64,000 nucleotides of DNA, from assembly GCA_964344935.1 (NCBI GenBank), contig CAYFPL010000008.1, forward strand, positions 76,754 through 140,753, written 5' to 3'. Numbering within the stretch: position 1 is the first letter of the stretch; the number at the start of each line of letters is the position of its first letter. The stretch is from an uncultured Rhodospirillaceae bacterium (lineage in GTDB: Bacteria > Pseudomonadota > Alphaproteobacteria > GCA-2731375). Below the pieces are notes generated by a model, which worked only from the letters and a program-made list of their open reading frames with translations, made no database searches and was not told the DNA's origin. Positions 1-64,000 of the stretch are shown piece by piece. The translations under genes and the position numbers were made by a program.

Positions 1-1198
1 GCCGTCCTTGCCGGCGCGGCCGCCCCAAGCGCCGTTGATCATATCCACCAGAATAAACGGCGCGGCACCGGTTTTCTCATAGCCGCCGATGCTGACCACT
101 GTGTTGCCCCCCTCCCCCGCTGCCATGACCCGCGCGGGGGCAAGGGGTGCCAGGGCACCCAGTACCGCATCCACCACGCGATAACCGGTCAGGGCGCGTG
201 CGGCAACGGCTGCTGGCATGGCCGGGTTCAGAATGGAACCTTCCGGCGCCGTAATCGTGACGCAGCGATAGATACCGGCGTTGTTGGGTATTTCCCGGCC
301 CAGGACGCAGCGGATACCCAGATAGGTGGATGATTTGGTATAGGACAGGGTGCAATTGATGGCACCTTTGACCTGTGCGCTGGAACCTTCGAAGTCCACA
401 GCCAAATGATCGCCCTGGACTTCGACGGCGCAGACGATCGGGATGGGCCCCTGGTCGAAGCCATCATCGTCGATATAGTCGGTGAAGGTGTAACGCCCAT
501 CTGGCCATTCACGGATAGCATTTCGGGTCAGCCGTTCGCCATAGTCCAACAGGGCATCGAAATAGTCTTGCAACTCCCTGGCGCCATATTTTTCGATCAG
601 GGCCACGAAAGCCTGTTCGCCGATGCCACAGGTGGCCAATTGCGCCTGCAGATCGCCGACCAGCATATCGGGCAGGCGCACATTGTTACGGATCATTGCG
701 TACAACGTCTGATCCGCCTTGCCCGCCGCATACAGCTTCAGGGGCGGTATGCGTATGCCTTCCTGGTAGATTTCCGTGGAATCGGACGCATTCGAACCCG
801 GCACCCGCCCGCCGACGTCTGAATGATGAGCGATGACCACGGCGAAACCCTGTAGTTCGCCACCGTGGAAGATGGGCTTGAACATGAAGATGTCTGGCAG
901 GTGCATGCCGCCGGCATAAGGATCGTTGAGGATGATGACGTCACCCTCCGCCAGATCACCGGCAAAGCGCTCCATAATAACTTCCATGGCATCCGGCACC
1001 GCGCCCAGATGCAGGGCCACGGTCTTGGCCTGGGCCAGGATGCGGCCCTTGGCATCGCAGATGGTGGCGGAATAATCCAGGACGTCGCGGACGATAGGCG
1101 AGCGGGCCGTGCGCATGACCGTGTAGGCCATGTCATCAACGATGGTATCGAGGCCGTTCTTGATCACGGCGAAGGTGACGGGATCGATGACGCTCATG
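1..1198 (-). CDS. hyuB: N-methylhydantoinase B / 5-oxoprolinase subunit B (HyuB family). Partial: the C-terminus runs off the window edge.
   Basis: ATG at 1198..1196 (minus) overlaps the hyuA stop as ATGA. A hand translation of the reverse complement gives MSVIDPVTFAVIKNGLDTIVDDMAYTVMRTARSPIVRDVLDYS...DPYAGGMHLPD...HHSDVGG with no stop codons to position 1. It is absent from the ORF track because it is open-ended. Confidence 0.85.
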
Positions 1199-3332
1199 GA
1201 TTGATCCCCTCTTCGGCAAGGTTTATGATTAGATTGCCGCGGCTGTCGCCCTCGATATGTGCCGCGGGCGGTACGGCGATGGTGCTATCCGGGCTTTCCA
1301 GGATCAGCGGCCCCCAAGCCCCGCCTTCGAAACCCAGCCGGTTCACGACTTTTGTTTCCGTCCAACCCATCTCGCGCGAAAAATAGACCTGTCGTGTTTG
1401 GCCTTCCTTCCTTTCCACGATCTGTTCCCGCAGCGACAGGGTTCGGAAGTCCAGCTTGTCGGCACGGCTGCCCCGGGCGAGAAGGCGCAGGTTCACCACT
1501 TCCACCGCGTCCACGGCAGCGTATTGGTAGAAATCGCGATAGGCCTGCAAAAACACCTTCTCTAGCGCGGACGAAGACACGTCATTCAAATTTTGAGGCA
1601 AGGGTATGGGAATTTCCGAATCCTGCCCTTCGAAGCGCATCTCTAATGTGAAGGCCAAGGTCATGTCGGTTGCCGATATACCTTCTTGCTCCAACGCTGC
1701 CTCGGCGCGTGCCTCCAATTCCCCGGCCGCCAGCTTTAATTCGCTCACTGAAAGATCCGACAGCAATCCCGGCATGGCGGCGAGGAAATGCCGTTCCACG
1801 TCACCCGTCAGCATGCCGAGCGCGGTGAAGACCCCGGGCATCATCGGCAGCATGACGCGGCGGATATCAAGACTGCGCGCCAGATCACAGGCATGCACGG
1901 GGCCGCTGCCACCGAAGGCGACCAGGGTGAAATCGCGGGCATCAATGCCCCGTTCCACGCTGACGGCGCGGATAGCCCGGGCCATATTGGCATTGGCTAC
2001 TGCTCGAACGCCAAAGGCCGCTTCCTCGATACTCAATCCCAAAGGCACGGCCAGTTCCTTTTCGATGGCCCGCCGCGCCAAATCGATGTCCAGGGCAAGG
2101 CTGCCACCGGCCAGTTCCCGTGGCAGATAGCCAAGTACTGCATTGGCATCACTGACGGTCGGTAAACTGCCGCCCAGGCCATAACAAGCGGGCCCGGGTA
2201 TCGCACCGGATGATTGCGGCCCCACATAGAGCAAACCGCCGTCGTCGATGCCGGCGATGGAGCCGCCGCCGCTGCCCACCTCGGCCACGTCGATGGTGGG
2301 CACCCGCATCATGTAACCGCCCGCCTTAATGAAACGGGCCGGGGTGGAGATGCCGGCGCGGAACTCGTACTCGTTGGCGCGGGAGATGACGCCGCCCCGG
2401 ACCAGCGAGGCGGAGGCCGTGGTGCCGCCCATGTCGAAGACCACGAGGTCCTCCATGCCTAAAGATCGACCCAACCTTGCGGCACCGGCAACACCGGCGG
2501 AGCGGCCGGAGGAGATGAAAAAGACCGGCTTTTCCTGCGCCGTCTTAGCCGCTGCCAGCCCGCCATTGGAATCGCTGACCAGCAACCGAGCATCGATATC
2601 CATGTCGCGCAGGCCGTCTTCCAGCCGGCGCAGATAACTTCGCAAAACCGGCAAGACATAGGCATTCACAACCGTGGTCGAGGTGCGTTCGTACTCGCGC
2701 ATTTCAGCCAGCACGGAGACGGAGGCGGTGATGGAGGTTTCAGGAAACCAGTCCCGAAGTAACATTTCAGCGCGGGCTTCGTGCGCCGGGTTGCGATAGC
2801 TGTTGATGAAACAGAGCGCAATGGAAACCACCTGCTCTTGCAAAAGCGACTCGGCGACCGTGCGAAGCTCATCCTCGTCCAGGGGCTTGACCACGGACCC
2901 GTCGGCAGCCATCCGTTCGGTGACCTCGCGGCGCAGGCGCCTTTGCACCAAGGGGGCGGGTTTGTCCCATTGCAGATCGAACATATCAGGCGTCCGCACC
3001 CGGCCGATCTCCAGAACGTCTCGGAACCCCTTTGTGGTGATCAATCCGGTGCGGGCGCCACGCTGCTGTAACAGGGTGTTGGAACCCACCGTGGTGCCGT
3101 GCAGGACTTCCCCCACATCACCTGGCGCATGACCGGCTGCTGAAAGTAATTCGCCAATGCCTGAGAGGACGGCCTGTTCCGGTTGCGCCGGCGTTGAAGG
3201 GCACTTGTGATACCAGGTTCTCCCTTCGCCATCACTCAGAACCAGATCGGTGAAAGTCCCACCAATGTCCACCCCGACCCGTACCCCAACCGTCATACGC
3301 CGCTCCGTCCGCTCACCACTTTGCGCCGTCAC
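1194..3332 (-). CDS. hyuA: N-methylhydantoinase A / oxoprolinase / acetone-carboxylase beta family (HyuA)
   Basis: The 712-aa ORF carries the ASKHA-type motif VGVDIGGTFTDLVL and hydantoinase-A-like sequence throughout. The probable true start is the internal M of MTVGVRVGVDIGG (~3296). Confidence 0.85.
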   Translation of the reverse strand: MTAQSGERTERRMTVGVRVGVDIGGTFTDLVLSDGEGRTWYHKCPSTPAQPEQAVLSGIGELLSAAGHAPGDVGEVLHGTTVGSNTLLQQRGARTGLITTKGFRDVLEIGRVRTPDMFDLQWDKPAPLVQRRLRREVTERMAADGSVVKPLDEDELRTVAESLLQEQVVSIALCFINSYRNPAHEARAEMLLRDWFPETSITASVSVLAEMREYERTSTTVVNAYVLPVLRSYLRRLEDGLRDMDIDARLLVSDSNGGLAAAKTAQEKPVFFISSGRSAGVAGAARLGRSLGMEDLVVFDMGGTTASASLVRGGVISRANEYEFRAGISTPARFIKAGGYMMRVPTIDVAEVGSGGGSIAGIDDGGLLYVGPQSSGAIPGPACYGLGGSLPTVSDANAVLGYLPRELAGGSLALDIDLARRAIEKELAVPLGLSIEEAAFGVRAVANANMARAIRAVSVERGIDARDFTLVAFGGSGPVHACDLARSLDIRRVMLPMMPGVFTALGMLTGDVERHFLAAMPGLLSDLSVSELKLAAGELEARAEAALEQEGISATDMTLAFTLEMRFEGQDSEIPIPLPQNLNDVSSSALEKVFLQAYRDFYQYAAVDAVEVVNLRLLARGSRADKLDFRTLSLREQIVERKEGQTRQVYFSREMGWTETKVVNRLGFEGGAWGPLILESPDSTIAVPPAAHIEGDSRGNLIINLAEEGINP

Positions 3333-3372
3333 GCTAGCAGGATTTGACCCCGAGGTCAGGGAACATGGTATG

Positions 3373-5730
3373 AATGATCAAAAGCATATGGGGGAGGAGT
3401 TAATCGCCATGACGTTTGCTGCCGACCGGCCGGCGGTGGGGCAATCCCTGCCCCGCACCCAAGATGAAAGTCTGCTGCGCGGCGAAGGCCGCTACACCGA
3501 CGATGTCAGCCTGCCGGGACAGGCCTACGCCCATATTCTGCGGTCGCCCATCGCCCATGGTGAGATCCGAGGTATCGGAACGGCGGCGGCTGCTAAAATG
3601 CCAGGTGTCTTGGCCGTCTACACAGGCGAAGACCTGAAGGCCGCCGGCTACGGCACCATTCCCTGTATCGTGCAGCTCAAGAACCGGGACGGCAGCGACC
3701 TCGTGAAGCCGGACAACCATGCCCTTGCCATCGGGCGGGTCCGTTACGTGGGGCATCCCGTGGCCGCCGTTATCGCGGAAACCGCTGCGCAGGCCCGGGA
3801 TGCGGCGGAAGCCATCGAACTGGATCTGGAGGCTTTGGAAGCGGTCAATAGCATCGAGGCGGCAGCGCGCCCCGGAGCACCGCAAATATGGCCGGAGGCA
3901 CCGGGCAACGTCTGCCTGGATTTCGAGAATGGTGATCAAAAGGCGGTCGACGAAGCATTCGCGCAGGCTGCCCACGTCAGCCGCCTCAAAATTGTCAACA
4001 ATCGCATCGTCATCGCGGCCATGGAGCCGCGCGCCGCTGTCGCCAGCTACGACGGCCGCTTCACATTGTATATCGGCTGCCAAGGACCGTTCGCCTCCAA
4101 AAACGTCATGGCCAACAGGATCCTGAACGTGCCGCCGGAGCAGGTGCGGGTGATTACGGGAAATGTCGGCGGTTCGTTCGGCATGCGATCGCCTGCCTAT
4201 CCTGAGTATATCGTCCTTCTGCATGCGACGAAGGATCTGGGCCGGCCGGTCAAATGGTGCGATGTGCGCAGCGATAGCTTCCTCTCGGACCAGCACGGCC
4301 GTGCCTCGGTGGTAGAGGCCGCCCTGGCTCTAGACGCCGAGGGTAACTTCCTTGCTGCCCGGGTCGACGGCATGGCCGATTTGGGCGCTGTGCTCAGTGC
4401 CGTGGGGCCACAGGTGCAGGTCAACAACATCTTCAAAAACCTGCCCAGCGTTTACAAGCTGCCGCTGATCGCCATCACCACGAAATGCTATTTCACCAAT
4501 ACATCGCCCATCGGTGCCTATCGCGGCGCCGGGCGGCCGGAGGTGAACTATTACATGGAGCGGCTGGTGGAGCAGGCAGCCCGGCAGATGGGCCGCGACC
4601 CTGTGGAATTGCGCCGGCAGAACCTGATCCCGGCGGCGGACATGCCCCACACCACCGCCTCCGGCCAGCTATACGACAGTGGTGATTTCCCCGGCGCATT
4701 GGACAAAGGCCTAAGCGTGGCCGATTGGGACGGCTATGGAGCCCGCCGGGCAGCCAGCGAAGCCGCGGGTAAACTGCGCGGGCGCGGTCTGTCCTGCTAT
4801 CTGGAGGCGACGGCGCCGTCAGGCAAGGAGATGGGCGGCATTAGTTTCGAAGAAGATGACACGGTCAGCCTGACCACCGGTACCTTGGATTACGGTCAGG
4901 GCCACGCCACGCCTTTCGCCCAAGTATTGGCCGATCAATTGGGCATTCCGTTCGAGAAGATCCGCCTGCGCCAGGGCGATACAGACCAACTGATTGTGGG
5001 CGGCGGCACCGGGGGCTCGCGCTCTATCATGGCCAGCGGCACGGCGGCGGTGCTGGCCAGCGCCGAGGTGAAGGAAAAGGCCCGGCACCTGGCAGCGGAC
5101 AAGTTGGAAGCGGCGGTGGACGATATTGAGTTCGATGCCGGCACGCTACGGGTCGCCGGTACCGATCGCAGCATCAACCTATTGGAACTGGCGCAAAGCC
5201 CGGAGGGACGCGAGGGTGCGTTGGATGCTGCCCTGGCCATTGATACCCCGCCATCCACCTACCCCAACGGCGTGCATGTCTGCGAGGTGGAGATCGATCC
5301 GGAGACCGGTACCGTTAGCGTAGACAGGTATACCGCCGTCGATGATTTCGGCGTCATGGTTAATCCGCCCATCGTCGCCGGCCAGGTCCATGGTGGCGTG
5401 GCTCAGGGCATCGGCCAGGCATTGATGGAACAGACTGTGTATGACGGCGACGGGCAATTGCTCTCGGGCTCGTTCATGGACTACGCCATGCCCCGGGCGG
5501 ATCAGATTCCGTTCATCAGCTTCGATGAACACCCTTCGCCCGCCACTTCCAATCCCTTGGGCGTGAAAGGCTGCGGAGAAGCGGGTTGTTCCGGTTCCCT
5601 GCCAGCGGTGATGAACGCCATCGTCGATGCCCTGGCTCCGTATGGCGTCGAGCATATCGACATGCCGGCAACACCGGAAAAGATCTGGCGGGCAATTAAT
5701 GGTGATAGCACTTGCGGCCCGGTCGATTAG
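3373..5730 (+). CDS. Molybdopterin-binding large subunit of the xanthine dehydrogenase / CO dehydrogenase (CoxL) family
   Basis: The N-terminus [24 protein letters not shown]...[20 protein letters not shown] matches the aldehyde oxidase/XDH a/b-hammerhead and MoCo-binding domain organisation over ~786 aa. The track ORF begins at 3250; the likely start is the M of [11 protein letters not shown]. Confidence 0.8.
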
Positions 5731-7166
5731 TTTCCGGCAGTATTAGCCAGCATTGACGTGACGTCGTCTTCGACGACGGTCCCTTTGAAGAAATCCGGGT
5801 TCATGCCGGTATGCATACGGGCGACGTTGGCAAAAGTGAAATCGCGGAAATCGTCGGCATCCATAAAACCGTCGTCGACCATTTCATAAGCTTCCACCAT
5901 GACCTTGGTCATGTCCGGTACATCCCAATGGCCGATATCAGATCCGAGGACGGCGTTCATCTTGGCCGCGCGATGGTTCAGCTTGCTGTCGAAGGCGACG
6001 GCGGTCATGCGGTCGTCCGCCTCCGATCCGAAATAGAAGTTGTTATCGAAAATACGGCGAATATCCGCGCCGCCATTGACCCCTGTGCCGACGAAATCGT
6101 CCAGTTCCTCGGGCGGGGCAAACAGTTGCGCCGTACTCGGCTGGTGGGGCTCGGCCAGAATGCGTTCGGCGGTCAGGCGCTCATCGCCATACTTTTCGGC
6201 CATTTCCACCAGCAGATCGATGTCCAATTTGGCCGGGTCGAGATTTCGCGACAGAGCGTCGAGATTCCGCTTCTCCCAGTATTCGAACAAGCTGTTGTAG
6301 AGCTGGCTGGCCCAGCCGGCGCCGCCTTCGAGGAAGCAGAACTTCAGGTCCGGAAACCGCTCTGGCACGCCACCGAAAAACAGGGATCGGCAAAAGAACT
6401 CTCCGCCGTGGCCGAAACTGTTCAACGAGTTGTAGCAATAGTTCCGGGGTGAGCCGTGTGTCGTACCCCGGCCGCGATAGGCATTGTGACAACTGGGAAC
6501 GACACCCAATTCGACGCATTTCGCCCAGACCGGATCGTAGGTATCGCCCACGTCGATGCCTGGCGAATACATCTCCATACCGTATTGCGCCAGGTGGGGC
6601 GCCTCGGCCTGGACTTCCCGGATCGGCCGGTAGAGCATTGTGTTGATGACGATCGCCTTCAGGCCGAGCTCGCCGACCGCGAATTCGAGCTCGGCGATCG
6701 CTTCGTCGGGTTTCGTCATGGGGATCAGAGCGGCGGGCGTCAGGCGGTCGGAAACCTCCTTGAACATATCGGCATACAGCATGTTCATGGCGCGAAAGAC
6801 CACGGCGCGCAGTTCGTCGTCATCAAGGCGCAACACGGCCAACGCTTGGGTCCCATACACCACGCCGAAGTCGATGCCGGCTTCATCGAGGCGGGCATGA
6901 TAGAGCTTGGGCAGCATCGCCGTCGCGCGGTCGATGGATCCCGGACCGGAATTTCCGACCCAAACTGCCCGTCGCCCAGGGCCCGTGGGATCGGCTTTCA
7001 GCATGGCTTCGTAGCGGCGTGCCAAATCGCCACCACCCACCTGATGGACAAAGTCCAACACCGCGAAAGTGCATTCGATCATATGACCATCCGCATCCAC
7101 AACCGGGTGCTTCAGCTTGGTGCGGATGTCGGCGCCGCTAAGGCCGTTGCTGGTCTGGCTCGTCAT
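5727..7166 (-). CDS. Amidohydrolase-2 family protein (metal-dependent TIM-barrel hydrolase/decarboxylase-like)
   Basis: Contains VVDADGHMIE near the N-terminus and GSDIGHWDVPD near the C-terminus, typical of the PF04909 family (ACMSD/LigW-like). The track ORF is 5727..7220; the exact start is uncertain between 7166 and 7220. Confidence 0.6.
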   Translation of the reverse strand: MTSQTSNGLSGADIRTKLKHPVVDADGHMIECTFAVLDFVHQVGGGDLARRYEAMLKADPTGPGRRAVWVGNSGPGSIDRATAMLPKLYHARLDEAGIDFGVVYGTQALAVLRLDDDELRAVVFRAMNMLYADMFKEVSDRLTPAALIPMTKPDEAIAELEFAVGELGLKAIVINTMLYRPIREVQAEAPHLAQYGMEMYSPGIDVGDTYDPVWAKCVELGVVPSCHNAYRGRGTTHGSPRNYCYNSLNSFGHGGEFFCRSLFFGGVPERFPDLKFCFLEGGAGWASQLYNSLFEYWEKRNLDALSRNLDPAKLDIDLLVEMAEKYGDERLTAERILAEPHQPSTAQLFAPPEELDDFVGTGVNGGADIRRIFDNNFYFGSEADDRMTAVAFDSKLNHRAAKMNAVLGSDIGHWDVPDMTKVMVEAYEMVDDGFMDADDFRDFTFANVARMHTGMNPDFFKGTVVEDDVTSMLANTAGN

Positions 7167-7194
7167 TCCATGCCCTCCAATACTTCGAAACTTG

Positions 7195-8526
7195 TCATTC
7201 TGGACCTGCGCCAGGGTCAATTACCGCGCCGCTTCGGCGAACCTTGCGGTCATCACGCCAGCGCACCGGCTTATAGATACCGTGGGCATCGGGGATTTCC
7301 CGATCGATCAAGACTGTCGGACGGATGAGTGTTGCGGTGCGCACGGACTCTTCGATGTCACGGCAGATTTGCGGCTCGGCTTCCAGCGCGGCTTCTGTAG
7401 CAATGCTGAGAACCAATTGGTCCGCACCGTCGTCGTCACAAGTCGCAAGAGCGCGAAATTCGCGCACCAGGGGATGCGCCAGGACAGTCCGATCGACGAT
7501 GCTGGGCCAAAGATTCATGCCGCGGATTTTCAGCATGGAGTCGGTGCGGGCCACGCTTCCCGGACGATAGCCTGGCCGCGGGTCGCCACAGGGGCAGGTG
7601 CCCGCCGGCACGAGTTCGACCTGGTCGCGCAGGTTAAAGCGGAAAACCGGGTTGGCCTGTCGAAACGTCGTCGAGATCACGACTGCGGCCGTACCTTCCT
7701 CGACCGGCACACCGGTTTCTACATCAAGCAGCTCGATATAGAGGTGTTCGTCGTGGAAATGTACACTGCCGCCATCCACGCCCAGTCGGCATGTGGTGGC
7801 GATCTTGGCGGCCGCCTGAGTACAGCCATAGACCTCGAACAAGGGAGCGCCAAACACCTCCCTTGCGACAGAGATCAATTGCGGTGACGCACCCACACAC
7901 TGCACCCCCTTGAGGTGACCTTGCCAGGTCTGTTCCAGCCCCCGGGCCCGGACGCTGCTGCCCAGTTGCAAGAGGAAGCTTTCCGTTCCGTAGAGATATG
8001 CAGCGCGGTGTTCAGTGATCAAATCGATGATCATGTCCTTCGACGCAACGCCGGTGACAAGGGGAACCAGCCCATGAAGCCGGGCGCCCTCAAATGCGGA
8101 GAGACCAGCGCACAGAAACGAAATGGGGATCGTGAAGACGGCGACGTCACCCCGTTCTAGTCCGATGGCCTGGTACTGATCGCGCCATGACAGGCCCATA
8201 ACCTCCACATCAGAGGCGGTGACAGCGTATCGTTCCTGGCCAATGCCAGATGTGCCGCTGGTCAAATGCACCTGCGCTATGTCGACAGGATCAATACCGA
8301 GATTGCCGCCCCAGGGCGGACTGGCCTGTTGCGCGGCCAGCAGATCCTCCTTGTGCACAAAGGGCAATCGGTGCAGTTCGTCCGGTGTCCTGGGTACCCA
8401 GTTGTCGGCGACACCATGATCGAGCCAGTGTTGCCTGTGAAAGGAACTGACCTGCCACGCCCTTTCGATCGCACTCTGCAAGCGAACGAATGAGCTGTCG
8501 GGATTATGGCTGATCTGCGTGCCCAT
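7195..8526 (-). CDS. Phenylacetate-CoA ligase-like (PaaK / coenzyme F390 synthetase family) adenylate-forming enzyme
   Basis: HLTSGTSGIGQERYAV is a P-loop-like AMP-binding motif. Length (~443 aa) and overall similarity fit PaaK-type ligases. The probable start MGTQISHNPDSS lies 5 nt after the upstream gene's stop. Confidence 0.65.
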   Translation of the reverse strand: MGTQISHNPDSSFVRLQSAIERAWQVSSFHRQHWLDHGVADNWVPRTPDELHRLPFVHKEDLLAAQQASPPWGGNLGIDPVDIAQVHLTSGTSGIGQERYAVTASDVEVMGLSWRDQYQAIGLERGDVAVFTIPISFLCAGLSAFEGARLHGLVPLVTGVASKDMIIDLITEHRAAYLYGTESFLLQLGSSVRARGLEQTWQGHLKGVQCVGASPQLISVAREVFGAPLFEVYGCTQAAAKIATTCRLGVDGGSVHFHDEHLYIELLDVETGVPVEEGTAAVVISTTFRQANPVFRFNLRDQVELVPAGTCPCGDPRPGYRPGSVARTDSMLKIRGMNLWPSIVDRTVLAHPLVREFRALATCDDDGADQLVLSIATEAALEAEPQICRDIEESVRTATLIRPTVLIDREIPDAHGIYKPVRWRDDRKVRRSGAVIDPGAGPE

Positions 8527-8533
8527 GCTCAAA

Positions 8534-9340
8534 TCATTGCCTTCCGACAGGGCTGGCGCGGCCCGAGGCGCGAACGCATCCCGTTCCGACCAATTCGAAC
8601 CGCAGGCCGTCATCATCATCGGATGTGTACAATTGCAGGTGTTCGCCCGGATAACTCGCGGCGCGGAAACGAAGCTCGAAATTGCCGAGTGGTTCTCCGA
8701 AAGCGGCCTGCAGCGTTGCTTCAATCAACGGCGCCAGCAAAGTCCCCGGAACGACGACATTGGGAAACTGGCGCCCTCGAGCGTAATCCGGATCCAGGTG
8801 CAGGGGATTGAGGTCGCCGGTCTCGACCGTCATCCAGGCGATTTGCAGCGGCGTGCAAGGCCCAATGTCGGCAAGCTGTCTCATTTCCGGATCGGCAGGC
8901 GGACCGTCAATTGGCGGCCGTGACGGCCCCGGCGGCAAGTCGACCATGCGCACCGTCTCGACGACCGCCGTGTCCCCACTTGCGTTCATATAGTTTGTAC
9001 GCAGCGTGGTGATGGCGATTTGACCGGCTGGAGATTTCGCGGTTTCACGCCCGGTGATGCTTGCACTTGCGACCAGCCGGTCGCCGACACTGACACCAGC
9101 CTTGGCATCGTAGCGGACGCCGCCAAATAGCCCCCGGTCGGGATCACGGCCCAAGGCGGCATGGATGGAAATGCAAGCCGCGGGCTGGACCCGAAGAAAA
9201 AACAGGTACGACAAGGGCACGGCATTACCGATCGCCGGCATGTTCGGTGGCAAAGCACCGTCGCGCGCCGTCAGCCAGCGGGCCACCGACACCGGCGTTA
9301 CATCGATTTCATAGTCAGGCAATTGGCCCATCGCATCCAT
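8534..9340 (-). CDS. Double hot-dog fold (MaoC-like) dehydratase
   Basis: The C-terminal half carries LNPLHLDPDYARGRQFPNVVVPGTLL, a MaoC dehydratase signature. The N-terminal half is a second hotdog-like domain. It abuts the tetR stop and the ligase start. Confidence 0.6.
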   Translation of the reverse strand: MDAMGQLPDYEIDVTPVSVARWLTARDGALPPNMPAIGNAVPLSYLFFLRVQPAACISIHAALGRDPDRGLFGGVRYDAKAGVSVGDRLVASASITGRETAKSPAGQIAITTLRTNYMNASGDTAVVETVRMVDLPPGPSRPPIDGPPADPEMRQLADIGPCTPLQIAWMTVETGDLNPLHLDPDYARGRQFPNVVVPGTLLAPLIEATLQAAFGEPLGNFELRFRAASYPGEHLQLYTSDDDDGLRFELVGTGCVRASGRASPVGRQ

Positions 9341-9343
9341 GGG

Positions 9344-9964
9344 CTATTGCTCCCCCTGCTCCAAACTGGCGCCTAGGCCGGCGGCAACAAAGCGCCAAAC
9401 CTCGTCAATGACTTCCGCGCGGCTGAGATTTCCCCTCGGTTGATACCAACGTAAGGCGCCGTTGACCACGTCGAGTAACATGCGCGTCGCAATGGTTTCA
9501 GATTGATGGCGTAGGACGCCGGCCGCCATACCGCGCCTGATCACCTTTCGAACCACGCCAGCATAGGCCTTTTCCCGATCGGCAATCTCCTCTAGTCCCG
9601 CATCACGGATATTCCGCCGTTGAAAGATCAGCGTGCCGTATTCGTGGGGGTGATTAAGCAAGGTCTCGCATTGCACCCGGACGAGCTGTTCGAGAGCGGC
9701 CAACGGCGGCAGCGTATCGATCGAAGGGTCCTGGCTTGCGGCCCTCAGCTGGGCAGCCGCATCGATAATAACCCGCTCGAGCAATTCCTCTTTCGAGCCC
9801 ACATAGTGATACAGCGAGCCCTTGTTGATGCCCATTGCGGCAGCGATATCGGCGACGGACGTGGCATGATAGCCCTTGGTGTTGAACAGCCGCGCCGCAA
9901 CGGCAAGCAACTCTTTCAGACGCTGCGGTTCCGTGCGCGGCGCATCTGCCAGTCTTGTATTCAT
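9344..9964 (-). CDS. TetR/AcrR family transcriptional regulator
   Basis: N-terminal HTH LFNTKGYHATSVADIAAAMGINKGSLYHYVGSKEELL. The track ORF extends to 10006; the likely start is MNTRLADAP. Confidence 0.85.
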   Translation of the reverse strand: MNTRLADAPRTEPQRLKELLAVAARLFNTKGYHATSVADIAAAMGINKGSLYHYVGSKEELLERVIIDAAAQLRAASQDPSIDTLPPLAALEQLVRVQCETLLNHPHEYGTLIFQRRNIRDAGLEEIADREKAYAGVVRKVIRRGMAAGVLRHQSETIATRMLLDVVNGALRWYQPRGNLSRAEVIDEVWRFVAAGLGASLEQGEQ

Positions 9965-10075
9965 TCTGACGTCTTGTCGGCGAAGATGGCCAGTGCGCCG
10001 AAACAATTCATATCAGCTATGCCCATCACGGCTCCCCATATCGTCGGTCCCGCCCTTGCCCCCAAGCGGTTCACA

Positions 10076-10942
10076 TTACATGTACCGGCGGTTGCTTACA
10101 TCGTCAGGCACCGTAAGCCCCAACGCCTGCAGTTGCGGCCTGGTATCAGCAATGAATGCCGTACGCAGTTGCTCATTCGTGTGTTTCTTTAGGCCCCAGG
10201 CCCTATAGCGCCGGTTTCGCGTCGAATCCGATCGGCCGAACATGTCCAACGACATGGGCCACCATTCCACAAGCAACTCGTTGGCGCGATCGTAGTTCTC
10301 TGAGTCCCGCTGCAGCGCCTCGCGAAGATGGCGGAGCCCCATGCCCGCGTGACCGCGTTCTTCACGCAGGACTTTCGGCGACACTTGAGCAAGCGGTGCG
10401 TAGCTGGATTCCTGCCACTCGCTCTCCTGAAGAACGCCGACCTTGGACGCGAGATAATGATGGATGGCTAACTCCAGCCAGGAACGGCGTGGATGTTCGA
10501 ACAGGTATTGTCGCAGTTCATACTTTTCAATGTCGGGGGCCAGACCCCGTAGCAGTTTGGCAAATATGTGCCCGTGATTGAGTTCCTCGTAATGAAACCG
10601 CGCCATCATCATCAGGTCCAGTTTGGTCGGCGCTTGTTCCCGGGCCAACTGCCACTGGCTCTCGATCATGTCGCAATAAGGCTGGGAGTCGATGTTTTCT
10701 GCGTGATTGTAAATCAGGTGGATCAACAGTTCCCGATACTCCTCGGGCAATTCGTCTTTCTCATTGAATTGCCGGGGACCGGCCAGGATCTCCACATCGT
10801 TCGGTGGGTCCTCGATCTTGGTCTTGATGGCCTGTAGTGGTGGTAGTTCATCGATCCGGACGGCCGTTGAGAGATCTTCCATCCCCAATTCCCCCAATTC
10901 CCATTGTAGTTTGTGTACATGATACATGCCTAAACCAAACAA
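10076..10942 (-). CDS. Ferritin-like diiron oxygenase subunit related to 1,2-phenylacetyl-CoA epoxidase subunit A (PaaA-like)
   Basis: WWPMSLDMFGRSDSTRNRRYRAWGLKKHTNEQLRTAFIADTRPQLQALGLTVPD aligns with E. coli PaaA [53 protein letters not shown] (from memory). EELNHGH is a diiron-ligand-like motif. Confidence 0.6.
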   Translation of the reverse strand: MFGLGMYHVHKLQWELGELGMEDLSTAVRIDELPPLQAIKTKIEDPPNDVEILAGPRQFNEKDELPEEYRELLIHLIYNHAENIDSQPYCDMIESQWQLAREQAPTKLDLMMMARFHYEELNHGHIFAKLLRGLAPDIEKYELRQYLFEHPRRSWLELAIHHYLASKVGVLQESEWQESSYAPLAQVSPKVLREERGHAGMGLRHLREALQRDSENYDRANELLVEWWPMSLDMFGRSDSTRNRRYRAWGLKKHTNEQLRTAFIADTRPQLQALGLTVPDDVSNRRYM

Positions 10943-11067
10943 ACGTTTGGTTGGAGGCTAATACAGATAACTTTTATGGTCAAACTGGGCCGAGCCAGGA
11001 AAATTGACCCAGCAATCAGATGCCTGTTCACTAGCCGGACAGCGGATGCAACAGTGCGGAACGGCGT

Positions 11068-11907
11068 ATGACGTACAAAATTACACCTCTCACCAACCAC
11101 ACCGGGGCCGAAGTCCGCGGCGTCGATCTATCAGGCCCAATCGACACAGTGACCCGAGAGGCACTCAACCGTTCGTTTCTTGACCATGCGGTCCTGGTGT
11201 TTCGCGACCAATCACTATCCGCGACCGAACTACTTGGCGCCGTGCAAAACTTCGGCGAAGTGTTCGAGCAGCACAACACCCGCTTTGCTCTGCCGGATTG
11301 TCCGCAAATCCACTACCTCTCGAACCAGGACCATTACGCCAACGGCAAACGCTATATTCCAGGTGCCGGCTATCACACCGATCATTCCAATGACCCTATG
11401 CCGCCCAAGGCAACTGTTTTGCTGGCTCTGCAATTGCCGGATCGAGGAGGCGATACCCAATTCGTCAACATGCACAAAGCATATGTGGAGCTGCCGGACC
11501 ACATGAAGACCCGGATCGACGGATTGAAATGCAAGCACGTCTATCAAAGCAGACACAGCGAACGGAAACTGATGGGCTTGACGCCGGAGCGGCAAGACGA
11601 GTTGGCAAAGGCTGTCATCCACCCTCTCGTCCGCACCCATCCAGAGACGGGTCGCAAATCCCTTTACCTCAATCCCATCCGTATCGAGGAAATCCCGGGA
11701 TTGGCGGAAGCCGATGCATTGGCCTTGCTCAACGAACTATTGGCGCATGGGACACAGGAAAAGTACCAATACCGCCACCAATGGCGGTTGGGGGATCTGG
11801 TGATGTGGGACAACCGTTGCCTGCTACACAAGGCCAACGGCGACTATGACCACGATCAAGTCCGCTATCTCTATCGGGTCATGCTCAAGGGAACCGCGCC
11901 TTATTGA
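11068..11907 (+). CDS. TauD/TfdA-family Fe(II)/2-oxoglutarate-dependent dioxygenase
   Basis: HTDHS forms the HxD facial-triad motif. The ~279-aa length and overall sequence match the taurine dioxygenase family. Confidence 0.8.
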   Translation: MTYKITPLTNHTGAEVRGVDLSGPIDTVTREALNRSFLDHAVLVFRDQSLSATELLGAVQNFGEVFEQHNTRFALPDCPQIHYLSNQDHYANGKRYIPGAGYHTDHSNDPMPPKATVLLALQLPDRGGDTQFVNMHKAYVELPDHMKTRIDGLKCKHVYQSRHSERKLMGLTPERQDELAKAVIHPLVRTHPETGRKSLYLNPIRIEEIPGLAEADALALLNELLAHGTQEKYQYRHQWRLGDLVMWDNRCLLHKANGDYDHDQVRYLYRVMLKGTAPY

Positions 11908-12047
11908 TTAGCCAATACAGGCGCAAAAAAATTGATGGGCTTCACACGCCGGCACCAATAAGATTGTGGGTGAAAGAAAATCTAGGGCACGGACTAGCCA
12001 TGCCAAACCCGGGCGAACTTGGTTAGACATGGCGAAAGGGAGAAACT

Positions 12048-13199
12048 ATGTCGCGAAAATCAATTCTGATCACATCGGTTTTGGCAGCGGCCGTTGTTGC
12101 GGCGCCTATGCAGATGGCAGGTGCAGTGGAACCGGTTAAACTGCGCTGGGCATCGGATCATAATGGACCGCCGCATCCAGCCGCCATCGCGGAAGTCTAC
12201 TTTGCTGAACAGGTGGAAAAGCGCATTCCCGGCAGCAAGGTACAGATTTTCTGGGCCAAGTCACTCTATACCGTGCCTCAGGGCACCAAAGCGTTGACCC
12301 AGGGCAACCTGGAGATCCTTACAGGCCAGTTCGGCAAGACCTCCAGTGTTGAACCTTTAGCCAATGTGTTGCTGGGCGCAGGCAAACTGTCCACCGTCGG
12401 GGCCATCGATGCGGTCGATCGCACCAAGACTTTCGCGGCCCTGGCTGATCATTTCAACAAAGCCCATGACATCACCATCATGGGGGCGGGACATTTGAGC
12501 ATGTATATGGGCGCAGGTGCGGTGAAGGGCCGGTTGATCGGACCGGCCGATTTCTCCGGCAAGAAGATGCGCTCCATGGGTCCGGCCGAGAACGCCCTGT
12601 TGAGCGCGCTCGGCGCCAATCCCCAGGCCATGGCTTTCGGCGACGTACCGCCGGCCCTGCAGACCGGCGTCATCGACGGCCTGCTTACCTCGCTAGGTGG
12701 TTTCAATGCCACCAAGGAGCAGGCCCCCTACTTCACCGTAGCTGGCCTCAACGGGATCGTCGGGGATTACTATTGGTTTGGCGTTTCGAACCGCTGGTGG
12801 AGCCGGCTGTCCAAGGAACAGCAGGACGTCCTGGCCGACATCATCAAGAACGATTTCATCCCGTTTCAGCGCGTCATCAACTATTGCAACGACCAGCGCA
12901 CCTTGGCCAGGTTCGTCACCACGGATAAGAGCGCACCGGGCATCTATGTCCTGAGCCAGGCAGAAGCCGCCATCATCAAGAAGGCCGAGGGCGGCGCCAC
13001 CAACGAATGGATCAAGACAAAGGTCAACGATGTCGGCGACAAACTGGTCGACCAATTCTCCATGGAAGCGGAAGCCTTGGTGAAGGCCAACCCGCCGGGT
13101 TCCCATGCCTTGGAGAAAACGGACTGCTCGAAGTACGAAAAGTATTTCGCCAAGTACGGCAAGGGGGGAGACCTGTACAAGGCGAAGAGCCGGAAATAG
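12048..13199 (+). CDS. TRAP transporter substrate-binding protein (DctP family)
   Basis: Signal peptide MSRKSILITSVLAAAVVAAPMQMAGA, and a ~380-aa DctP-like fold positioned immediately before the DctQ/DctM genes. Confidence 0.8.
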   Translation: MSRKSILITSVLAAAVVAAPMQMAGAVEPVKLRWASDHNGPPHPAAIAEVYFAEQVEKRIPGSKVQIFWAKSLYTVPQGTKALTQGNLEILTGQFGKTSSVEPLANVLLGAGKLSTVGAIDAVDRTKTFAALADHFNKAHDITIMGAGHLSMYMGAGAVKGRLIGPADFSGKKMRSMGPAENALLSALGANPQAMAFGDVPPALQTGVIDGLLTSLGGFNATKEQAPYFTVAGLNGIVGDYYWFGVSNRWWSRLSKEQQDVLADIIKNDFIPFQRVINYCNDQRTLARFVTTDKSAPGIYVLSQAEAAIIKKAEGGATNEWIKTKVNDVGDKLVDQFSMEAEALVKANPPGSHALEKTDCSKYEKYFAKYGKGGDLYKAKSRK

Positions 13200-13293
13200 C
13201 GATAGCCATGCACGTGGATGTCGAGGGGCCGCCGCATATCAGGCGGCCCCTGTTTTTTCCATTGTCCGTACATTTGGTTGATCCGGAGTAGAC

Positions 13294-13845
13294 ATGGACG
13301 CATTCCTTACTTTTTCGGAGCGTGCGAAACGCGTTATTCAAATGGCGCTCGGCTGGATCGGGGCGGCAATGCTGCTGGCCCTTACTCTGTTCGCCCTGCT
13401 CGAGATCGTTCGCCGCTATGTTTTTGGCGTGGTCTTTGAATGGGGCCAGGATGCGATCATCGTCGGCATGGTCTCCGCCGTTGCCTTCTACTTTTGCGTG
13501 ACGCAGGTCAACCGTGGCCACTTGGTGATGAATGCGATAGTACAATTGCTGCACGCACGCGGACTTTACAAAACCGTTGCCGTTTTCAAGATCATCGTCT
13601 CCGCTGTGATCGTCTTCTTCTGCGGCGCCGTGGGCATTACCGGCTGGCCCACCCTTAGCTATGCTTGGGGGCGGGACCTTACGACATACAGTCTGCTTAT
13701 TCCGTTGTGGCCGTTCTATCTGATCCTGATGCTCGGCTTCGTTTTGATGGCGTTTGTCGCTTTGCTGCAAATTATCGAAGACATCATCGAATTGGCGCGT
13801 GGAGAACATCTTGATGCGGAAATCCAATTGACGACGGACGTTTAG
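13294..13845 (+). CDS. TRAP transporter small permease (DctQ family)
   Basis: 183-aa hydrophobic protein with four predicted TM segments, lying between the DctP and DctM genes. Confidence 0.75.
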   Translation: MDAFLTFSERAKRVIQMALGWIGAAMLLALTLFALLEIVRRYVFGVVFEWGQDAIIVGMVSAVAFYFCVTQVNRGHLVMNAIVQLLHARGLYKTVAVFKIIVSAVIVFFCGAVGITGWPTLSYAWGRDLTTYSLLIPLWPFYLILMLGFVLMAFVALLQIIEDIIELARGEHLDAEIQLTTDV

Positions 13846-13877
13846 CCGCCGGCGGCTGGGATTATTGAGGCTTCGCG

Positions 13878-15161
13878 ATGCTGCCCCTTGCATTGATACT
13901 GTTCGGATTGCTGATCGTTGGCGTTCCCATCGGCATTTCCCTTGCGGGCTCCACCGCCGTTTTGGTCTTGTTCGATGACTTTCTGAGCTTCAGCACCCTG
14001 TTCGAAGCCTTTTTTATCTTCATCAGCAAATACACGCTGATCGCCATTCCGTTCTTCATCTATGCCGGTTTCCTGATGGAGAAAACCGGCCTTGTTCGTG
14101 GGCTGTTCAATCTCGCGGATGCTGTGATCGGTTGGGTGCCGGGCGGTTTCGCCTATGCGACCCTGATTGCCGCCGTATTGTTCGGCGCCATTTCCGGCTC
14201 CTCCACCGCTATGGCCGCAGCCATGAGCGTCATCGCCTACCCGGAGATGATCAAGCGCGGCTATCCAAAATGGATGGCGGCCGGCGTGATTGCCTCCGCC
14301 GGCGGCATCGCCTTGCTGATCCCGCCCAGCATCACGCTGATCCTGTTCGGGGTAATTACCGAGATTTCCATTGTTGATCTTTTCTTCGCCGGCGTCGTGC
14401 CAGGCATCATGCTGGCGATCAGCGATGCGGTGATCATCGTTTCCGTATCGATCTTCATCGTCAAACTGCCCGCTGGCACGTTCGAGCCGCGCAAATGCTG
14501 GAGCGCTTTCAAGGAAGCGTTACCGGCCTTGCTGATGCCGGTGCTGGTCCTGGGCGGCCTTTATGGCGGTCTGTTCACGCCCACCGAGGCCGGTGCAGCG
14601 GCAGCCTGTTATGCCCTGGGTTATGGCATCATTTTCAAGCGTGGACCCTTCATTAGGGAATTGATGGGGGTGACCCGCCGGGCGATGAACCTGACAGCCG
14701 TTGTGTTCTTTCTCCTCGGCTGTGTTGGCATATTCCAGTTCTTCCTGGCCAACATGGGCTGGCCGCAGGAAATCGCCGCCTGGGCCGGCAACCTGGGCCT
14801 GACCAAATACACTTTCCTATTTGCCCTGATGGCCACACTGCTGTTGCTGTCTATGTGGCTGACAGGCGTGGCCATTCTTGTGCTTACCGTGCCGGTCTAT
14901 TTTCCCGTGGCGCTTTCGTTGGGCGTGGACCCGGTACATCTGGGGATTTTGACCGCACTGTGCATCGAAATTGGCAGCGTCATTCCACCGGTCGGTTTGA
15001 ACCTGTTCGCCGTCAGTGGCGTAACCGGCCTGCCGGTGACACAAGTCATACGCGGCTCGTTCCCGTTCTGCATTTCAGACACCGTTGTGCTGATCATCGT
15101 GCTTTTGTTCCCCATGCTGGCGCTCTGGCTGCCAAGCATGCTGATCACATCCCACTTCTGA
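13878..15161 (+). CDS. TRAP transporter large permease (DctM family)
   Basis: 427-aa polytopic membrane protein. MLPLALILFGLLIVGVPIGISLAG is a typical DctM N-terminus. Confidence 0.85.
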   Translation: MLPLALILFGLLIVGVPIGISLAGSTAVLVLFDDFLSFSTLFEAFFIFISKYTLIAIPFFIYAGFLMEKTGLVRGLFNLADAVIGWVPGGFAYATLIAAVLFGAISGSSTAMAAAMSVIAYPEMIKRGYPKWMAAGVIASAGGIALLIPPSITLILFGVITEISIVDLFFAGVVPGIMLAISDAVIIVSVSIFIVKLPAGTFEPRKCWSAFKEALPALLMPVLVLGGLYGGLFTPTEAGAAAACYALGYGIIFKRGPFIRELMGVTRRAMNLTAVVFFLLGCVGIFQFFLANMGWPQEIAAWAGNLGLTKYTFLFALMATLLLLSMWLTGVAILVLTVPVYFPVALSLGVDPVHLGILTALCIEIGSVIPPVGLNLFAVSGVTGLPVTQVIRGSFPFCISDTVVLIIVLLFPMLALWLPSMLITSHF

Positions 15162-15278
15162 TAAAGGCCGGCGAATTGGCAGTTTTGCTGGGAGCAATCG
15201 CGCCTCTAATGGGTTATGCCCGCGTGAAAAATGATGCCCATGACCATAGCCGGCGTACCGCCCCGGCATTGGCGGCGC

Positions 15279-17233
15279 TTACGGCGACATCGCCGGCGAC
15301 CAATCCGCAAGCGGCGTTATCTTGACTGTATCCGGCGGCGTGGATGCGCCGGGCTCCAGGACGACCACGATGCGGCGAGATTCGCCATTCGCGACCCCAT
15401 CAACATTGATGACGATCTTTTTGATGCCTTCATTCGGTCGCTCGGGCGGGGGTCTTTGCGCCGAGCGTATTTCGAACCTCGCGCCGGCGGGTGAGACGAT
15501 ACGGGCCCCCAGGGACCGGCCATCCTGGCGCAGAACGAGTGTTCCGGGGGCCTGTGGGTTCAGCATTGGCCGTGCACGCGTATGCATCCCCCAGGTAACG
15601 GGTGCGGGCCTTTGTCCGGAAATCTCATCCTGGATCAGGAAGCGGCGCCCTTGCAATAACGCCAGCCCGCGACGGATGCCGCCCGGCGCAGCGCCATAAG
15701 CCGGCCCCAAATCGGCGACGGCGAAACTTAGCCGGGGTGATTGATGGAATGACATCAACGGGGCCTCGGCATCCAGGGCCTGATCTTCATCACCGAAAGT
15801 AAGCGTATTCTGTCCGGTGGTGGTAGTCCGGTAATAATCCCACCTTTTACGCCCGAAATAGCCGGGCAGAAGATAGTTGCCGGGTCCCAGATCCATCGCC
15901 CACCGCACACCCATGCCATCGAGGACGAAACTGCCAAGATCGAGATGGGTATGATGGCCGTGGTTATTGCCGCCCTTGAGAGCCGCAAACAATGCTTTCT
16001 TGTCGTTCCAGGCCGATCGGAAAGCCGCGACATGAATGGCCCCAAACTGCCGGCCTAATGGAAGTCCTAATAAGCTAGGGCCCTTGCCAGCATCGTACCG
16101 GCGCCAAAGAAGATCGAATGCCAATCGCGATCCAGGCGAGGCAGCACTGTCCAACCATGTATCGATTGCGCGATCGAAACGGCTGCCGAGCCATGCCAGG
16201 GCGACGCGGTTTGGCTTCACTTCGCTGTCTCCGAAATTGAAGGCGAGGCCCGTTGGACCGGTCAGATGCAGCAGAAAATCACCGGTCGTCTGAAATCCAG
16301 GCGTGTTCGAGAAATCGAACGACGGACCCATGATAGCTGGTACGGCATCGTGGTAGAGCGCAGCATATCGGCTGGCATAGGACCAATAGCCTGGCCCTTC
16401 GGCAAACCCGCCGTCAGGCTCATATTCCGCCATGCCGTGTTTGATGGATTGCCTCACCTCACCTAGCAGCCGGTTCGACAATTCCGGCTTGTGATTGCGT
16501 ATGACGAGACCGGCGAGCGCGAGGCCACTGTTGCAAACGATATTCCAGTTGAAGGTCTCGACCGGCCAGCCATGATCGGCGCGTTCCGCGGCGGATACTT
16601 CATGGACACGGCGAACATCGGGACGGATCCAGGATGATCCCTTTGCCGGGGCGCCGGCGCTATCATACAAGGCCAGGCCAGGCAGAATGGCTTTTTCCAC
16701 CAATGCCTCGACCAAAATGCTTACGTCGGCCTCGCTCAATCTCGGCGCCAGCCAGCTCATACCGATCGAAACCGCCGCAGCCATTTCCGCCGTATCCAGG
16801 AAATGCGCGGGGTTCCAATGTTTGAACGCCGCGACGGCCAACAATTCCGCGCGGCCGCGGGCGGCATAGCGCTCATCTTGCCAAAGCCTCCAGGCAAGTC
16901 CCAGCACCGAGGCTCGCTTCAGCATTTTGCGCGAGGTCTTCAACATCAGGGCTGGTTTGCCGTGATAGGTCACCTCGAACGTGTGTGCCATAAGAGGTTT
17001 TTTCAGAAGCGACTCGGCCTTGTGGCGTAGCTCGTCAAGGCGACGGGCTGCATTGGTGTCCGATTTGGCGGTATTCACCAATTCCACCAAACGATCCGGC
17101 GTAAGCATGATTTGCGGCAAGGCCTGCGCTGCTGCTGGTGTGCAAATGTCGATCTGAAACGCGAACAGGGCGCACGTGGCTGCGATGAGGCCAAGCCTCG
17201 ACGTCCAACAGAAAAAAGGGGGCCGCTTCATCA
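15279..17233 (-). CDS. Heparinase II/III-family protein (polysaccharide lyase-like), secreted
   Basis: GGNNHGHHTHLDLGSFVLDGMGVRWAMDLG is the Hepar_II_III C-terminal signature. The N-terminal signal peptide is MKRPPFFCWTSRLGLIAATCALFA. The track ORF starts at 17366; the likely start is MMKRPP. Confidence 0.75.
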
Positions 17234-17365
17234 TGCAATGCTCCCGTTTATAGGCGCCGGGAACGTTATCATACCTTTGCCCCATGCCGCCAAAACCGGC
17301 GGAAACGGTGCTACTGCCATTTGTCAAAACCCAGAAAGCCCGATACCCTCCCATTTGCAGCCGCA

Positions 17366-20300
17366 ATGTCGCTGGGGGCCGTATTGCATCGACTCGCCCG
17401 GTTTATTCTCGCAATTTTGGTTTCCGGCCCAGCCGTCCTCTTGCTGGATCCAGGTTTTGCATTGGCCGATGCCTGCACCTACCCAACCAAACAACCCAAA
17501 CCGCTACTGCCGGCCGATCCAGAGTTATGCAGGACCTTTGACCCAGTTGTCCGCAATCCTTCCGGCCTGCCGCAGAGAGCCTACCAATTAAAGCTGCAGG
17601 TTTACCTTGACGGCTTTTGCCATCGTGACAAGAAAGCGGGCTGGGTGCGCGACAAGTTCGTGCGCGACACGGGCCCGAGCACTGCACAGCTGTCGCAAGG
17701 AATCTGGCAAAACAGTTACCACGGTACCCATGCTCCAGTGGTGATCTGGTATTCGCCCGAGATGTATACGTGGATGAAGCAGAACCGGACCGCATCGGAC
17801 GAAGACAAGAAGTCCGACACGTCTGCGGTGCCCGATGGTGCCATCATGGTGAAGGAAATGTATCCCGCGCCCGGTTCCGTTTGCCGGGAGGTGACGCCGG
17901 AGTACTTGCTGCCGATCACTCAGGGTGCCGCGATCATGGTCCGCGACGCCAAGGCGAGCCACGATGGCTGGTACTGGGGCTGGTTCGGATGGAGCGGTTG
18001 GCAGCCCGATTACCCGGCCGAAAAGCCGAAGGCGCTTACTAATATGGGATTTGCCCAGTATTGCTTGAACTGCCATTCCTCGGCCCGCGGCAACCAAACG
18101 TTCGCAGCTTTGAAAAATATCGAGAACGAGCCGGGCCGCCCACTGGTGTATTTGAGCGCGCATGAGAATCCGGTCCCGGGCGCGGCCGGTAAGCATCGTG
18201 AAAAAACTTCGTCAAGCACTGGCCCGCCGCGGCGAACAGTCGGTCTCGATGCCTACAACCCGGCATTTCAGGCTGCATTCAAATTGAAGGACGGCGCCCC
18301 CGCGCCAAGCGAGGCAACCGTATCCAAAATGCCGCCGCAAAATTATGACCACACATTCGTTTCGGCCGGCGGCCCGACCATCCACGACGAATATCTGACG
18401 TCGAGTCAGTGCCTCGGCTGCCACGACGCCGGCAGTACTGGGTTGAGCTTTGAAATGGCGATTCCGGTCGCACCGGACGATCCCGCCGCGCGCGGGGACC
18501 AAATGTGGAATCACTCACCCTATGCGACGTGGCGGACCTCGCCCATGGGTCTCGCCGGTCGCGATCCCATATTCTTTTCCCAACTGGCCAGCGAGACCCA
18601 GAGTTTTCATCCCGGTATTTCCAAGGTTGTGGAGAACACCTGTCTTGGCTGTCATGGCATCCTGGGGCAACGGCAGTTCGCCATCGACCATTTTGCCAAG
18701 AGCGGGCCCGATGCCGGTTCTGTCGAAGAGAGATGCGGTGCCTTTACCCGCGAAAAGCTCGATTCCGTGCCTTGGCCGGAGCATAAATCCGCCAATCCAC
18801 GCCTAGCAGACGCCAAACACGGTGCCCTGGCCCGCGACGGTATTTCATGCCTCTCCTGCCATCGCATGGTGCTCGGCGAGGCGGCATCAGCACGGGCGGC
18901 CGCTCAGGAACAGAATGACTGCGTTATCGCACGGCAGGAGTTTCTCAACCCGGGTCTGCAAGGCTTCGCCAAGACATTCACCGGCTCATTCCTGGTTGAT
19001 GGTCCCACGAACATATATGGCCCCTTCAAGGAACCTAAAGCCACTCCTATGCGGGATGCCTTGGGGAATACGCCGGCCCATTCATCGACCATCTCCATGT
19101 CGCAGACCTGCGGCACCTGTCACACGGTGCATTTGCCGGTATTTCACAAGGGCAAACAGATCGGCCATGTTTACGAGCAGTTGACCTTCCCCGAATGGGC
19201 TTTCAGCGCCTATAGAACCGGGATTTCGCCTGACGGCCCATTACCCGAAGGCGCCGGTCAGCGCGCCAAAAGCTGCCAGGATTGCCATATGCCGTCAGTC
19301 GATCCTGACGGCTCGCCGACCCGTTCACGCATCGCTTCTATTCAGGAATATTCGAATTTCCCCCAGGCCGAATTCACCCGTGCGCCGGACGAGATCGACC
19401 TGCCCATCCGGGAGGGATTTTCACGTCACACCCTGGTGGGATTGAATATCTTCCTGACCAAGATGGCGCAGCAGTTTCCGGATGTGCTGGGTATTGGCAC
19501 TCAGGACCCGATGATGGGCAAGCGTGGGATCGATCCATTGATCTACACCGAACGAAAGATGCTGGATCAGGCCGCCAACGCGACCGTAAAAATCTCAGTT
19601 CCGTCGGTTAGGGTCGACAACGACAAGGGCACGCTCAACGCCGATGTGCGGGTCGTCAATCATGTCGGCCACAAGTTTCCTTCCGGCGTCGGCTTTCGCC
19701 GTGCTTTCATCTCATTCGAAGTCATGGACCAAGGTGGTGAGGTCATCTGGTCATCTGGCGGAACCGATGGCGTGGGCCGAATTGTCGGCGACGACGGCAA
19801 ACCGCTAGCGGGCGAGATGTGGTGGACAGCGGATTGCGCCAAGCGACTTGAACCGAACAAACGCATTCACCAACCGCATTACCAGACGATTTCGCGCCAG
19901 GATCAGGTGCAAATCTATCAGGAACTGGTTAGCGCGCCGGCGGACATCGGAAGCCCGCAATGCGGCCACGGCGCCCCCCCACAGGGAGCGTTGACCACTT
20001 CATTCCTGTCCATATGTGCTGAAGTCAAAGACAATCGGCTTTTGCCTCATGGATACTTGCCGCTTGAAAAGCGGATCGCGATTGCACGTGCGCTTGGGGC
20101 GAAGGCGGACATGGCGGAAGATTCCGGCCCCACGGCGGTTGGCAATGATCCCGACTACGCCGACGGAAAAGGCGGCGGCGATACGTTGAACTATGCCATC
20201 CCCCTATCGGACCTAAAGGGTGAACCGGCGCAAGTGCGCGCCCGTATGTGGTATCAGGCGACGCCGCCGTTCTATTTGCAGGACCGGTTCTGCACGGCCC

Positions 20301-20419
20301 GTGGCAACGACACAAGCCGCCTTTACTATCTCGCCGGCCATCTGAACCTGGACAATTCCCCAGCGGATAACTGGAAACTGCTCGTCGGTGATACGGGACC
20401 GCGCGAGATCCAGCCGTGA
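17366..20419 (+). CDS. Large secreted hexaheme c-type cytochrome of unknown function
   Basis: Six CXXCH motifs: CLNCH, CLGCH, CLGCH, CLSCH, CGTCH, CQDCH. The signal peptide MSLGAVLHRLARFILAILVSGPAVLLLDPGFALA precedes them. The final ~380 aa carry no haem motif. Confidence 0.7.
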   Translation: MSLGAVLHRLARFILAILVSGPAVLLLDPGFALADACTYPTKQPKPLLPADPELCRTFDPVVRNPSGLPQRAYQLKLQVYLDGFCHRDKKAGWVRDKFVRDTGPSTAQLSQGIWQNSYHGTHAPVVIWYSPEMYTWMKQNRTASDEDKKSDTSAVPDGAIMVKEMYPAPGSVCREVTPEYLLPITQGAAIMVRDAKASHDGWYWGWFGWSGWQPDYPAEKPKALTNMGFAQYCLNCHSSARGNQTFAALKNIENEPGRPLVYLSAHENPVPGAAGKHREKTSSSTGPPRRTVGLDAYNPAFQAAFKLKDGAPAPSEATVSKMPPQNYDHTFVSAGGPTIHDEYLTSSQCLGCHDAGSTGLSFEMAIPVAPDDPAARGDQMWNHSPYATWRTSPMGLAGRDPIFFSQLASETQSFHPGISKVVENTCLGCHGILGQRQFAIDHFAKSGPDAGSVEERCGAFTREKLDSVPWPEHKSANPRLADAKHGALARDGISCLSCHRMVLGEAASARAAAQEQNDCVIARQEFLNPGLQGFAKTFTGSFLVDGPTNIYGPFKEPKATPMRDALGNTPAHSSTISMSQTCGTCHTVHLPVFHKGKQIGHVYEQLTFPEWAFSAYRTGISPDGPLPEGAGQRAKSCQDCHMPSVDPDGSPTRSRIASIQEYSNFPQAEFTRAPDEIDLPIREGFSRHTLVGLNIFLTKMAQQFPDVLGIGTQDPMMGKRGIDPLIYTERKMLDQAANATVKISVPSVRVDNDKGTLNADVRVVNHVGHKFPSGVGFRRAFISFEVMDQGGEVIWSSGGTDGVGRIVGDDGKPLAGEMWWTADCAKRLEPNKRIHQPHYQTISRQDQVQIYQELVSAPADIGSPQCGHGAPPQGALTTSFLSICAEVKDNRLLPHGYLPLEKRIAIARALGAKADMAEDSGPTAVGNDPDYADGKGGGDTLNYAIPLSDLKGEPAQVRARMWYQATPPFYLQDRFCTARGNDTSRLYYLAGHLNLDNSPADNWKLLVGDTGPREIQP

Positions 20420-20599
20420 CCCGATCGTTGCAACTGTAAATTTTCACGCCGGTTTTCGCTCGGATTTTGGTGGCGCTGGTAACTGGGGGCACGCACACTA
20501 TTATGTCGGCGTCGCTATGAGACGATTTCGTCGTCTTGAATTATTCTGGTTTATCAATCGTTCGGCGAATGCAAACTACAGAAACTGGAGGTCCGTGCG

Positions 20600-20842
20600 G
20601 TGTCTAGAACCTTCTTTGCTGCACTTCACAAGATTACCGAAAATCCGCTCGTGAATATCTTTGTTGGACTAATATTCGCGACAACGGGAGTGCTTGAAAT
20701 TATTGACGGTTTTCAGTCCGAGATGAAATCGAACGCAATCGGTGTGCATCATGGGGCTGTTCTGTTCGGCACAGTACATATCTTGAAAAGTCTGCCCGAA
20801 TTTTTCGAGGGCGCGAAATATTTCGAGAAATCAGAGGACTGA
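20600..20842 (+). CDS. Small hypothetical membrane protein in an AT-rich patch
   Basis: 80-aa ORF with a GTG start preceded by GGAGG. One or two predicted TM helices (LVNIFVGLIFATTGVL, AVLFGTVHIL). Local GC is visibly below the flanking sequence. Confidence 0.4.
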   Translation: MSRTFFAALHKITENPLVNIFVGLIFATTGVLEIIDGFQSEMKSNAIGVHHGAVLFGTVHILKSLPEFFEGAKYFEKSED

Positions 20843-20918
20843 CCTCATAGAACAAATTCGCGGGGCTCGGCTTGAGGCGAGCATTGTCCTGGCCGACATC
20901 GAATTCTGATTGCGAAAC

Positions 20919-21701
20919 CTACTCCGCAGATAGCCGCTTCGCCGTTTCGGCCTTGCTTTCGCTGCCTTTGGCGCGGTCCGCTAGGCGGGCGACCTCTGCC
21001 TCCATCTCGGGAGCGATGACGCCGATGGAGATAATGTATTTCGCGGCATCCTCGACGGACATATCCAAGAAGATCAGATCCCGGCGCGGTACCATCAACA
21101 GGAAACCCGAGGTCGGGTTCGGCGTCGTTGGGACATAAATATTGATCATATCGTCGTCCAGGTGTCCCGCTACTTCGCCCTCGGTCTCTCCGGTGACGAA
21201 GGCCACAGTCCATAGGCCGCGTCGGGGATACTCGACCAGGACCGCCTGGCGGAAAGATTGTGACGTCTGGCTCAATACCGTTTCCAACACCTGTTTCAGG
21301 GCGCCGTAGATCGTGCGCACCACCGGCATGCGGTTGACCAGACGCTCGCCGGCCCGCAGCAAAGTACGGCCAAAGATATTGGCCGTCAGGAAGCCAACGA
21401 ATGTGAGGATCACCGCCATGATAACCAGGCCCAGGCCAGGCAGTGAGAACGGCAGGTAGTTTTCCGGATTGTATTTCGCCGGCAGCAGCGGGATGGCCTG
21501 GCTATCGACCCAGTCGATGAACTGCCAGGTCAAATAGATCGTAAGGGCGATGGGCGCCGTAACGATAATGCCGGTCAGAAAATAATTGCGCAGCCGGGTC
21601 AAAATGCCGGGCCGTTGCCGCGGTGCGATCAGGACGGGTGTTTCCTCGCCCCCCTGCCCCGGCTTCTGGGGCTGCTCGTTGTCCGGCGGGGTTTCTGGCA
21701 T
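20919..21701 (-). CDS. DUF502-family membrane protein
   Basis: Two N-terminal TM helices followed by the conserved VEYPRRGLWTVAFVTGE block characteristic of DUF502. Confidence 0.7.
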   Translation of the reverse strand: MPETPPDNEQPQKPGQGGEETPVLIAPRQRPGILTRLRNYFLTGIIVTAPIALTIYLTWQFIDWVDSQAIPLLPAKYNPENYLPFSLPGLGLVIMAVILTFVGFLTANIFGRTLLRAGERLVNRMPVVRTIYGALKQVLETVLSQTSQSFRQAVLVEYPRRGLWTVAFVTGETEGEVAGHLDDDMINIYVPTTPNPTSGFLLMVPRRDLIFLDMSVEDAAKYIISIGVIAPEMEAEVARLADRAKGSESKAETAKRLSAE

Positions 21702-21835
21702 CAGTCTTTCGTCGTCGGATGATTAATATCTATGCGCCTCACTTAATGCTGAATGGCGCCGCTGTCCATCTTATTCGCGATACGGACTCGAGCGCCGTAT
21801 GTTATGCTTGTCGAACATCACGATCGAGTTACCGA

Positions 21836-22357
21836 ATGACCATGCGGCGCACAGCATTCATAACCTTGCTAGCCTGTCTAGCGGCAGGGATATTAAGCCT
21901 GTCGAACAGCCCCGCTCGCGCCGATTTTGATAGCGCAGTCGTGGCCTATGATTTCGGCAAGTTCGGCCCGGCGCGCGACGAGTTTCTCAGTCTGGCTCAA
22001 AAGGGTCATGCCGGGGCCGAGTTCATGCTCGGTGTCATGCGCTTTTATGGCAAAGGCGTGCGCCGCGACGATGCCTTAGCGGCGGTGTGGTTCCACAAGG
22101 CGGCGATCAAGGGCAATCCTACCGGGCAATTGGCCTTTGGTTCGCTGCACATTCGGGGACTGGGCGTACGCCAGGATCTCGTCAAGGCCTATGGTTGGCT
22201 GACAGTGGCGGCCAATCACGCCATACCGGGCCTGCAGCAACAGGCCATCAGTCTGCGCGATGAAGCTGCCCGCCTGATGCGACCGGATGAGATTGCTAAT
22301 GCGCAGCGCTGGGCCAGTGATTTCAAACCCAGACGTGCGGGCCTGACCCTGGACTAA
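21836..22357 (+). CDS. Sel1-like repeat (TPR-like) secreted protein
   Basis: Signal peptide MTMRRTAFITLLACLAAGILSLSNSPARA. Repeats of the GxAxAxFxLGxMY.G.GV..D type follow: AEFMLGVMRFYGKGVRRD, QLAFGSLHIRGLGVRQD. The track ORF starts at 21623. Confidence 0.7.
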   Translation: MTMRRTAFITLLACLAAGILSLSNSPARADFDSAVVAYDFGKFGPARDEFLSLAQKGHAGAEFMLGVMRFYGKGVRRDDALAAVWFHKAAIKGNPTGQLAFGSLHIRGLGVRQDLVKAYGWLTVAANHAIPGLQQQAISLRDEAARLMRPDEIANAQRWASDFKPRRAGLTLD

Positions 22358-22381
22358 TTTGATTCTGTAGGGAGATTTGGA

Positions 22382-23140
22382 ATGCGATTGCAGGATAAGG
22401 TCGCCATCGTGACCGGTGCCGGTGCGGGATTTGGCCGTGGCATCGCCGAACGATTTGCCGAAGAAGGCTGCAAGGTCATTGTCAACGACATCAATGCCCG
22501 TGACGGTGAAGCTGTGGCATCGGAAATCCGCGAAAAAGGTGGCGCAGCGGCCTATCAGGGTGCAGATGTTTCTTCCTCGAATGACATGGCGGCGCTGGTT
22601 GGTGCGGCGGTGACGGAGTTCGGCGGCCTGGACATCATGGTCAACAACGCCGGCGTGCCACAACGCAACATGCCCATGACGGAAGTGACGGAGGAGAGTT
22701 TCGACCTCATCTTCAATGTCAACGTTAAGAGCATCTATTGGGCAGCGATCCATGCCATACCGGAAATGCGCAAGCGGGGCGGCGGCGCCTTTGTCAATAC
22801 ATCCTCAACTGCCGCACTCAGCCCGCGCGCGGGCCTGGTCTGGTATAACGGCTCCAAGGGTGCGGTGAACACGATCACCAAAGGCATGGCGATCGAACTG
22901 GCTGGTGACCGAATCAGGGTCAACGCCATCTGTCCCGTGGCCGGCGAAACCCAGATGTTGGCGGAATTCGCCGGCGGCGAGGTCACGGCAGAAAAGCGGG
23001 AGATGTTCCTTGGTACCATCCCTTTGGGCCGCTTCAGCCAGCCTCTCGATATCGCCAATGCAGCGCTTTATCTTGCTTCCGACGAGGCTTCTATGGTCAC
23101 TGGTGTTTGCCTTGAAGTGGATGGCGGACGCTGCATTTGA
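22382..23140 (+). CDS. SDR-family oxidoreductase
   Basis: TGAGAGFG Rossmann motif and YNGSKGAV catalytic Y-x3-K motif. Confidence 0.85.
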   Translation: MRLQDKVAIVTGAGAGFGRGIAERFAEEGCKVIVNDINARDGEAVASEIREKGGAAAYQGADVSSSNDMAALVGAAVTEFGGLDIMVNNAGVPQRNMPMTEVTEESFDLIFNVNVKSIYWAAIHAIPEMRKRGGGAFVNTSSTAALSPRAGLVWYNGSKGAVNTITKGMAIELAGDRIRVNAICPVAGETQMLAEFAGGEVTAEKREMFLGTIPLGRFSQPLDIANAALYLASDEASMVTGVCLEVDGGRCI

Positions 23141-23254
23141 CGTTCATGTCCGTGGCCTCGGAATCTCGTGGCACCTAACCAAGAGAGTGGCTATATTGCG
23201 CCCGCCCGAAGGCGGGGGTGCCGGGCGATTCGTATTTGTTAGGAAAGCCGTCAA

Positions 23255-26200
23255 GTGCCCAAACGCACGGATATCAACAGCATCATGATCATCGGTGCCG
23301 GGCCTATCGTCATAGGTCAGGCCTGCGAATTTGACTATTCCGGTACCCAGGCCTGCAAGGCGCTTCGGGACGAGGGATACAGGGTTATTCTGGTCAATTC
23401 CAATCCGGCGACAATCATGACCGATCCGGATTTCGCCGAGGCTACCTATGTGGAGCCTATTACCCCGGAAATCGTCCGGAAGATCATTGCCAAGGAACGA
23501 CCCGACGCAGTGCTTCCGACCATGGGTGGGCAGACCGCCCTGAATACGGCGATGGCCCTTTTCGAGAATGGCACATTAGAGGAATTCGGCGTCGAGTTGA
23601 TCGGTGCCAAGCCCGACGCCATCAACATGGCCGAGGACCGCAGCCTGTTTCGCGAGGCCATGACCCGGATCGGCCTGGAAACGCCTAAAGCCGGTATTGC
23701 TCACGATATGGCGGAAGCCTGGGAAGCGCTGGAACATGTAGGGCTGCCCGCCATTATCCGCCCGTCCTTTACGCTGGGCGGCACCGGCGGCGGCATCGCC
23801 TATAACCGGGACGAATTCCAGTCAATCATCACGGGCGGCCTGGATGCCTCCCCCACCACCGAGGTGTTGATCGAGGAATCCGTGCTCGGCTGGAAAGAAT
23901 ACGAGATGGAGGTTGTACGCGATCACGCGGACAACTGCATCATCGTCTGTTCCATCGAGAACGTGGATCCCATGGGCATTCATACTGGTGACAGTGTCAC
24001 CGTTGCCCCGGCCCTGACGCTGACGGACAAGGAATATCAGATCCTGCGTAACGCCTCGATCGCCTGTCTGCGGGAAATCGGCGTCGACACCGGCGGTTCC
24101 AACGTGCAGTTCGCCTTGAACCCGGCGGACGGCCGGTTGGTGGTGATCGAGATGAACCCTAGGGTCTCCCGCTCCTCGGCATTGGCTTCCAAGGCGACCG
24201 GTTTCCCTATCGCCAAGGTCGCTGCTCGCCTGGCGGTAGGTTACACCCTGGATGAGTTGGATAACGACATTACCGGCGGCGTGATCCCTGCTTCGTTCGA
24301 ACCCACCATCGACTATGTGGTCACCAAGATCCCGCGCTTCACGTTCGAGAAGTTCCCATCCACCGATGCCCTTCTCACCACGTCGATGAAGTCGGTGGGC
24401 GAGGCCATGTCCGTGGGCCGTACTTTCACAGAGAGCCTGCAAAAGGCCCTCCGGTCCATGGAAACCGGCCTATCCGGCCTGGACGAAATCACCATTCCCG
24501 GCGTTGAGGAAGATAGGTCGGACGCCTTACGCAAGGCGCTGGGCCAGCCGGCGCCGGATCGCCTGCTGGTCGTTGCCCAAGCCCTGCGCCTGGGCATGGA
24601 GCGGGCGGAGATCGAACGCATCACCCGCATCGATCCATGGTTCGTCGGCCAAATCGCCGATCTGATCGAGGCAGAACAAAGTGTTGCCGCGAACGGTTTG
24701 CCGGATAGCGCGCGGGAGATACGGTCGTTGAAAGCCATGGGTTTCTCTGACCAGCGCCTGGCGGCTCTGACCGGGCTTGACCGGGTAGCGGTCACAGAGC
24801 ATCGCCATGGGCTGGATGTGCGGCCTGTCTATAAGCGCATCGACACCTGCGCCGCCGAGTTCGAAAGCCATACCCCCTATATGTACTCCGCCTACGAAGG
24901 CCTCAACGAACCGGCGGAGTGCGAAGCGCGGCCGACGGAACGGGAGAAAGTCATCATCCTGGGCGGTGGGCCTAACCGCATCGGCCAAGGCATCGAATTC
25001 GACTATTGCTGCGTCCATGCGGTGTTTGCCCTGCGGGAGGCCGGCTACGAAGCGATCATGGTGAACTGCAATCCGGAAACCGTCTCGACCGACTATGACA
25101 CCTCCGACCGTCTCTACTTCGAACCACTAACGGCCGAAGATGTGCTGGAGATCGTCCGTCTGGAACAAAGCAACGGTAATCTAAAAGGCGTTATCGTGCA
25201 GTTCGGCGGCCAAACGCCTTTGAAGCTGGCAGCGGAACTGGAGGCCGCCGGTGTCCTGATCCTTGGTACATCGCCCGACGCCATTGACCTGGCCGAGGAC
25301 CGTCATCGCTTCCAGGAACTGTTGCAGCACCTGAACCTCAAACAGCCGCCCAACGGTATTGCCACATCCGTTGCAGAGGCCCACGCGGTCGCCGAGCGGA
25401 TCGGCTATCCTGTGGTTGTGCGTCCCTCTTATGTCCTGGGCGGCCGGGCGATGGAAATCGTGCGCGACGACGCCCAACTAGATCGCTACATGAGCGAAGC
25501 GGTGAAAGTTTCCGGTGACAGCCCGGTATTGGTCGACGGTTATCTGCAGGACGCGATCGAGGTCGATCTTGATGCTTTGGCCGATGGCGACGATGTGGTG
25601 ATTGCAGGCATCATGGAGCATATCGAAGAGGCCGGCATTCATTCAGGTGATTCGGCCTGTTCGCTGCCGCCCTACACATTGAGTGACCATATCGTGGCCG
25701 AGATTGGTCGACAGGCGGACGCTCTCGCCCGCGGCCTTTCTGTGGTCGGCTTGATGAATGTGCAATTTGCCGTGCGTGGCGATGAGATTTTCATACTTGA
25801 AGTCAATCCCCGCGCTTCGCGTACCGTGCCTTTCGTCGCCAAGGCGGTCGGCCGGCCGATCGCCAAGGTGGCCGCCCGGGTGATGGCGGGCGAGAAGCTG
25901 GCCGATTTTGACCTGAACCTGGACCAACAAATGCACGTAGCAGTCAAGGAAGCGGTGTTCCCCTTCGCCCGCTTTCCCGGCGTCGATGTTCTGTTGGGCC
26001 CGGAAATGAAGTCGACGGGCGAGGTCATGGGTTTGGATAGCTCCTTCGCCGCCGCATTCGCAAAATCGCAGATCGCCGCGGGTACAGAGCTGCCAGATAC
26101 GGGCGCGGTATTCATCTCCGTCAAGGATAGGGATAAGCCTGCAGCCGCGGAACTGGCCCGTGAACTGTCAGCCATGGGGTTTGAGATCGTCGCCACCAAG

Positions 26201-26491
26201 GGCACGGCGAACTACCTGAGTGAACAGGATATTGCTCTCCAGCACGTGAACAAGGTCCTGGAGGGCCGGCCCCATATCGTCGATGCCATCACGAACGGTG
26301 AAATTGATCTGATTTTCAACACCACCGAAGGGGTCCAGGCCATCGCCGACAGTTTCACCCTTCGCCGGGCTGCCCTGACCAATCGGGTGCCCTATTACAC
26401 GACGATTTCAGGCGCTAAATCGGCAATGCAGGCCATCGGACATTTAATGCATCGGGGCCTTGATGTTGCCCCACTGCAATCTTACTTTTAG
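23255..26491 (+). CDS. carB: Carbamoyl-phosphate synthase large subunit
   Basis: 1078-aa protein with duplicated ATP-grasp halves. The N-terminus [38 protein letters not shown] is a canonical CarB start. Confidence 0.95.
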
Positions 26492-26563
26492 TCTTCTGAA
26501 ATCGATCGGTTCAAATGATCTAATCCGTAATACTCTGACTAACAAAAGGCGTGCGAACGGCAG

Positions 26564-27037
26564 ATGGAAAAGGTGCCCATGACCCGTTCGGGTTTCACCC
26601 GGATGGAAGAGGAATTGAAAAGGCTGAAGGGCGTGGAGCGCCCTGCCGTCATTCGTGCTCTGGAAGAGGCGCGCGCCCACGGCGATCTGTCAGAGAATGC
26701 GGAATACCATGCCGCAAAGGAACGCCAAGCTTTCATCGAAAGCCGGGTCGCGGAACTCGACAGCAAGGTTAGCCGAGCACAGATAATCGACACCTCCGCC
26801 ATGTCCGGCAAGACGGTGAAATTTGGCGCCACGGTAACGGTGGTTGACGAAGATGACGATTCGGAAATGAAGTTCCAAATCGTTGGCGAAGATGAAGCCG
26901 ACATCAAGGAAAAGCGCCTTTCGGTCGGCTCCCCTTTGGCCCGCGCCCTGATCGGCAAACAGGTCGGCGACGAAGTCGAAGTCGCCACCCCATCAGGCGG
27001 CAAATTCTACGAGCTCCTGAAAATCCAGTACCTCTAA
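26564..27037 (+). CDS. greA: Transcription elongation factor GreA
   Basis: MEKVPMTRSGFTRMEEELKRLK...HGDLSENAEYHAAKERQ, a 157-aa GreA/GreB-family protein. Confidence 0.9.
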   Translation: MEKVPMTRSGFTRMEEELKRLKGVERPAVIRALEEARAHGDLSENAEYHAAKERQAFIESRVAELDSKVSRAQIIDTSAMSGKTVKFGATVTVVDEDDDSEMKFQIVGEDEADIKEKRLSVGSPLARALIGKQVGDEVEVATPSGGKFYELLKIQYL

Positions 27038-27459
27038 CCGCCAGCCCGGCTCGGCCGGCTGACGATCCATATCGCGACGCTTGCTAAAATGGCCCCTACC
27101 AAACTTGGCACCAGCCAACCGTCGTTCGTAACCGCAACATAGACGAACGATCCCGCCATCATCGTTATGGCGAGAAGCTTGGCCTTGATCGGGATGACGC
27201 GATATCGCCGCCAATCGCGCAAGGTGCGACCGAAGCGGGGATGGTGATACAGCCAATCGTGAAAGCGTTCCGAAGAATGGGAAAAGGCCCAGATCGCGAT
27301 CAATAGGAAAACGGTTCCTGGAAGCAGCGGCAGCAGCAGGCCCGCAATCCCGACAATCGTACACACCACGCCCAGCACCAACATGATATGGCGGACGGCC
27401 CTGCTGGGTGCCGGCGGTAGGGAGCCTGTGGCGTCGTCCTCGATTGTCATGCCTCCGAT
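27034..27459 (-). CDS. DUF454 (YbaN-family) inner-membrane protein
   Basis: The HIMLVLGVVCTIVGIAGLLLPLLPGTVFLLIAIWAFSHSSERFHDWL block matches YbaN. The track ORF extends to 27672; the likely start is MIGGMTIED. Confidence 0.65.
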   Translation of the reverse strand: MGGMTIEDDATGSLPPAPSRAVRHIMLVLGVVCTIVGIAGLLLPLLPGTVFLLIAIWAFSHSSERFHDWLYHHPRFGRTLRDWRRYRVIPIKAKLLAITMMAGSFVYVAVTNDGWLVPSLVGAILASVAIWIVSRPSRAGG

Positions 27460-27566
27460 CATGGCAGGCCGTCGGAAATACTTGGTGACAGCCCAACTAA
27501 CAACGAGCTTTGGAATTCCGCAAGGGAATGTCGGATAATGACACCCGGAAAGACAGTGGATGAGAA

Positions 27567-27749
27567 ATGGGTATGGTGGCTGACGGCACCGGGATATGGG
27601 AATGCCTTTCGTGCGGCCATCATTATGACCCGGCCGTTGGCGCGCCGGAGGATGGTATTCCGCCCGGCACACCCTTCGCGGACTTGCCAGAAGATTGGAC
27701 CTGTCCGGAATGCGGCGTGCATAAAGGCAACTTCGCGCCCTTGCGCTGA
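27567..27749 (+). CDS. Rubredoxin
   Basis: [12 protein letters not shown]...[27 protein letters not shown] carries both the CxxCG and CPxCG iron-binding knuckles at the spacing of a ~54-aa rubredoxin. Confidence 0.85.
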
Positions 27750-27933
27750 ATGAAGTTCGAGCAAACGGAACGGCAAACGATTTGTCGGATGCCTCGCTCT
27801 CCGATGAATATTTTTTGTGTCTGCATTAAACACGAATAGATAGACTATCGTCTCAAGGCCAATTCCAACTCATTATGTGGACGGTGGATTGGTCGCCTAC
27901 TCTTGTATCTGTAGCCGTAGATTGGCGTGGGGT

Positions 27934-29580
27934 ATGAGAAAACATTTCTGTTGTGGGCTATTCGCTGCGATCATGTTGGTTGCCCCGCCATCGGGAAGCC
28001 TACACGCCGCCGCACCAGTTCAGTCAGCCGTTACACTTGAGACATTGGCAGATCGCATAGCGCGACTGAAAGGGCTGTCCAACCCAAATATTGGTCTCGC
28101 TGAATCTCAAGTAATTCAATGGGCAACCTACCGTTGGACGCGCCGGCTGCTGGAGCGCGAACGCTATACCCATCCCGATATCGTCTTGTATTGGGTCAGG
28201 CGCAGCCGGGTGGCACGTTTTGCCTCTGACACCAATAAATTGGTTGAAAAGCTGCGGCCGGGCTCCGACTTCGCCGCTCATCTCAAACAGGCCACCGACA
28301 AGTACCGTGAGATGGAAAAAATGGCGGAAGTGACCCGCTACCACTCGGATATCAATCACGCCGATAAAACGAGACTTCTGAAAACTTTCAAAGACCCTCG
28401 GCACCGTCGGCTGGTACAGGGGTTGGTGCAGTCGTTGCTGGATGATCTAGGGGAACTTGACCCGGAAACCAACGATAGCTGGCGGCCGTTCTATGAATAT
28501 CTCCATGGGGATATCTTCGACCATGAGCATTGGGCAGAGGGCGAACTCAATAAGGATCTCAAGGTCCAAAAGGACATGGCACAGGTCTTTCTCGATGGAT
28601 TGTATGAAGAGGGACGGCTGGATGTAGTGTCGAAGCATGAAGTCTCTGCGCTTATGAGGTTCGATGCAGAGGAGGCCAGCTACCTGGGCGCGTTGTTCAT
28701 GACCGGACTGGGGCCGCAGGACACACCGCGAAAGGCGTTGGCTTCTGCGTATCTGGACTATGTCATGGCATTTGATTCCTGGCTGACGGACATGATTACC
28801 CGGCCCAATGTTATTCAGTCCGACCGTCATCTTGATGATTTGTGCACGGTTTTTCCTTGCCAGATAAGTCTGCGCCGCCGCGCCGCCTGGCTTCGACACG
28901 GCTATCAGATATTGGCGGTTGACCTGCTGTCGACCCTTCCCGACCGCATCATCGACGGTCAGGCGTTCTCTCGTCGATTGAACGACGAGGAACAGGAACA
29001 GATGCGCCATACCCGCGAACGCCTAAAGGAATTTGCGGAAGATTGGCGGCGAAACGGAAAGTTGGCGAGCCCACTGTTTGCTGTTGTCCTGCCCGGTCCA
29101 AACGACACCATCGATTGGCAATGGGGCGGCTGGTTGGCCTGGGAATGGGTAACGGACAAGGAGGTCAAGGACTGGCGCAGAACGGGACGCGTGGTGGACG
29201 CGTTTGATATGGTCTGGCTGCTGCCGGCCGACGCCGTGGGGCGAGTCCCCGATCGTTTCGAGGCATTGCTGGAAATGGGAGCCAAACAGGTCATTTTGGC
29301 GTTGTCGCCCTGGATTCTCGATATGAAGGCAGCACTTGAATGGCCGTCTGGGCCTCTGCTGGAACTGCACAGGCGCGGCTATTTCCTGGGTATTGAAAGG
29401 TCTGGATGCTACGACGATCCCATGTTGTGCTGGATTGATTATGATCCCAATAAAGGCGACCTCGGCGCGGTGTCCAGACGGGTGTGCGATATCTATCGCA
29501 ATCACGGATATCGAAAATTCACAGTTAGTTTTGCGCCCGGATGGGGCAAACCCGCGCAACAATTGACCTGCGCGGATTGA
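27934..29580 (+). CDS. Secreted hypothetical protein, operon gene 1
   Basis: Signal peptide MRKHFCCGLFAAIMLVAPPSGSLHAAAP. The ~549-aa protein has no recognisable domain. It is preceded by an AT-rich promoter-like region. The track ORF starts at 27877. Confidence 0.55.
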   Translation: MRKHFCCGLFAAIMLVAPPSGSLHAAAPVQSAVTLETLADRIARLKGLSNPNIGLAESQVIQWATYRWTRRLLERERYTHPDIVLYWVRRSRVARFASDTNKLVEKLRPGSDFAAHLKQATDKYREMEKMAEVTRYHSDINHADKTRLLKTFKDPRHRRLVQGLVQSLLDDLGELDPETNDSWRPFYEYLHGDIFDHEHWAEGELNKDLKVQKDMAQVFLDGLYEEGRLDVVSKHEVSALMRFDAEEASYLGALFMTGLGPQDTPRKALASAYLDYVMAFDSWLTDMITRPNVIQSDRHLDDLCTVFPCQISLRRRAAWLRHGYQILAVDLLSTLPDRIIDGQAFSRRLNDEEQEQMRHTRERLKEFAEDWRRNGKLASPLFAVVLPGPNDTIDWQWGGWLAWEWVTDKEVKDWRRTGRVVDAFDMVWLLPADAVGRVPDRFEALLEMGAKQVILALSPWILDMKAALEWPSGPLLELHRRGYFLGIERSGCYDDPMLCWIDYDPNKGDLGAVSRRVCDIYRNHGYRKFTVSFAPGWGKPAQQLTCAD

Positions 29581-29589
29581 GCGGCGCCA

Positions 29590-30786
29590 ATGGTGAAGAC
29601 ACATCTGATTGCCCTGCTGTTGACCGGTTTCATTGTCGGCCTGGTGTCGGCAGCGGGAAGTGCCATACCAGCGCGGGCGGATCAGGTTATTCATACCGGC
29701 CCGTTCGAATTGGCGGCGAATTACGAAAAGAGAAAGCCGCGGGTATTTTCCAGAAAAGGAAAAGTGAAGCCCCGCCAGGATCCGCGGATAGATCTCGATC
29801 TTGGTCGAATGAAGTTGACCCAAGGCAAGGAAGCCGAAGCACTGCCGCTGCTGCAACGCGCTGCCGCCGCCATGCCGGAGCGAGCAGAACCTTACCGGCT
29901 TCTCGGTGTCACGCATTTCAAGGCGGGACGCTATGGCGAAGCGATTGTCCCATTGCGTCATGCCCTACTTGTGGCAAGGGACATCGACCCTTCCCTCGCC
30001 CGTGCGCTAGGTATCGCTTACGTCGTGATGGGCGAGTTTGCAAAAGCCGTGACAGTGTTCCAATTGGGTTTGGAAGAAGGCCGCGTCACACCCAATTTGG
30101 AAATGGAACCTCGCTGGCTCGCCGAATGGCTGATCGCAGCAACATTCGCGACCGGCGACAACGATGACGCCAAGGCCGCCCGGCGGCGCTGGTCATCGCA
30201 ACTGCATGAGGCGGATGACGTCGCGAGTGTTTCCAGTTCGCGGCTGTGTGACGCGGCTGACATGGCGTATGAAAATAGTGTTCGCTACGGCGCGTTGCGT
30301 GGATATACCGTCTGCCTTTCTGCGCTGAAGCGGCATTGGTTTAAGGTTGGCGGCGAACGACGCAAGCGAACCCGTGAAAAGGCCGATCAGGTCCTTGAGA
30401 AAATTGTCCGGCTCTATCGGGAAATCCCTCTAAGACCCGCATTGCCCCCGGCGGCCTATGAGCTTGCCGAGAAAGCCGCAACGGCTGTCAACAGTGGCAA
30501 TGTCGGTGATGCCCAATGGTATTACCGGCGGGCGCTGGAAGAAGCCCCGTGGTGGGCGGACGGCTATTTCAATGCGGCTTTGGTCGACGCCGTGGCGTGG
30601 AGCGAGGCCACGGCCATCGATACCATGAAGGTCTATCTGCGCCTCGAACCGGGAGGTAGGTTTGCCCAGAGAGCACATCAAAAGATAGCCTTGTGGACGC
30701 AGCGGTTAGATGGCCTGATTGCCCGCGGCGCCCATGTCGATGAAGAGTCCGGTCTGGTGATGACCCCGGATAACGAGGAATGGTGA
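29590..30786 (+). CDS. Secreted TPR-like hypothetical protein, operon gene 2
   Basis: Signal peptide MVKTHLIALLLTGFIVGLVSAAGSAIPARA, with TPR-like helices (AEPYRLLGVTHFKAGRYGEAIVPLRHALLV). Starts 10 nt after the gene 1 stop. Confidence 0.55.
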   Translation: MVKTHLIALLLTGFIVGLVSAAGSAIPARADQVIHTGPFELAANYEKRKPRVFSRKGKVKPRQDPRIDLDLGRMKLTQGKEAEALPLLQRAAAAMPERAEPYRLLGVTHFKAGRYGEAIVPLRHALLVARDIDPSLARALGIAYVVMGEFAKAVTVFQLGLEEGRVTPNLEMEPRWLAEWLIAATFATGDNDDAKAARRRWSSQLHEADDVASVSSSRLCDAADMAYENSVRYGALRGYTVCLSALKRHWFKVGGERRKRTREKADQVLEKIVRLYREIPLRPALPPAAYELAEKAATAVNSGNVGDAQWYYRRALEEAPWWADGYFNAALVDAVAWSEATAIDTMKVYLRLEPGGRFAQRAHQKIALWTQRLDGLIARGAHVDEESGLVMTPDNEEW

Positions 30787-30787
30787 C

Positions 30788-31786
30788 ATGAGGTGGTCTC
30801 GCATCATATCGCCCTTGCTGCGTGCGCCGGTGCTGGTCGTCGGGCTATTGCTTTTTGGTGGTTCGCTATCTTCGGCCTTGGCTGGTTTTTCGATCAGTTG
30901 TGGGAAATGTTGTATCTGTGCCGCCTGTTGTGCTAGCGGTGGTAGTAGCAGTAGTGGCAGTAGCGGCGGCAGTTTCTGGAGTCCGCCGCCCGATGCCAGT
31001 CACCTCCGGCCGGCAAAACCGAAGCCACCCCGCAGAAGCAAGGCCACCCGCGCCTATGAAAAGACCGTAGCCGCTGAAAAATTGAACCTTCCGGCCGAGA
31101 TCATTCCCCTGGCCGCACGGGTCCCCGGCAGAGACATACCGCTCGAGGATGAAACCAGCGCCGACATCACACGCAAATCCCTGCATTTTCGCTGGGGCCG
31201 TCCAGATTTTGGAAACAGTCCATACGCATCTTTGGCCTTTGCACCTGAAGGTCAGTTCCTGGCCGCGGAAAAACAAGACAAGAGGCTGCACCAGTCTCTT
31301 TCCATATTGGCGACGGCTTCGCAGTGGCAAGATCGAGTGTCTTCGACAAGTCCCGAAGACAGCCATTTTCTTGCAAGTGAAGCAGCGTTCGCCATGCTGG
31401 GGATGAATCTCAGGGTGAGTGTAGAGGCCGATGACAAACCGTTGTACGGCGTGCCGCAATCCGCCTTTGAAGAATTCAGGAGGTGGATTAGCGAAGCTAG
31501 AAACGCTGAACGTCAATTGGATGCTTTCAAGCAAGGTTATGAAGCCGCCCTCATTCAATTGGCAGAAAAAAAGAAACGGGTAAGCGGAGATTGTCTCGCC
31601 GATAACCGTTGCTCTGGCCCAAACGAGGTCAATGTCATGCAGGAGATCAGTGAAGCCTCCAAACGCCTCCAGATCCAGTTACAGACGATCAACCGTCAGA
31701 ACGATTTCATTGAGGAACGAAAACGCGAGATCAACGACAAGATCCGTTACTACGTCGAGCTTTTGCCGAATCAGAGAGACCAATGA
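30788..31786 (+). CDS. Secreted hypothetical protein with an N-terminal Cys cluster, Gly/Ser linker and C-terminal coiled coil, operon gene 3
   Basis: Signal/TM segment, then SCGKCCICAACCASGGSSSSGSSGGS. The C-terminal region is coiled-coil-like (KRLQIQLQTINRQNDFIEERKREINDKIRYY). The start lies 2 nt after the gene 2 stop. Confidence 0.55.
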   Translation: MRWSRIISPLLRAPVLVVGLLLFGGSLSSALAGFSISCGKCCICAACCASGGSSSSGSSGGSFWSPPPDASHLRPAKPKPPRRSKATRAYEKTVAAEKLNLPAEIIPLAARVPGRDIPLEDETSADITRKSLHFRWGRPDFGNSPYASLAFAPEGQFLAAEKQDKRLHQSLSILATASQWQDRVSSTSPEDSHFLASEAAFAMLGMNLRVSVEADDKPLYGVPQSAFEEFRRWISEARNAERQLDAFKQGYEAALIQLAEKKKRVSGDCLADNRCSGPNEVNVMQEISEASKRLQIQLQTINRQNDFIEERKREINDKIRYYVELLPNQRDQ

Positions 31787-41472: not shown

Positions 41473-42597
41473 TTAGACCGGATCGATATCGCCCTGTAGG
41501 GCTGTTGCGCCATGCTCGTTGGCGAACGCTTCTAGGCGCCCCTCCCCTATGGCCTGGCGGAGATTCTCCATCAGATCCTGGTAATGCGTCAGGTTGTGCC
41601 ACGTGGCCAGCATGGAGCCTAGAATTTCCTTGGCCTTGAACAAATGATGCAAATAGCCCCGGGAATAATTCTTGCACAGCGGACAACGGCAGGCCTCGTC
41701 CACCGGGCGCGGATCGTCGGCATGGCGGGCATTGCGGATGTTCAGGGTGGCGCGTGGGGTAAAGAGTTGTCCTGTGCGGCCGGAACGGGTCGGCATGACA
41801 CAGTCGAACATGTCGACGCCACGCCGTACCGCGCCAACGATGTCGTCTGGCTTGCCGACACCCATCAAGTAACGGGGCCGATCGGTGGGCAAATGCGGCA
41901 GCGTCACATCCAGGGTGGAAAAAGTCAGTTCCTGTCCCTCCCCCACTGCTAGGCCGCCGATGGCATAGCCGTCGAAACCGATCTGCCTGAGGCTTTCGGC
42001 AGACTCGGCGCGCAGCTCGCCATACATGCCCCCCTGCACAATACCGAATAGGGCATAGCCGGGGCGCGAAACGAAGGCGTCCCGACAGCGCTGCGCCCAG
42101 CGCATGGATAGGCGCATGGACGTTGCCGCCTCTTCCTCGGTTGCCGGATAAGGCGTGCATTCATCGAACACCATGGTGACATCCGCGCCCAGAAGCCGCT
42201 GGACCTCGATACTACGCTCCGGCGTCAGATGGATGCGGGCGCCGTCGATGTGGGATCGGAAAGTGACGCCGTCCTCGTCCAGCTTGCGCAGATCACTCAT
42301 GGAATAGACCTGAAAGCCACCGGAGTCCGTCAATATGGGCCGATGCCAATGCATGAATTCGTGCAAACCGCCGAACTTGGCAATCCGCTCGGCGCCGGGC
42401 CGCAACATAAGATGATAGGTATTGCCAAGGATGATATCGGCGCCGGTCTCGCGCACGGCCTCCGGCGTCATGGCCTTGACGGTTGCGGCCGTGCCGACAG
42501 GCATAAAAGCGGGCGTGCGAATTTCCCCATGGGCCAAGCTGAGACGGCCGCGCCGCGCGGGACCGTCTTGGTCCAACACTTCGAAACCGATGCTCAT
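41473..42597 (-). CDS. tgt: Queuine tRNA-ribosyltransferase (tRNA-guanine transglycosylase)
   Basis: [23 protein letters not shown] and the C-terminal zinc site CxCxxC...H ([16 protein letters not shown]). Confidence 0.95.
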
Positions 42598-43613
42598 ATT
42601 CGGCCTTCCAACAGGCAGGCATCGCCATATGAATAGAAACGATAGCCGGCCTGAATGGCATGGGCATAGGCCGCCTGCATGACGTCGAGCCCCGAGAACG
42701 CTGAAACCAGCATGAACAGGGTCGAACGCGGCAAATGAAAGTTGGTCAGCAGCAGATCCACCGTACGAAATTCATAGCCCGGGGTTATGAAGATATCTGT
42801 CTCCCCCTCGAACGAGGCCATTCCGGCACTTTCCAATAGCCGCAATGATGTGGTGCCAACAGCCAGAATCCGGCCGCCATTCGCCTTTGTCTGCCGCATT
42901 CGGTCAGCTAGGTCTGTGTCCACCTGGCCCCATTCGCTGTGCATGACGTGATTATCAGTGTCGGCGGCATTGACGGGAAGAAATGTACCTGGACCTACAT
43001 GCAGGGTGACTTCGCCACGCCCGATACCGCGTTCATCCAGGCGCGATAGTATCTCGTCAGTGAAATGCAGCCCTGCCGTCGGGGCCGCCACGGCCCCGTC
43101 ACGGCTGGCAAGAACAGTCTGGTAGTCTTCGTCATCCTGTTCATCCACCGCCCGGTGCTTGCGGATATAGGGCGGCAGGGGCAAGTGGCCATGGCGTTCA
43201 AGGGCCGTCATCATTACGTCGTCGGCAAGCGCGAAGTCCAGGACCACTTGGCCGTCCTCGTGCGGGCCTTCGACCGTGGCGGCGAAACCCTCGGATATCA
43301 CCAATACGTCGCCGGCACGCAATTTGCGGGCTGGCTTGGCGAAGGCCCGCCAACGGCCATGGGACAAGTGTTCGAACAGTGTCAGATCCACCCGCCCCGT
43401 TCTACGCCGCGCCAGCAGTTGCAGCGGCAAAACACGGGTGTTGTTGAAAATTGCCAGATCGCCCGGACGCAATAGATCCGGCAACTCCCGGATCGTCTTG
43501 TCTTGTAACCCGCCTTTGGTAATGTGCAAAAGGCGCGCACTGTCTCTTGGCCGCGCAGGCCGCAAAGCGATGGCCTCGCTGGGTAGATCGAAATCGAACA
43601 GATCGACGTCCAT
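42594..43613 (-). CDS. queA: S-adenosylmethionine:tRNA ribosyltransferase-isomerase
   Basis: [29 protein letters not shown]...TRVLPLQL. Its stop overlaps the tgt start. Confidence 0.9.
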
Positions 43614-43651
43614 GCGGCGGCCCTGATGGCAATGGGCCCGCTGGCCCGAGG

Positions 43652-44194
43652 TTATTCCGCGTCGGCGGCAACCCGTATGGAAATGATCTTGTCCGGGTCC
43701 GAGACGATGCCGCTGCCCGAGGCACCTTTCTTGATCTTATCCACGGCGTCCATGCCGGCGGTGACTTGGCCCCAGATGGTATACTGGCCATCCAGCCAAG
43801 GCGCCGCTTTAAAGACGATGAAAAACTGGCTGTCGGCGCTGTTGGGGTCCGCCGCCCGGGCCATTGAGACGGTACCGCGCAGGTGCTTCTCGTTAGAGAA
43901 TTCGGCCGCCAGGTTCTGTCCCGAACCACCCGTGCCCGTGCCCGTGGGATCCCCGGTCTGAGCCATGAAATCCTCGATCACCCGATGAAAGACGATGCCA
44001 TCATAGAATTTCTGCCGCACCAGTTCTTTGATGCGGTTTACATGATTGGGGGCCAGATCGGGGCGCAATTCAATGGTAACGCGACCGTCCTCGAGTTCAA
44101 GATAAAGGGTATTTTCCAAATCAACCGCTCCTGCTTGCATGGCCGGCAGTGCCATGGCCAAAACCACACTGAAAAAAAGTCGTCTCAAAAGCAT
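43652..44194 (-). CDS. Periplasmic cyclophilin-type peptidyl-prolyl cis-trans isomerase
   Basis: Signal peptide MLLRRLFFSVVLAMALPAMQAGA, with FHRVIEDFMAQTGDPTGTGTGG and SMARAADPNSADSQFFI cyclophilin motifs. Confidence 0.9.
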   Translation of the reverse strand: MLLRRLFFSVVLAMALPAMQAGAVDLENTLYLELEDGRVTIELRPDLAPNHVNRIKELVRQKFYDGIVFHRVIEDFMAQTGDPTGTGTGGSGQNLAAEFSNEKHLRGTVSMARAADPNSADSQFFIVFKAAPWLDGQYTIWGQVTAGMDAVDKIKKGASGSGIVSDPDKIISIRVAADAE

Positions 44195-44224
44195 CTTTTC
44201 ATCCTCGTTCTCTCCGGGATCGAA

Positions 44225-44734
44225 CTAGGCCCGGCCGACACGCTCCAACAGCCGGCGCGCCACACGTTCGGACAAGAAGGAAGCGATCTCGCCGTCCAAC
44301 TGGGCGATTTCCTTGACCAGGCGTGAGGCGATGAACTGGTATTCATGATTGGCCATGATGAAGATGGTTTCAATTTCCGCATCAAGCTGCCGGTTCATGC
44401 CCACCAACTGATATTCATACTCAAAGTCCGCCACGGCGCGTAGGCCGCGGATGATAATTCCGGCGCCGTGTTCTTGGGCGCAATGGATCGTCAGGTCGTC
44501 ATAGGGGTGCACCTCGACGACGCAACCATTCAAATCGCTCTTCATCTCGTGCAGTTCTTCGCGCACCATCTCGACACGCTCGTCCAGGCTGAACATGGGC
44601 CCCTTGTTGAGGTTGATGGCTACGCCGATGACCAGGCGGTCAACGATCTGGGCCGCGCGGCGAATGATGTCGCCATGCCCCAAAGTGATGGGATCAAACG
44701 TTCCAGGATAAAAACCGACACGCTGCTTCGACAA
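44225..44734 (-). CDS. coaD: Pantetheine-phosphate adenylyltransferase
   Basis: YPGTFDPITLGHGDIIRRA (T/HxGH nucleotidyltransferase motif); 169 aa. Confidence 0.95.
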   Translation of the reverse strand: MSKQRVGFYPGTFDPITLGHGDIIRRAAQIVDRLVIGVAINLNKGPMFSLDERVEMVREELHEMKSDLNGCVVEVHPYDDLTIHCAQEHGAGIIIRGLRAVADFEYEYQLVGMNRQLDAEIETIFIMANHEYQFIASRLVKEIAQLDGEIASFLSERVARRLLERVGRA

Positions 44735-44847
44735 GTCTACCTCCTGCCCGCACCAACCGGCGGGCGACCAATCTTTTGCGGATCATTAACCTTTCGCGGC
44801 GGGCAAGGAAAGCGCAAAACGACGCCGGCACGGTCGAATTCGCGGCA

Positions 44848-47598
44848 TCATGCGCCGTTGTCCTCGTCCCCGTCACCTTGCTCCGTTAACCAGGCGACAG
44901 AGACCACACGCTCATCCTTTTCCACGTCGAACAGTGTCACGCCCTGTGTATTGCGCCCGGCGATGCGGATGTCGTGCACTGGTGTTCGGATCAGGCGGCC
45001 GGTATCGGTCACCAGCATGATGTGGTGGTTATCCTCGACAGGGGCGGAAGCTATGACCGGACCATTCCGATCGGAGGCTTCGATATTGATGATCCCTTGG
45101 CCGCCGCGGCCCGTAACCCGGTATTCATAAGCCGACGTGCGCTTGCCATAACCGTTCTCGGTAATGGAGAGAACGAATTGTTCCGCCTGCTCCATATCAG
45201 CGGTTTCAGCCGGCGGATTGGGCAACGGTTCGCCCGTACCCTCCCCTTCGCCTTCAGCCCGGCGGCGGGCGTTGGACCAGCGCAGATATCGTTCCCGTAC
45301 ATCGCTGTCGAAATCCGTATGGCGCAGGATCGACATGGCGATCAGTTCATCATCGCCAACCAATCGGATGCCCCTGACCCCCACTGAATCCCGGCTCTTG
45401 AAGACGCGCACATCGATAACGGGGAAGCGGATGCATTTGCCTCGCCGGCCTGAGAGCAAGATGTCGTCGTTGGCATCGCAAATGGCGACGCCAACGATGC
45501 GGTCCCCTTCTGGCAGTTTCATGGCGATCTTGCCGTTTGCCTGGACCCGCCTGAAATCCGCCAACTCGTTACGCCGCACCGACCCGGAAGCGGTGGCGAA
45601 CATGACGTATCGGTCGGCCCATTCCGCTTCGTCTTCCGGCAGGGGCAACACGGTGTGTATGGTCTCGCCCGCTTCCAAGGGGAACAGATTGACCATCGCC
45701 TTGCCGCGGGCCTGCGGTGCCGCCATGGGCAAACGGAAAACCTTGAGGAGGTAGACCTTGCCCGTGGAGGAAAAAAACAGCATGGGCGTATGGGTATTGG
45801 CCACGAAAAGCTGGCTGACGAAATCCTCGTCCCGTGTTGCCATGCCTTGCCGGCCCTTGCCGCCGCGCCGCTGCGGCCGGTAGGTGGACAGCGGCACCCG
45901 CTTGACGTAGCCCTTGTGGGAGACCGTCACCACCATGTCCTCACGCTGGATCAAGTCCTCGTCTTCCTGATCCGCCTCGGCCTCGATGATCTCGCTGCGC
46001 CGGGGTGTGGCGAAGCGTTCCTTCATGTCCAGCAGTTCTTCGCGGATGATGGACTTCAGGCGGTCGTCGGATTGCAGGATATCCAGATAGTCCAGAATCT
46101 TTTCACCCAGTTCCCGCAACTCTTCGCCCACTTCGTCCCGGCCTAGGGCGGTCAATCGTTGCAGGCGCAAATCCAGGATGGCTCTGGCCTGAGTTTCGCT
46201 CAGGCGATAAACCCCATCCACCACCTGATGGCCGGGCTCGTCGATCAATTGGATCATCGCTACCACATCGTGGGCCGGCCAGTCCCGTTCCATCAATTGT
46301 GCCCGCGCGGTGGCTGGGTCAGGGGCGGCCCGGATCAGCGCGATAATGGCATCGATATTGGCCACCGCAATGGCCAGACCGGCGAGGACATGGGCCCGCT
46401 CTCGCGCCTTGCCAAGGAGATACTTGGTGCGCCGGGTGACCACCACCTCGCGGCTGTCCACGAAGGCGCCGATCATCTCGGCCAGGTTCATCAGTTCCGG
46501 TCGGCCCTTGTTGAGAGCCAGGCTGTTGACGCCGAACGAGGTTTGTAGAGGCGTGAAGCGGTACAGCTGATTCAGCACCACATCCGCCATGGCATCCCGT
46601 TTCAATTCGATCACCACGCGCACGCCGCTGCGGTCGCTCTCGTCCCGCAGGTCTGAGATTCCTTCGATGCGCTTTGCGCGCACCGCCTCGGCGATCTTTT
46701 CGATCATGCCGGCTTTGTTGACCTGATAGGGCACCTCGGTGACGATGATGGCTTCCCGATCCTTGCGGATGGTCTCGATTTCTGTCCGGCCGCGCATGAT
46801 GACCGAGCCGCGCCCGGTACGGAATGCGGCCGTTATGCCGGCCCGGCCCAGGATCAGACCGCCGGTTGGAAAATCCGGGCCCAGGATGTGCCCCATTAGG
46901 TCTTCGACGCTGATGCTGGGGTTATCCAGATAGGCGCAGCAGCCGTCGATCACTTCGCCCAGATTGTGAGGCGGGATATTGGTTGCCATGCCCACGGCGA
47001 TGCCGCCGGCGCCGTTGACCAGCAGGTTCGGGAACATGGCCGGCAGGACCACGGGTTCCGAGGCCGAGCCGTCGTAATTGTCCTGAAAATCGACGGTTTC
47101 CTTGTCGATATCCGCCAGCAGCATCTCCGCCGGCTTGTCCATGCGCACTTCCGTATAACGCATGGCAGCAGCCCGATCGCCGTCCATCGAGCCAAAATTG
47201 CCCTGGCCGTCCAGCAGCGGCAAGCGCATGGCAAAATCCTGGGCCATGCGCACCATGGCGTCATAGATGGCCTGGTCGCCATGAGGGTGGTAGCGGCCCA
47301 TGACATCGCCCACCACGCGGGCGGATTTGCGATATGGCTTGTCTGAGGTGTAGCCGGCCTCGTACATGGAATAGAGGATGCGCCGGTGTACTGGTTTCAG
47401 GCCGTCCCGGGCGTCGGGAATGGCCCGGGAGACGATCACGCTCATTGCGTAATCGAGGTAGGATTTGCGCATCTCCGTCTCGATGGCGATGGGCAAAATG
47501 GCGTCGCTGCCGTCGCTGCCACCGTCGCTGCCGGAGGGCGGCGCGGGCGGATCCATTGGTGGCTCGTCGGGCGGAGGGGTCTGGTTGTCGTCGGTCAA
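44848..47598 (-). CDS. gyrA: DNA gyrase subunit A, with a Pro/Gly/Ser-rich N-terminal extension
   Basis: [38 protein letters not shown], the active-site Tyr region and C-terminal beta-pinwheel repeats; 916 aa. Confidence 0.95.
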
Positions 47599-47757
47599 CG
47601 AAGGCTGTCCTAGAGGTCGGGGGCGCTGCTCGGGCGCCGATCAATGCAATCACGAGATATTGCGGGATTCTTGTCCCATTTATACCAAGTCTTGCGATTT
47701 TCGGCAATAATCTGGGGCGGAAAATCATCCCAAAATCGGCCAAAAATAGGCTGGTTT

Positions 47758-49347
47758 CTAGACCTTCGCCGGTTCAGTGCCCGGCCGCCGACTGACAACC
47801 CTACCTTTCGGAATCCGCAACAGGGTTGCCGGCACCATGGCGATGAAATAGGTGGCGCCGAGGAACAGGAACACATCCCGGAAAGCTAACATATTAGCCT
47901 GGGCATAGAGACTGGTGCCCAGCATCTGCAATGCCGCCAGGGGGTGCAGTTCCGTCGGCCAACCGAGCTGTGACAGAAGGCTCGACATGCCTTGCATCAG
48001 ATCCTGTGTCAGGATGTTGTCAGGGGTTTGTGACCCCGCCAGAGCCTCGGAAAAGACCGCGGTGCGGTGTTCCAGCGCAACGGCGATCATATTGACGCCC
48101 ATGGCGCCGCCCAATTGGCGCATGAAATTGACGGCGCCGGAGCCTTGGCTGACCAATTCGCTCGGCAGACTATGTAGAGCGGTGGCATTAATGGTCGGGA
48201 TGACAAAGGCCAGTCCGATACGGCCGATCACCAGCCACAGCGCAAAGGTCCAGAACGGTGTGTCCGTATGTGCCCCGGTCATCAGCATCGCCGAGAAGGC
48301 GAATGCACAGAGGCCGCCCAGGATCAGCCAGTGCCGCGGCAACCGGTCTGCCAGGCGGCCGCCAATGGGCATCAGCATCATCATGGTCAATCCCGCCGGT
48401 ACCATCAATAATCCGGAGCGCGTCGGGCTATAACTTTGCACGGTCTGAACGAACAATGGGATCAGATAGGTGGTGCCGTACAGGCCCGCGCCCAGGGCCA
48501 TACGCACAACTGCCGCCGCCGCGAATTGCTTGTTGAGGAACAGGCGCAGCTGCAGAATTGGTTCCGACGTACGCCATTCCCACCACAAAAAGGCCACGAA
48601 CGAGAGGACAAAAGTAGAGAAATAAACAGCAACGATGGGCGCATGCCAGCCTTCCCGCTGTCCCGAAGACAGGGCAATCAATATTGAGAAGACAAAGACC
48701 ACCAGCAATGAAAGCCCAGTCCAGTCAAAGGCCGGCTTGGCCTCCTTGGTGGTGCGCCATGGCATGAACAGCCAGGCCAGAAGGCTGCCCAGGGCCGCCA
48801 CGGGGATTGAGGCGAAAAAGACGTAGTGCCAGTTGAAGGCATCCAGCAGAACGCCGCCGAAGAAGGGTCCCAAGGTCGGCGCCACCACGACACCGACCCC
48901 GAATAGACCCATGGCCTTGCCCCGTTGGTGAATGGGAAAAACCTGGAACATCAGGACCATGGAGAGCGGCTGTACCAGCCCGGCGCCCAGACCCTGCAGC
49001 ACCCGGCCGGTAGTCATGATGTCGATATTCGGCGCCAGCCCGCCCATGAAGGCGCCGATGGCAAAGATCACCATGGCGCCCAGGTAGGTGGCGCGCATGC
49101 CGAAGGATCGAACGAACCAATCGTTCAGCAGCATGGCCACGGTCATGGAAGCGATATAGCCTGTGGCCAGCCAATGCGCCGTATCCTGACCGACGCCAAA
49201 GGCGCCCATGATCACAGGAATAGCCACGTTGATCATGGTGGCGTTCAGCAGCATGGAAACGATACCTAGGACCACCGTGAAGGTCACGAAGGCCCGATAT
49301 TTCGCGCCGTACCGTTCGAAAAGGATCTTGACCGCGGCTTCCGGCAT
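47758..49347 (-). CDS. MFS DHA2 (EmrB/QacA-type, 14-TMS) efflux permease, tandem paralog 1
   Basis: 529 aa. INVAIPVIMGAFGVGQD...LLNDWFVRSFGMR...LLDAFNWHYVFF blocks are shared with the next two genes. It starts 4 nt after the paralog 2 stop. Confidence 0.85.
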   Translation of the reverse strand: MPEAAVKILFERYGAKYRAFVTFTVVLGIVSMLLNATMINVAIPVIMGAFGVGQDTAHWLATGYIASMTVAMLLNDWFVRSFGMRATYLGAMVIFAIGAFMGGLAPNIDIMTTGRVLQGLGAGLVQPLSMVLMFQVFPIHQRGKAMGLFGVGVVVAPTLGPFFGGVLLDAFNWHYVFFASIPVAALGSLLAWLFMPWRTTKEAKPAFDWTGLSLLVVFVFSILIALSSGQREGWHAPIVAVYFSTFVLSFVAFLWWEWRTSEPILQLRLFLNKQFAAAAVVRMALGAGLYGTTYLIPLFVQTVQSYSPTRSGLLMVPAGLTMMMLMPIGGRLADRLPRHWLILGGLCAFAFSAMLMTGAHTDTPFWTFALWLVIGRIGLAFVIPTINATALHSLPSELVSQGSGAVNFMRQLGGAMGVNMIAVALEHRTAVFSEALAGSQTPDNILTQDLMQGMSSLLSQLGWPTELHPLAALQMLGTSLYAQANMLAFRDVFLFLGATYFIAMVPATLLRIPKGRVVSRRPGTEPAKV

Positions 49348-49351
49348 ATAG

Positions 49352-50938
49352 CTATCCCGGCCTTGGCCGCAGGTTGGCCGGTATCTTGGAGGTTGTCGGT
49401 CTATCCCGCAGCAGTAATGCCGGGATCATGGTGGCGAAATAAACCACGGCAACAAGCAGGAAGACATCGCCATAGGCCATCATCGATGCCTGGGAATAGA
49501 CGCTGCGGCCGACAAGGTAGAGGGCACCCGCCGGCGTCATTTCAAACGGCCAGCCTAACTGACCTAGCAAATGGCCGAGCTGGGTCATGATCTGGAGGGT
49601 TGCCGCATTGTCGGGCGTCTGCAGTCCGGCAAAGGCATCTGAGAAGAATGCGGTGCGCCTTTCCAAGGTCAATGCCAGCAGATTGACGCCGATGGCGCCC
49701 CCCAAATTCCGTGAGAAGTTCAAGGCGCCCGAGCCTTGGCTCAACAGTTCTGGTTTCAATGTGGATACAGCACTGACCGTCAAGCTAGGCATCATGGCCG
49801 CGAGGCCAATCCGGCCCACACAGATCCAGGCAGCAAAAACCCAGAACGGCGTGTCCGTGTGGGCCTGCATCATCAACAGCGAGGAAAAGCCGAACATGAA
49901 GAGGCCGAACAGGATCATCTGATAGCGGGGCAATTTATCGCTGAGGCGGCCGGCGATGGGGAACATTGCCATCATCAGCAAACCGCCCGGAATCATCAAC
50001 AATCCCGACCGCGTCGGGCTATAGCTTTGCACCGTCTGCACGAACAGCGGAATGACGTATGTGGAACCATAAAGACCGACGCTCAACACCATGCTGACGA
50101 AGACCGAGGCGGCGAACTTTTTGTTCCAGAAAACCCGCAACTGCAGAATCGGCGATTCAATCGACAATTCCCAGATGATGAAGGCGACGAGGGAAATGAT
50201 AGCGACCGAGAAATAGACCGAGATGATGGGCGCCCCCCAGCCGTCCCGCTGTCCATTGGACATGCCGGTCAGGAACATGCCGATGAATAACGCGACCAGG
50301 ATCAGTCCGGTCCAATCGAAGGTGGGAAGCGGTTCCTTTCGGCCTTTGCCGGGCATGAAAACGATGGCCAGCAACACGCCAACGACCGCCACCGGGGCCG
50401 ACATGAAGAACACGTAATGCCAGTTGAAGGCATCCAGCAGCACGCCACCGAATGTCGGCCCCAGGGCGGGTGCCACGATGATGCCGACACCGAACAGACC
50501 CATGGCTTTGCCGCGCTGGTCAACGGGAAAGACCTGGAACATCAAGATCATGGACAGGGGTTGAACGATCCCGGCGCCGGTACCCTGTAGCACGCGAGAG
50601 AGGATCATGATGTCGATGGTCGGGCTTAGTCCACCCATGATAGCGCCGAAGATGAAGATCGACATGGCGCCGATATAGGTCGCCTTCATGCCGAAAGCGC
50701 GGACAAACCAATCATTCAGCAGCATGGAGACGGTCATGGCCGCAATGAAGCCGGTGGACAGCCAATGCACCTTGTCCTGGCCGACGCCAAAGGCGCCCAT
50801 GATCACCGGAATGGCCACATTGATCATAGTCGCTGTCAGCACCATGGCCATGGTGCCCAGCATGGCGGTAAACGAGACGAAATAGCGATAGCGCGGGCCG
50901 TAGCGCGCGAACATCGCATCTATGGCCGGATTGCCCAT
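49352..50938 (-). CDS. MFS DHA2 (EmrB-type) efflux permease, tandem paralog 2
   Basis: 528 aa, collinear with paralogs 1 and 3 along the full length (~80% aa identity by eye). Confidence 0.85.
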   Translation of the reverse strand: MGNPAIDAMFARYGPRYRYFVSFTAMLGTMAMVLTATMINVAIPVIMGAFGVGQDKVHWLSTGFIAAMTVSMLLNDWFVRAFGMKATYIGAMSIFIFGAIMGGLSPTIDIMILSRVLQGTGAGIVQPLSMILMFQVFPVDQRGKAMGLFGVGIIVAPALGPTFGGVLLDAFNWHYVFFMSAPVAVVGVLLAIVFMPGKGRKEPLPTFDWTGLILVALFIGMFLTGMSNGQRDGWGAPIISVYFSVAIISLVAFIIWELSIESPILQLRVFWNKKFAASVFVSMVLSVGLYGSTYVIPLFVQTVQSYSPTRSGLLMIPGGLLMMAMFPIAGRLSDKLPRYQMILFGLFMFGFSSLLMMQAHTDTPFWVFAAWICVGRIGLAAMMPSLTVSAVSTLKPELLSQGSGALNFSRNLGGAIGVNLLALTLERRTAFFSDAFAGLQTPDNAATLQIMTQLGHLLGQLGWPFEMTPAGALYLVGRSVYSQASMMAYGDVFLLVAVVYFATMIPALLLRDRPTTSKIPANLRPRPG

Positions 50939-50939
50939 C

Positions 50940-52529
50940 TCAGCCCGTCCTTGCCGCTAGAACCGGCCGTGCCTTGGGCCGCGGCTTCCAATCCCGCAGC
51001 AACAGCGCCGGGATGGCAGCAATGAAGAAGGCGACTGCGACAAATAGGAAGAGGTCGCGGAACGCCATCATGGATGCCTGGGAATAGACGCTTTGGCCGA
51101 CCAGGTACAATACGCCGGTCCGGGCCATTTCGAACGGCCAGCCCAATTGGCTCAGCAAATGCCCGATCTCGAGCATGAATTGCTGGGTAGCGCTATTGTC
51201 CGGTGTTTGCAGGCCGGCAAACGCATCGGAAAAGAACGCAGTGCGCTGTTCCAGGGTGACAGCAATGATGTTGATGCCAACCGCACCGCCTAGGTTCCGC
51301 ATAAAGTTGAGTGCACCGGCGCCTTGGCTCAAATGGTCCGGTTTCAGGGTGGACACGGCCGTCACCATCATGGTCGGCATCATGGCCGCCTGCCCTAACC
51401 GCCCCAGCATCAGCCACATGGCGAAAACCCAAAAGGCCGTGTCGGTACCCGCCTGCATCATCAAGAGACAGGAAAACCCGTAAACAAAAAGGCCGAACAA
51501 GGTCATCTGATAGCCGGGCAGCTTGTCGGCCAGACGGCCGGCAATGGGCAGCATCAGCATCATGAAAATACCACCCGGAACCATCAACAGGCCGGAGCGC
51601 GTGGGGCTGTATCCCTGGATGGTCTGCACGAACAGGGGCACCAGGTAAGAGGTGCCGTAAAAGCCGAGACTCAGCACCAGCCCAACAATAATGGAAGCGG
51701 CGAACTTCCGGTTCGCGAACACCCGTACTTGCAGAATCGGATTGGCGGAGACCAACTCCCACCAAATGAAGGAAATACCCGACACCAGGCCGATCGAGAA
51801 CAACACGGAAATTATTGGCGAGCCCCAACCTTCCCTTTGGCCGCTGGACAACCCGGTCAATGAACAGATGATGCACAAGGACACCAGCACCAGGCCGGTC
51901 CAGTCGAAATCGGGCAGACGCCGTTCACCGCGCTCCCCACCGGGCATGAATATGGTCGCGAGGAAGATACCCAGGGCCGGCACCGGAACCGACATAAAGA
52001 AGACGTACTGCCAATTGAAGGCGTCCAGCAGAACGCCGCCCACGGTGGGGCCAACAGCCGGCGCAGCCATAATACCGACACTTAACAGACCCATGGCCCG
52101 GCCCCGTTGGTCGACGGGAAAGACTTGCAGGATCAACACCATAGCCAGGGGCTGGGCGACGCCGGCGCCGACGCCCTGCAGCGTCCGGGCCAGGATCACC
52201 AGGTCGATGGTATTGGACAGCCCGCCCATGACGCCGCCGAATATGAAGATGGCCATGGCGCCGATATATGTGGTGCGCATGCCGAAGGAACGCACGCACC
52301 AGTCATTCAGCAGCATCGAGACAGTCATGGCGGCGATGAAGCCGGTAGAGACCCAATGCACCTTGTCCTGGCCGACACCGAAGGTGCCCATAATCACGGG
52401 AATGGCCACGTTGGTCATGGTCGCCGTCAGGGCCATGGCCATGGTGCCAAGCATGGCCGTGAAGCTTACATAGTAGCGATAGCGCGGCCCAAACCGCGCG
52501 AACATCGCGTCAATCGCGGCTGATTGCAA
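50940..52529 (-). CDS. MFS DHA2 (EmrB-type) efflux permease, tandem paralog 3
   Basis: 529 aa. Its start overlaps the HlyD gene end by 20 nt. Confidence 0.85.
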   Translation of the reverse strand: MQSAAIDAMFARFGPRYRYYVSFTAMLGTMAMALTATMTNVAIPVIMGTFGVGQDKVHWVSTGFIAAMTVSMLLNDWCVRSFGMRTTYIGAMAIFIFGGVMGGLSNTIDLVILARTLQGVGAGVAQPLAMVLILQVFPVDQRGRAMGLLSVGIMAAPAVGPTVGGVLLDAFNWQYVFFMSVPVPALGIFLATIFMPGGERGERRLPDFDWTGLVLVSLCIICSLTGLSSGQREGWGSPIISVLFSIGLVSGISFIWWELVSANPILQVRVFANRKFAASIIVGLVLSLGFYGTSYLVPLFVQTIQGYSPTRSGLLMVPGGIFMMLMLPIAGRLADKLPGYQMTLFGLFVYGFSCLLMMQAGTDTAFWVFAMWLMLGRLGQAAMMPTMMVTAVSTLKPDHLSQGAGALNFMRNLGGAVGINIIAVTLEQRTAFFSDAFAGLQTPDNSATQQFMLEIGHLLSQLGWPFEMARTGVLYLVGQSVYSQASMMAFRDLFLFVAVAFFIAAIPALLLRDWKPRPKARPVLAARTG

Positions 52530-53763
52530 TCTCGACCTCGACCATCATGCCGGGCCGCAGAAGACCTTCAGTCTGCGGCACGGCGATTTTTACCGGCAGA
52601 CGCTGGGTAATCTTAGTGAAGCTACCCGAGGGATTGGGGCTGGGCAGTAAGGCAAACTGGTTGGTCGCGGCGTTGCCGATGCGCACGACTTCGCCGACCA
52701 CATCCAAATCGGGATAGGCATCGACGGATATCTTGGCCTTCGCCCCAAGTTTGACGTTGCGGATGTCGGTTTCCTTTACGTTTGCCTCGACCCAGATGAC
52801 GCTGGAATCGTGCATCAACAGCAAACGCTGGCCCCGGGCCACGTATTCTCCGGGCTCGATGAACGTACGATCGACGGTGCCGGCGCTGGGCGCCTTGATG
52901 GTGCGATCCGAAAGATCAAGCTGTTGACGCTCGAACTCGGTGCTTAGGCGTTCTTCGTCGAATTGCAGTGAGGCAATGCGGCCGCGCAGGACATCCATAC
53001 GTTGACGGTCCGCCTGCGCCTCCATGACAGAAGCATTGGCCGCCGCCACATCCGCCTGGCCCTTAAGAACCTGTTGGCCCGCCATGCGGTAAGCCGTGCG
53101 CAATGATTCCCAACGCTGTCGCGAAATCACCTTTTTCGCCAGCAGGGATTGCCCGCGCTCGAAATCGTTCTTGATCTGCTCCAGTTCCGTATCCAGACCT
53201 GCCTTGGCAGCCTGTGCCGCCGTCAGGGCGGCGCGGCTGGCTTCCAACCGGCCACGGGTTTGCTGATCGATCATCCGCACTTCGGCTTCGATCTGTTGCC
53301 GTTCGGCCTGCAGGGATTTGCGCTGAGCCGCGATTTCCCGAAGTCGCAGGGCGGAATCACGATTGTCGATCATAATCAGGGGATGGTTGGCTTCCACCTT
53401 ATGGCCCTCCGAGACCGGCACATCCGTGACCCAGCCGTCGATGCGGGAGGAAATCATAATCATGTCCGCCTTGATGCGGGCGTCATAGACCACGACGTTG
53501 GTATAGCGGCCATAGATCCAATAGGTCAGCCCGGCGATGCCGACGAGCACCGCCGCAACCAGAAGAACCCGGCCGATGCCCCGCCGCAGGCCTGAGGATC
53601 GGCTGGGCAGTCCGCCTACTTCCGTTTGGCCCGATTGCCCCGACTGGCCGGTAGCGGTTTCCGCTTCGCTGTCCGCCGGGTTGGTTTGCTTGTCATCCTG
53701 CGGCTGCAGCCGCTGGGGATTCGATTTGTCGTTCACCTGATCAATCCGATCCTGTCGTTCCAT
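52510..53763 (-). CDS. HlyD-family membrane fusion protein (EmrA-type)
   Basis: N-terminal TM anchor, coiled-coil region (QRKSLQAERQQIEAEVRMIDQQTRGRLEASRAAL) and C-terminal beta-barrel domain; 417 aa. Confidence 0.85.
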   Translation of the reverse strand: MERQDRIDQVNDKSNPQRLQPQDDKQTNPADSEAETATGQSGQSGQTEVGGLPSRSSGLRRGIGRVLLVAAVLVGIAGLTYWIYGRYTNVVVYDARIKADMIMISSRIDGWVTDVPVSEGHKVEANHPLIMIDNRDSALRLREIAAQRKSLQAERQQIEAEVRMIDQQTRGRLEASRAALTAAQAAKAGLDTELEQIKNDFERGQSLLAKKVISRQRWESLRTAYRMAGQQVLKGQADVAAANASVMEAQADRQRMDVLRGRIASLQFDEERLSTEFERQQLDLSDRTIKAPSAGTVDRTFIEPGEYVARGQRLLLMHDSSVIWVEANVKETDIRNVKLGAKAKISVDAYPDLDVVGEVVRIGNAATNQFALLPSPNPSGSFTKITQRLPVKIAVPQTEGLLRPGMMVEVEIAISRD

Positions 53764-54283
53764 AAGCTACGTTCTTCGGCGCGCCCTTGATATCGGGAAC
53801 CGTCACCTGCCTTTCGATGCGTTCAAAGACGGCGAGGCAATGGGCTAGATCCTCTTCCGATATCCCGGCCAAATTTTCACGCCGCACATCGGCGGCGACG
53901 CTGTCGAGGACCTCGACCATGCGCCAACCTTCGTCGGTCAAATGCACAGTTTTGCCGCGCCGATCGGACTTGTCTTGCCGGCGTTCGATCAATTCCTGTT
54001 TTTCAAGGTTATCCAGGATATGCACCAACGTCGGTCCCTCGACGCCGACGTAATTGGCTAGCGCTTTCTGCTGGAACCCGTCCGCCCCGCGGCGCAAATG
54101 CATCATTACCACCCAACGGGCCTGGGTGAGGCCATGGGGGCGCATCTTTTCATCCAGCCGGGCTCGCCAAAATCGGGCCAAACGGCCCAGGCGAAAACCG
54201 AACTGGTCCCGAGGGTCGTCTGCCGCTTCCACCTCTTCCTCGGGCTTTTCGCTGTTTTCAGAGTTATTCGCCGGACTATCCAT
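53741..54283 (-). CDS. MarR-family transcriptional regulator (EmrR-like)
   Basis: Winged HTH HGLTQARWVVMMHLRRGADGFQQKALANYVGVEGPTLVHILDNLEKQELIERRQDKSDRRGK. It is the first gene of the efflux operon. Confidence 0.85.
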   Translation of the reverse strand: MDSPANNSENSEKPEEEVEAADDPRDQFGFRLGRLARFWRARLDEKMRPHGLTQARWVVMMHLRRGADGFQQKALANYVGVEGPTLVHILDNLEKQELIERRQDKSDRRGKTVHLTDEGWRMVEVLDSVAADVRRENLAGISEEDLAHCLAVFERIERQVTVPDIKGAPKNVAYGTTGSD

Positions 54284-54446
54284 GGGTTATCCGAAGGTTA
54301 CAATCGTTCGTCTCATCATAAATTGCCAGCTATTGATTAGCATACTATTAATTCGGAGACAAATTATCGCTTAGCATGGGAATTCCCGGCTGCAATGGCG
54401 TAGACTGTCAAAATCGAAAACCAAAACCCGAACGAAGGATCACGCA

Positions 54447-54770
54447 ATGCTACTTGATGTCCGCACCTACACCTGCCGTCCTGGCACGATCAACAAGCAC
54501 CTGGAACTCTATAAGGAAAAGGGCTTCGGTCCCCAGACGAAGAACCTGGGCCAACCCCTGGCATACCTGAAAACCGAAACCGGAAACCCAAATCAGTATG
54601 TCCATATCTGGGTCTATGAAAACGCCGGCGATCGGGAAGCAAAGCGGGCCGCCTTGTGGTCCGACCCGGATTGGATCGCATACACCCAAGCCTCGGCGGA
54701 ATTGGGCGCCCTCGTCGAACAGCAGAACATGTTGATGAATCCAACGGATTTCTGCCCGCTGAATAAGTAG
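54447..54770 (+). CDS. NIPSNAP-family protein
   Basis: 107 aa, MLLDVRTYTCRPGT...YVHIWVYEN pattern typical of NIPSNAP/dimeric alpha-beta barrel proteins. Confidence 0.7.
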   Translation: MLLDVRTYTCRPGTINKHLELYKEKGFGPQTKNLGQPLAYLKTETGNPNQYVHIWVYENAGDREAKRAALWSDPDWIAYTQASAELGALVEQQNMLMNPTDFCPLNK

Positions 54771-54851
54771 GCTGCAACGGCAATCCTGCGGGGCGGCGAA
54801 GATTATTTTCGCCGCCCCAGAACTTCAATTTTAACCAGAAGAAATGACGCA

Positions 54852-55823
54852 ATGGTATTGAAATTAAATAATAAACTAAAATTTGGTGTTCAAACGATTC
54901 ACCGCCGGACGGAGCCGGCAACAGGACCCTGGCTGCCCGAGTTGGAGGATGGTCGCGCATTGGTCGAAATGGTGGATCGTCTTGGCTACGATTCCCTTTG
55001 GGTTGGCGATCATCTGTCCTTCGCCATTCCAATTTTGGATCCCTTTATCCAGTTGGCCCAGGCCGCTACCTTTAGTTCAAGACTAGAGCTGGGTGTCGGC
55101 GTCTATCTGCTGCCGCTGCGCCACCCCGGTCCGGTAGCAAAACAGGCGGCCACCCTGGATCATCTCTCCAACGGCCGCTTGATCCTGGGCGTCGGCGTCG
55201 GCGGTGAATTCAAGACCGATTTCCAGGTGGCCGGGGTGGACCCCTCGGAACGGGGTGCACGTCTGACAGAGGGAATAGAAGTCCTGCGCAAACTATGGCG
55301 TGGCAAACCAGTGGCGCATGACGGAAAATTCTTCTCGTTCCCAGAACTGACCATGGCCCCGCCGTCCCGCCAAGCCGGCGGTCCTCCCATCTGGTGCGGC
55401 GGCCGTTCGCCGGCCGCCCTGCGCCGGGCCGGCGAAATAGCCGACGGATGGCTCTCTTATGTTGTGACGCCGGAAATGTATCGCCAATCCCTCGAAAAGA
55501 TCCAGGAGGCCGCTGTTGGTGGCGCAGACAGGGATTTCAGCACCGGTCACCTTCTCTTCGCTACCGTGGATGATAGCTATGAAAGCGCCCTGGACAAGGC
55601 GACAGAGACCTTGAGTGTCCGTTACGCCATGGATTTCCGCGAAGCGGCCAAGAAATATTGCGCCCTGGGCCGGCCCCAGGACGTGGCGGAGCGGTTAATG
55701 GAATTCCATGCCGCAGGCGTGCGCCATATCATCATGGATTTCGTCGGCCCATATGAAGACCGGGACAAACAGTTCATCCGGTTTTCCGAGGAAGTTCTGC
55801 CCCTGATGGGGGACTTGCGTTAG
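54852..55823 (+). CDS. LLM-class (luciferase-like) flavin-dependent oxidoreductase
   Basis: KFGVQTIHR...[16 protein letters not shown]...[17 protein letters not shown] is an LLM TIM-barrel signature. Confidence 0.8.
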
Positions 55824-56977
55824 GCCCGGGCGATCCAGCCGCCGCCAAGGACGCGGTCGCCGTCATAAAGCACACAAGCCTGGCCAGGAGCGATGGCCTC
55901 TGCGGCCTGGGTGAGTTCGATGGTGAGGCCTTCAATCTCAGTTGCCGCCAACGCGGCAGGGACCGGCGCATGGGTCGACCGGATGCGGGCTTCGACCGCC
56001 TGCCCCACCGATGGCGCCTGGCTATCCAGCCAGTTGATATCGCGCAAATGAACCTGGCGCTGGCCCAGCGCTGCCTTGGGACCCACCACGACACGCCGGT
56101 TTTCGGCCTCAAGACGCAAGACATAGAGGGGCTCCGGTCCTGATAAACCCAGTCCACGGCGCTGCCCGACGGTGAAATGGATGACGCCATCGTGCCGCCC
56201 TAGGGTGTTGCCGTCTTCATCGACAATGTCCCCTGGTTCGGCGGCGCCGGGGCGCAGACGTTCGATCAGGGCGCCATAGTCGCCGTCCGGTACGAAGCAG
56301 ATGTCCTGGCTGTCTGGTTTCGCCGCAACGGGTAGGGAAAAACCTTCGGCCAGGGCCCGGGTGGCCGACTTGTCCACGAGATCGCCCAAGGGGAAACGCA
56401 GGTAATCGAGTTGTTCCTGCGTGGTGGCAAAGAGGAAATAGCTCTGATCCCGCTGTGGATCGGCAGCCCGGTGCATCTCTGCCCCCGCAGGACCTTGCAG
56501 GCGGCGCACGTAATGGCCCGTAACCAGGGCGGCAGCATCCAAATCCCGCGCCGTCGCCAAAAGGTCGGCAAACTTGACGGTCTGGTTGCAGCGGATACAG
56601 GGGATGGGGGTGGACCCGGCCAGGTAATCGTCCACGAAATCATCGATCACGGCGCTGCGGAACCGATCTTCGTAGTCCAGAACATAGTGGGCGATGCCCA
56701 GGCCCGCCGCCACCTGCTTGGCATCGTAGATATCGGCCCCGGCGCAACAGGCGCCTTTGCGTTGGATGGCCTGGCCGTGGTCGTAAAGCTGTAGCGTGAT
56801 ACCCACCACCTCGTAGCCAGCGCGCTGGCAAAGGGCGGCACAGACCGAGGAATCTACACCTCCCGACATGGCCAAGACCACGCGCCCACCCGGTTCTACC
56901 CCGTCCAATAGGCAACCGTTCGCGATCATTTCGTCTATAGCTGGGGTCTGCTGCATGGCTGGCAATATAGGGGTCAT
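55820..56977 (-). CDS. mnmA: tRNA-specific 2-thiouridylase
   Basis: PP-loop [13 protein letters not shown] and catalytic-Cys region PIPCIRCN; 385 aa. Confidence 0.9.
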
Positions 56978-57042
56978 TCAGGGTGCTGCAAGGGCGGCGT
57001 CTGAAGCCTTTCTTAACCATATGCCGCGAAGCTTTGCCGATC

Positions 57043-59679
57043 ATGAGCGTGGACGAACAATCCCTGTCACCGGCGAACCCGGATCCGGAGATTCTTTGGC
57101 AACAGGCCAATGAACTCGTGGGCCGTGGCGCCCTGGTGGAGGCGATCCCACTGTACCTGCAGGTCTCGGATCTGTGGCCGGAGCGTCCGGCGGTTTGGCT
57201 GAATCTTGGCATCGTACTGGGCGCGCTGCAGCGCCATTACGAGGCACGGCAATGCCTGGAGCGCGCCTTGGAGATGGATCCTGGCCAACCCCAGACCCAT
57301 TTCCAACTGGGCCAGATGCACGAACATCTGGGAAGGCCGGACGCCGCAGCGGAAAGCTATTTGGCGGCCACCGCGCGGGACCCTAACTTGCTGGAAGCCT
57401 GGCAGAATCTTGCCGATATCTGCCTACAAGCAGGACAGCTCGAATTGGCCGAACAATATCTGGGAACTGTGTTGGCACGCGATCGCAACCATGGGCCCGG
57501 CAACTTCTCTCTCGGCAATCTGCGCCAGGCCCAGGGCGATGACGAGGCCGCCGCGCGTCACTTCGCCATCGCCTACGAGGCCACGGGTGATCCCGCCTGT
57601 GGCAACAACCTGGCGGCCGCTCTGGAACGTCTAGGTCGCGGGGGTGAGGCCATCGACATATTACAGGCGGTAGTCGCGGCCCGGCCCGACTATAAACTGG
57701 CCTGGAACACCCTGGGCGGGCTGTTCATGGGGATGGAGCAGTTCGACCGCGCCAAAGAGGCCCTGGAACGGGCCATTTATCTTGACCGCGACTTTCACGC
57801 CGCCCGCCACGGTCTAGCTCGCTGCCTGGTGCAGATGCGGGATTTGGCGGGAGCACGGGAACAATTTTCCCAAGCGCTGCTGGCAACACCCAACGATGTC
57901 TCGCTCATCAAGGACTACCTGGTGGTTCTCGAACATCTGGGCGAGTTCGAAGCTGCCCTAGCCCTGCGGGCGGAGGCCATGGTCAAGGTGCCCGATGATG
58001 CGGAACTGATCGCCAACCAGGCCAATCTGCTGCATTCCCTGCGCCGTTTTGACGAGGCGTTGGAGTTGGCAGCGCACGCCCTGGCAATCGACCCAGGAGA
58101 ATTACGCGCTCAAATCACCATCGCCTCCACCTACATCGTTACGGAACGGCTTGACGAGGCACGGGCGCAACTGATGCAAATCGTCGAGTCCGGCACCGAA
58201 GACCGTTTGATCCTGAGCAAAGTGGGCGCCCTGTTCGAACAGATCAAGGAGGCAGAGGAAGCCGTCAGGGTCTATGAACGCATTCAGGACCTGTATTCCG
58301 ATGACAGTGAGGCCGCCATTCGCATCTTCGATCTGAAGATGGCCATGTGCGATTGGCAGGACTATGACGCCGTCTGCCGGGCCCAGATCGAGCAGCTTGA
58401 GAATGGCGAAGGCGATATCGACGTCTTCAATCTGCAGGCACTTCCTGTGGACTATGCTTTTATCGGCAAAGTCGCGAAACGTGCGGCTGACAAGATCGCC
58501 GCCGATGCGCGTGGCGCCATCGATCCCCCGGTTTTGATTCATCCCAGCCCCCGCAAGCCTGGGCGTATCCGCCTGGGCTATGCCCTGGCCTATACCTGGT
58601 TCCACAGCCTGCCCCTGGTGCACAAGGAGATTGTCGCCCGCCATGACCGCGACCGTTTCGAGGTCTTCGGTTATTCCGTCCGCCCCAGCGACGGCAGCAA
58701 TTTCTGCGCCGATTACCGCGGCGCTTTCGATCATTTTCGGGATCTGCCCGATGCTGCGCCTTATCTGGCGGCCCAGACGATCCACGGCGACGGTATCGAT
58801 ATTCTGATCGATGTTACCGGCCTGACCTCGATCAATTGCATGCCGGTAAGCTCGTTTAGGCCGGCGCCCATTCAGATGCACGGTTATGGCTATTCCATCA
58901 CCACCGGTGCCGACTACATCGATTATCTGATCACTGACCGAACCTATATCCCAGAGAACTGGGAAGAGGTGGGGCCGGAAAAACTGCTGTACCTGCCGAA
59001 TACCTTCATGCCGACCAAGCGTCCGGAAAAGATCGGCGGGCAGGTTTCAAGGGCGGATGTGGGGCTCCCCGAAAACGGCATTGTCTTCTGCAACTTCAAT
59101 CACCCTTGCAAATTCGAACCGGTCATCTTCTCCGCCTGGATGGAAATCATGAAACAGGTTCCCGGCAGCGTCATGTGGTTCGGAGCCTGGATGCGCGATA
59201 CGCAAACAAACCTGCGTCGGGAGGCGGCAAAATTTGGTATCGACGGCGAACGCCTCGTCTTCGCCGATATCGTCGAACATGAAAACCATCTGGCCCGCCT
59301 GGCCGTGGCTGACCTGGCGTTAGACAACCTGCATCACGGCGGCGGCATCACATCCGTCGATGCGTTGTGGGTAGGTCTGCCGGTCTTGACCATTCTGGGC
59401 GACAAGCCGGGTGGCCGCCTGGGCGCCACATTGTGCCGGGCTGCAGGCGTACCCCAGATGATCGCGGAAGACCTAAGGGTCTATGTGGAGCGGGCGGTGG
59501 AGTTAGCCAACGATAGGCTGCAACGGCAAAAACTGCGCGAGAAACTGATTGCCGGTCGAGAAACCCACGCCTTATTCGACAATGACCGTTATGTCCGCAA
59601 TCTCGACAAGGCTTTGGCCGCGGTTTGGGACAATCACCTTGCGGGAGAGCCGCCGCGTCGCCTTGAAATCACCGAGTAA
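57043..59679 (+). CDS. TPR-repeat protein with a C-terminal GT41 (O-GlcNAc-transferase-like) glycosyltransferase domain
   Basis: About 12 N-terminal TPR units are followed by an OGT-like catalytic region (VFCNFNHPCKFEPVIFSAWMEIMKQVPGSVMW...LDNLHHGGGITSVDALWVGLPVLT). The track ORF starts at 56983. Confidence 0.75.
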   Translation: MSVDEQSLSPANPDPEILWQQANELVGRGALVEAIPLYLQVSDLWPERPAVWLNLGIVLGALQRHYEARQCLERALEMDPGQPQTHFQLGQMHEHLGRPDAAAESYLAATARDPNLLEAWQNLADICLQAGQLELAEQYLGTVLARDRNHGPGNFSLGNLRQAQGDDEAAARHFAIAYEATGDPACGNNLAAALERLGRGGEAIDILQAVVAARPDYKLAWNTLGGLFMGMEQFDRAKEALERAIYLDRDFHAARHGLARCLVQMRDLAGAREQFSQALLATPNDVSLIKDYLVVLEHLGEFEAALALRAEAMVKVPDDAELIANQANLLHSLRRFDEALELAAHALAIDPGELRAQITIASTYIVTERLDEARAQLMQIVESGTEDRLILSKVGALFEQIKEAEEAVRVYERIQDLYSDDSEAAIRIFDLKMAMCDWQDYDAVCRAQIEQLENGEGDIDVFNLQALPVDYAFIGKVAKRAADKIAADARGAIDPPVLIHPSPRKPGRIRLGYALAYTWFHSLPLVHKEIVARHDRDRFEVFGYSVRPSDGSNFCADYRGAFDHFRDLPDAAPYLAAQTIHGDGIDILIDVTGLTSINCMPVSSFRPAPIQMHGYGYSITTGADYIDYLITDRTYIPENWEEVGPEKLLYLPNTFMPTKRPEKIGGQVSRADVGLPENGIVFCNFNHPCKFEPVIFSAWMEIMKQVPGSVMWFGAWMRDTQTNLRREAAKFGIDGERLVFADIVEHENHLARLAVADLALDNLHHGGGITSVDALWVGLPVLTILGDKPGGRLGATLCRAAGVPQMIAEDLRVYVERAVELANDRLQRQKLREKLIAGRETHALFDNDRYVRNLDKALAAVWDNHLAGEPPRRLEITE

Positions 59680-59782
59680 CCGCCCGGAATACCGCTAAAT
59701 CTTAAGCGAAAGTTTACCCCTGCCCGGCATGGTTAATGATCCTAGGGACAAGCCCCCGCTTGGGGCCGGGAGCATCGAATAG

Positions 59783-60937
59783 ATGTCATACAAGGTCACG
59801 TCCATGATGGTCGAAGGCGTCCGCCATGCTTTTGTCGAGATCGGCGAGGGCTATGACGACGGCGGTGCGCGCAGCGGCTATGTGAACCTGGAGGGCCACA
59901 GCGAACACGCCGTCCAACTCAATTCCATGATGGTGCAGCACATTAAGAACAGCGGCGCCACGGAACTATTCACTGATCCCATGCAGATCAACGTGGATAT
60001 ATGCACCTCTTGCGATATGCATTGCCCGTTCTGCCCCTACCATGGCGATATGCCCCATACGGATTTCAATCCTTCCAAGCGGCTGATGGATATGGAGACG
60101 ATCCGGGATATCCTCGGCGCTTTCGCCAACAGCCATATCATCTCACTTGGCTGCTCGGGCGAACCGTTCCTGCACCCCAAACTTCCCGAGATTGTCGACC
60201 TTTGCTACGAGCTTCACCCCTATTCCGAAGTACACCTCTCCACCGACGGTCTGCGCGCCGATCGTTTCGACATTCCGACCTTCTTCGCCAAACCGAATAT
60301 CCGGGTGATCAACTTCTCCATCGATACGCTCTCGGCGGCGGAGCATCAGAGCTGGACCAAGGTCAAAAACAGCCTGAACACGGCCCAGGAAAACCTGCGC
60401 CAAGTGGCGAAATGGAAATACGTCAACCGGCGGGACGATCTGCGCGTCATCGCCTCCAGTGTTTTGAAGAAATCGGAAATTCATCGAATCGGCGAGATCA
60501 TCGACTTCTATCAGCCTTTCGAAATCGACTATCTGGGCTTTCAGAATTACATCCCCCCCGATCGCAACGGGGACGAGACCCTTACCACGGAAGATGTGGA
60601 GATCATGGACTTCCTGCGGGAAATTCAGGCCACAAAGAAAAGCAAATTTCGCGTCGGGCTGGTCCAGCCCATTGATAACAAGCGGGACCGAAACTATTGC
60701 TCCAATCCGTGGAACCTACTGACGATCGATCCCGACCGTAACATCAGCCCCTGTTGCAATGTCCCCCGTCATCCCCGCCACGGCGGTTTTGAGGGTCATG
60801 ATAGCTGGAACAACGATGTCCTGGCCCGGACCCGCGAGACCCTGGCACGCGGCGATCTGCCCATGGACTATTGCATCAACTGCTGGGCCAACGAGAATCC
60901 CGATAACCGTCTCTACATCGAAGGGCAAGACGCATGA
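59783..60937 (+). CDS. Radical SAM enzyme with a C-terminal SPASM/twitch-like Cys cluster
   Basis: CDMHCPFC is the CxxxCxxC cluster-binding motif. The C-terminal Cys residues are ISPCCNVPRH...DYCINCW. The stop overlaps the next gene as ATGA. Confidence 0.75.
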   Translation: MSYKVTSMMVEGVRHAFVEIGEGYDDGGARSGYVNLEGHSEHAVQLNSMMVQHIKNSGATELFTDPMQINVDICTSCDMHCPFCPYHGDMPHTDFNPSKRLMDMETIRDILGAFANSHIISLGCSGEPFLHPKLPEIVDLCYELHPYSEVHLSTDGLRADRFDIPTFFAKPNIRVINFSIDTLSAAEHQSWTKVKNSLNTAQENLRQVAKWKYVNRRDDLRVIASSVLKKSEIHRIGEIIDFYQPFEIDYLGFQNYIPPDRNGDETLTTEDVEIMDFLREIQATKKSKFRVGLVQPIDNKRDRNYCSNPWNLLTIDPDRNISPCCNVPRHPRHGGFEGHDSWNNDVLARTRETLARGDLPMDYCINCWANENPDNRLYIEGQDA

Positions 60938-62523
60938 GCCCCCGCGAAGTCATCCTGGTCAATCCGCCCGCGGAGGTGACGCGGGAGGAAAATTACGACC
61001 TGCCGGAATATCCTCATGTCGGTCTGGCCTATATCGCCGGCTATCTGGAGAAACGCGATGTCATCGCGCCGGCAGTGATCGATGGCAAGATGCAGCGCCT
61101 GTCCATGGACCAGGTTGTCGAGCAGGTGGCCGCCCGCAAGCCCCTGGCCGTCGGCTTTTCGGCCATGACGCATATGGTGATGACGGCGGCGAAGCTGGCC
61201 AAACGGATCAAGGCCCTATCGCCCGAGACGGTAATGGTGCTTGGCGGCTTCCACGCCACCTTCTTGCCCCAGCGCAGCCTGGATGAATTCCCCGAGATCG
61301 ACTACGTGGTCGCCGGCGAAGGCGAGATCGCCTTTGTGGAACTGATTGCCGCCCTGCGCGCGGGCGAACTATCGCCGCGAATTCCCGGTGTCTGGCATCG
61401 GGGCGAAGGCGGCGGCAACGCTGGCCGCGGCGCAATCGAGGATGACCTGAACCAATTAGACCCGCCGGCCTGGCATCTGTTCGACAAACGGGCCATGGCG
61501 GATCATTGCCGTTCCATCCCCATCATGTCGCAACGGGGCTGTCCCTTCGGCTGCAACTTCTGTTCCCGACCGTATGGCCGGGTGGTGCGCCAGATGGACC
61601 CGGCCGCCGTGGTCGATCACATGGAATATTGCGTCGAACAACTGGGCGTCAGCAACTTCCAGTTTTATGACGAGACCTTCACGGTCAAGAAGGACCACGT
61701 CGCCGCCATCTGCCAAGGCATCATCGACCGGGGATTGGAGGTTCGTTGGAATGCTCTGGTTCATGCCAACACCCTGGACGAGGCGATCGTCCGGCATATG
61801 AAAGATGCCGGCTGTGTCGAAATCTGCATGGGTGTGGAAAGCGGCAACGAGGACATCATGGCGGCCATGAAGAAGGGCGTCAGCAAGGAGAAGATCCTGC
61901 GTGCCGGCGAGATCTTGAAAAAAGTCGGCCTGCCGTTTAGTGGCACATTTATCCTCGGTCATCCGAACGAAACCATCGATACCATCATCGATACCATCCG
62001 TTTCGCCCACCGCTTTAAGCCGACCCGGCCCGCCTTTGGCATCATGGTGCCCTATCCCGGCACCCTGGTCTGGGAATTGGCGCGCACGGGCAAAGGCGGC
62101 TACCTGAACGTCTCCGAGAACTGGGACGAATACAACAAGCACTATGGCAACGCGGTAGAGATGGTGGGCCTGCCTCGCCAGACCCTGGAGTTGATGAAGC
62201 TGATCGCTTATCTGCACGCCTATTTCTATCACCCGGACATGGATGCGTTTCTCGATAAAATCCGCCTCGGCCTGCCGGATGCGGATAAAGCTGTATTCCT
62301 GAGCGAACAGATCGCTCGCGTCCGGGGTGAAATGGCCCAAGCCGATTATGACACCGTCTATGCGGACGCCAATAAACGCAAGGCGATCCTGACCTTCATG
62401 GCACGGGAGTTCCAGGATTTGGGTCAGCAGCGTGTCTACAGCGCCGACGACGGCAAAGTTTTGCCCCATATGCTGCGCGACGAACTGATCTTCGAGGATA
62501 CGTCCTGGAAGACAGGCATGTAG
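60934..62523 (+). CDS. B12-binding-domain radical SAM enzyme (class B)
   Basis: The N-terminus is a cobalamin-binding Rossmann-like domain, followed by CPFGCNFC (CxxxCxxC) at aa ~203; 529 aa. Confidence 0.8.
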   Translation: MSPREVILVNPPAEVTREENYDLPEYPHVGLAYIAGYLEKRDVIAPAVIDGKMQRLSMDQVVEQVAARKPLAVGFSAMTHMVMTAAKLAKRIKALSPETVMVLGGFHATFLPQRSLDEFPEIDYVVAGEGEIAFVELIAALRAGELSPRIPGVWHRGEGGGNAGRGAIEDDLNQLDPPAWHLFDKRAMADHCRSIPIMSQRGCPFGCNFCSRPYGRVVRQMDPAAVVDHMEYCVEQLGVSNFQFYDETFTVKKDHVAAICQGIIDRGLEVRWNALVHANTLDEAIVRHMKDAGCVEICMGVESGNEDIMAAMKKGVSKEKILRAGEILKKVGLPFSGTFILGHPNETIDTIIDTIRFAHRFKPTRPAFGIMVPYPGTLVWELARTGKGGYLNVSENWDEYNKHYGNAVEMVGLPRQTLELMKLIAYLHAYFYHPDMDAFLDKIRLGLPDADKAVFLSEQIARVRGEMAQADYDTVYADANKRKAILTFMAREFQDLGQQRVYSADDGKVLPHMLRDELIFEDTSWKTGM

Positions 62524-62526
62524 GTC

Positions 62527-62817
62527 TTATCGGTCCGCACCGTGCCGTTTCAACTCGCGGCGGCAAGCGTGGGACAAGCGTTCCAATCGACTCAGCCAAT
62601 CGTCCGATCCCAGTGAAGCGACCTGGATATCGCCAAGGACTCGTATGTTGCAATATCCGATCAGGTTTCTGAGCGCCTCAGCCGACTTGTCAGGTATATC
62701 CAAGTTCTCAATGCACGCCTCGAAGTCGCGGACACGCGCCTCTCCGATTTGAAGGCGCAATGGCACGATTACGTCTTCCGCTAGGGTCTTAACCCTGTCC
62801 ATTGACATGCTGGTCAC
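62527..62817 (-). CDS. Hypothetical small protein
   Basis: 96-aa ORF immediately downstream of, and convergent with, the radical-SAM pair. No recognisable motif. Confidence 0.3.
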   Translation of the reverse strand: MTSMSMDRVKTLAEDVIVPLRLQIGEARVRDFEACIENLDIPDKSAEALRNLIGYCNIRVLGDIQVASLGSDDWLSRLERLSHACRRELKRHGADR

Positions 62818-62948
62818 TCAGGTCCGGAATGCAGGAACGACGATGATACGCCGTGCAGCCATTTGTGACATCATTCGGTTTCAATCGCCGCAGGTTCACT
62901 ATTTCTCAATGAGATCTTTCCCGTGAGACGATGTGAGTTGGACCCATT

Positions 62949-63359
62949 ATGAAAATCGCAGAACATAGAATTGGAGAGCCCTGGGTCAAGGAGATCGAAT
63001 GTCCCGGCTGCACCGTCGCGGTGGCGGCCTGGATATCGAGCGGGATGAGCGGCAATTTCCCCCACTTCTACTGCGACCAATGTTCCAACGTTTATCTCTG
63101 TGAAGCCGCCCGGGAATATCTGACGGGCGGCGAAGCCGGGCCGAAAGTATTGGCCAAGATTGCCCGTGAGCTGCCCGCCTGCCCTTGCGGCGGCCGATTT
63201 ACGCCTGGTGAAAATCCGAAATGTCCGAACTGCAATTATGCATTCGAACACCAACATGACGCTTTGCAGCGTCTGTCCGATCCGCAAATGATCGTTGTCC
63301 ACAAGAGTTCCGTTTACGGCGACCGCATCGAGCCGTTTCGGGTCTTGATCGTTCGATGA
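62949..63359 (+). CDS. Hypothetical Cys-rich zinc-ribbon protein
   Basis: 136 aa with four CxxC pairs (CPGC, CDQC, CPCGG, CPNC), i.e. two treble-clef/zinc-ribbon-like sites. Confidence 0.5.
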   Translation: MKIAEHRIGEPWVKEIECPGCTVAVAAWISSGMSGNFPHFYCDQCSNVYLCEAAREYLTGGEAGPKVLAKIARELPACPCGGRFTPGENPKCPNCNYAFEHQHDALQRLSDPQMIVVHKSSVYGDRIEPFRVLIVR

Positions 63360-63369
63360 TCGTTTGACG

Positions 63370-64000
63370 TTAGTCGATATAGGTGCGGCAAAAATATTCA
63401 AAAGCCAGAATGGTGCCCAACTGCGCGCCAAATGCCGCGCCCCCCTGTTCCTCGTCCCACATGGCGCGGATAGTCGCCTCGTTGAACCAAGGCCGGGACA
63501 AGGTCTTGGGGTCCAGCAGGAAATTCTCGTAGACCGCCTTGTAATCGTTGCGCATTAGATAATCCGGATCCCAGTAGAAACCGCTGAACGGCGTCACAAG
63601 AGTGTATTCGTCCAACTCGCTGCCAGGGCCGCATTGAAAGATCGGCCGGATGGTCTTGCTGACCCGTGGGATTGCCGCCGCGCGAGGAAATCTAAGACGT
63701 AGGTTCTCCAGATACCAATGCTGATCGTACTTCAAGGCATTGGGCACACCGGCGATGTGTTCGACCATGCCGTAATGGTCGTAAATGGGGCACATGGGCT
63801 CCATGTAGGCGCCGATAATGGCTAGAGAAATTGTCGTCGACCGGCGCATGCGCTCGACGATCGACAGCCATTCGTGCTTACGCGTTCCACTTAGGTTCGG
63901 TCGTCCGGCGTGAGCGGTCAGAAACGAAGTTTGCGCGCCGTTCCAGACCGTTTCGGCAAATTCCTCCATGAAAGTCTGGACCAGTAATTGACCCTGGAAG
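63370..64000 (-). CDS. Hypothetical protein. Partial: the N-terminus lies beyond the window.
   Basis: The open frame continues upstream of M63969 (...FQGQLLVQTFMEEF) to the window end. No confident family assignment. Confidence 0.4.
   Translation of the reverse strand, partial: FQGQLLVQTFMEEFAETVWNGAQTSFLTAHAGRPNLSGTRKHEWLSIVERMRRSTTISLAIIGAYMEPMCPIYDHYGMVEHIAGVPNALKYDQHWYLENLRLRFPRAAAIPRVSKTIRPIFQCGPGSELDEYTLVTPFSGFYWDPDYLMRNDYKAVYENFLLDPKTLSRPWFNEATIRAMWDEEQGGAAFGAQLGTILAFEYFCRTYID

What the first reader, a model, noticed from the sequence alone, without database searches (positions are those of the whole stretch)
17366..20419. 1032-aa secreted hexaheme c-type cytochrome with a long haem-free C-terminal domain
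Six CXXCH motifs are spread over ~400 residues (CLNCH, CLGCH x2, CLSCH, CGTCH, CQDCH). They sit behind a signal peptide and are followed by ~380 residues with no haem motif. This is low haem density for a multihaem cytochrome. I cannot assign it to the NrfA, HAO, MtrA or MccA families from sequence. It is transcribed divergently from a secreted heparinase II/III-family protein from a shared ~130-bp region, an unusual pairing of a redox enzyme with a polysaccharide-lyase-like protein.
Basis: partly seen in the sequence, partly recalled or inferred. Interest (0 to 1): 0.7.

Follow-up and report, generated by a model that had tools for sequence, protein, structure and literature searches.

The report
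Cytochrome P460 fused to pentahaem wire
The gene encodes a secreted six-haem protein that joins a cytochrome P460-type catalytic haem domain to a five-haem module; it belongs to a large, widespread and unstudied family, and its heparinase-like neighbour is a local coincidence.

Summary
CDS 17366-20419 (+) has six CXXCH motifs, against 0.015 expected by chance, and a signal peptide. It encodes 1017 aa; 1032 aa applies only from an upstream TTG.

At least 683 clusters at 50% identity match the family profile at E<1e-30, and 372 species genomes hold a relative. All 108 full-length representatives among the 150 listed share the six-haem layout. I found no paper on this family.

The gene stands alone. 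The heparinase-like neighbour is absent from all 81 related loci, and no other neighbour is conserved.

Best reading: a periplasmic P460-type oxidoreductase with a built-in electron wire, similar in logic to hydroxylamine oxidoreductase. The substrate is unknown, and the carboxylate that known P460s need to oxidise hydroxylamine is missing at the aligned position.

Verdict: a new variant of a known kind, of moderate to high interest.

The parts
17366..20419 (+). Complete CDS of the 1017-aa hexahaem protein (ATG start, stop codon included).
   Evidence: ORF list. An identical 1017-aa protein, P0001, is on record. Translation checked.
17366..17467 (+). Predicted Sec signal peptide, residues 1-34, with an A-L-A|D cleavage site.
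   Evidence: Read from the sequence. Relatives also begin with hydrophobic leaders. No signal-peptide predictor was available.
17507..18151 (+). Cytochrome P460-fold domain, residues about 48-262. It carries haem 1 (CLNCH, 18062-18076). The Pfam hit itself covers only residues 140-243.
17852..17854 (+). Codon of Lys163 (AAG), the candidate haem-crosslinking lysine in the motif PDGAIMVK.
   Evidence: Aligns with Lys78 of M. capsulatus P460. Lys78 is the crosslinking residue according to PMC6427953. Cytochrome c'-beta has Phe at this position. K is kept in 108 of 109 divergent relatives.
18152..18355 (+). Variable linker, residues 263-330, poorly conserved and modelled with low confidence.
   Evidence: pLDDT is below 50 over residues 261-293. 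The alignment columns are variable and gapped.
18356..19540 (+). Five-haem, mainly helical 'cap', residues 331-725. Haems 2-6 lie at 18410-18424, 18641-18655, 18848-18862, 19109-19123 and 19274-19288.
19541..20416 (+). Haem-free C-terminal domain, residues 726-1017. It is an enlarged Ig-like beta-sandwich 'stem' of the pentahaem c552 fold and carries the invariant motif GH(K/R)FPSGVGFRR (H769, R778, R779).
17235..17365 (.). 131-bp divergent spacer between the cytochrome gene and the heparinase-like gene.
   Evidence: Coordinates. No sigma-70 consensus match. No FNR-type box.
15279..17234 (-). Neighbouring heparinase II/III-like gene (651 aa, with a signal-peptide-like N-terminus). It is not part of the cytochrome system.
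   Evidence: Hepar_II_III_C E 9.4e-11. Absent from all 81 related loci.
20518..20538 (+). Terminator-like hairpin about 100 nt after the stop codon.
   Evidence: Consensus scan. Only 5 such sites were found against 4.6 expected, so this is weak evidence.

Best explanation
Shown. The gene encodes a Sec-exported, roughly 108-kDa protein built from two known folds. The first is an N-terminal cytochrome P460 domain. Its single haem (haem 1) lies next to an almost invariant lysine at the position of the haem-crosslinking Lys of characterised P460 enzymes. The second is a complete copy of the 'cap plus stem' fold of the Thermochromatium tepidum pentahaem cytochrome c552. It carries haems 2-6 and an enlarged haem-free Ig-like domain. 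The gene is monocistronic and has no conserved partner.

Inferred. The Lys-crosslinked P460 haem is the five-coordinate catalytic site, where a small reduced substrate is oxidised. The most likely substrates are nitrogen species such as hydroxylamine or NO. The electrons leave through the five c-haems, at least two of which probably have His/Met ligation and so a high potential. They would pass to a generic periplasmic acceptor such as a soluble cytochrome c. The logic is that of hydroxylamine oxidoreductase (a crosslinked P460 haem plus a haem wire in one polypeptide), reached with unrelated folds.

In these non-nitrifying heterotrophs, phototrophs and Acidobacteriota the likely role is scavenging or detoxifying such compounds, not energy-conserving nitrification.

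My confidence in the architecture is about 0.9. It is about 0.5 for 'oxidoreductase with the P460 haem as active site', and about 0.25-0.3 for hydroxylamine as the substrate.

For: Crosslinking lysine: K163 aligns with Lys78 of McP460 in three independent alignments and is kept in 108 of 109 relatives at 35-57% identity. The gas-binding cytochrome c'-beta paralogue has Phe at that position (PMC6427953).

Literature: Lys mutants of N. europaea P460 are inactive (PMC6427953). Crosslinked P460 haems mark oxidative rather than reductive enzymes (PMC6457333; PMC12758564).

His/Met ligation: M394 and M562 are 98-100% conserved in P-M contexts. Class-I cytochrome c Pfam models hit at haems 2 and 3.

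Fixed architecture: all 108 full-length representatives have the P460 domain, five-haem module and C-terminal domain with exactly six CXXCH. The apparent five-haem forms are fragments without start codons.

Stand-alone gene: no neighbour is conserved in 82 close loci or 5 distant ones. This fits an enzyme that carries its own wire.
Against: The second-sphere carboxylate that N. europaea P460 needs to oxidise NH2OH (Glu97; Asp102 in McP460) aligns with A189, which is T, A or S across the family. This resembles Nitrosomonas sp. AL212 P460, which binds NH2OH and NO but does not turn them over (PMC6457333).

The Lys-haem bond is a post-translational modification and cannot be seen in sequence.

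No nitrogen-cycle gene, regulator motif or redox partner is linked to the gene.

The hosts are not nitrifiers.

The haem-binding regions of the full-length model have low confidence (pLDDT 69.9).

In MccSep, a relative of the c552 fold, the catalytic site lies inside the pentahaem module (bioRxiv 10.1101/2025.11.18.688581).
Confidence: 0.5

Rival explanations
1. The catalytic site lies in the c552-like pentahaem module, at the cap-stem interface as in the polysulfide reductase MccSep. The P460 domain would then be an accessory, for example a haem that binds NO or another ligand, an electron entry or exit point, or a regulatory module.
For: The c552-like module is complete and is the best-conserved part of the protein. 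The stem motif GH(K/R)FPSGVGFRR, with invariant H769, R778 and R779, is shared with 5ze8. In MccSep a stem residue reaches the active-site haem 2. The P460 pocket lacks the carboxylate at the aligned position.
Against: No non-haem Cys is conserved across the family, so MccSep's mechanism (a His/Cys-ligated haem plus Sec or Cys) is excluded. There are seven well-conserved His or Met candidates for five sixth-ligand positions, so no open haem is evident in the module. The near-absolute conservation of K163 is hard to explain for a domain that only binds gas, because c'-beta proteins use Phe there.
Confidence: 0.2
2. The protein is a reductase. Electrons enter through the pentahaem chain and reduce NO, nitrite, hydroxylamine or another oxidant at the P460-domain haem.
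For: Some hosts are denitrifiers, judging by names such as Nisaea denitrificans and N. nitritireducens. The multihaem relatives NrfA and MccSep are reductases. T. tepidum c552 is a low-potential protein by its depositors' description.
Against: Haem crosslinks of the P460 type are associated with oxidative chemistry, and HAO-family members lacking the crosslink are the reductive ones (PMC6457333; PMC12758564). The conserved Met ligands suggest high-potential haems. No FNR/NnrR-type box was found upstream: 1 of 81 loci against 3 of 410 control windows.
Confidence: 0.15
3. The protein is a non-catalytic periplasmic electron carrier or conduit.
For: It has six haems, no conserved partner and generic multihaem Pfam hits. 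The function of its closest structural relative, 5ze8, is unknown.
Against: The invariant P460-type lysine and a conserved polar set (D96, R100, H122, Y129) in the P460 domain point to a reactive site. No porin or extracellular electron-transfer genes lie nearby. One haem per 170 residues is low for a wire.
Confidence: 0.1
4. One reading: the cytochrome works together with the divergently transcribed heparinase II/III-like protein.
For: The two genes share a 131-bp divergent spacer, and both products have export signals.
Against: A tblastn search with the heparinase-like protein found no match in any of 81 related loci (E<=1e-5). No neighbour is conserved in close or distant relatives. The heparinase-like gene abuts a TauD and TRAP-transporter cluster.
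Confidence: 0.02

Closest known systems
Cytochrome P460 (CytL; N. europaea 2JE3, Nitrosomonas sp. AL212 6AMG, M. capsulatus 6HIU)
   Same: Same beta-sheet fold, with one CXXCH at the end of the domain and a lysine at the crosslink position in the motif PDGA(I/V)(L/M)VK. Both are periplasmic.
   Different: Known P460s are monohaem homodimers of about 17-20 kDa. Here the domain is the N-terminus of a 1017-aa hexahaem protein. The Glu/Asp second-sphere base is replaced by Ala, Thr or Ser at the aligned position. Sequence identity is only about 21%.
Thermochromatium tepidum low-potential pentahaem cytochrome c552 (PDB 5ZE8)
   Different: 5ZE8 is 435 aa with no P460 domain, whereas the matching module here is about 690 aa with large insertions. 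Sequence similarity is barely detectable outside the stem. The conserved Met residues suggest His/Met haems here. The function of 5ZE8 is itself unknown.
MccSep (Geobacter polysulfide reductase) and PtdA, both of the pentahaem-plus-beta-sandwich class
   Same: Their authors compare both with 5ZE8. PtdA is described as its homologue and MccSep as a structural relative with the same cap-and-stem layout. Both are periplasmic.
   Different: MccSep needs a haem-ligating Cys and a Sec/Cys, and no non-haem Cys is conserved here. PtdA lies in a porin-cytochrome operon, whereas this gene stands alone.
Hydroxylamine oxidoreductase (HAO/HDH octahaem family)
   Same: Same functional logic: a crosslinked P460-type catalytic haem joined to a chain of c-haems within one polypeptide.
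   Different: The fold is unrelated. HAO has eight haems and a Tyr crosslink between the subunits of a trimer, and it has dedicated partners. No HAO model was hit here.

Membership tests
Cytochrome P460 family (PF16694) | P460/c'-beta beta-sheet fold with a single C-terminal CXXCH. | tested here: met
Cytochrome P460 family (PF16694) | A lysine at the haem-crosslink position, which separates P460 from cytochrome c'-beta. | tested here: met
   K163 aligns with Lys78 of McP460. c'-beta has Phe there. K is kept in 108 of 109 relatives.
Cytochrome P460 family (PF16694) | A covalent Lys-haem meso-carbon bond with the 460-nm ferrous Soret band. | not testable with these tools
   This is a post-translational modification. 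It needs spectroscopy or mass spectrometry.
Cytochrome P460 family (PF16694) | A second-sphere carboxylate (Glu97 in NeP460, Asp102 in McP460) required for NH2OH oxidation. | tested here: not met
   Asp102 aligns with A189, which is T in 52, A in 39 and S in 8 of 109 relatives. The requirement is taken from PMC6457333. The alignment is at low identity, so another residue (E164, D96, D200 or H122) could still serve as the base.
Cytochrome P460 family (PF16694) | A small monohaem homodimeric protein. | tested here: not met
   The domain is fused into a 1017-aa hexahaem protein.
T. tepidum pentahaem c552 (5ZE8) / MccSep / PtdA fold class | Five CXXCH haems in a helical cap. | tested here: met
T. 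tepidum pentahaem c552 (5ZE8) / MccSep / PtdA fold class | A C-terminal Ig-like beta-sandwich stem. | tested here: met
MccSep polysulfide reductases | A haem-ligating Cys and a catalytic Sec/Cys in the stem. | tested here: not met
   No non-haem Cys is conserved across 109 relatives; the best is 76% at C55, which lies in the N-terminal domain. There is no in-frame TGA, as the ORF is uninterrupted.
NrfA pentahaem nitrite reductase | A CXXCK active-site haem and a full-length match to PF02335. | tested here: not met
   No CXXCK motif. Cytochrom_C552 scores E 0.74, 9.1 bits against a cut-off of 24.1.
HAO / octahaem, MtrA / decahaem and MccA families | Eight or ten haems and a match to the family profile. 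| tested here: not met
   Only six haems. OmcA/MtrC TIGR03507 scores E 0.23, and no HAO or MccA model was reported. MccA's CX15CH motif was not searched for specifically.
   Found in 0 of 81 loci.

The most novel reading that the evidence does not exclude
This family is a convergent, single-polypeptide counterpart of hydroxylamine oxidoreductase in non-nitrifying bacteria. A Lys-crosslinked P460 haem would oxidise hydroxylamine, NO or a related reduced nitrogen compound and pass the electrons through its own five-haem wire into the respiratory chain. That would make it an overlooked periplasmic enzyme of heterotrophic nitrification or nitrogen-oxide turnover. It could also be a source of N2O, NO or nitrite in soils and seawater, encoded in hundreds of species of Alphaproteobacteria, Gammaproteobacteria and Acidobacteriota.
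Probability: 0.28. Interest if true: 0.85.

Novelty: new variant of a known kind. Interest (0 to 1): 0.62.

Why it matters
Cytochrome P460 is so far known only as a small monohaem enzyme that links hydroxylamine to N2O and NO in nitrifiers and methanotrophs. The role of the many P460 genes outside nitrifiers is an open question, raised by the P460 field itself (PMC6457333).

This family shows that the P460 cofactor domain has been grafted onto a complete pentahaem module. Both folds differ from HAO, yet the result has HAO's design. The family is large: at least 683 clusters at 50% identity match at E<1e-30, and 372 of about 185,000 species genomes hold a relative. It is found in heterotrophs, phototrophs and Acidobacteriota.

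If it is active on nitrogen oxides, it bears on heterotrophic nitrification and on N2O budgets. Whatever its substrate, it also suggests a functional setting, a catalytic haem plus a wire, for the c552-type pentahaem fold whose founding member has no known function. The protein stands alone and is soluble, so it can be tested directly by expression and spectroscopy.

Tried and rejected
- Synteny with the heparinase-like gene, TRAP transporter, DUF502, Sel1 and SDR neighbours: none is conserved next to the cytochrome.
- De novo clustering of all ORFs within 7 kb in 82 loci: the best families were generic. An ABC ATPase appeared in 15 loci, a DMT/EamA transporter in 11, LysR in 9 and GST in 7.
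- Contexts of five distant representatives: no shared neighbour.
- FNR/NnrR-type box upstream: 1 of 81 loci against 3 of 410 control windows.
- Sigma-70 consensus in the spacer: none found.
- A split-gene ('Rosetta stone') origin: the apparent five-haem and N-terminal-only representatives are fragments without start codons or signal peptides.
- A MccSep-like Cys/Sec mechanism: rejected.
- NrfA, HAO, Mtr and MccA membership: rejected.
- Literature searches for a P460-multihaem fusion: nothing found. The library is limited, and the T. tepidum c552 paper is not held.
- Source organism: not recoverable. The closest relatives are Nisaea spp., at 65-67% identity.
Full report
**Observation.** The + strand holds one long ORF ending at 20419. 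From the ATG at 17366 it encodes 1017 aa. An identical 1017-aa protein is on record from NCBI (P0001), so I use the ATG start and 1017-aa numbering.

Six CXXCH motifs lie at residues 233, 349, 426, 495, 582 and 637 (nt 18062, 18410, 18641, 18848, 19109, 19274). No CXXCK, CX3CH or CX4CH variants occur. Shuffling the protein gives 0.015 motifs on average and never more than two in 20,000 trials. All six motifs are invariant in 109 divergent relatives.

The N-terminus reads as a Sec signal peptide with an A-L-A|D cleavage site. That is my reading of the sequence; no predictor was run. 376 residues follow the last motif.

The upstream gene on the - strand (15279-17234; its real start is the ATG at 17234) matches Hepar_II_III_C, E 9.4e-11. 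It is separated from the cytochrome gene by a 131-bp divergent spacer.

**What the N-terminal third is.** The first CXXCH is not part of a generic multihaem stretch. Residues 140-243 match Pfam Cytochrome_P460 above the gathering score (35.6 bits against 27). The only solved structures found by sequence are cytochromes P460 of Methylococcus capsulatus (9hrk and 6hiu).

Three independent alignments place K163 (PDGAIMVK) on Lys78 of McP460 (PDGAILVK). Lys78 forms the defining Lys-haem crosslink. Its replacement by Phe defines the gas-binding paralogue c'-beta, and Lys mutants of the N. europaea enzyme are inactive (PMC6427953). The same profile aligns c'-beta with PDGAVLVF.

Across 108 full-length representatives of 50%-identity clusters (35-57% identical to the window protein), K163 is kept in all but one sequence (108 of 109 including the window protein).

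The second-sphere carboxylate does not carry over. N. europaea P460 needs it for hydroxylamine oxidation (Glu97), and it is Ala131 in the inactive AL212 enzyme (PMC6457333). It corresponds to Asp102 in McP460. Asp102 aligns here with A189, a position that is T, A or S in the family.

Other polar residues of the domain are 97-100% conserved: D96, R100, H122 and Y129. They could line the pocket.

**What the rest is.** A profile of the family finds PDB 5ZE8, the pentahaem low-potential cytochrome c552 of Thermochromatium tepidum (E 5.8e-6). The match is chiefly through the motif GHKFPSGVGFRRA against PHAMPTGAPFRN.

Three fold searches single out 5ZE8:
- Foldseek with the full model finds it alone at E<=0.001: E 7.6e-9, probability 1.0.

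The C-terminal domain has no Pfam match at E<=10. Its separate model is confident, with pLDDT 93.3 and pTM 0.90.

The 'long haem-free C-terminal domain' is therefore an enlarged Ig-like stem of the c552 fold, and haems 2-6 are its five-haem cap. By their authors' accounts, two proteins resemble 5ZE8:
- PtdA, described as its homologue; function unknown; it lies in a porin-cytochrome operon (bioRxiv 10.1101/2023.11.21.568154).
- MccSep, compared with it structurally; a polysulfide reductase whose active site is a His/Cys-ligated haem 2 plus a selenocysteine from the stem (bioRxiv 10.1101/2025.11.18.688581).

No non-haem cysteine is conserved in the present family, so the MccSep chemistry is excluded.

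Residues conserved at 94-100% that could serve as sixth ligands are H122, H688, H769, M364, M394, M562 and M642. M394 and M562 sit in P-M contexts, and class-I cytochrome c Pfam models hit at haems 2 and 3. From this I infer some His/Met, high-potential haems. That inference is not shown.

**Family and context.** The word-indexed search returned 1747 proteins at E<=1e-5. The best 120 are 946-1058 aa long and 54-69% identical to the window protein over at least 95% of its length. All are unnamed or called 'hypothetical' or 'Cytochrome P460 domain-containing'.

The exhaustive profile search found 2738 clusters at 50% identity at E<=1e-3 and 683 at E<=1e-30. Among the 150 listed, every full-length protein has the same domain order and exactly six CXXCH motifs. 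The shorter ones are fragments without start codons.

Among one genome per species, 372 encode a relative:
- Closest: Nisaea, at 65-67% identity.
- Many Rhodospirillales and Hyphomicrobiales, including Caenispirillum, Inquilinus, Thalassospira, Mesorhizobium, Bosea, Devosia and Labrys.
- Purple sulfur Gammaproteobacteria (Thiorhodococcus).
- Acidobacteriota (Thermoanaerobaculia and Holophagales).

None is a canonical nitrifier.

The heparinase-like gene is next to the cytochrome in 0 of 81 loci. Clustering all flanking ORFs from 82 loci found nothing in more than 15 loci, and only generic families. Five distant representatives share no neighbour either.

No FNR-type box is enriched upstream. 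The window itself has no nitrogen-cycle genes nearby. The heparinase-like gene abuts a TauD, DctP and DctM cluster.

**Mechanism.** The architecture is shown: a P460 domain with the crosslink lysine, fused to a complete pentahaem cap-and-stem module and exported.

The mechanism is inferred. The P460 haem is the open, crosslinked catalytic site. The other five haems carry electrons between it and a generic periplasmic partner. I favour the oxidative direction for two reasons:
- Haem-protein crosslinks of the P460 type distinguish oxidative from reductive members in both the P460 and HAO families (PMC6457333; PMC12758564).
- The conserved methionines suggest high-potential haems.

This design matches hydroxylamine oxidoreductase but is built from unrelated folds.

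The substrate is open. Hydroxylamine or NO is the obvious candidate, but the missing carboxylate at the aligned position argues for caution. The P460 field has itself proposed classes of P460 tuned to other substrates.

The rivals are a catalytic site inside the c552-like module, a reductive enzyme, and a plain electron carrier. None is excluded. A functional link to the heparinase-like gene is effectively excluded.

**Novelty.** I found no paper describing a P460-multihaem fusion in the searchable library. The phylogenetic survey in PMC6427953 treats P460 as a small stand-alone protein. Databases already flag the P460 domain automatically, and both folds are known. I therefore rate this as a new variant of a known kind, not a new category.

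**Limits.** There is no experimental evidence. The haem regions of the full-length model have low confidence (pLDDT 69.9). No model coordinates were available, so haem order, ligand assignment and pocket residues are untested. The AFDB fold library was unavailable. The source organism was not identified.

Noticed in passing
window 47758-53763 (-): Three tandem paralogous MFS_1 transporter genes (529, 528 and 529 aa; 57-71% pairwise identity) lie next to a HlyD-type membrane-fusion gene (52510-53763) on the same strand. The region has an unusually strong AT skew of 0.22-0.26.
   Followed up: partly
window 20600-20842 (+): An 80-aa ORF with a hydrophobic segment lies in a 48% GC spacer just downstream of the cytochrome gene. 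It has no counterpart in 81 related loci.
   Followed up: partly
window 11068-17234: A TauD-family dioxygenase gene and TRAP transporter genes (DctP, DctM) lie on the + strand, followed by the convergent heparinase II/III-like gene. This is a plausible uptake and degradation cluster to which the heparinase-like gene belongs, rather than to the cytochrome.
   Followed up: partly
related loci L002-L081, directly upstream of the cytochrome gene: A DMT/EamA-like transporter lies immediately upstream in 11 of 82 loci. LysR-type regulators occur nearby in at least 9 loci, and GST-like genes in 7. The associations are weak and may be chance.
   Followed up: no
window 56983-59679 (+): An 898-aa protein with a TPR array and a Glyco_transf_41 domain, resembling an O-GlcNAc transferase.
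   Followed up: no
window 27877-29580 (+): A 567-aa ORF with no Pfam match at E<=0.001.
   Followed up: no
L082 5177-7847; L085 1191-5726; L086 6777-7793: In distant relatives, the genes just upstream on the same strand encode large proteins with no Pfam family (727 plus 161 aa, 1511 aa, and 338 aa). They are unrelated to one another.
   Followed up: partly

Follow-up and report, generated by a model that had tools for sequence, protein, structure and literature searches.

Within the window, by which we mean the whole 64,000-nucleotide stretch of DNA analyzed here, lies a cassette of four same-strand genes, g1 to g4, in which g2 and g3 are separated by 1 nt and g3 and g4 overlap by 4 nt (Table 1). 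This arrangement bears out the preliminary description of this DNA, which had called g3 the third gene of an operon. All four encoded proteins carry signal peptides. The g2 stop codon (TGA, 30784-30786) sits 1 nt ahead of the g3 ATG, a spacing that suggests translational coupling of the two genes. In every locus with context, a g2 homolog is directly upstream of the g3 homolog, and independent loci conserve the g2-g3-g4 order as well as stop and start codons that abut or overlap, which argues for a stoichiometric complex. One locus, L009, is without g4 and carries a g1+g2 fusion, to whose N-terminal half g1 is homologous. In L001, L005 and L008, the four-Cys domain of g4 opens the gene downstream of g3, which then continues into an 18-Cys protein.

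Table 1. Coordinates of the cassette genes and of features in and around g3
Feature	Position	Strand	Description
g1	27934..29580	+	548-aa predicted exported protein, family-less; ORF open from 27877, likely ATG 27934
g2	29590..30786	+	398-aa predicted exported TPR protein; APWWADGY module conserved at the C-terminus, ...TPDxEGW tail
GAGGA Shine-Dalgarno of g3	30775-30779	+	8 nt 5' of g3 ATG, within g2 end
g3	30788..31786	+	332-aa ORF, ATG start; five homologs at 24-37% identity
Signal peptide, residues 1-32	30788..30883	+	Basic n-region R2, R5, R12; core APVLVVGLLLFGG; ALA before G33
Six-Cys motif CGKCCICAACC, residues 38-48	30899..30931	+	Tandem CxxCC-I-CxxCC; best-conserved window of the protein
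Low-complexity spacer, residues 49-84	30932..31039	+	Gly/Ser run, aromatic residue, then Pro/Lys-rich PAKPKPPRR
Central motif LHFRWGRPDFGNSPYASLAFAPEG, residues 131-158 (RPDFGxSP)	31178..31261	+	From homolog alignment; predicted disordered, low pLDDT
Helical core, residues 160-203	31265..31396	+	Conserved ILATA and SPEDxxFLAxxAxFAxLG blocks
Antiparallel heptad hairpin, helices 224-263 and 278-322	31457..31753	+	AF2 pLDDT 76-94
C269-x5-C275, hairpin turn	31592..31612	+	Between long AF2 helices, at ends of short helix 267-272
g4	31783..32772	+	329-aa predicted exported protein; N-terminal four-Cys domain CPPHS...FCRCLPG...C

Across g1-g4, TPR matches in g2 were the sole hits in Pfam and NCBIfam; neither g1 nor g4 matched a family in Pfam, NCBIfam or the PDB, and a single-sequence structure model of g1 had a pLDDT of 38. 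A profile search with the C-terminal domain of g2 did not extend the cassette; it recovered only a TPR-like module, APWWADxYYN, that is widely distributed among exported proteins that are unrelated, as are their neighborhoods. PADLOC gave zero matches to g1-g4 and all PHROGs matches had E above 0.09; with no profile match in either, we rejected g3 as a member of a known anti-phage defense or phage family. The cassette has an unremarkable GC content (0.54-0.59) and its neighbors in the window are core genes. At L005, a block encoding an integrase and PolB precedes the first cassette gene by 0.7 kb, which puts it about 2.6 kb from g3, and a search there for a second att copy found none. A mobile-element origin was rejected on the grounds of this ordinary composition and the core-gene neighbors, the L005 integrase/PolB block being compositionally distinct from the cassette.

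Rarity and predicted architecture of g3

g3 is a real gene, and three independent metagenome contigs encode a protein identical to its product. A search of ~15 billion proteins returned five relatives, so that conservation statistics for g3 are thin, with six known sequences in all. The protein had no significant match in Pfam, NCBIfam, PADLOC, PHROGs, PDB sequences or Foldseek; Pfam and NCBIfam returned sub-threshold coiled-coil noise and no family, and PDB sequence searches with the g3-family profile A1, g1, g4 and the short g4 gave nothing below E 0.04. Pattern and tblastn scans of genome, metagenome and viral contigs yielded no further family members, tblastn of g3 against phage records and of g1, g2, g3 and g4 against plasmid records found nothing, and a literature search for the Cys motif string and the sample accessions found nothing relevant. 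Scanning DNA for CGKCCICxxCC produced five matches, which we rejected as unrelated, since all come from TGY-rich simple repeats read in alternate frames (CCICCVCCGCG...). We also rejected two WD40 proteins from the exhaustive search (P0005 and P0007), in which an AFSPDG repeat spuriously matches FAPEG. On these searches, g3 is a very rare, predicted exported bacterial protein whose architecture no characterized family matches. The preliminary description had likewise recognized no such architecture in characterized bacterial families and had named a homology search as what could refute it; no common annotated family emerged from the searches.

The g3 N-terminus reads MRWSRIISPLLR, then APVLVVGLLLFGG, then SLSSALA followed by G, and includes the only hydrophobic segment of the protein (about residues 5-35), confirming the N-terminal segment described earlier. 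It combines a basic n-region, an h-region within the 10-20 residues typical of Sec substrates, and small residues at -3 and -1, as signal peptidase I requires. A small-x-small site precedes the Cys motif in all family members (ALA in the window protein; AQA, AKA, VLA and SKS in homologs). From these features we infer that g3 is exported and cleaved by signal peptidase I between ALA and G33. No twin-arginine motif occurs in the g3 N-terminus. A type IV pilin-like signal was considered and rejected: such a signal has a short basic leader with a terminal Gly, then F/M and a hydrophobic helix of about 20 residues carrying Glu at +5, whereas in g3 the hydrophobic segment comes ahead of the G-F junction and position +5 is not Glu.

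A dense Cys cluster just after the hydrophobic segment was correctly noted before, at what are residues 38-48; its composition, given then as seven cysteines in 13 residues, is in fact six in 11 (C38, C41, C42, C44, C47 and C48). The stretch CGKCCICAACCASGG occupies residues 38-52. At 1% Cys, the binomial probability of at least six cysteines in an 11-residue window is ~4e-10, which excludes a chance origin of the cluster. The head is also the best-conserved 11-residue window in the family, with 86% mean pairwise identity versus 25% overall, and I[SR]CGKCCIC[AP]xCC is kept exactly in four of the six members despite overall identities of 24-37%. In these four (P0001, P0002, P0003 and P0006), nine of the 11 motif residues (C38, G39, K40, C41, C42, I43, C44, C47 and C48) are invariant, as is I36, and codon differences among homologs within the head, across loci, are synonymous third-position changes only. 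The P0004/P0008 subfamily has GCVA[SL]C in place of the six-Cys motif; its two cysteines align with C44 and C48, and the Cys count thus stays even, with two head cysteines for six.

The poly-Ser/Gly linker reported after the cluster is present as the run ASGGSSSSGSSGGS (residues 49-62). AF2 is uninformative for residues 1-81 and assigns the spacer a pLDDT below 50; homologs keep the composition of the spacer and not its sequence (18% identity). Spurious WD40 matches (AFSPDG repeats) were triggered by the central motif, which homologs conserve. The two helices that AF2 predicts in the core (160-183 and 189-203) have pLDDT values of 64-74, and at 36% identity the core is second in conservation to the Cys motif. 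Both hairpin helices have their hydrophobicity power maximum at 3.5 residues, with an a/d occupancy of 0.91 for 224-263 and 0.69 for 278-322 (p about 0.0005 and 0.013 against shuffles). g3 thus shows the 3.5-residue periodicity, apolar a/d positions and at least four heptads expected of a coiled coil, and most homologs have a 3.5-3.6 periodicity in the same region. The four six-Cys members all retain C269 and C275, and the equivalent turn pair in P0004 is Cys275 and Cys281 (own numbering); these cysteines probably form a disulfide that staples the hairpin. The heptad character claimed earlier for the C-terminal ~120 residues is therefore real, over about 100 residues. The coiled-coil stalk proposed with it keeps its heptads and loses its form, since AF2 predicts an intramolecular antiparallel hairpin with C269/C275 in the turn; the stalk-like element of g3 is more likely the Gly/Ser/Pro spacer.

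Interpretations of the six-cysteine head

We tentatively favor, at rather less than an even chance, a reading in which the g3 head is a disulfide (cystine) cross-linking connector on a tether. g3 would be a Sec-exported envelope protein and one of the four exported subunits of a conserved set whose translation is coupled. Signal peptidase I would cut between ALA and G, so that mature g3 would start five residues ahead of CGKCC-I-CAACC, and a disordered spacer of ~35 residues, Gly/Ser then Pro/Lys, would tether this head to a helical body terminating in the disulfide-stapled antiparallel coiled-coil hairpin. In the oxidizing periplasm, the head cysteines would form disulfides from one g3 copy to another or to a different member of the complex, with the spacer keeping the cross-link flexible. 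We infer this oxidation state and the cross-linking from several features: the motif retained in four of six members with synonymous-only codon changes, the conserved cleavage site, and neighborhoods that hold no metal-handling gene at any locus. The mature proteins all have even Cys counts (8 in g3, 4 or 18 in g4, 6 in g1 and 2 in g2), a signature of disulfide-bonded exported proteins (PMC7678975) that argues for the disulfide reading. The cysteines of g1 are not conserved and L009 has no g4, leaving no Cys-bearing partner conserved across all loci; any cross-link would therefore be mainly homotypic. Against the cross-linking reading, G39, K40 and I43 are also invariant, for which a simple cross-linker has no obvious need, six cysteines in 11 residues exceed what cross-linking requires, and CxxC and CC units with Lys and Gly between them also fit metallothionein-type clusters.

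The main rival, a possibility we rate somewhat unlikely, is that the head is a tethered mini-metallothionein whose six thiolates bind a polynuclear cluster (Cu4S6, Zn2S6), possibly bridging chains, and that buffers, stores or hands over metal in the periplasm. Metal binding, also put forward in the preliminary description, is plausible from the motif grammar, in that a tandem CxxCC broken up by Lys, Gly, Ala and Ile is metallothionein-like; CCIC is a CCxC motif as in Cox17, and Cu4S6 and Zn2Cys6 clusters likewise contain six cysteines. That the non-Cys head residues are strictly invariant would suit a defined cluster geometry. Periplasmic precedents exist in CopG, which holds a tetranuclear Cu cluster via a CxCC motif, and Csp1, which stores 13 Cu(I) on Cys (PMC7558416). 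Nonetheless, none of the five g3 loci has a metal-homeostasis gene (cop, cus, multicopper-oxidase, P-type ATPase or other) in its neighborhood, no His or Met ligands lie near the head, and Pfam gave no match to the CopG, Csp or metallothionein families. Sec export without a twin-arginine motif would also deliver the thiols into an oxidizing compartment, and the P0004/P0008 subfamily manages with CxxxC alone. A quite improbable alternative makes the hydrophobic segment an uncleaved signal anchor and the two CxxC units, CxxC being a classic redox-active motif, a redox relay on the periplasmic side of the inner membrane, the remainder of g3 reaching into the periplasm on its Pro-rich spacer in a TonB/TolA-like topology. 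The 19-residue Kyte-Doolittle average does stay above 1.6 for starts from residue ~4 to 31, running into the Cys motif, and the Pro/Lys-rich spacer resembles periplasm-spanning linkers; against this stand the small-x-small site conserved in all members with its polar c-region and helix breaker, the lack of a thioredoxin fold around the CxxC units in AF2, and the absence from the cassette of any DsbD- or CcmG-type partner in Pfam or NCBIfam.

Two further readings concern chemical modification of the cysteines. That the head is a substrate for RiPP-like thiooxazole or thioether formation or other Cys chemistry, with the enzyme being g1 or encoded elsewhere, seems to us very improbable. Cys-rich precursors with a Sec signal are known, among them bufferins and other MNIO precursors, in which Cys motifs follow an N-terminal Sec signal and one proposed group has CxxCC (PMC12452194), and g1, with no assignable fold or family, might have an enzymatic role. 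However, no MNIO/DUF692, radical-SAM, LanB/LanM or YcaO gene occurs in the cassette or the homologous loci, g3 is a 332-aa protein predicted to fold and not a short precursor peptide, and g1 has a signal peptide and so would act extracytoplasmically without ATP or SAM. What defines MNIO precursors, moreover, is a neighboring MNIO (DUF692) enzyme with its partner, and they are far smaller than g3; with no DUF692 or DUF2063 in the cassette or among the neighbors of the five loci, we rejected g3 as one of them. Even slimmer is the chance that g3 is a lipoprotein or S-acylated protein carrying lipid on Cys38 or on several cysteines, the acyl anchor of the preliminary description. Membrane-adjacent cysteine strings are palmitoylated in eukaryotes, and only in the window protein does the sequence, FSIS followed by C, fit a relaxed lipobox; bacteria are not known to have machinery for multi-site S-palmitoylation. 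Positions -3 to -1 read S-I-S in the window protein, S-I-R in P0002, D-I-S in P0003, N-I-R in P0006 and D-S-G in P0004, which puts Arg at -1 in P0002 and P0006, and Asp (P0003, P0004) or Ser (window protein) at -3. The lipobox [LVI][ASTVI][GAS]C is thus not conserved across the family, the small-x-small site being conserved instead, and neither NCBIfam nor Pfam found a lipoprotein signal in g3. We consequently set aside the bacterial lipoprotein class and regard an acyl anchor as unlikely.

Comparison with known systems

The cross-linking connector that we favor has a close parallel in Ena1A and Ena1B of Bacillus endospore appendages. The Ena N-terminal connector (Ntc) bears a Cys-Cys motif on a flexible extension and makes covalent inter-subunit disulfides (bioRxiv 10.1101/2020.08.21.260141). 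As in g3, a Cys peptide at the mature N-terminus is joined by a flexible linker to the body, and the disordered linker under the g3 head matches this layout. The bodies differ, that of Ena being a DUF3992 jellyroll found in spores of Gram-positive bacteria and that of g3 being all-helical and alphaproteobacterial, and the two are unrelated in sequence or by Pfam; the connector has two cysteines in Ena and six in g3, for which polymerization is hypothetical. With no DUF3992 match and a helical body, g3 was rejected as an Ena subunit, and the idea common to both is the Cys-bearing N-terminal connector.

Among metal-binding systems, CopG (DUF411) serves periplasmic copper resistance with a Cys-bridged Cu4 cluster (PMC7558416). 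Like g3, it is exported and has a dense Cys motif with vicinal CC, but its motif sits in a thioredoxin-like domain with Met ligands and its gene is linked to copA, cus or cueO, none of which applies to g3. We rejected g3 as CopG/DUF411, as it has no Pfam or NCBIfam match, is all-helical or disordered in AF2 and has no copper genes nearby. Csp1 is marked by a Tat signal together with Cys lining a four-helix bundle, whereas g3 has no Tat motif, carries its head cysteines in an 11-residue disordered segment rather than along helices, and has no family match; it too was rejected. Metallothioneins and Cox17-type CCxC Cu(I) sites set CxxC, CC and CxC units among Lys, Gly, Ala and Ser. This grammar, together with the six-thiolate stoichiometry of Cu4S6 and Zn2S6, matches the g3 head. 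Metallothioneins and Cox17 are small proteins, Cys-rich throughout, of the cytosol or mitochondrial intermembrane space, in contrast to g3, in which a single 11-residue unit is mounted on a 300-residue predicted exported protein without homology to them.

We think it possible, if doubtful, that the cassette builds an undescribed Gram-negative extracytoplasmic assembly in which g3 is held, or acts, via its tethered six-Cys head. One version would be the first Sec-exported, stalk-mounted mini-metallothionein, with a Cu4S6/Zn2S6-type cluster outside any folded domain; the other would be a Gram-negative equivalent of the Ena-type polymers linked by disulfides. No characterized protein is related to either version in sequence or fold. 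If the head turns out to be a metal-thiolate cluster or a cystine knot between subunits, g3 would define a new, extremely rare exported family along with three partner families, and CxxCC-I-CxxCC would be a minimal portable 11-residue module of bacterial extracytoplasmic cysteine chemistry. That would answer no question of long standing; what g3 offers is a clean orphan system open to testing, with four small, predicted exported proteins and one invariant motif.

Further likenesses were seen for the hairpin and the head. Foldseek with the hairpin gave generic matches, none significant, the best being LipC (5nen), HlyD (5c22) and BAR-type bundles, which share long antiparallel heptad helices and some of which are periplasmic. 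With E-values of 0.1 or worse, TM-scores of 0.17-0.27 and rmsd exceeding 13 A, the resemblance is generic, and membrane-fusion proteins have lipoyl and beta-barrel domains that g3 does not. In the IgG hinge and the C-terminal cystine knot of collagen III, which share the logic of the proposed g3 cross-linker, clustered cysteines, vicinal or closely spaced, beside a Gly/Pro-rich segment covalently lock parallel chains together. Both are eukaryotic and without homology to g3, and the likeness lies in a short Cys cluster coupled to a flexible segment.

The g3 gene and its cysteine-rich head

The open reading frame under study, g3, is preceded at a distance of 8 nt by a GAGGA ribosome-binding site; the stop codon of the preceding gene, g2, ends 1 nt ahead of its ATG, and its own stop overlaps the start of g4 (ATGA). 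That g3 is a real gene is well supported. The N-terminal sequence (MRWSRIISPLLRAPVLVVGLLLFGGSLSSALA/GFSISCGKCCICAACCASGGSSSSGSSGGS) contains the only hydrophobic segment of the protein, placed ahead of the Cys cluster as the preliminary description had reported, and its n/h/c layout is that of a Sec signal peptide, with ALA at its end, before G33. In all family members a small-x-small site (ALA, AQA, AKA, VLA or SKS) lies a few residues ahead of the first Cys, and the lipobox positions vary (−1 is Arg in two members; −3 is Asp or Ser), which argues for processing by signal peptidase I and against a lipoprotein anchor. The Cys-rich string quoted in the preliminary description is exact, although its count of seven Cys in 13 residues should read six in 11: Cys 38, 41, 42, 44, 47 and 48 form a tandem CxxCC-I-CxxCC, with a chance probability of ~4e-10 per window at 1% Cys, so that the cluster is not a chance event.

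In public collections the g3 protein (P0001) is represented by itself only, on three contigs of one ENA metagenome project. A word-indexed search of 5.8 billion clusters yielded one relative (P0002, 36% identity). P0003, P0004, P0006 and a fragment, P0008, came from phmmer run exhaustively on 1.84 billion representatives, which also returned two spurious WD40 proteins. Relatives of the CCxCAACC motif, for which a search had been proposed, do exist: I[SR]CGKCCIC[AP]xCC is present in all four of P0001, P0002, P0003 and P0006, whose overall identity is 24–37%. Mean pairwise identity is 86% in the six-Cys, 11-residue window versus 25% in the whole protein, and across the four loci the motif DNA differs by synonymous third-position changes only; these comparisons indicate that the motif is under strong purifying selection. 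In P0004 and P0008 it is replaced by GCVA[SL]C, which aligns with G39, C44 and C48. Conservation extends to the blocks RPDFGxSP, ILATA, SPEDxxFLAxxAxFAxLG and VRVSLE, and to a C-x5-C pair (C-x6-C in P0003).

AlphaFold2, run with a six-sequence alignment, gave a model with a mean pLDDT of 57.6, in which residues 1–81 and 97–158, modelled at low confidence, are probably disordered. Helices 160–183, 189–203, 224–263 and 278–322 reach pLDDT 64–94, the last two forming an antiparallel hairpin whose turn holds C269 and C275. Hydrophobic periodicity in both long helices peaks at 3.5 residues, the a/d occupancy of these helices clearly exceeds that of shuffles, and a 3.5–3.6 periodicity is kept in most homologs at a hairpin-region identity of only 14%, so the earlier reading of the C-terminus as heptad-like is right; the model suggests, however, that the coiled coil is an intramolecular hairpin rather than the long stalk then envisaged. 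A likelier candidate for a stalk-like element is the spacer at residues 49–84, where the Gly/Ser stretch noted earlier is followed by an aromatic residue and PAKPKPPRR, and whose composition, not sequence, is conserved in all members. It is well supported that the most strongly conserved element of g3 is the six-Cys head, which adjoins the predicted cleavage site and is linked to a helical body through a disordered spacer. The original observation was thus confirmed and its interpretation partly supported.

As the preliminary description had anticipated, no characterised family was recovered: g3 had no match in Pfam, NCBIfam, PADLOC or PHROGs, a PDB search with the family profile returned coiled-coil noise only (E of at least 0.04), and Foldseek against PDB and BFVD found nothing at E ≤ 0.001, the best matches, at TM-scores no higher than 0.27, being generic helical hairpins (LipC, HlyD, BAR domains). 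No further members were detected when GTDB representative genomes, JGI metagenome contigs and IMG/VR were scanned under guidance of the pattern, and tblastn against plasmid and phage records gave no match; when DNA was scanned directly for CGKCCICxxCC, the only hits were TGY-rich simple repeats in another frame. Both the g3 family and its cassette are extremely rare and unclassified, with component features all of known kinds.

A conserved cassette of predicted exported proteins

Membership of g3 in a conserved, translationally coupled set of four proteins, all with signal peptides (4/4 in the window), is well supported. In most cassette loci successive genes abut or overlap at their stops and starts, and the neighbours of g3 are conserved at every locus with genomic context. 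Directly upstream at L001, L005, L008 and L009 is a homolog of g2, characterised by TPR, an APWWADGY module and a ...TPDxEGW tail; at L009 it is fused to a g1 homolog. Directly downstream at L001, L005 and L008 is a g4 homolog, which shares with g4 an N-terminal CPPxS...FCxCLPG...C domain and runs on into an 18-Cys protein composed of Cx3C pairs. This pattern suggests stacked disulfide-stapled helical hairpins, and these short forms matched no family and no PDB entry. The mature Cys count is even in every product of the g1–g4 genes and their homologs, a statistical signature of disulfide-bonded exported proteins (PMC7678975).

Among known families, the partners of g3 matched TPR repeats only, and a single-sequence model of g1 had a pLDDT of 38, too low to be informative. 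At L009 the position of g4, downstream of the g3 homolog, is taken by a different gene; its product has no Pfam match, and by eye its C-terminal GDILLV...H...AVCSERAA resembles permuted papain/NlpC-P60 enzymes. The TPR-like module of g2, APWWAD(G/A)Y(F/Y)N ... YL.L.P, preceded by a PPxIPxEARRH stretch, also occurs in P0009–P0015 and is shared by many exported proteins that are otherwise unrelated, one with a PDZ domain, in unrelated neighbourhoods.

Possible roles of the six-Cys head

As to the chemistry of the head, we infer, tentatively and with less than even confidence, that it may be a cystine cross-linking connector. This reading is favoured because the compartment is an oxidising one, Cys counts are even throughout the cassette, one subfamily tolerates a two-Cys version, no metal genes lie nearby, and the architecture matches the Ena N-terminal connector, as well as the IgG hinge and collagen III knot. 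Its main rival, a metallothionein-like Cu(I) or Zn thiolate cluster, we rate only slightly lower; speaking for it are the motif grammar, the Cys number of six, the invariant G, K and I, and two periplasmic precedents, CopG (CxCC, Cu4) and Csp1.

An uncleaved anchor bearing a juxtamembrane CxxC relay is improbable beside the conserved small-x-small site. Modification of the head Cys, comparable to that of MNIO precursors, is more doubtful still, as no MNIO-type enzyme is encoded nearby, and the acyl anchor of the preliminary description is hardly credible given lipobox positions that are not conserved in the family.

Genomic setting and other genes

The window CarB is at most 73% identical to CarB of uncultured Alphaproteobacteria and Rhodospirillaceae MAGs, so the host is a divergent alphaproteobacterium. 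The cassette, itself of unremarkable base composition, sits among core genes, between carB, greA, a DUF454 gene and rubredoxin upstream and P450, SDR and a CHASE5 hybrid kinase downstream, with tgt, queA and gyrA farther on. Since rubredoxin, P450 and SDR are absent as conserved neighbours at homologous loci, they are probably unrelated to the cassette.

Mobility of the cassette is possible. At L005, which holds the P0004 cassette, a low-GC integrase/polymerase block (0.47–0.50 vs 0.61 upstream) ends at distances of 0.7 kb from the first cassette gene and ~2.6 kb from the g3 homolog, both of which lie downstream; the cassette differs from it in composition, and a search over 21 kb gave no second att copy or repeat. 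At L009 there is a Y1 transposase upstream. The L005 block, adjoining the cassette, is pipolin- or casposon-like in look. REP-like palindromic repeats (GTCCGCTTT...AGCGGAC) occupy intergenic positions flanking the L005 cassette and farther downstream.

Coordinates of features in the window and at homologous loci
Feature	Sequence	Position	Strand	Remarks
g3	window	30788..31786	+	ORF, 332 aa
g2 C-terminal half	window	30187-30783		TPR-like module
Rubredoxin gene	window	27567-27749	+	directly upstream of cassette
Cytochrome P450 + SDR	window	32997-34968	+	directly downstream of cassette
Short g4 forms	L001; L005; L008	1125-1655; 11058-11576; 1915-2490		172-191 aa; 18 mature Cys, largely Cx3C pairs
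Non-g4 gene downstream of g3 homolog	L009	8055-9149	+	unrelated 364-aa exported protein, three Cys
Integrase/polymerase block	L005	2856-7350		tRNA-Glu, tyrosine integrase (DUF6538 + Phage_integrase), DNA_pol_B_2 family-B polymerase
REP-like repeats	L005	7799-7878, 12508-12699, 14900-14978, 15583-15704		
Transporter locus	window	47758-54283	-	
MFS_1 transporters	window	47758-49347, 49352-50938, 50940-52529	-	~529 aa
HlyD-family adaptor	window	52510-53763	-	
MarR regulator	window	53741-54283	-	
TPR + GT41 and radical-SAM genes	window	56983-62523	+	
P460/cbb3-type ORF	window	17321-20419	+	1032 aa

Elsewhere in the window, three MFS_1 paralogs in tandem, with an HlyD-family adaptor and a MarR regulator after them, look like a triplicated EmrAB-like efflux locus. 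Two radical-SAM genes follow that of an 898-aa TPR + GT41 (O-GlcNAc-transferase-like) protein; the second of the two includes a B12-binding domain. A further ORF combines a cytochrome P460 domain with a cbb3-type cytochrome c domain and is unusually large for these domains.

Follow-up and report, generated by a model that had tools for sequence, protein, structure and literature searches.

Of the Gram-negative efflux systems that span the cell envelope, MFS-type tripartite pumps form the least understood class, and their TolC3:EmrA6:EmrB1 architecture has been resolved only recently. The E. coli EmrRAB system (EmrAB-TolC; structures 8ZAL/8ZAR) comprises a MarR-family regulator, an EmrA-type adaptor and a DHA2 permease with 14 TM helices, without an outer-membrane channel gene in the operon, and the pump is assembled with a 3:6:1 stoichiometry in which monomeric EmrB docks via a periplasmic helix bundle into the beta-barrel ring of EmrA (PMC13139468). 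In EmrKY, VceCAB, FarAB-MtrE and Chromobacterium EmrCAB, too, the genes for adaptor (EmrA-type) and permease (DHA2) occur together, with a single permease gene in each of the described examples reviewed; among these systems, the outer-membrane factor is borrowed in some cases and encoded in the operon in others (PMC8277102). An adaptor with several permeases has its nearest precedent in MdtABC of E. coli and MuxABC-OpmB of Pseudomonas, whose operons contain one adaptor gene and, behind it, tandem genes for paralogous permeases. These systems, however, belong to the RND superfamily and their permeases are obligate trimers, MdtBC forming a heterotrimer (PMC8277102) of fixed MdtB2C composition, whereas EmrB sits in its pump as a monomer.

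The locus analyzed here is located in a 64,000-nt stretch of DNA (the window) from an uncultured marine alphaproteobacterium, and it resembles E. coli EmrRAB in its regulator, adaptor and permease types but carries three permease genes where E. coli has one, and the number in relatives ranges from 2 to 5. Five co-directional ORFs on the minus strand form a single locus, marR-emrA-emrB1-emrB2-emrB3, exactly where a preliminary description based on the DNA letters had placed a five-gene operon. The first gene (53741..54283) encodes a MarR-family, SlyA-like regulator (Pfam MarR and MarR_2, E about 3e-10) and is followed by the gene for a 417-aa EmrA-type periplasmic adaptor of the HlyD family with an N-terminal TM helix (52510..53763; Pfam HlyD_D23 and HlyD_3). 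Next come three emrB paralogs, namely the promoter-proximal B1 with a TTG start (50940..52529; 529 aa), B2 (49352..50938; 528 aa) and B3 (47758..49347; 529 aa), the last of which adjoins gyrA. One HlyD-family adaptor thus accompanies three tandem paralogous permeases, as had been described, and the view that this layout is unusual holds insofar as no relevant precedent for tandem or numbered emrB paralogs behind one adaptor was found in the efflux literature searched.

The marR and emrA genes overlap by 23 nt, and the 3' end of emrA overlaps the TTG start of B1 by 20 nt (an alternative B1 ATG lies at 52505). The B1 stop is separated from B2 by 1 nt and the B2 stop from B3 by 4 nt, and none of the three permease genes contains an internal stop, in agreement with the preliminary description on both points. 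From these overlaps and the tight packing, the genes appear to be co-transcribed and translationally coupled, and promoter or terminator matches inside the operon did not exceed the shuffled-sequence expectation. An OEP-domain (outer-membrane factor) protein was not found among the operon genes and the 10 largest other window ORFs tested, and a tRNA was the sole match in an Rfam scan of the 64-kb window. A second emrAB-like pair at 59783-62523, one ORF of which has 529 aa, was rejected since both ORFs are radical-SAM proteins.

All three permeases exceeded the curated cutoff of 230.2 bits for TIGR00711 (DHA2/EmrB subfamily), with scores of 324.3, 335.3 and 344.2 bits for B1, B2 and B3, respectively, so that their earlier reading as DHA2 MFS permeases of ~529 aa was upheld (528-529 aa). 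The permeases share only about 24% identity with E. coli EmrB, which is their best match in both sequence (B1 against PDB 8zal_J, E=2.9e-46) and fold. An AF2 model of B2 built with an alignment of database homologues (pLDDT 87.4, pTM 0.86) contains 14 long helices, matching the 14 TM helices of the subfamily, in which a 12-TM MFS core is joined by 2 inserted helices, plus periplasmic helices at ~425-478, and its top PDB fold match was EmrB 8zal_J with a TM-score of 0.79/0.84. Model helices 396-439, 445-460 and 465-502 follow the expected alpha1/alpha2/alpha3 layout of the EmrB periplasmic bundle, which the B2 model places, as in E. coli EmrB, between the final two TM helices. The alignment of B1 and B3 to B2 is essentially gap-free.

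All paralogs invariably carry the equivalents of E. coli R109, Q112, P121, N403 and R406, R109 and Q112 corresponding to R115 and Q118. The D29-R109-Q112 triad in the central cavity of E. coli EmrB is nevertheless incomplete: the D29 equivalent is threonine in B1 and B2 and asparagine in B3, and no paralog clade or outgroup has an acidic residue there, while the D221 carboxylate is replaced by serine. The absence of the D29 carboxylate implies that the transport chemistry may differ from that of E. coli EmrB, and this carboxylate seems dispensable in the whole EmrB subfamily to which these permeases belong.

The adaptor scored best against the EmrA/EmrK family TIGR00998, at 175.5 bits, which lies below the family cutoff of 390.8, and it reached 100.3 bits against the EmrA equivalog (cutoff 563). 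Among proteins of solved structure, its best matches are the EmrA proteins of Aquifex (4tko, 3e-30) and E. coli (8zar_A, 1.2e-23). Alignment to 8zar_A showed that the Leu-Leu pair of hydrophobic ring-1 (E. coli L302/L303) is retained in the beta-CL motif FALLPSPNPSGSFTKITQRLPV, whereas the positions of hydrophobic ring-2 (E. coli I313/V315/V316) are occupied by T/I/T.

The preliminary description estimated ~80% aa and ~85% nt identity among the permeases and suggested a recent tandem amplification. Full-length pairwise alignment gave much lower values of 70.8% aa and 70.8% nt for B1/B2, 62.5% aa and 64.8% nt for B2/B3, and 57.0% aa and 63.4% nt for B1/B3. An identity near 85% (83-86% nt) was confined to codons 21-80, the block from TM1 to loop 1-2 that had been sampled. 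Two short motifs described as shared by the three genes were each found exactly in two of them, the 24-mer in B1 and B2 but not in B3 even within 3 mismatches, and the 15-mer in B2 and B3 but with 2 mismatches in B1. Synonymous sites are saturated (dS between copies 1.34-1.44), third-codon-position identity between copies is 47-50%, and no tracts of gene conversion between the paralogs were detected, the longest exact run being 26 nt. The dN/dS ratios against orthologues were 0.05-0.12 for B1, 0.04-0.13 for B2 and 0.07-0.13 for B3. All three copies are old, diverged and still under selection.

A recent tandem amplification, or an expansion artefact in the assembly of a single emrB, would fit the tandem head-to-tail layout and the one similar N-terminal block with its exact runs of 24 and 26 nt. 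Against it stand the full-length nucleotide identity of 63-71%, the saturated synonymous sites and the low third-position identity, as well as the orthologues of each copy in other species and the recurrence of the three-copy layout in the independent MAG assemblies L003, L004 and L009. The divergence level of the copies excludes an assembly collapse or expansion artefact, and this explanation as a whole is hardly credible.

The comparison of copy number in related strains that had been proposed showed that emrB is present in 2 to 5 copies in 21 syntenic loci of related marine MAGs, which share the gene order mnmA, LLM oxidoreductase, NIPSNAP, marR, emrA, emrB×n and gyrA. These MAGs stem from oxygen-minimum-zone samples of the Saanich Inlet, the ETNP and the Arabian Sea. 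A single copy is present in all 13 of the more distant relatives examined, including L035, in which emrB adjoins gyrA. In a neighbor-joining permease tree with bootstrap, B1, B2 and B3 form separate clades (bootstrap 100 each) with orthologues from many species, and B1 groups with B2 at 98. The B3 lineage is the oldest; it occurs in every locus with 2-5 copies, invariably as the final copy, adjoining gyrA. The stem of B1 is far longer than that of B2 (0.129 vs 0.010), which reveals an asymmetric divergence of B1. A fourth paralog, X, is kept by a close relative but is missing from the window, which groups with the four-copy locus L006 in the EmrA tree; a truncated X remnant persists in L012 (91% identical to L010_4 over residues 367-516). 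No breakpoint signal was obtained for chimeric B2/X or X/B3 genes, a possible footprint of X loss in the window lineage.

The tree topology shows successive in-place duplications and losses, and the three copies of the window are most simply read as a four-copy ancestor minus one. Starting from a single emrB copy next to gyrA, a first duplication would have produced the B3 lineage and a first-copy lineage, from which X and a B1/B2 ancestor and subsequently B1 and B2 would have arisen; B2 would have duplicated again in one sub-lineage, and the window would have kept B1, B2 and B3 after losing X. Such a history would represent birth-and-death array evolution within one clade of marine pelagic Alphaproteobacteria, and the locus would offer a clean bacterial case of a transporter array evolving in this way at a fixed site, between marR-emrA and gyrA.

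The same comparison bears on whether all three permeases are needed in each complex, as an obligate hetero-oligomer comparable to the MdtB2C heterotrimer or to the 3:6:2 EmrAB model. Apparent co-transcription and translational coupling of the genes are consistent with such an assembly, the DHA2 pump EfpA has been deposited as dimers (9bii), and EmrB dimers with a 3:6:2 ratio were proposed in older work (cited in PMC13139468). The high-resolution E. coli structure, however, contains one EmrB monomer per pump (PMC13139468), every paralog retains a complete transport core, and close relatives vary freely between 2 and 5 copies, having lost X or gained a second B2. A heteromer of fixed stoichiometry is hard to reconcile with this variation, which, compared with MdtB2C, points to alternative rather than co-assembled subunits; an obligate hetero-oligomer is accordingly considered very unlikely.

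Across species, 39 paralog-diagnostic sites were identified at which paralog-specific residues are conserved. Positions 33, 35, 153, 154, 282, 293 and 387 are among them. In B3, 13 substitutions are fixed and specific to the clade, one of them being G282R in TM7. This helix accounts for 7 of the 39 diagnostic sites, an enrichment (P=0.006, uncorrected) that would fail correction for 24 regions, and the clustering of its diagnostic sites on one helical face was not significant (P=0.17). Substrate-site residues were taken from E. coli EmrB substrate-site mutants (PMC13139468). At the equivalents of these residues, 5 of 7 positions differ among the window copies and 3 of 7 are strictly paralog-diagnostic (nominal P about 0.011), namely 33 (A/V/L), 153 (I/I/V) and 154 (M/I/V). 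On this pattern of residues, a substrate specialisation of the paralogs, which the preliminary description had raised, is plausible.

The copies might instead be functionally redundant and retained for dosage or robustness without substrate specialisation, as their common family, invariant core residues and shared operon would allow and as their variable copy number, typical of dosage-driven arrays, would suggest. Dosage arrays are normally young or homogenised, whereas these copies are 29-43% diverged in protein and free of conversion tracts, with diagnostic sites that are conserved across species and enriched at substrate-site equivalents, and B1 accelerated asymmetrically after duplication. 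Extra permease dosage is also probably of doubtful value given the 6:1 adaptor-to-permease ratio. Redundancy is therefore judged distinctly improbable.

The periplasmic bundle bears on whether every copy works with the adaptor. Its region is present and alignable in B1, B2 and B3, and is not alignable to E. coli EmrB beyond residue 452. The bundle motifs RTAFFSDAFAGLQTPDN and QLGWP are conserved in every paralog clade, as are the loops matching the EmrA-contact loops of E. coli. Overall, conservation of the bundle does not exceed that of the protein as a whole (0.76/0.54/0.54 vs 0.71/0.57/0.62), and raised conservation was seen only in the flanking motifs and the short periplasmic loops. Among the paralogs, helix alpha2 varies more than the rest of the bundle, so that equal docking of all three on EmrA is not assured; in E. 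coli EmrB, it is alpha2 that enters the EmrA ring (PMC13139468).

These observations weigh differently on an arrangement in which a single copy, such as the adaptor-coupled B1, would partner EmrA while the others act as stand-alone DHA2 exporters releasing substrates into the periplasm. Many DHA2 pumps function without an adaptor, and QacA and NorC were among the structure-database matches of the permeases; B1 alone translationally overlaps emrA, and the variation of alpha2 would also be expected. Yet the bundle region is gap-free, with its flanking motifs and EmrA-contact-like loops conserved in all paralog clades, and E. coli EmrB alone showed no antiport activity (PMC13139468). Moreover, the adaptor-proximal copy in two-copy genomes belongs to a different lineage (F2/X type), indicating that array position and lineage are not tied. 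Stand-alone function of the other copies is thus rather unlikely.

The favored explanation, which we regard as probable though far from settled, is that one operon encodes an MFS-type tripartite pump whose permease was repeatedly duplicated in place long ago, the paralogs being alternative cartridges on a shared adaptor. Each complex would combine one permease monomer with six EmrA subunits and an outer-membrane channel whose gene lies elsewhere, in the manner of E. coli TolC3:EmrA6:EmrB1, and the three paralogs would dock on the same adaptor. With a common proton-coupled transport core and differing binding cavities, the cartridges would widen or partition the substrate range, and we infer that they serve as alternative monomers with different substrate ranges on one EmrA6-OMF3 scaffold. 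Old, diverged and selected copies behind one adaptor, together with the 2-5 copies in relatives, suggest that the pump probably swaps transporters and thereby widens export. A more extended form of this explanation is put forward tentatively, with slightly more doubt than confidence: a modular pump whose EmrA6-OMF3 scaffold takes any of 2-5 EmrB monomers with diverged cavities but constant docking surfaces and core, in which gene birth and death adjust the number of cartridges within the marine alphaproteobacterial clade, and with a whole subfamily that does not depend on the cavity carboxylate (E. coli D29) for which a proton-site role is currently proposed.

One adaptor gene combined with 2-5 diverged permease genes provides a ready-made comparative system, in which the constant docking and coupling surfaces can be set against the surfaces of substrate choice. 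Because its hosts are uncultured marine bacteria, the locus has limited practical impact.

The regulator gene, marR, is syntenic across all related loci. Its product is recognised by Pfam MarR and matched NCBIfam SlyA best, at 112.7 bits (just under the cutoff of 120), whereas it reached 27.2 bits against MprA/EmrR NF008122 (cutoff 157). By these profile scores it is a MarR-family, SlyA-like protein and not an EmrR/MprA orthologue, so that the family given in the preliminary description stands but the name EmrR does not. In the divergent intergenic region between marR and NIPSNAP, the box AATTAATAGTATGCTAATCAATAG (54330..54353, minus strand) is conserved in almost every column of 16 aligned loci, two-copy loci included, and forms the imperfect palindrome TTAATAG-TATG-CTAATcAA. 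This box is a candidate MarR/SlyA-type operator, and one MarR-type repressor may control all permeases of the array.

Five ORFs, all in the same direction, occupied 47758-54283 on the minus strand: a MarR-family regulator (53741-54283, 180 aa), an HlyD/EmrA-like adaptor (52510-53763, 417 aa) and three MFS permeases named B1 (50940-52529, 529 aa, TTG start), B2 (49352-50938, 528 aa) and B3 (47758-49347, 529 aa). The gyrA gene (44848-47598) lay directly after the permeases on the same strand. The layout in the preliminary description, three tandem permeases with one adaptor and one MarR regulator, was borne out, with gaps of 1 nt (B1/B2) and 4 nt (B2/B3) and overlaps of 23 nt (marR/emrA) and 20 nt (emrA/B1). 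Since the genes are tightly packed and a search of the operon block for internal promoters and terminators gave matches no commoner than in shuffled sequence, the five genes would most simply form one transcription unit with translational coupling. All three permeases passed the TIGR00711 model of the DHA2/EmrB subfamily (324-344 bits; curated cutoff, 230), and the top family of the adaptor was EmrA/EmrK, yet below cutoff (175.5 vs 390.8 bits). The regulator was SlyA-like (112.7 bits; cutoff, 120) and is not the EmrR/MprA orthologue it had been taken for, as its score against the MprA/EmrR equivalog was 27, with a cutoff of 157. No outer-membrane factor gene was found among the operon genes and the 10 largest other ORFs of the window.

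The paralogs were less alike than the ~80% amino acid and ~85% nucleotide identity first put forward. Full-length codon-aware alignment showed amino acid and nucleotide identities of 70.8 and 70.8% for B1/B2, 62.5 and 64.8% for B2/B3, and 57.0 and 63.4% for B1/B3, with only 47-50% identity at third codon positions. The higher figures were true only for codons 21-80 (TM1 to the first periplasmic loop), the most conserved block, where nucleotide identity was 0.83-0.86. Likewise, a 24-mer quoted as common to all copies matched B1 and B2 perfectly but had no counterpart in B3 at ≤3 mismatches, and a 15-mer was exact in B2 and B3 but carried 2 mismatches in B1. Synonymous divergence among the window paralogs was saturated (dS 1.34-1.44; dN/dS 0.16-0.24), each paralog was constrained against its own orthologues in other genomes (dN/dS 0.04-0.13), and no gene-conversion tracts between paralogs were visible, the longest exact run being 26 nt. 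These results together exclude the recent tandem amplification proposed earlier and rule out both an assembly artefact and pseudogenes.

A scan with one genome per species gave 31 loci, which were annotated by BLAST with the window proteins. Synteny (mnmA, LLM oxidoreductase, marR, emrA, n copies of emrB, gyrA) was kept in 21 of them, all from marine 'Rhodospirillaceae/Alphaproteobacteria' MAGs, with sources including Saanich Inlet, ETNP, Arabian Sea, deep-ocean sites, Black Sea and Caspian Sea. Two copies were present in loci L014-L019 and L021, three in the window, L003, L004, L009 and L013, four in L005-L007, and five in L010, L011 and, combined from one MAG, L008 plus L020; L012 carried three copies and a fragment. 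Each of the 13 more distant relatives examined had a single emrB following marR-emrA; they comprise L022-L029 and, from the database, six relatives with 49-55% identity (L032-L038). In the single-copy L035, gyrA was directly downstream of emrB, which marks the ancestral single-copy state.

The duplication history was reconstructed by a neighbor-joining tree of 67 full-length emrB copies with 200 bootstraps. The B3 lineage (support 100), found in all genomes with 2 to 5 copies, split from a first-copy lineage (support 100) after divergence from the single-copy L022. The first-copy lineage comprised three clades of support 100, namely B1, B2 and a fourth paralog, X, with B1 and B2 grouped at support 98. 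X was the third or fourth gene in 4- and 5-copy arrays and clustered with the leading copy of L018 and L019, which have two copies each. After the B1/B2 duplication, the B1 stem evolved ~13 times faster (0.129 vs 0.010 for B2) and within-clade rates were then equal, a classic pattern for one copy gaining changed function. The third copies in L010 and L011 stem from a more recent duplication of B2 (dS about 0.6). The junctions flanking this youngest duplicate (L010:9512-9571 and 11154-11212; L011:12184-12243) were ~56 nt, compared with 1-4 nt at older ones, and the duplication joint may survive in these longer spacers.

The window was without X. Because it clustered in the EmrA tree with the X-bearing L006, and X occurs in each of the two sub-clades that make up the 3- to 5-copy group, the window's three copies are most simply read as a four-copy ancestor that lost X. 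A chimeric B2/X or X/B3 footprint was sought in the window and not found. L012 gave direct evidence of gene loss within an array: between its intact B2 and B3 lay an X remnant truncated at the 5' end (12136-12723, residues 367-516) and 91% identical to the fourth copy of L010. There is good support for reading this locus as an EmrB-type permease array of great age and under selection, specific to its lineage and shaped by gene birth and death, with one adaptor ahead of it.

An AlphaFold2 model of B2 from 100 homologues (pLDDT 87.4, pTM 0.86) predicted 14 long helices, the last two TM helices being separated by extended periplasmic helices (about residues 425-478), and its closest solved structure was EmrB of the E. 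coli EmrAB-TolC pump (8zal_J, TM-score 0.79/0.84). In the 2026 cryo-EM study of that pump, the stoichiometry is TolC3:EmrA6:EmrB1, EmrB docks by a bundle of periplasmic helices together with three short loops on the periplasmic side and is inactive on its own, D29, R109 and Q112 make up a triad in the cavity, and Q26, V27, D29, N62, V147, I148 and I288 line the substrate site, I148 being reported as substrate-selective (PMC13139468). The equivalents of R109, Q112, P121, N403 and R406 were invariant in all paralog clades, and that of D221 was always S. The D29 carboxylate, the proposed proton site in E. coli, was replaced throughout by non-acidic residues: residue 35 in TM1 was T, T and N in B1, B2 and B3 of the window and S in X, and across L001-L029 the paralog clades had T/M, T, S/A and N, the outgroups S/T/A. 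On this distribution, an entire EmrB subfamily apparently does without the carboxylate.

Conservation across paralogs was highest in the loops that correspond to the EmrA-contact loops (L1-2, 1.00/0.75/0.75; L7-8, 0.85/0.85/1.00), and the bundle-flanking motifs RTAFFSDAFAGLQTPDN and QLGWP were common to all paralog clades; the bundle as a whole was about average in conservation, with a variable helix alpha2. In the beta-CL loop of the adaptor, the ring-1 Leu-Leu was retained and ring-2 was T/I/T. Five of the seven positions matching E. coli substrate-site residues differed between B1, B2 and B3, and three were strictly paralog-diagnostic (33, A/V/L; 153, I/I/V; 154, the I148 equivalent, M/I/V), with a chance expectation of about 0.5 in seven (hypergeometric P = 0.011, or 0.016 with a TM-only background). 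TM7 held 7 of the 39 diagnostic sites (P = 0.006, uncorrected), among them G282R, fixed in B3; clustering of the TM7 sites on one helical face was not significant (P = 0.17).

By analogy with the 3:6:1 E. coli pump, and given the kept core and docking elements, we infer that each paralog would be an alternative monomeric partner for a common EmrA hexamer and outer-membrane channel, and the divergence at substrate-site-matching positions suggests that the paralogs would differ in substrate range. The variable copy number also points to such alternative partners; were the permeases instead a fixed heteromer, copy number would not be expected to vary freely among relatives as it does. The closest parallel comes from the RND operon mdtABC, whose two permease paralogs co-assemble as a heterotrimer, unlike the alternative monomers proposed here. 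In reviews, MFS tripartite operons pair one adaptor with a single permease (PMC8277102), and literature searches gave no report of a tandem EmrB array, in line with the earlier remark that several permeases with one adaptor are unusual. The array would be of use as a natural system for studying adaptor-permease recognition.

Divergent from marR, a 107-aa NIPSNAP-family gene (54447-54770, plus strand; PF07978, E = 7.6e-25) lay within the 568 nt that separate marR from the LLM oxidoreductase gene and had looked intergenic, and this gene was conserved, with codon-like periodicity, in 16/16 aligned loci. The divergent promoter region contained two near-invariant boxes (54330-54353 and 54397-54408, minus-strand reading), both kept even in 2-copy genomes: AATTAATAGTATGCTAATCAATAG, which is imperfectly palindromic and a candidate operator of MarR/SlyA type, and CAGTCTACGCCA. 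A GC-rich hairpin, GGGGCGGCGAAGAT/ATTTTCGCCGCCCC, was located 3' of the NIPSNAP gene (54790-54818). The syntenic luciferase-like protein (54852-55823, plus strand) passed TIGR03619, an 'F420-dependent' LLM-class oxidoreductase model (181.7 vs 166.9 bits), a cofactor assignment unusual in an alphaproteobacterium. Two tandem LLM-class copies, 85% and 73% identical to that of the window, lay beside the L007 locus (4519-6577), so duplication reaches the locus flank too. Downstream of mnmA, and unrelated to the permease array, an 898-aa TPR/glycosyltransferase-41 (OGT-like) protein (56983-59679, plus strand) was followed by a pair of radical-SAM proteins (59783-62523, plus strand), one of which has a B12-binding domain. 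A 1032-aa ORF (17321-20419, plus strand) that weakly matched the cytochrome P460 and cbb3-type cytochrome c domains adjoined a heparinase II/III-like protein.
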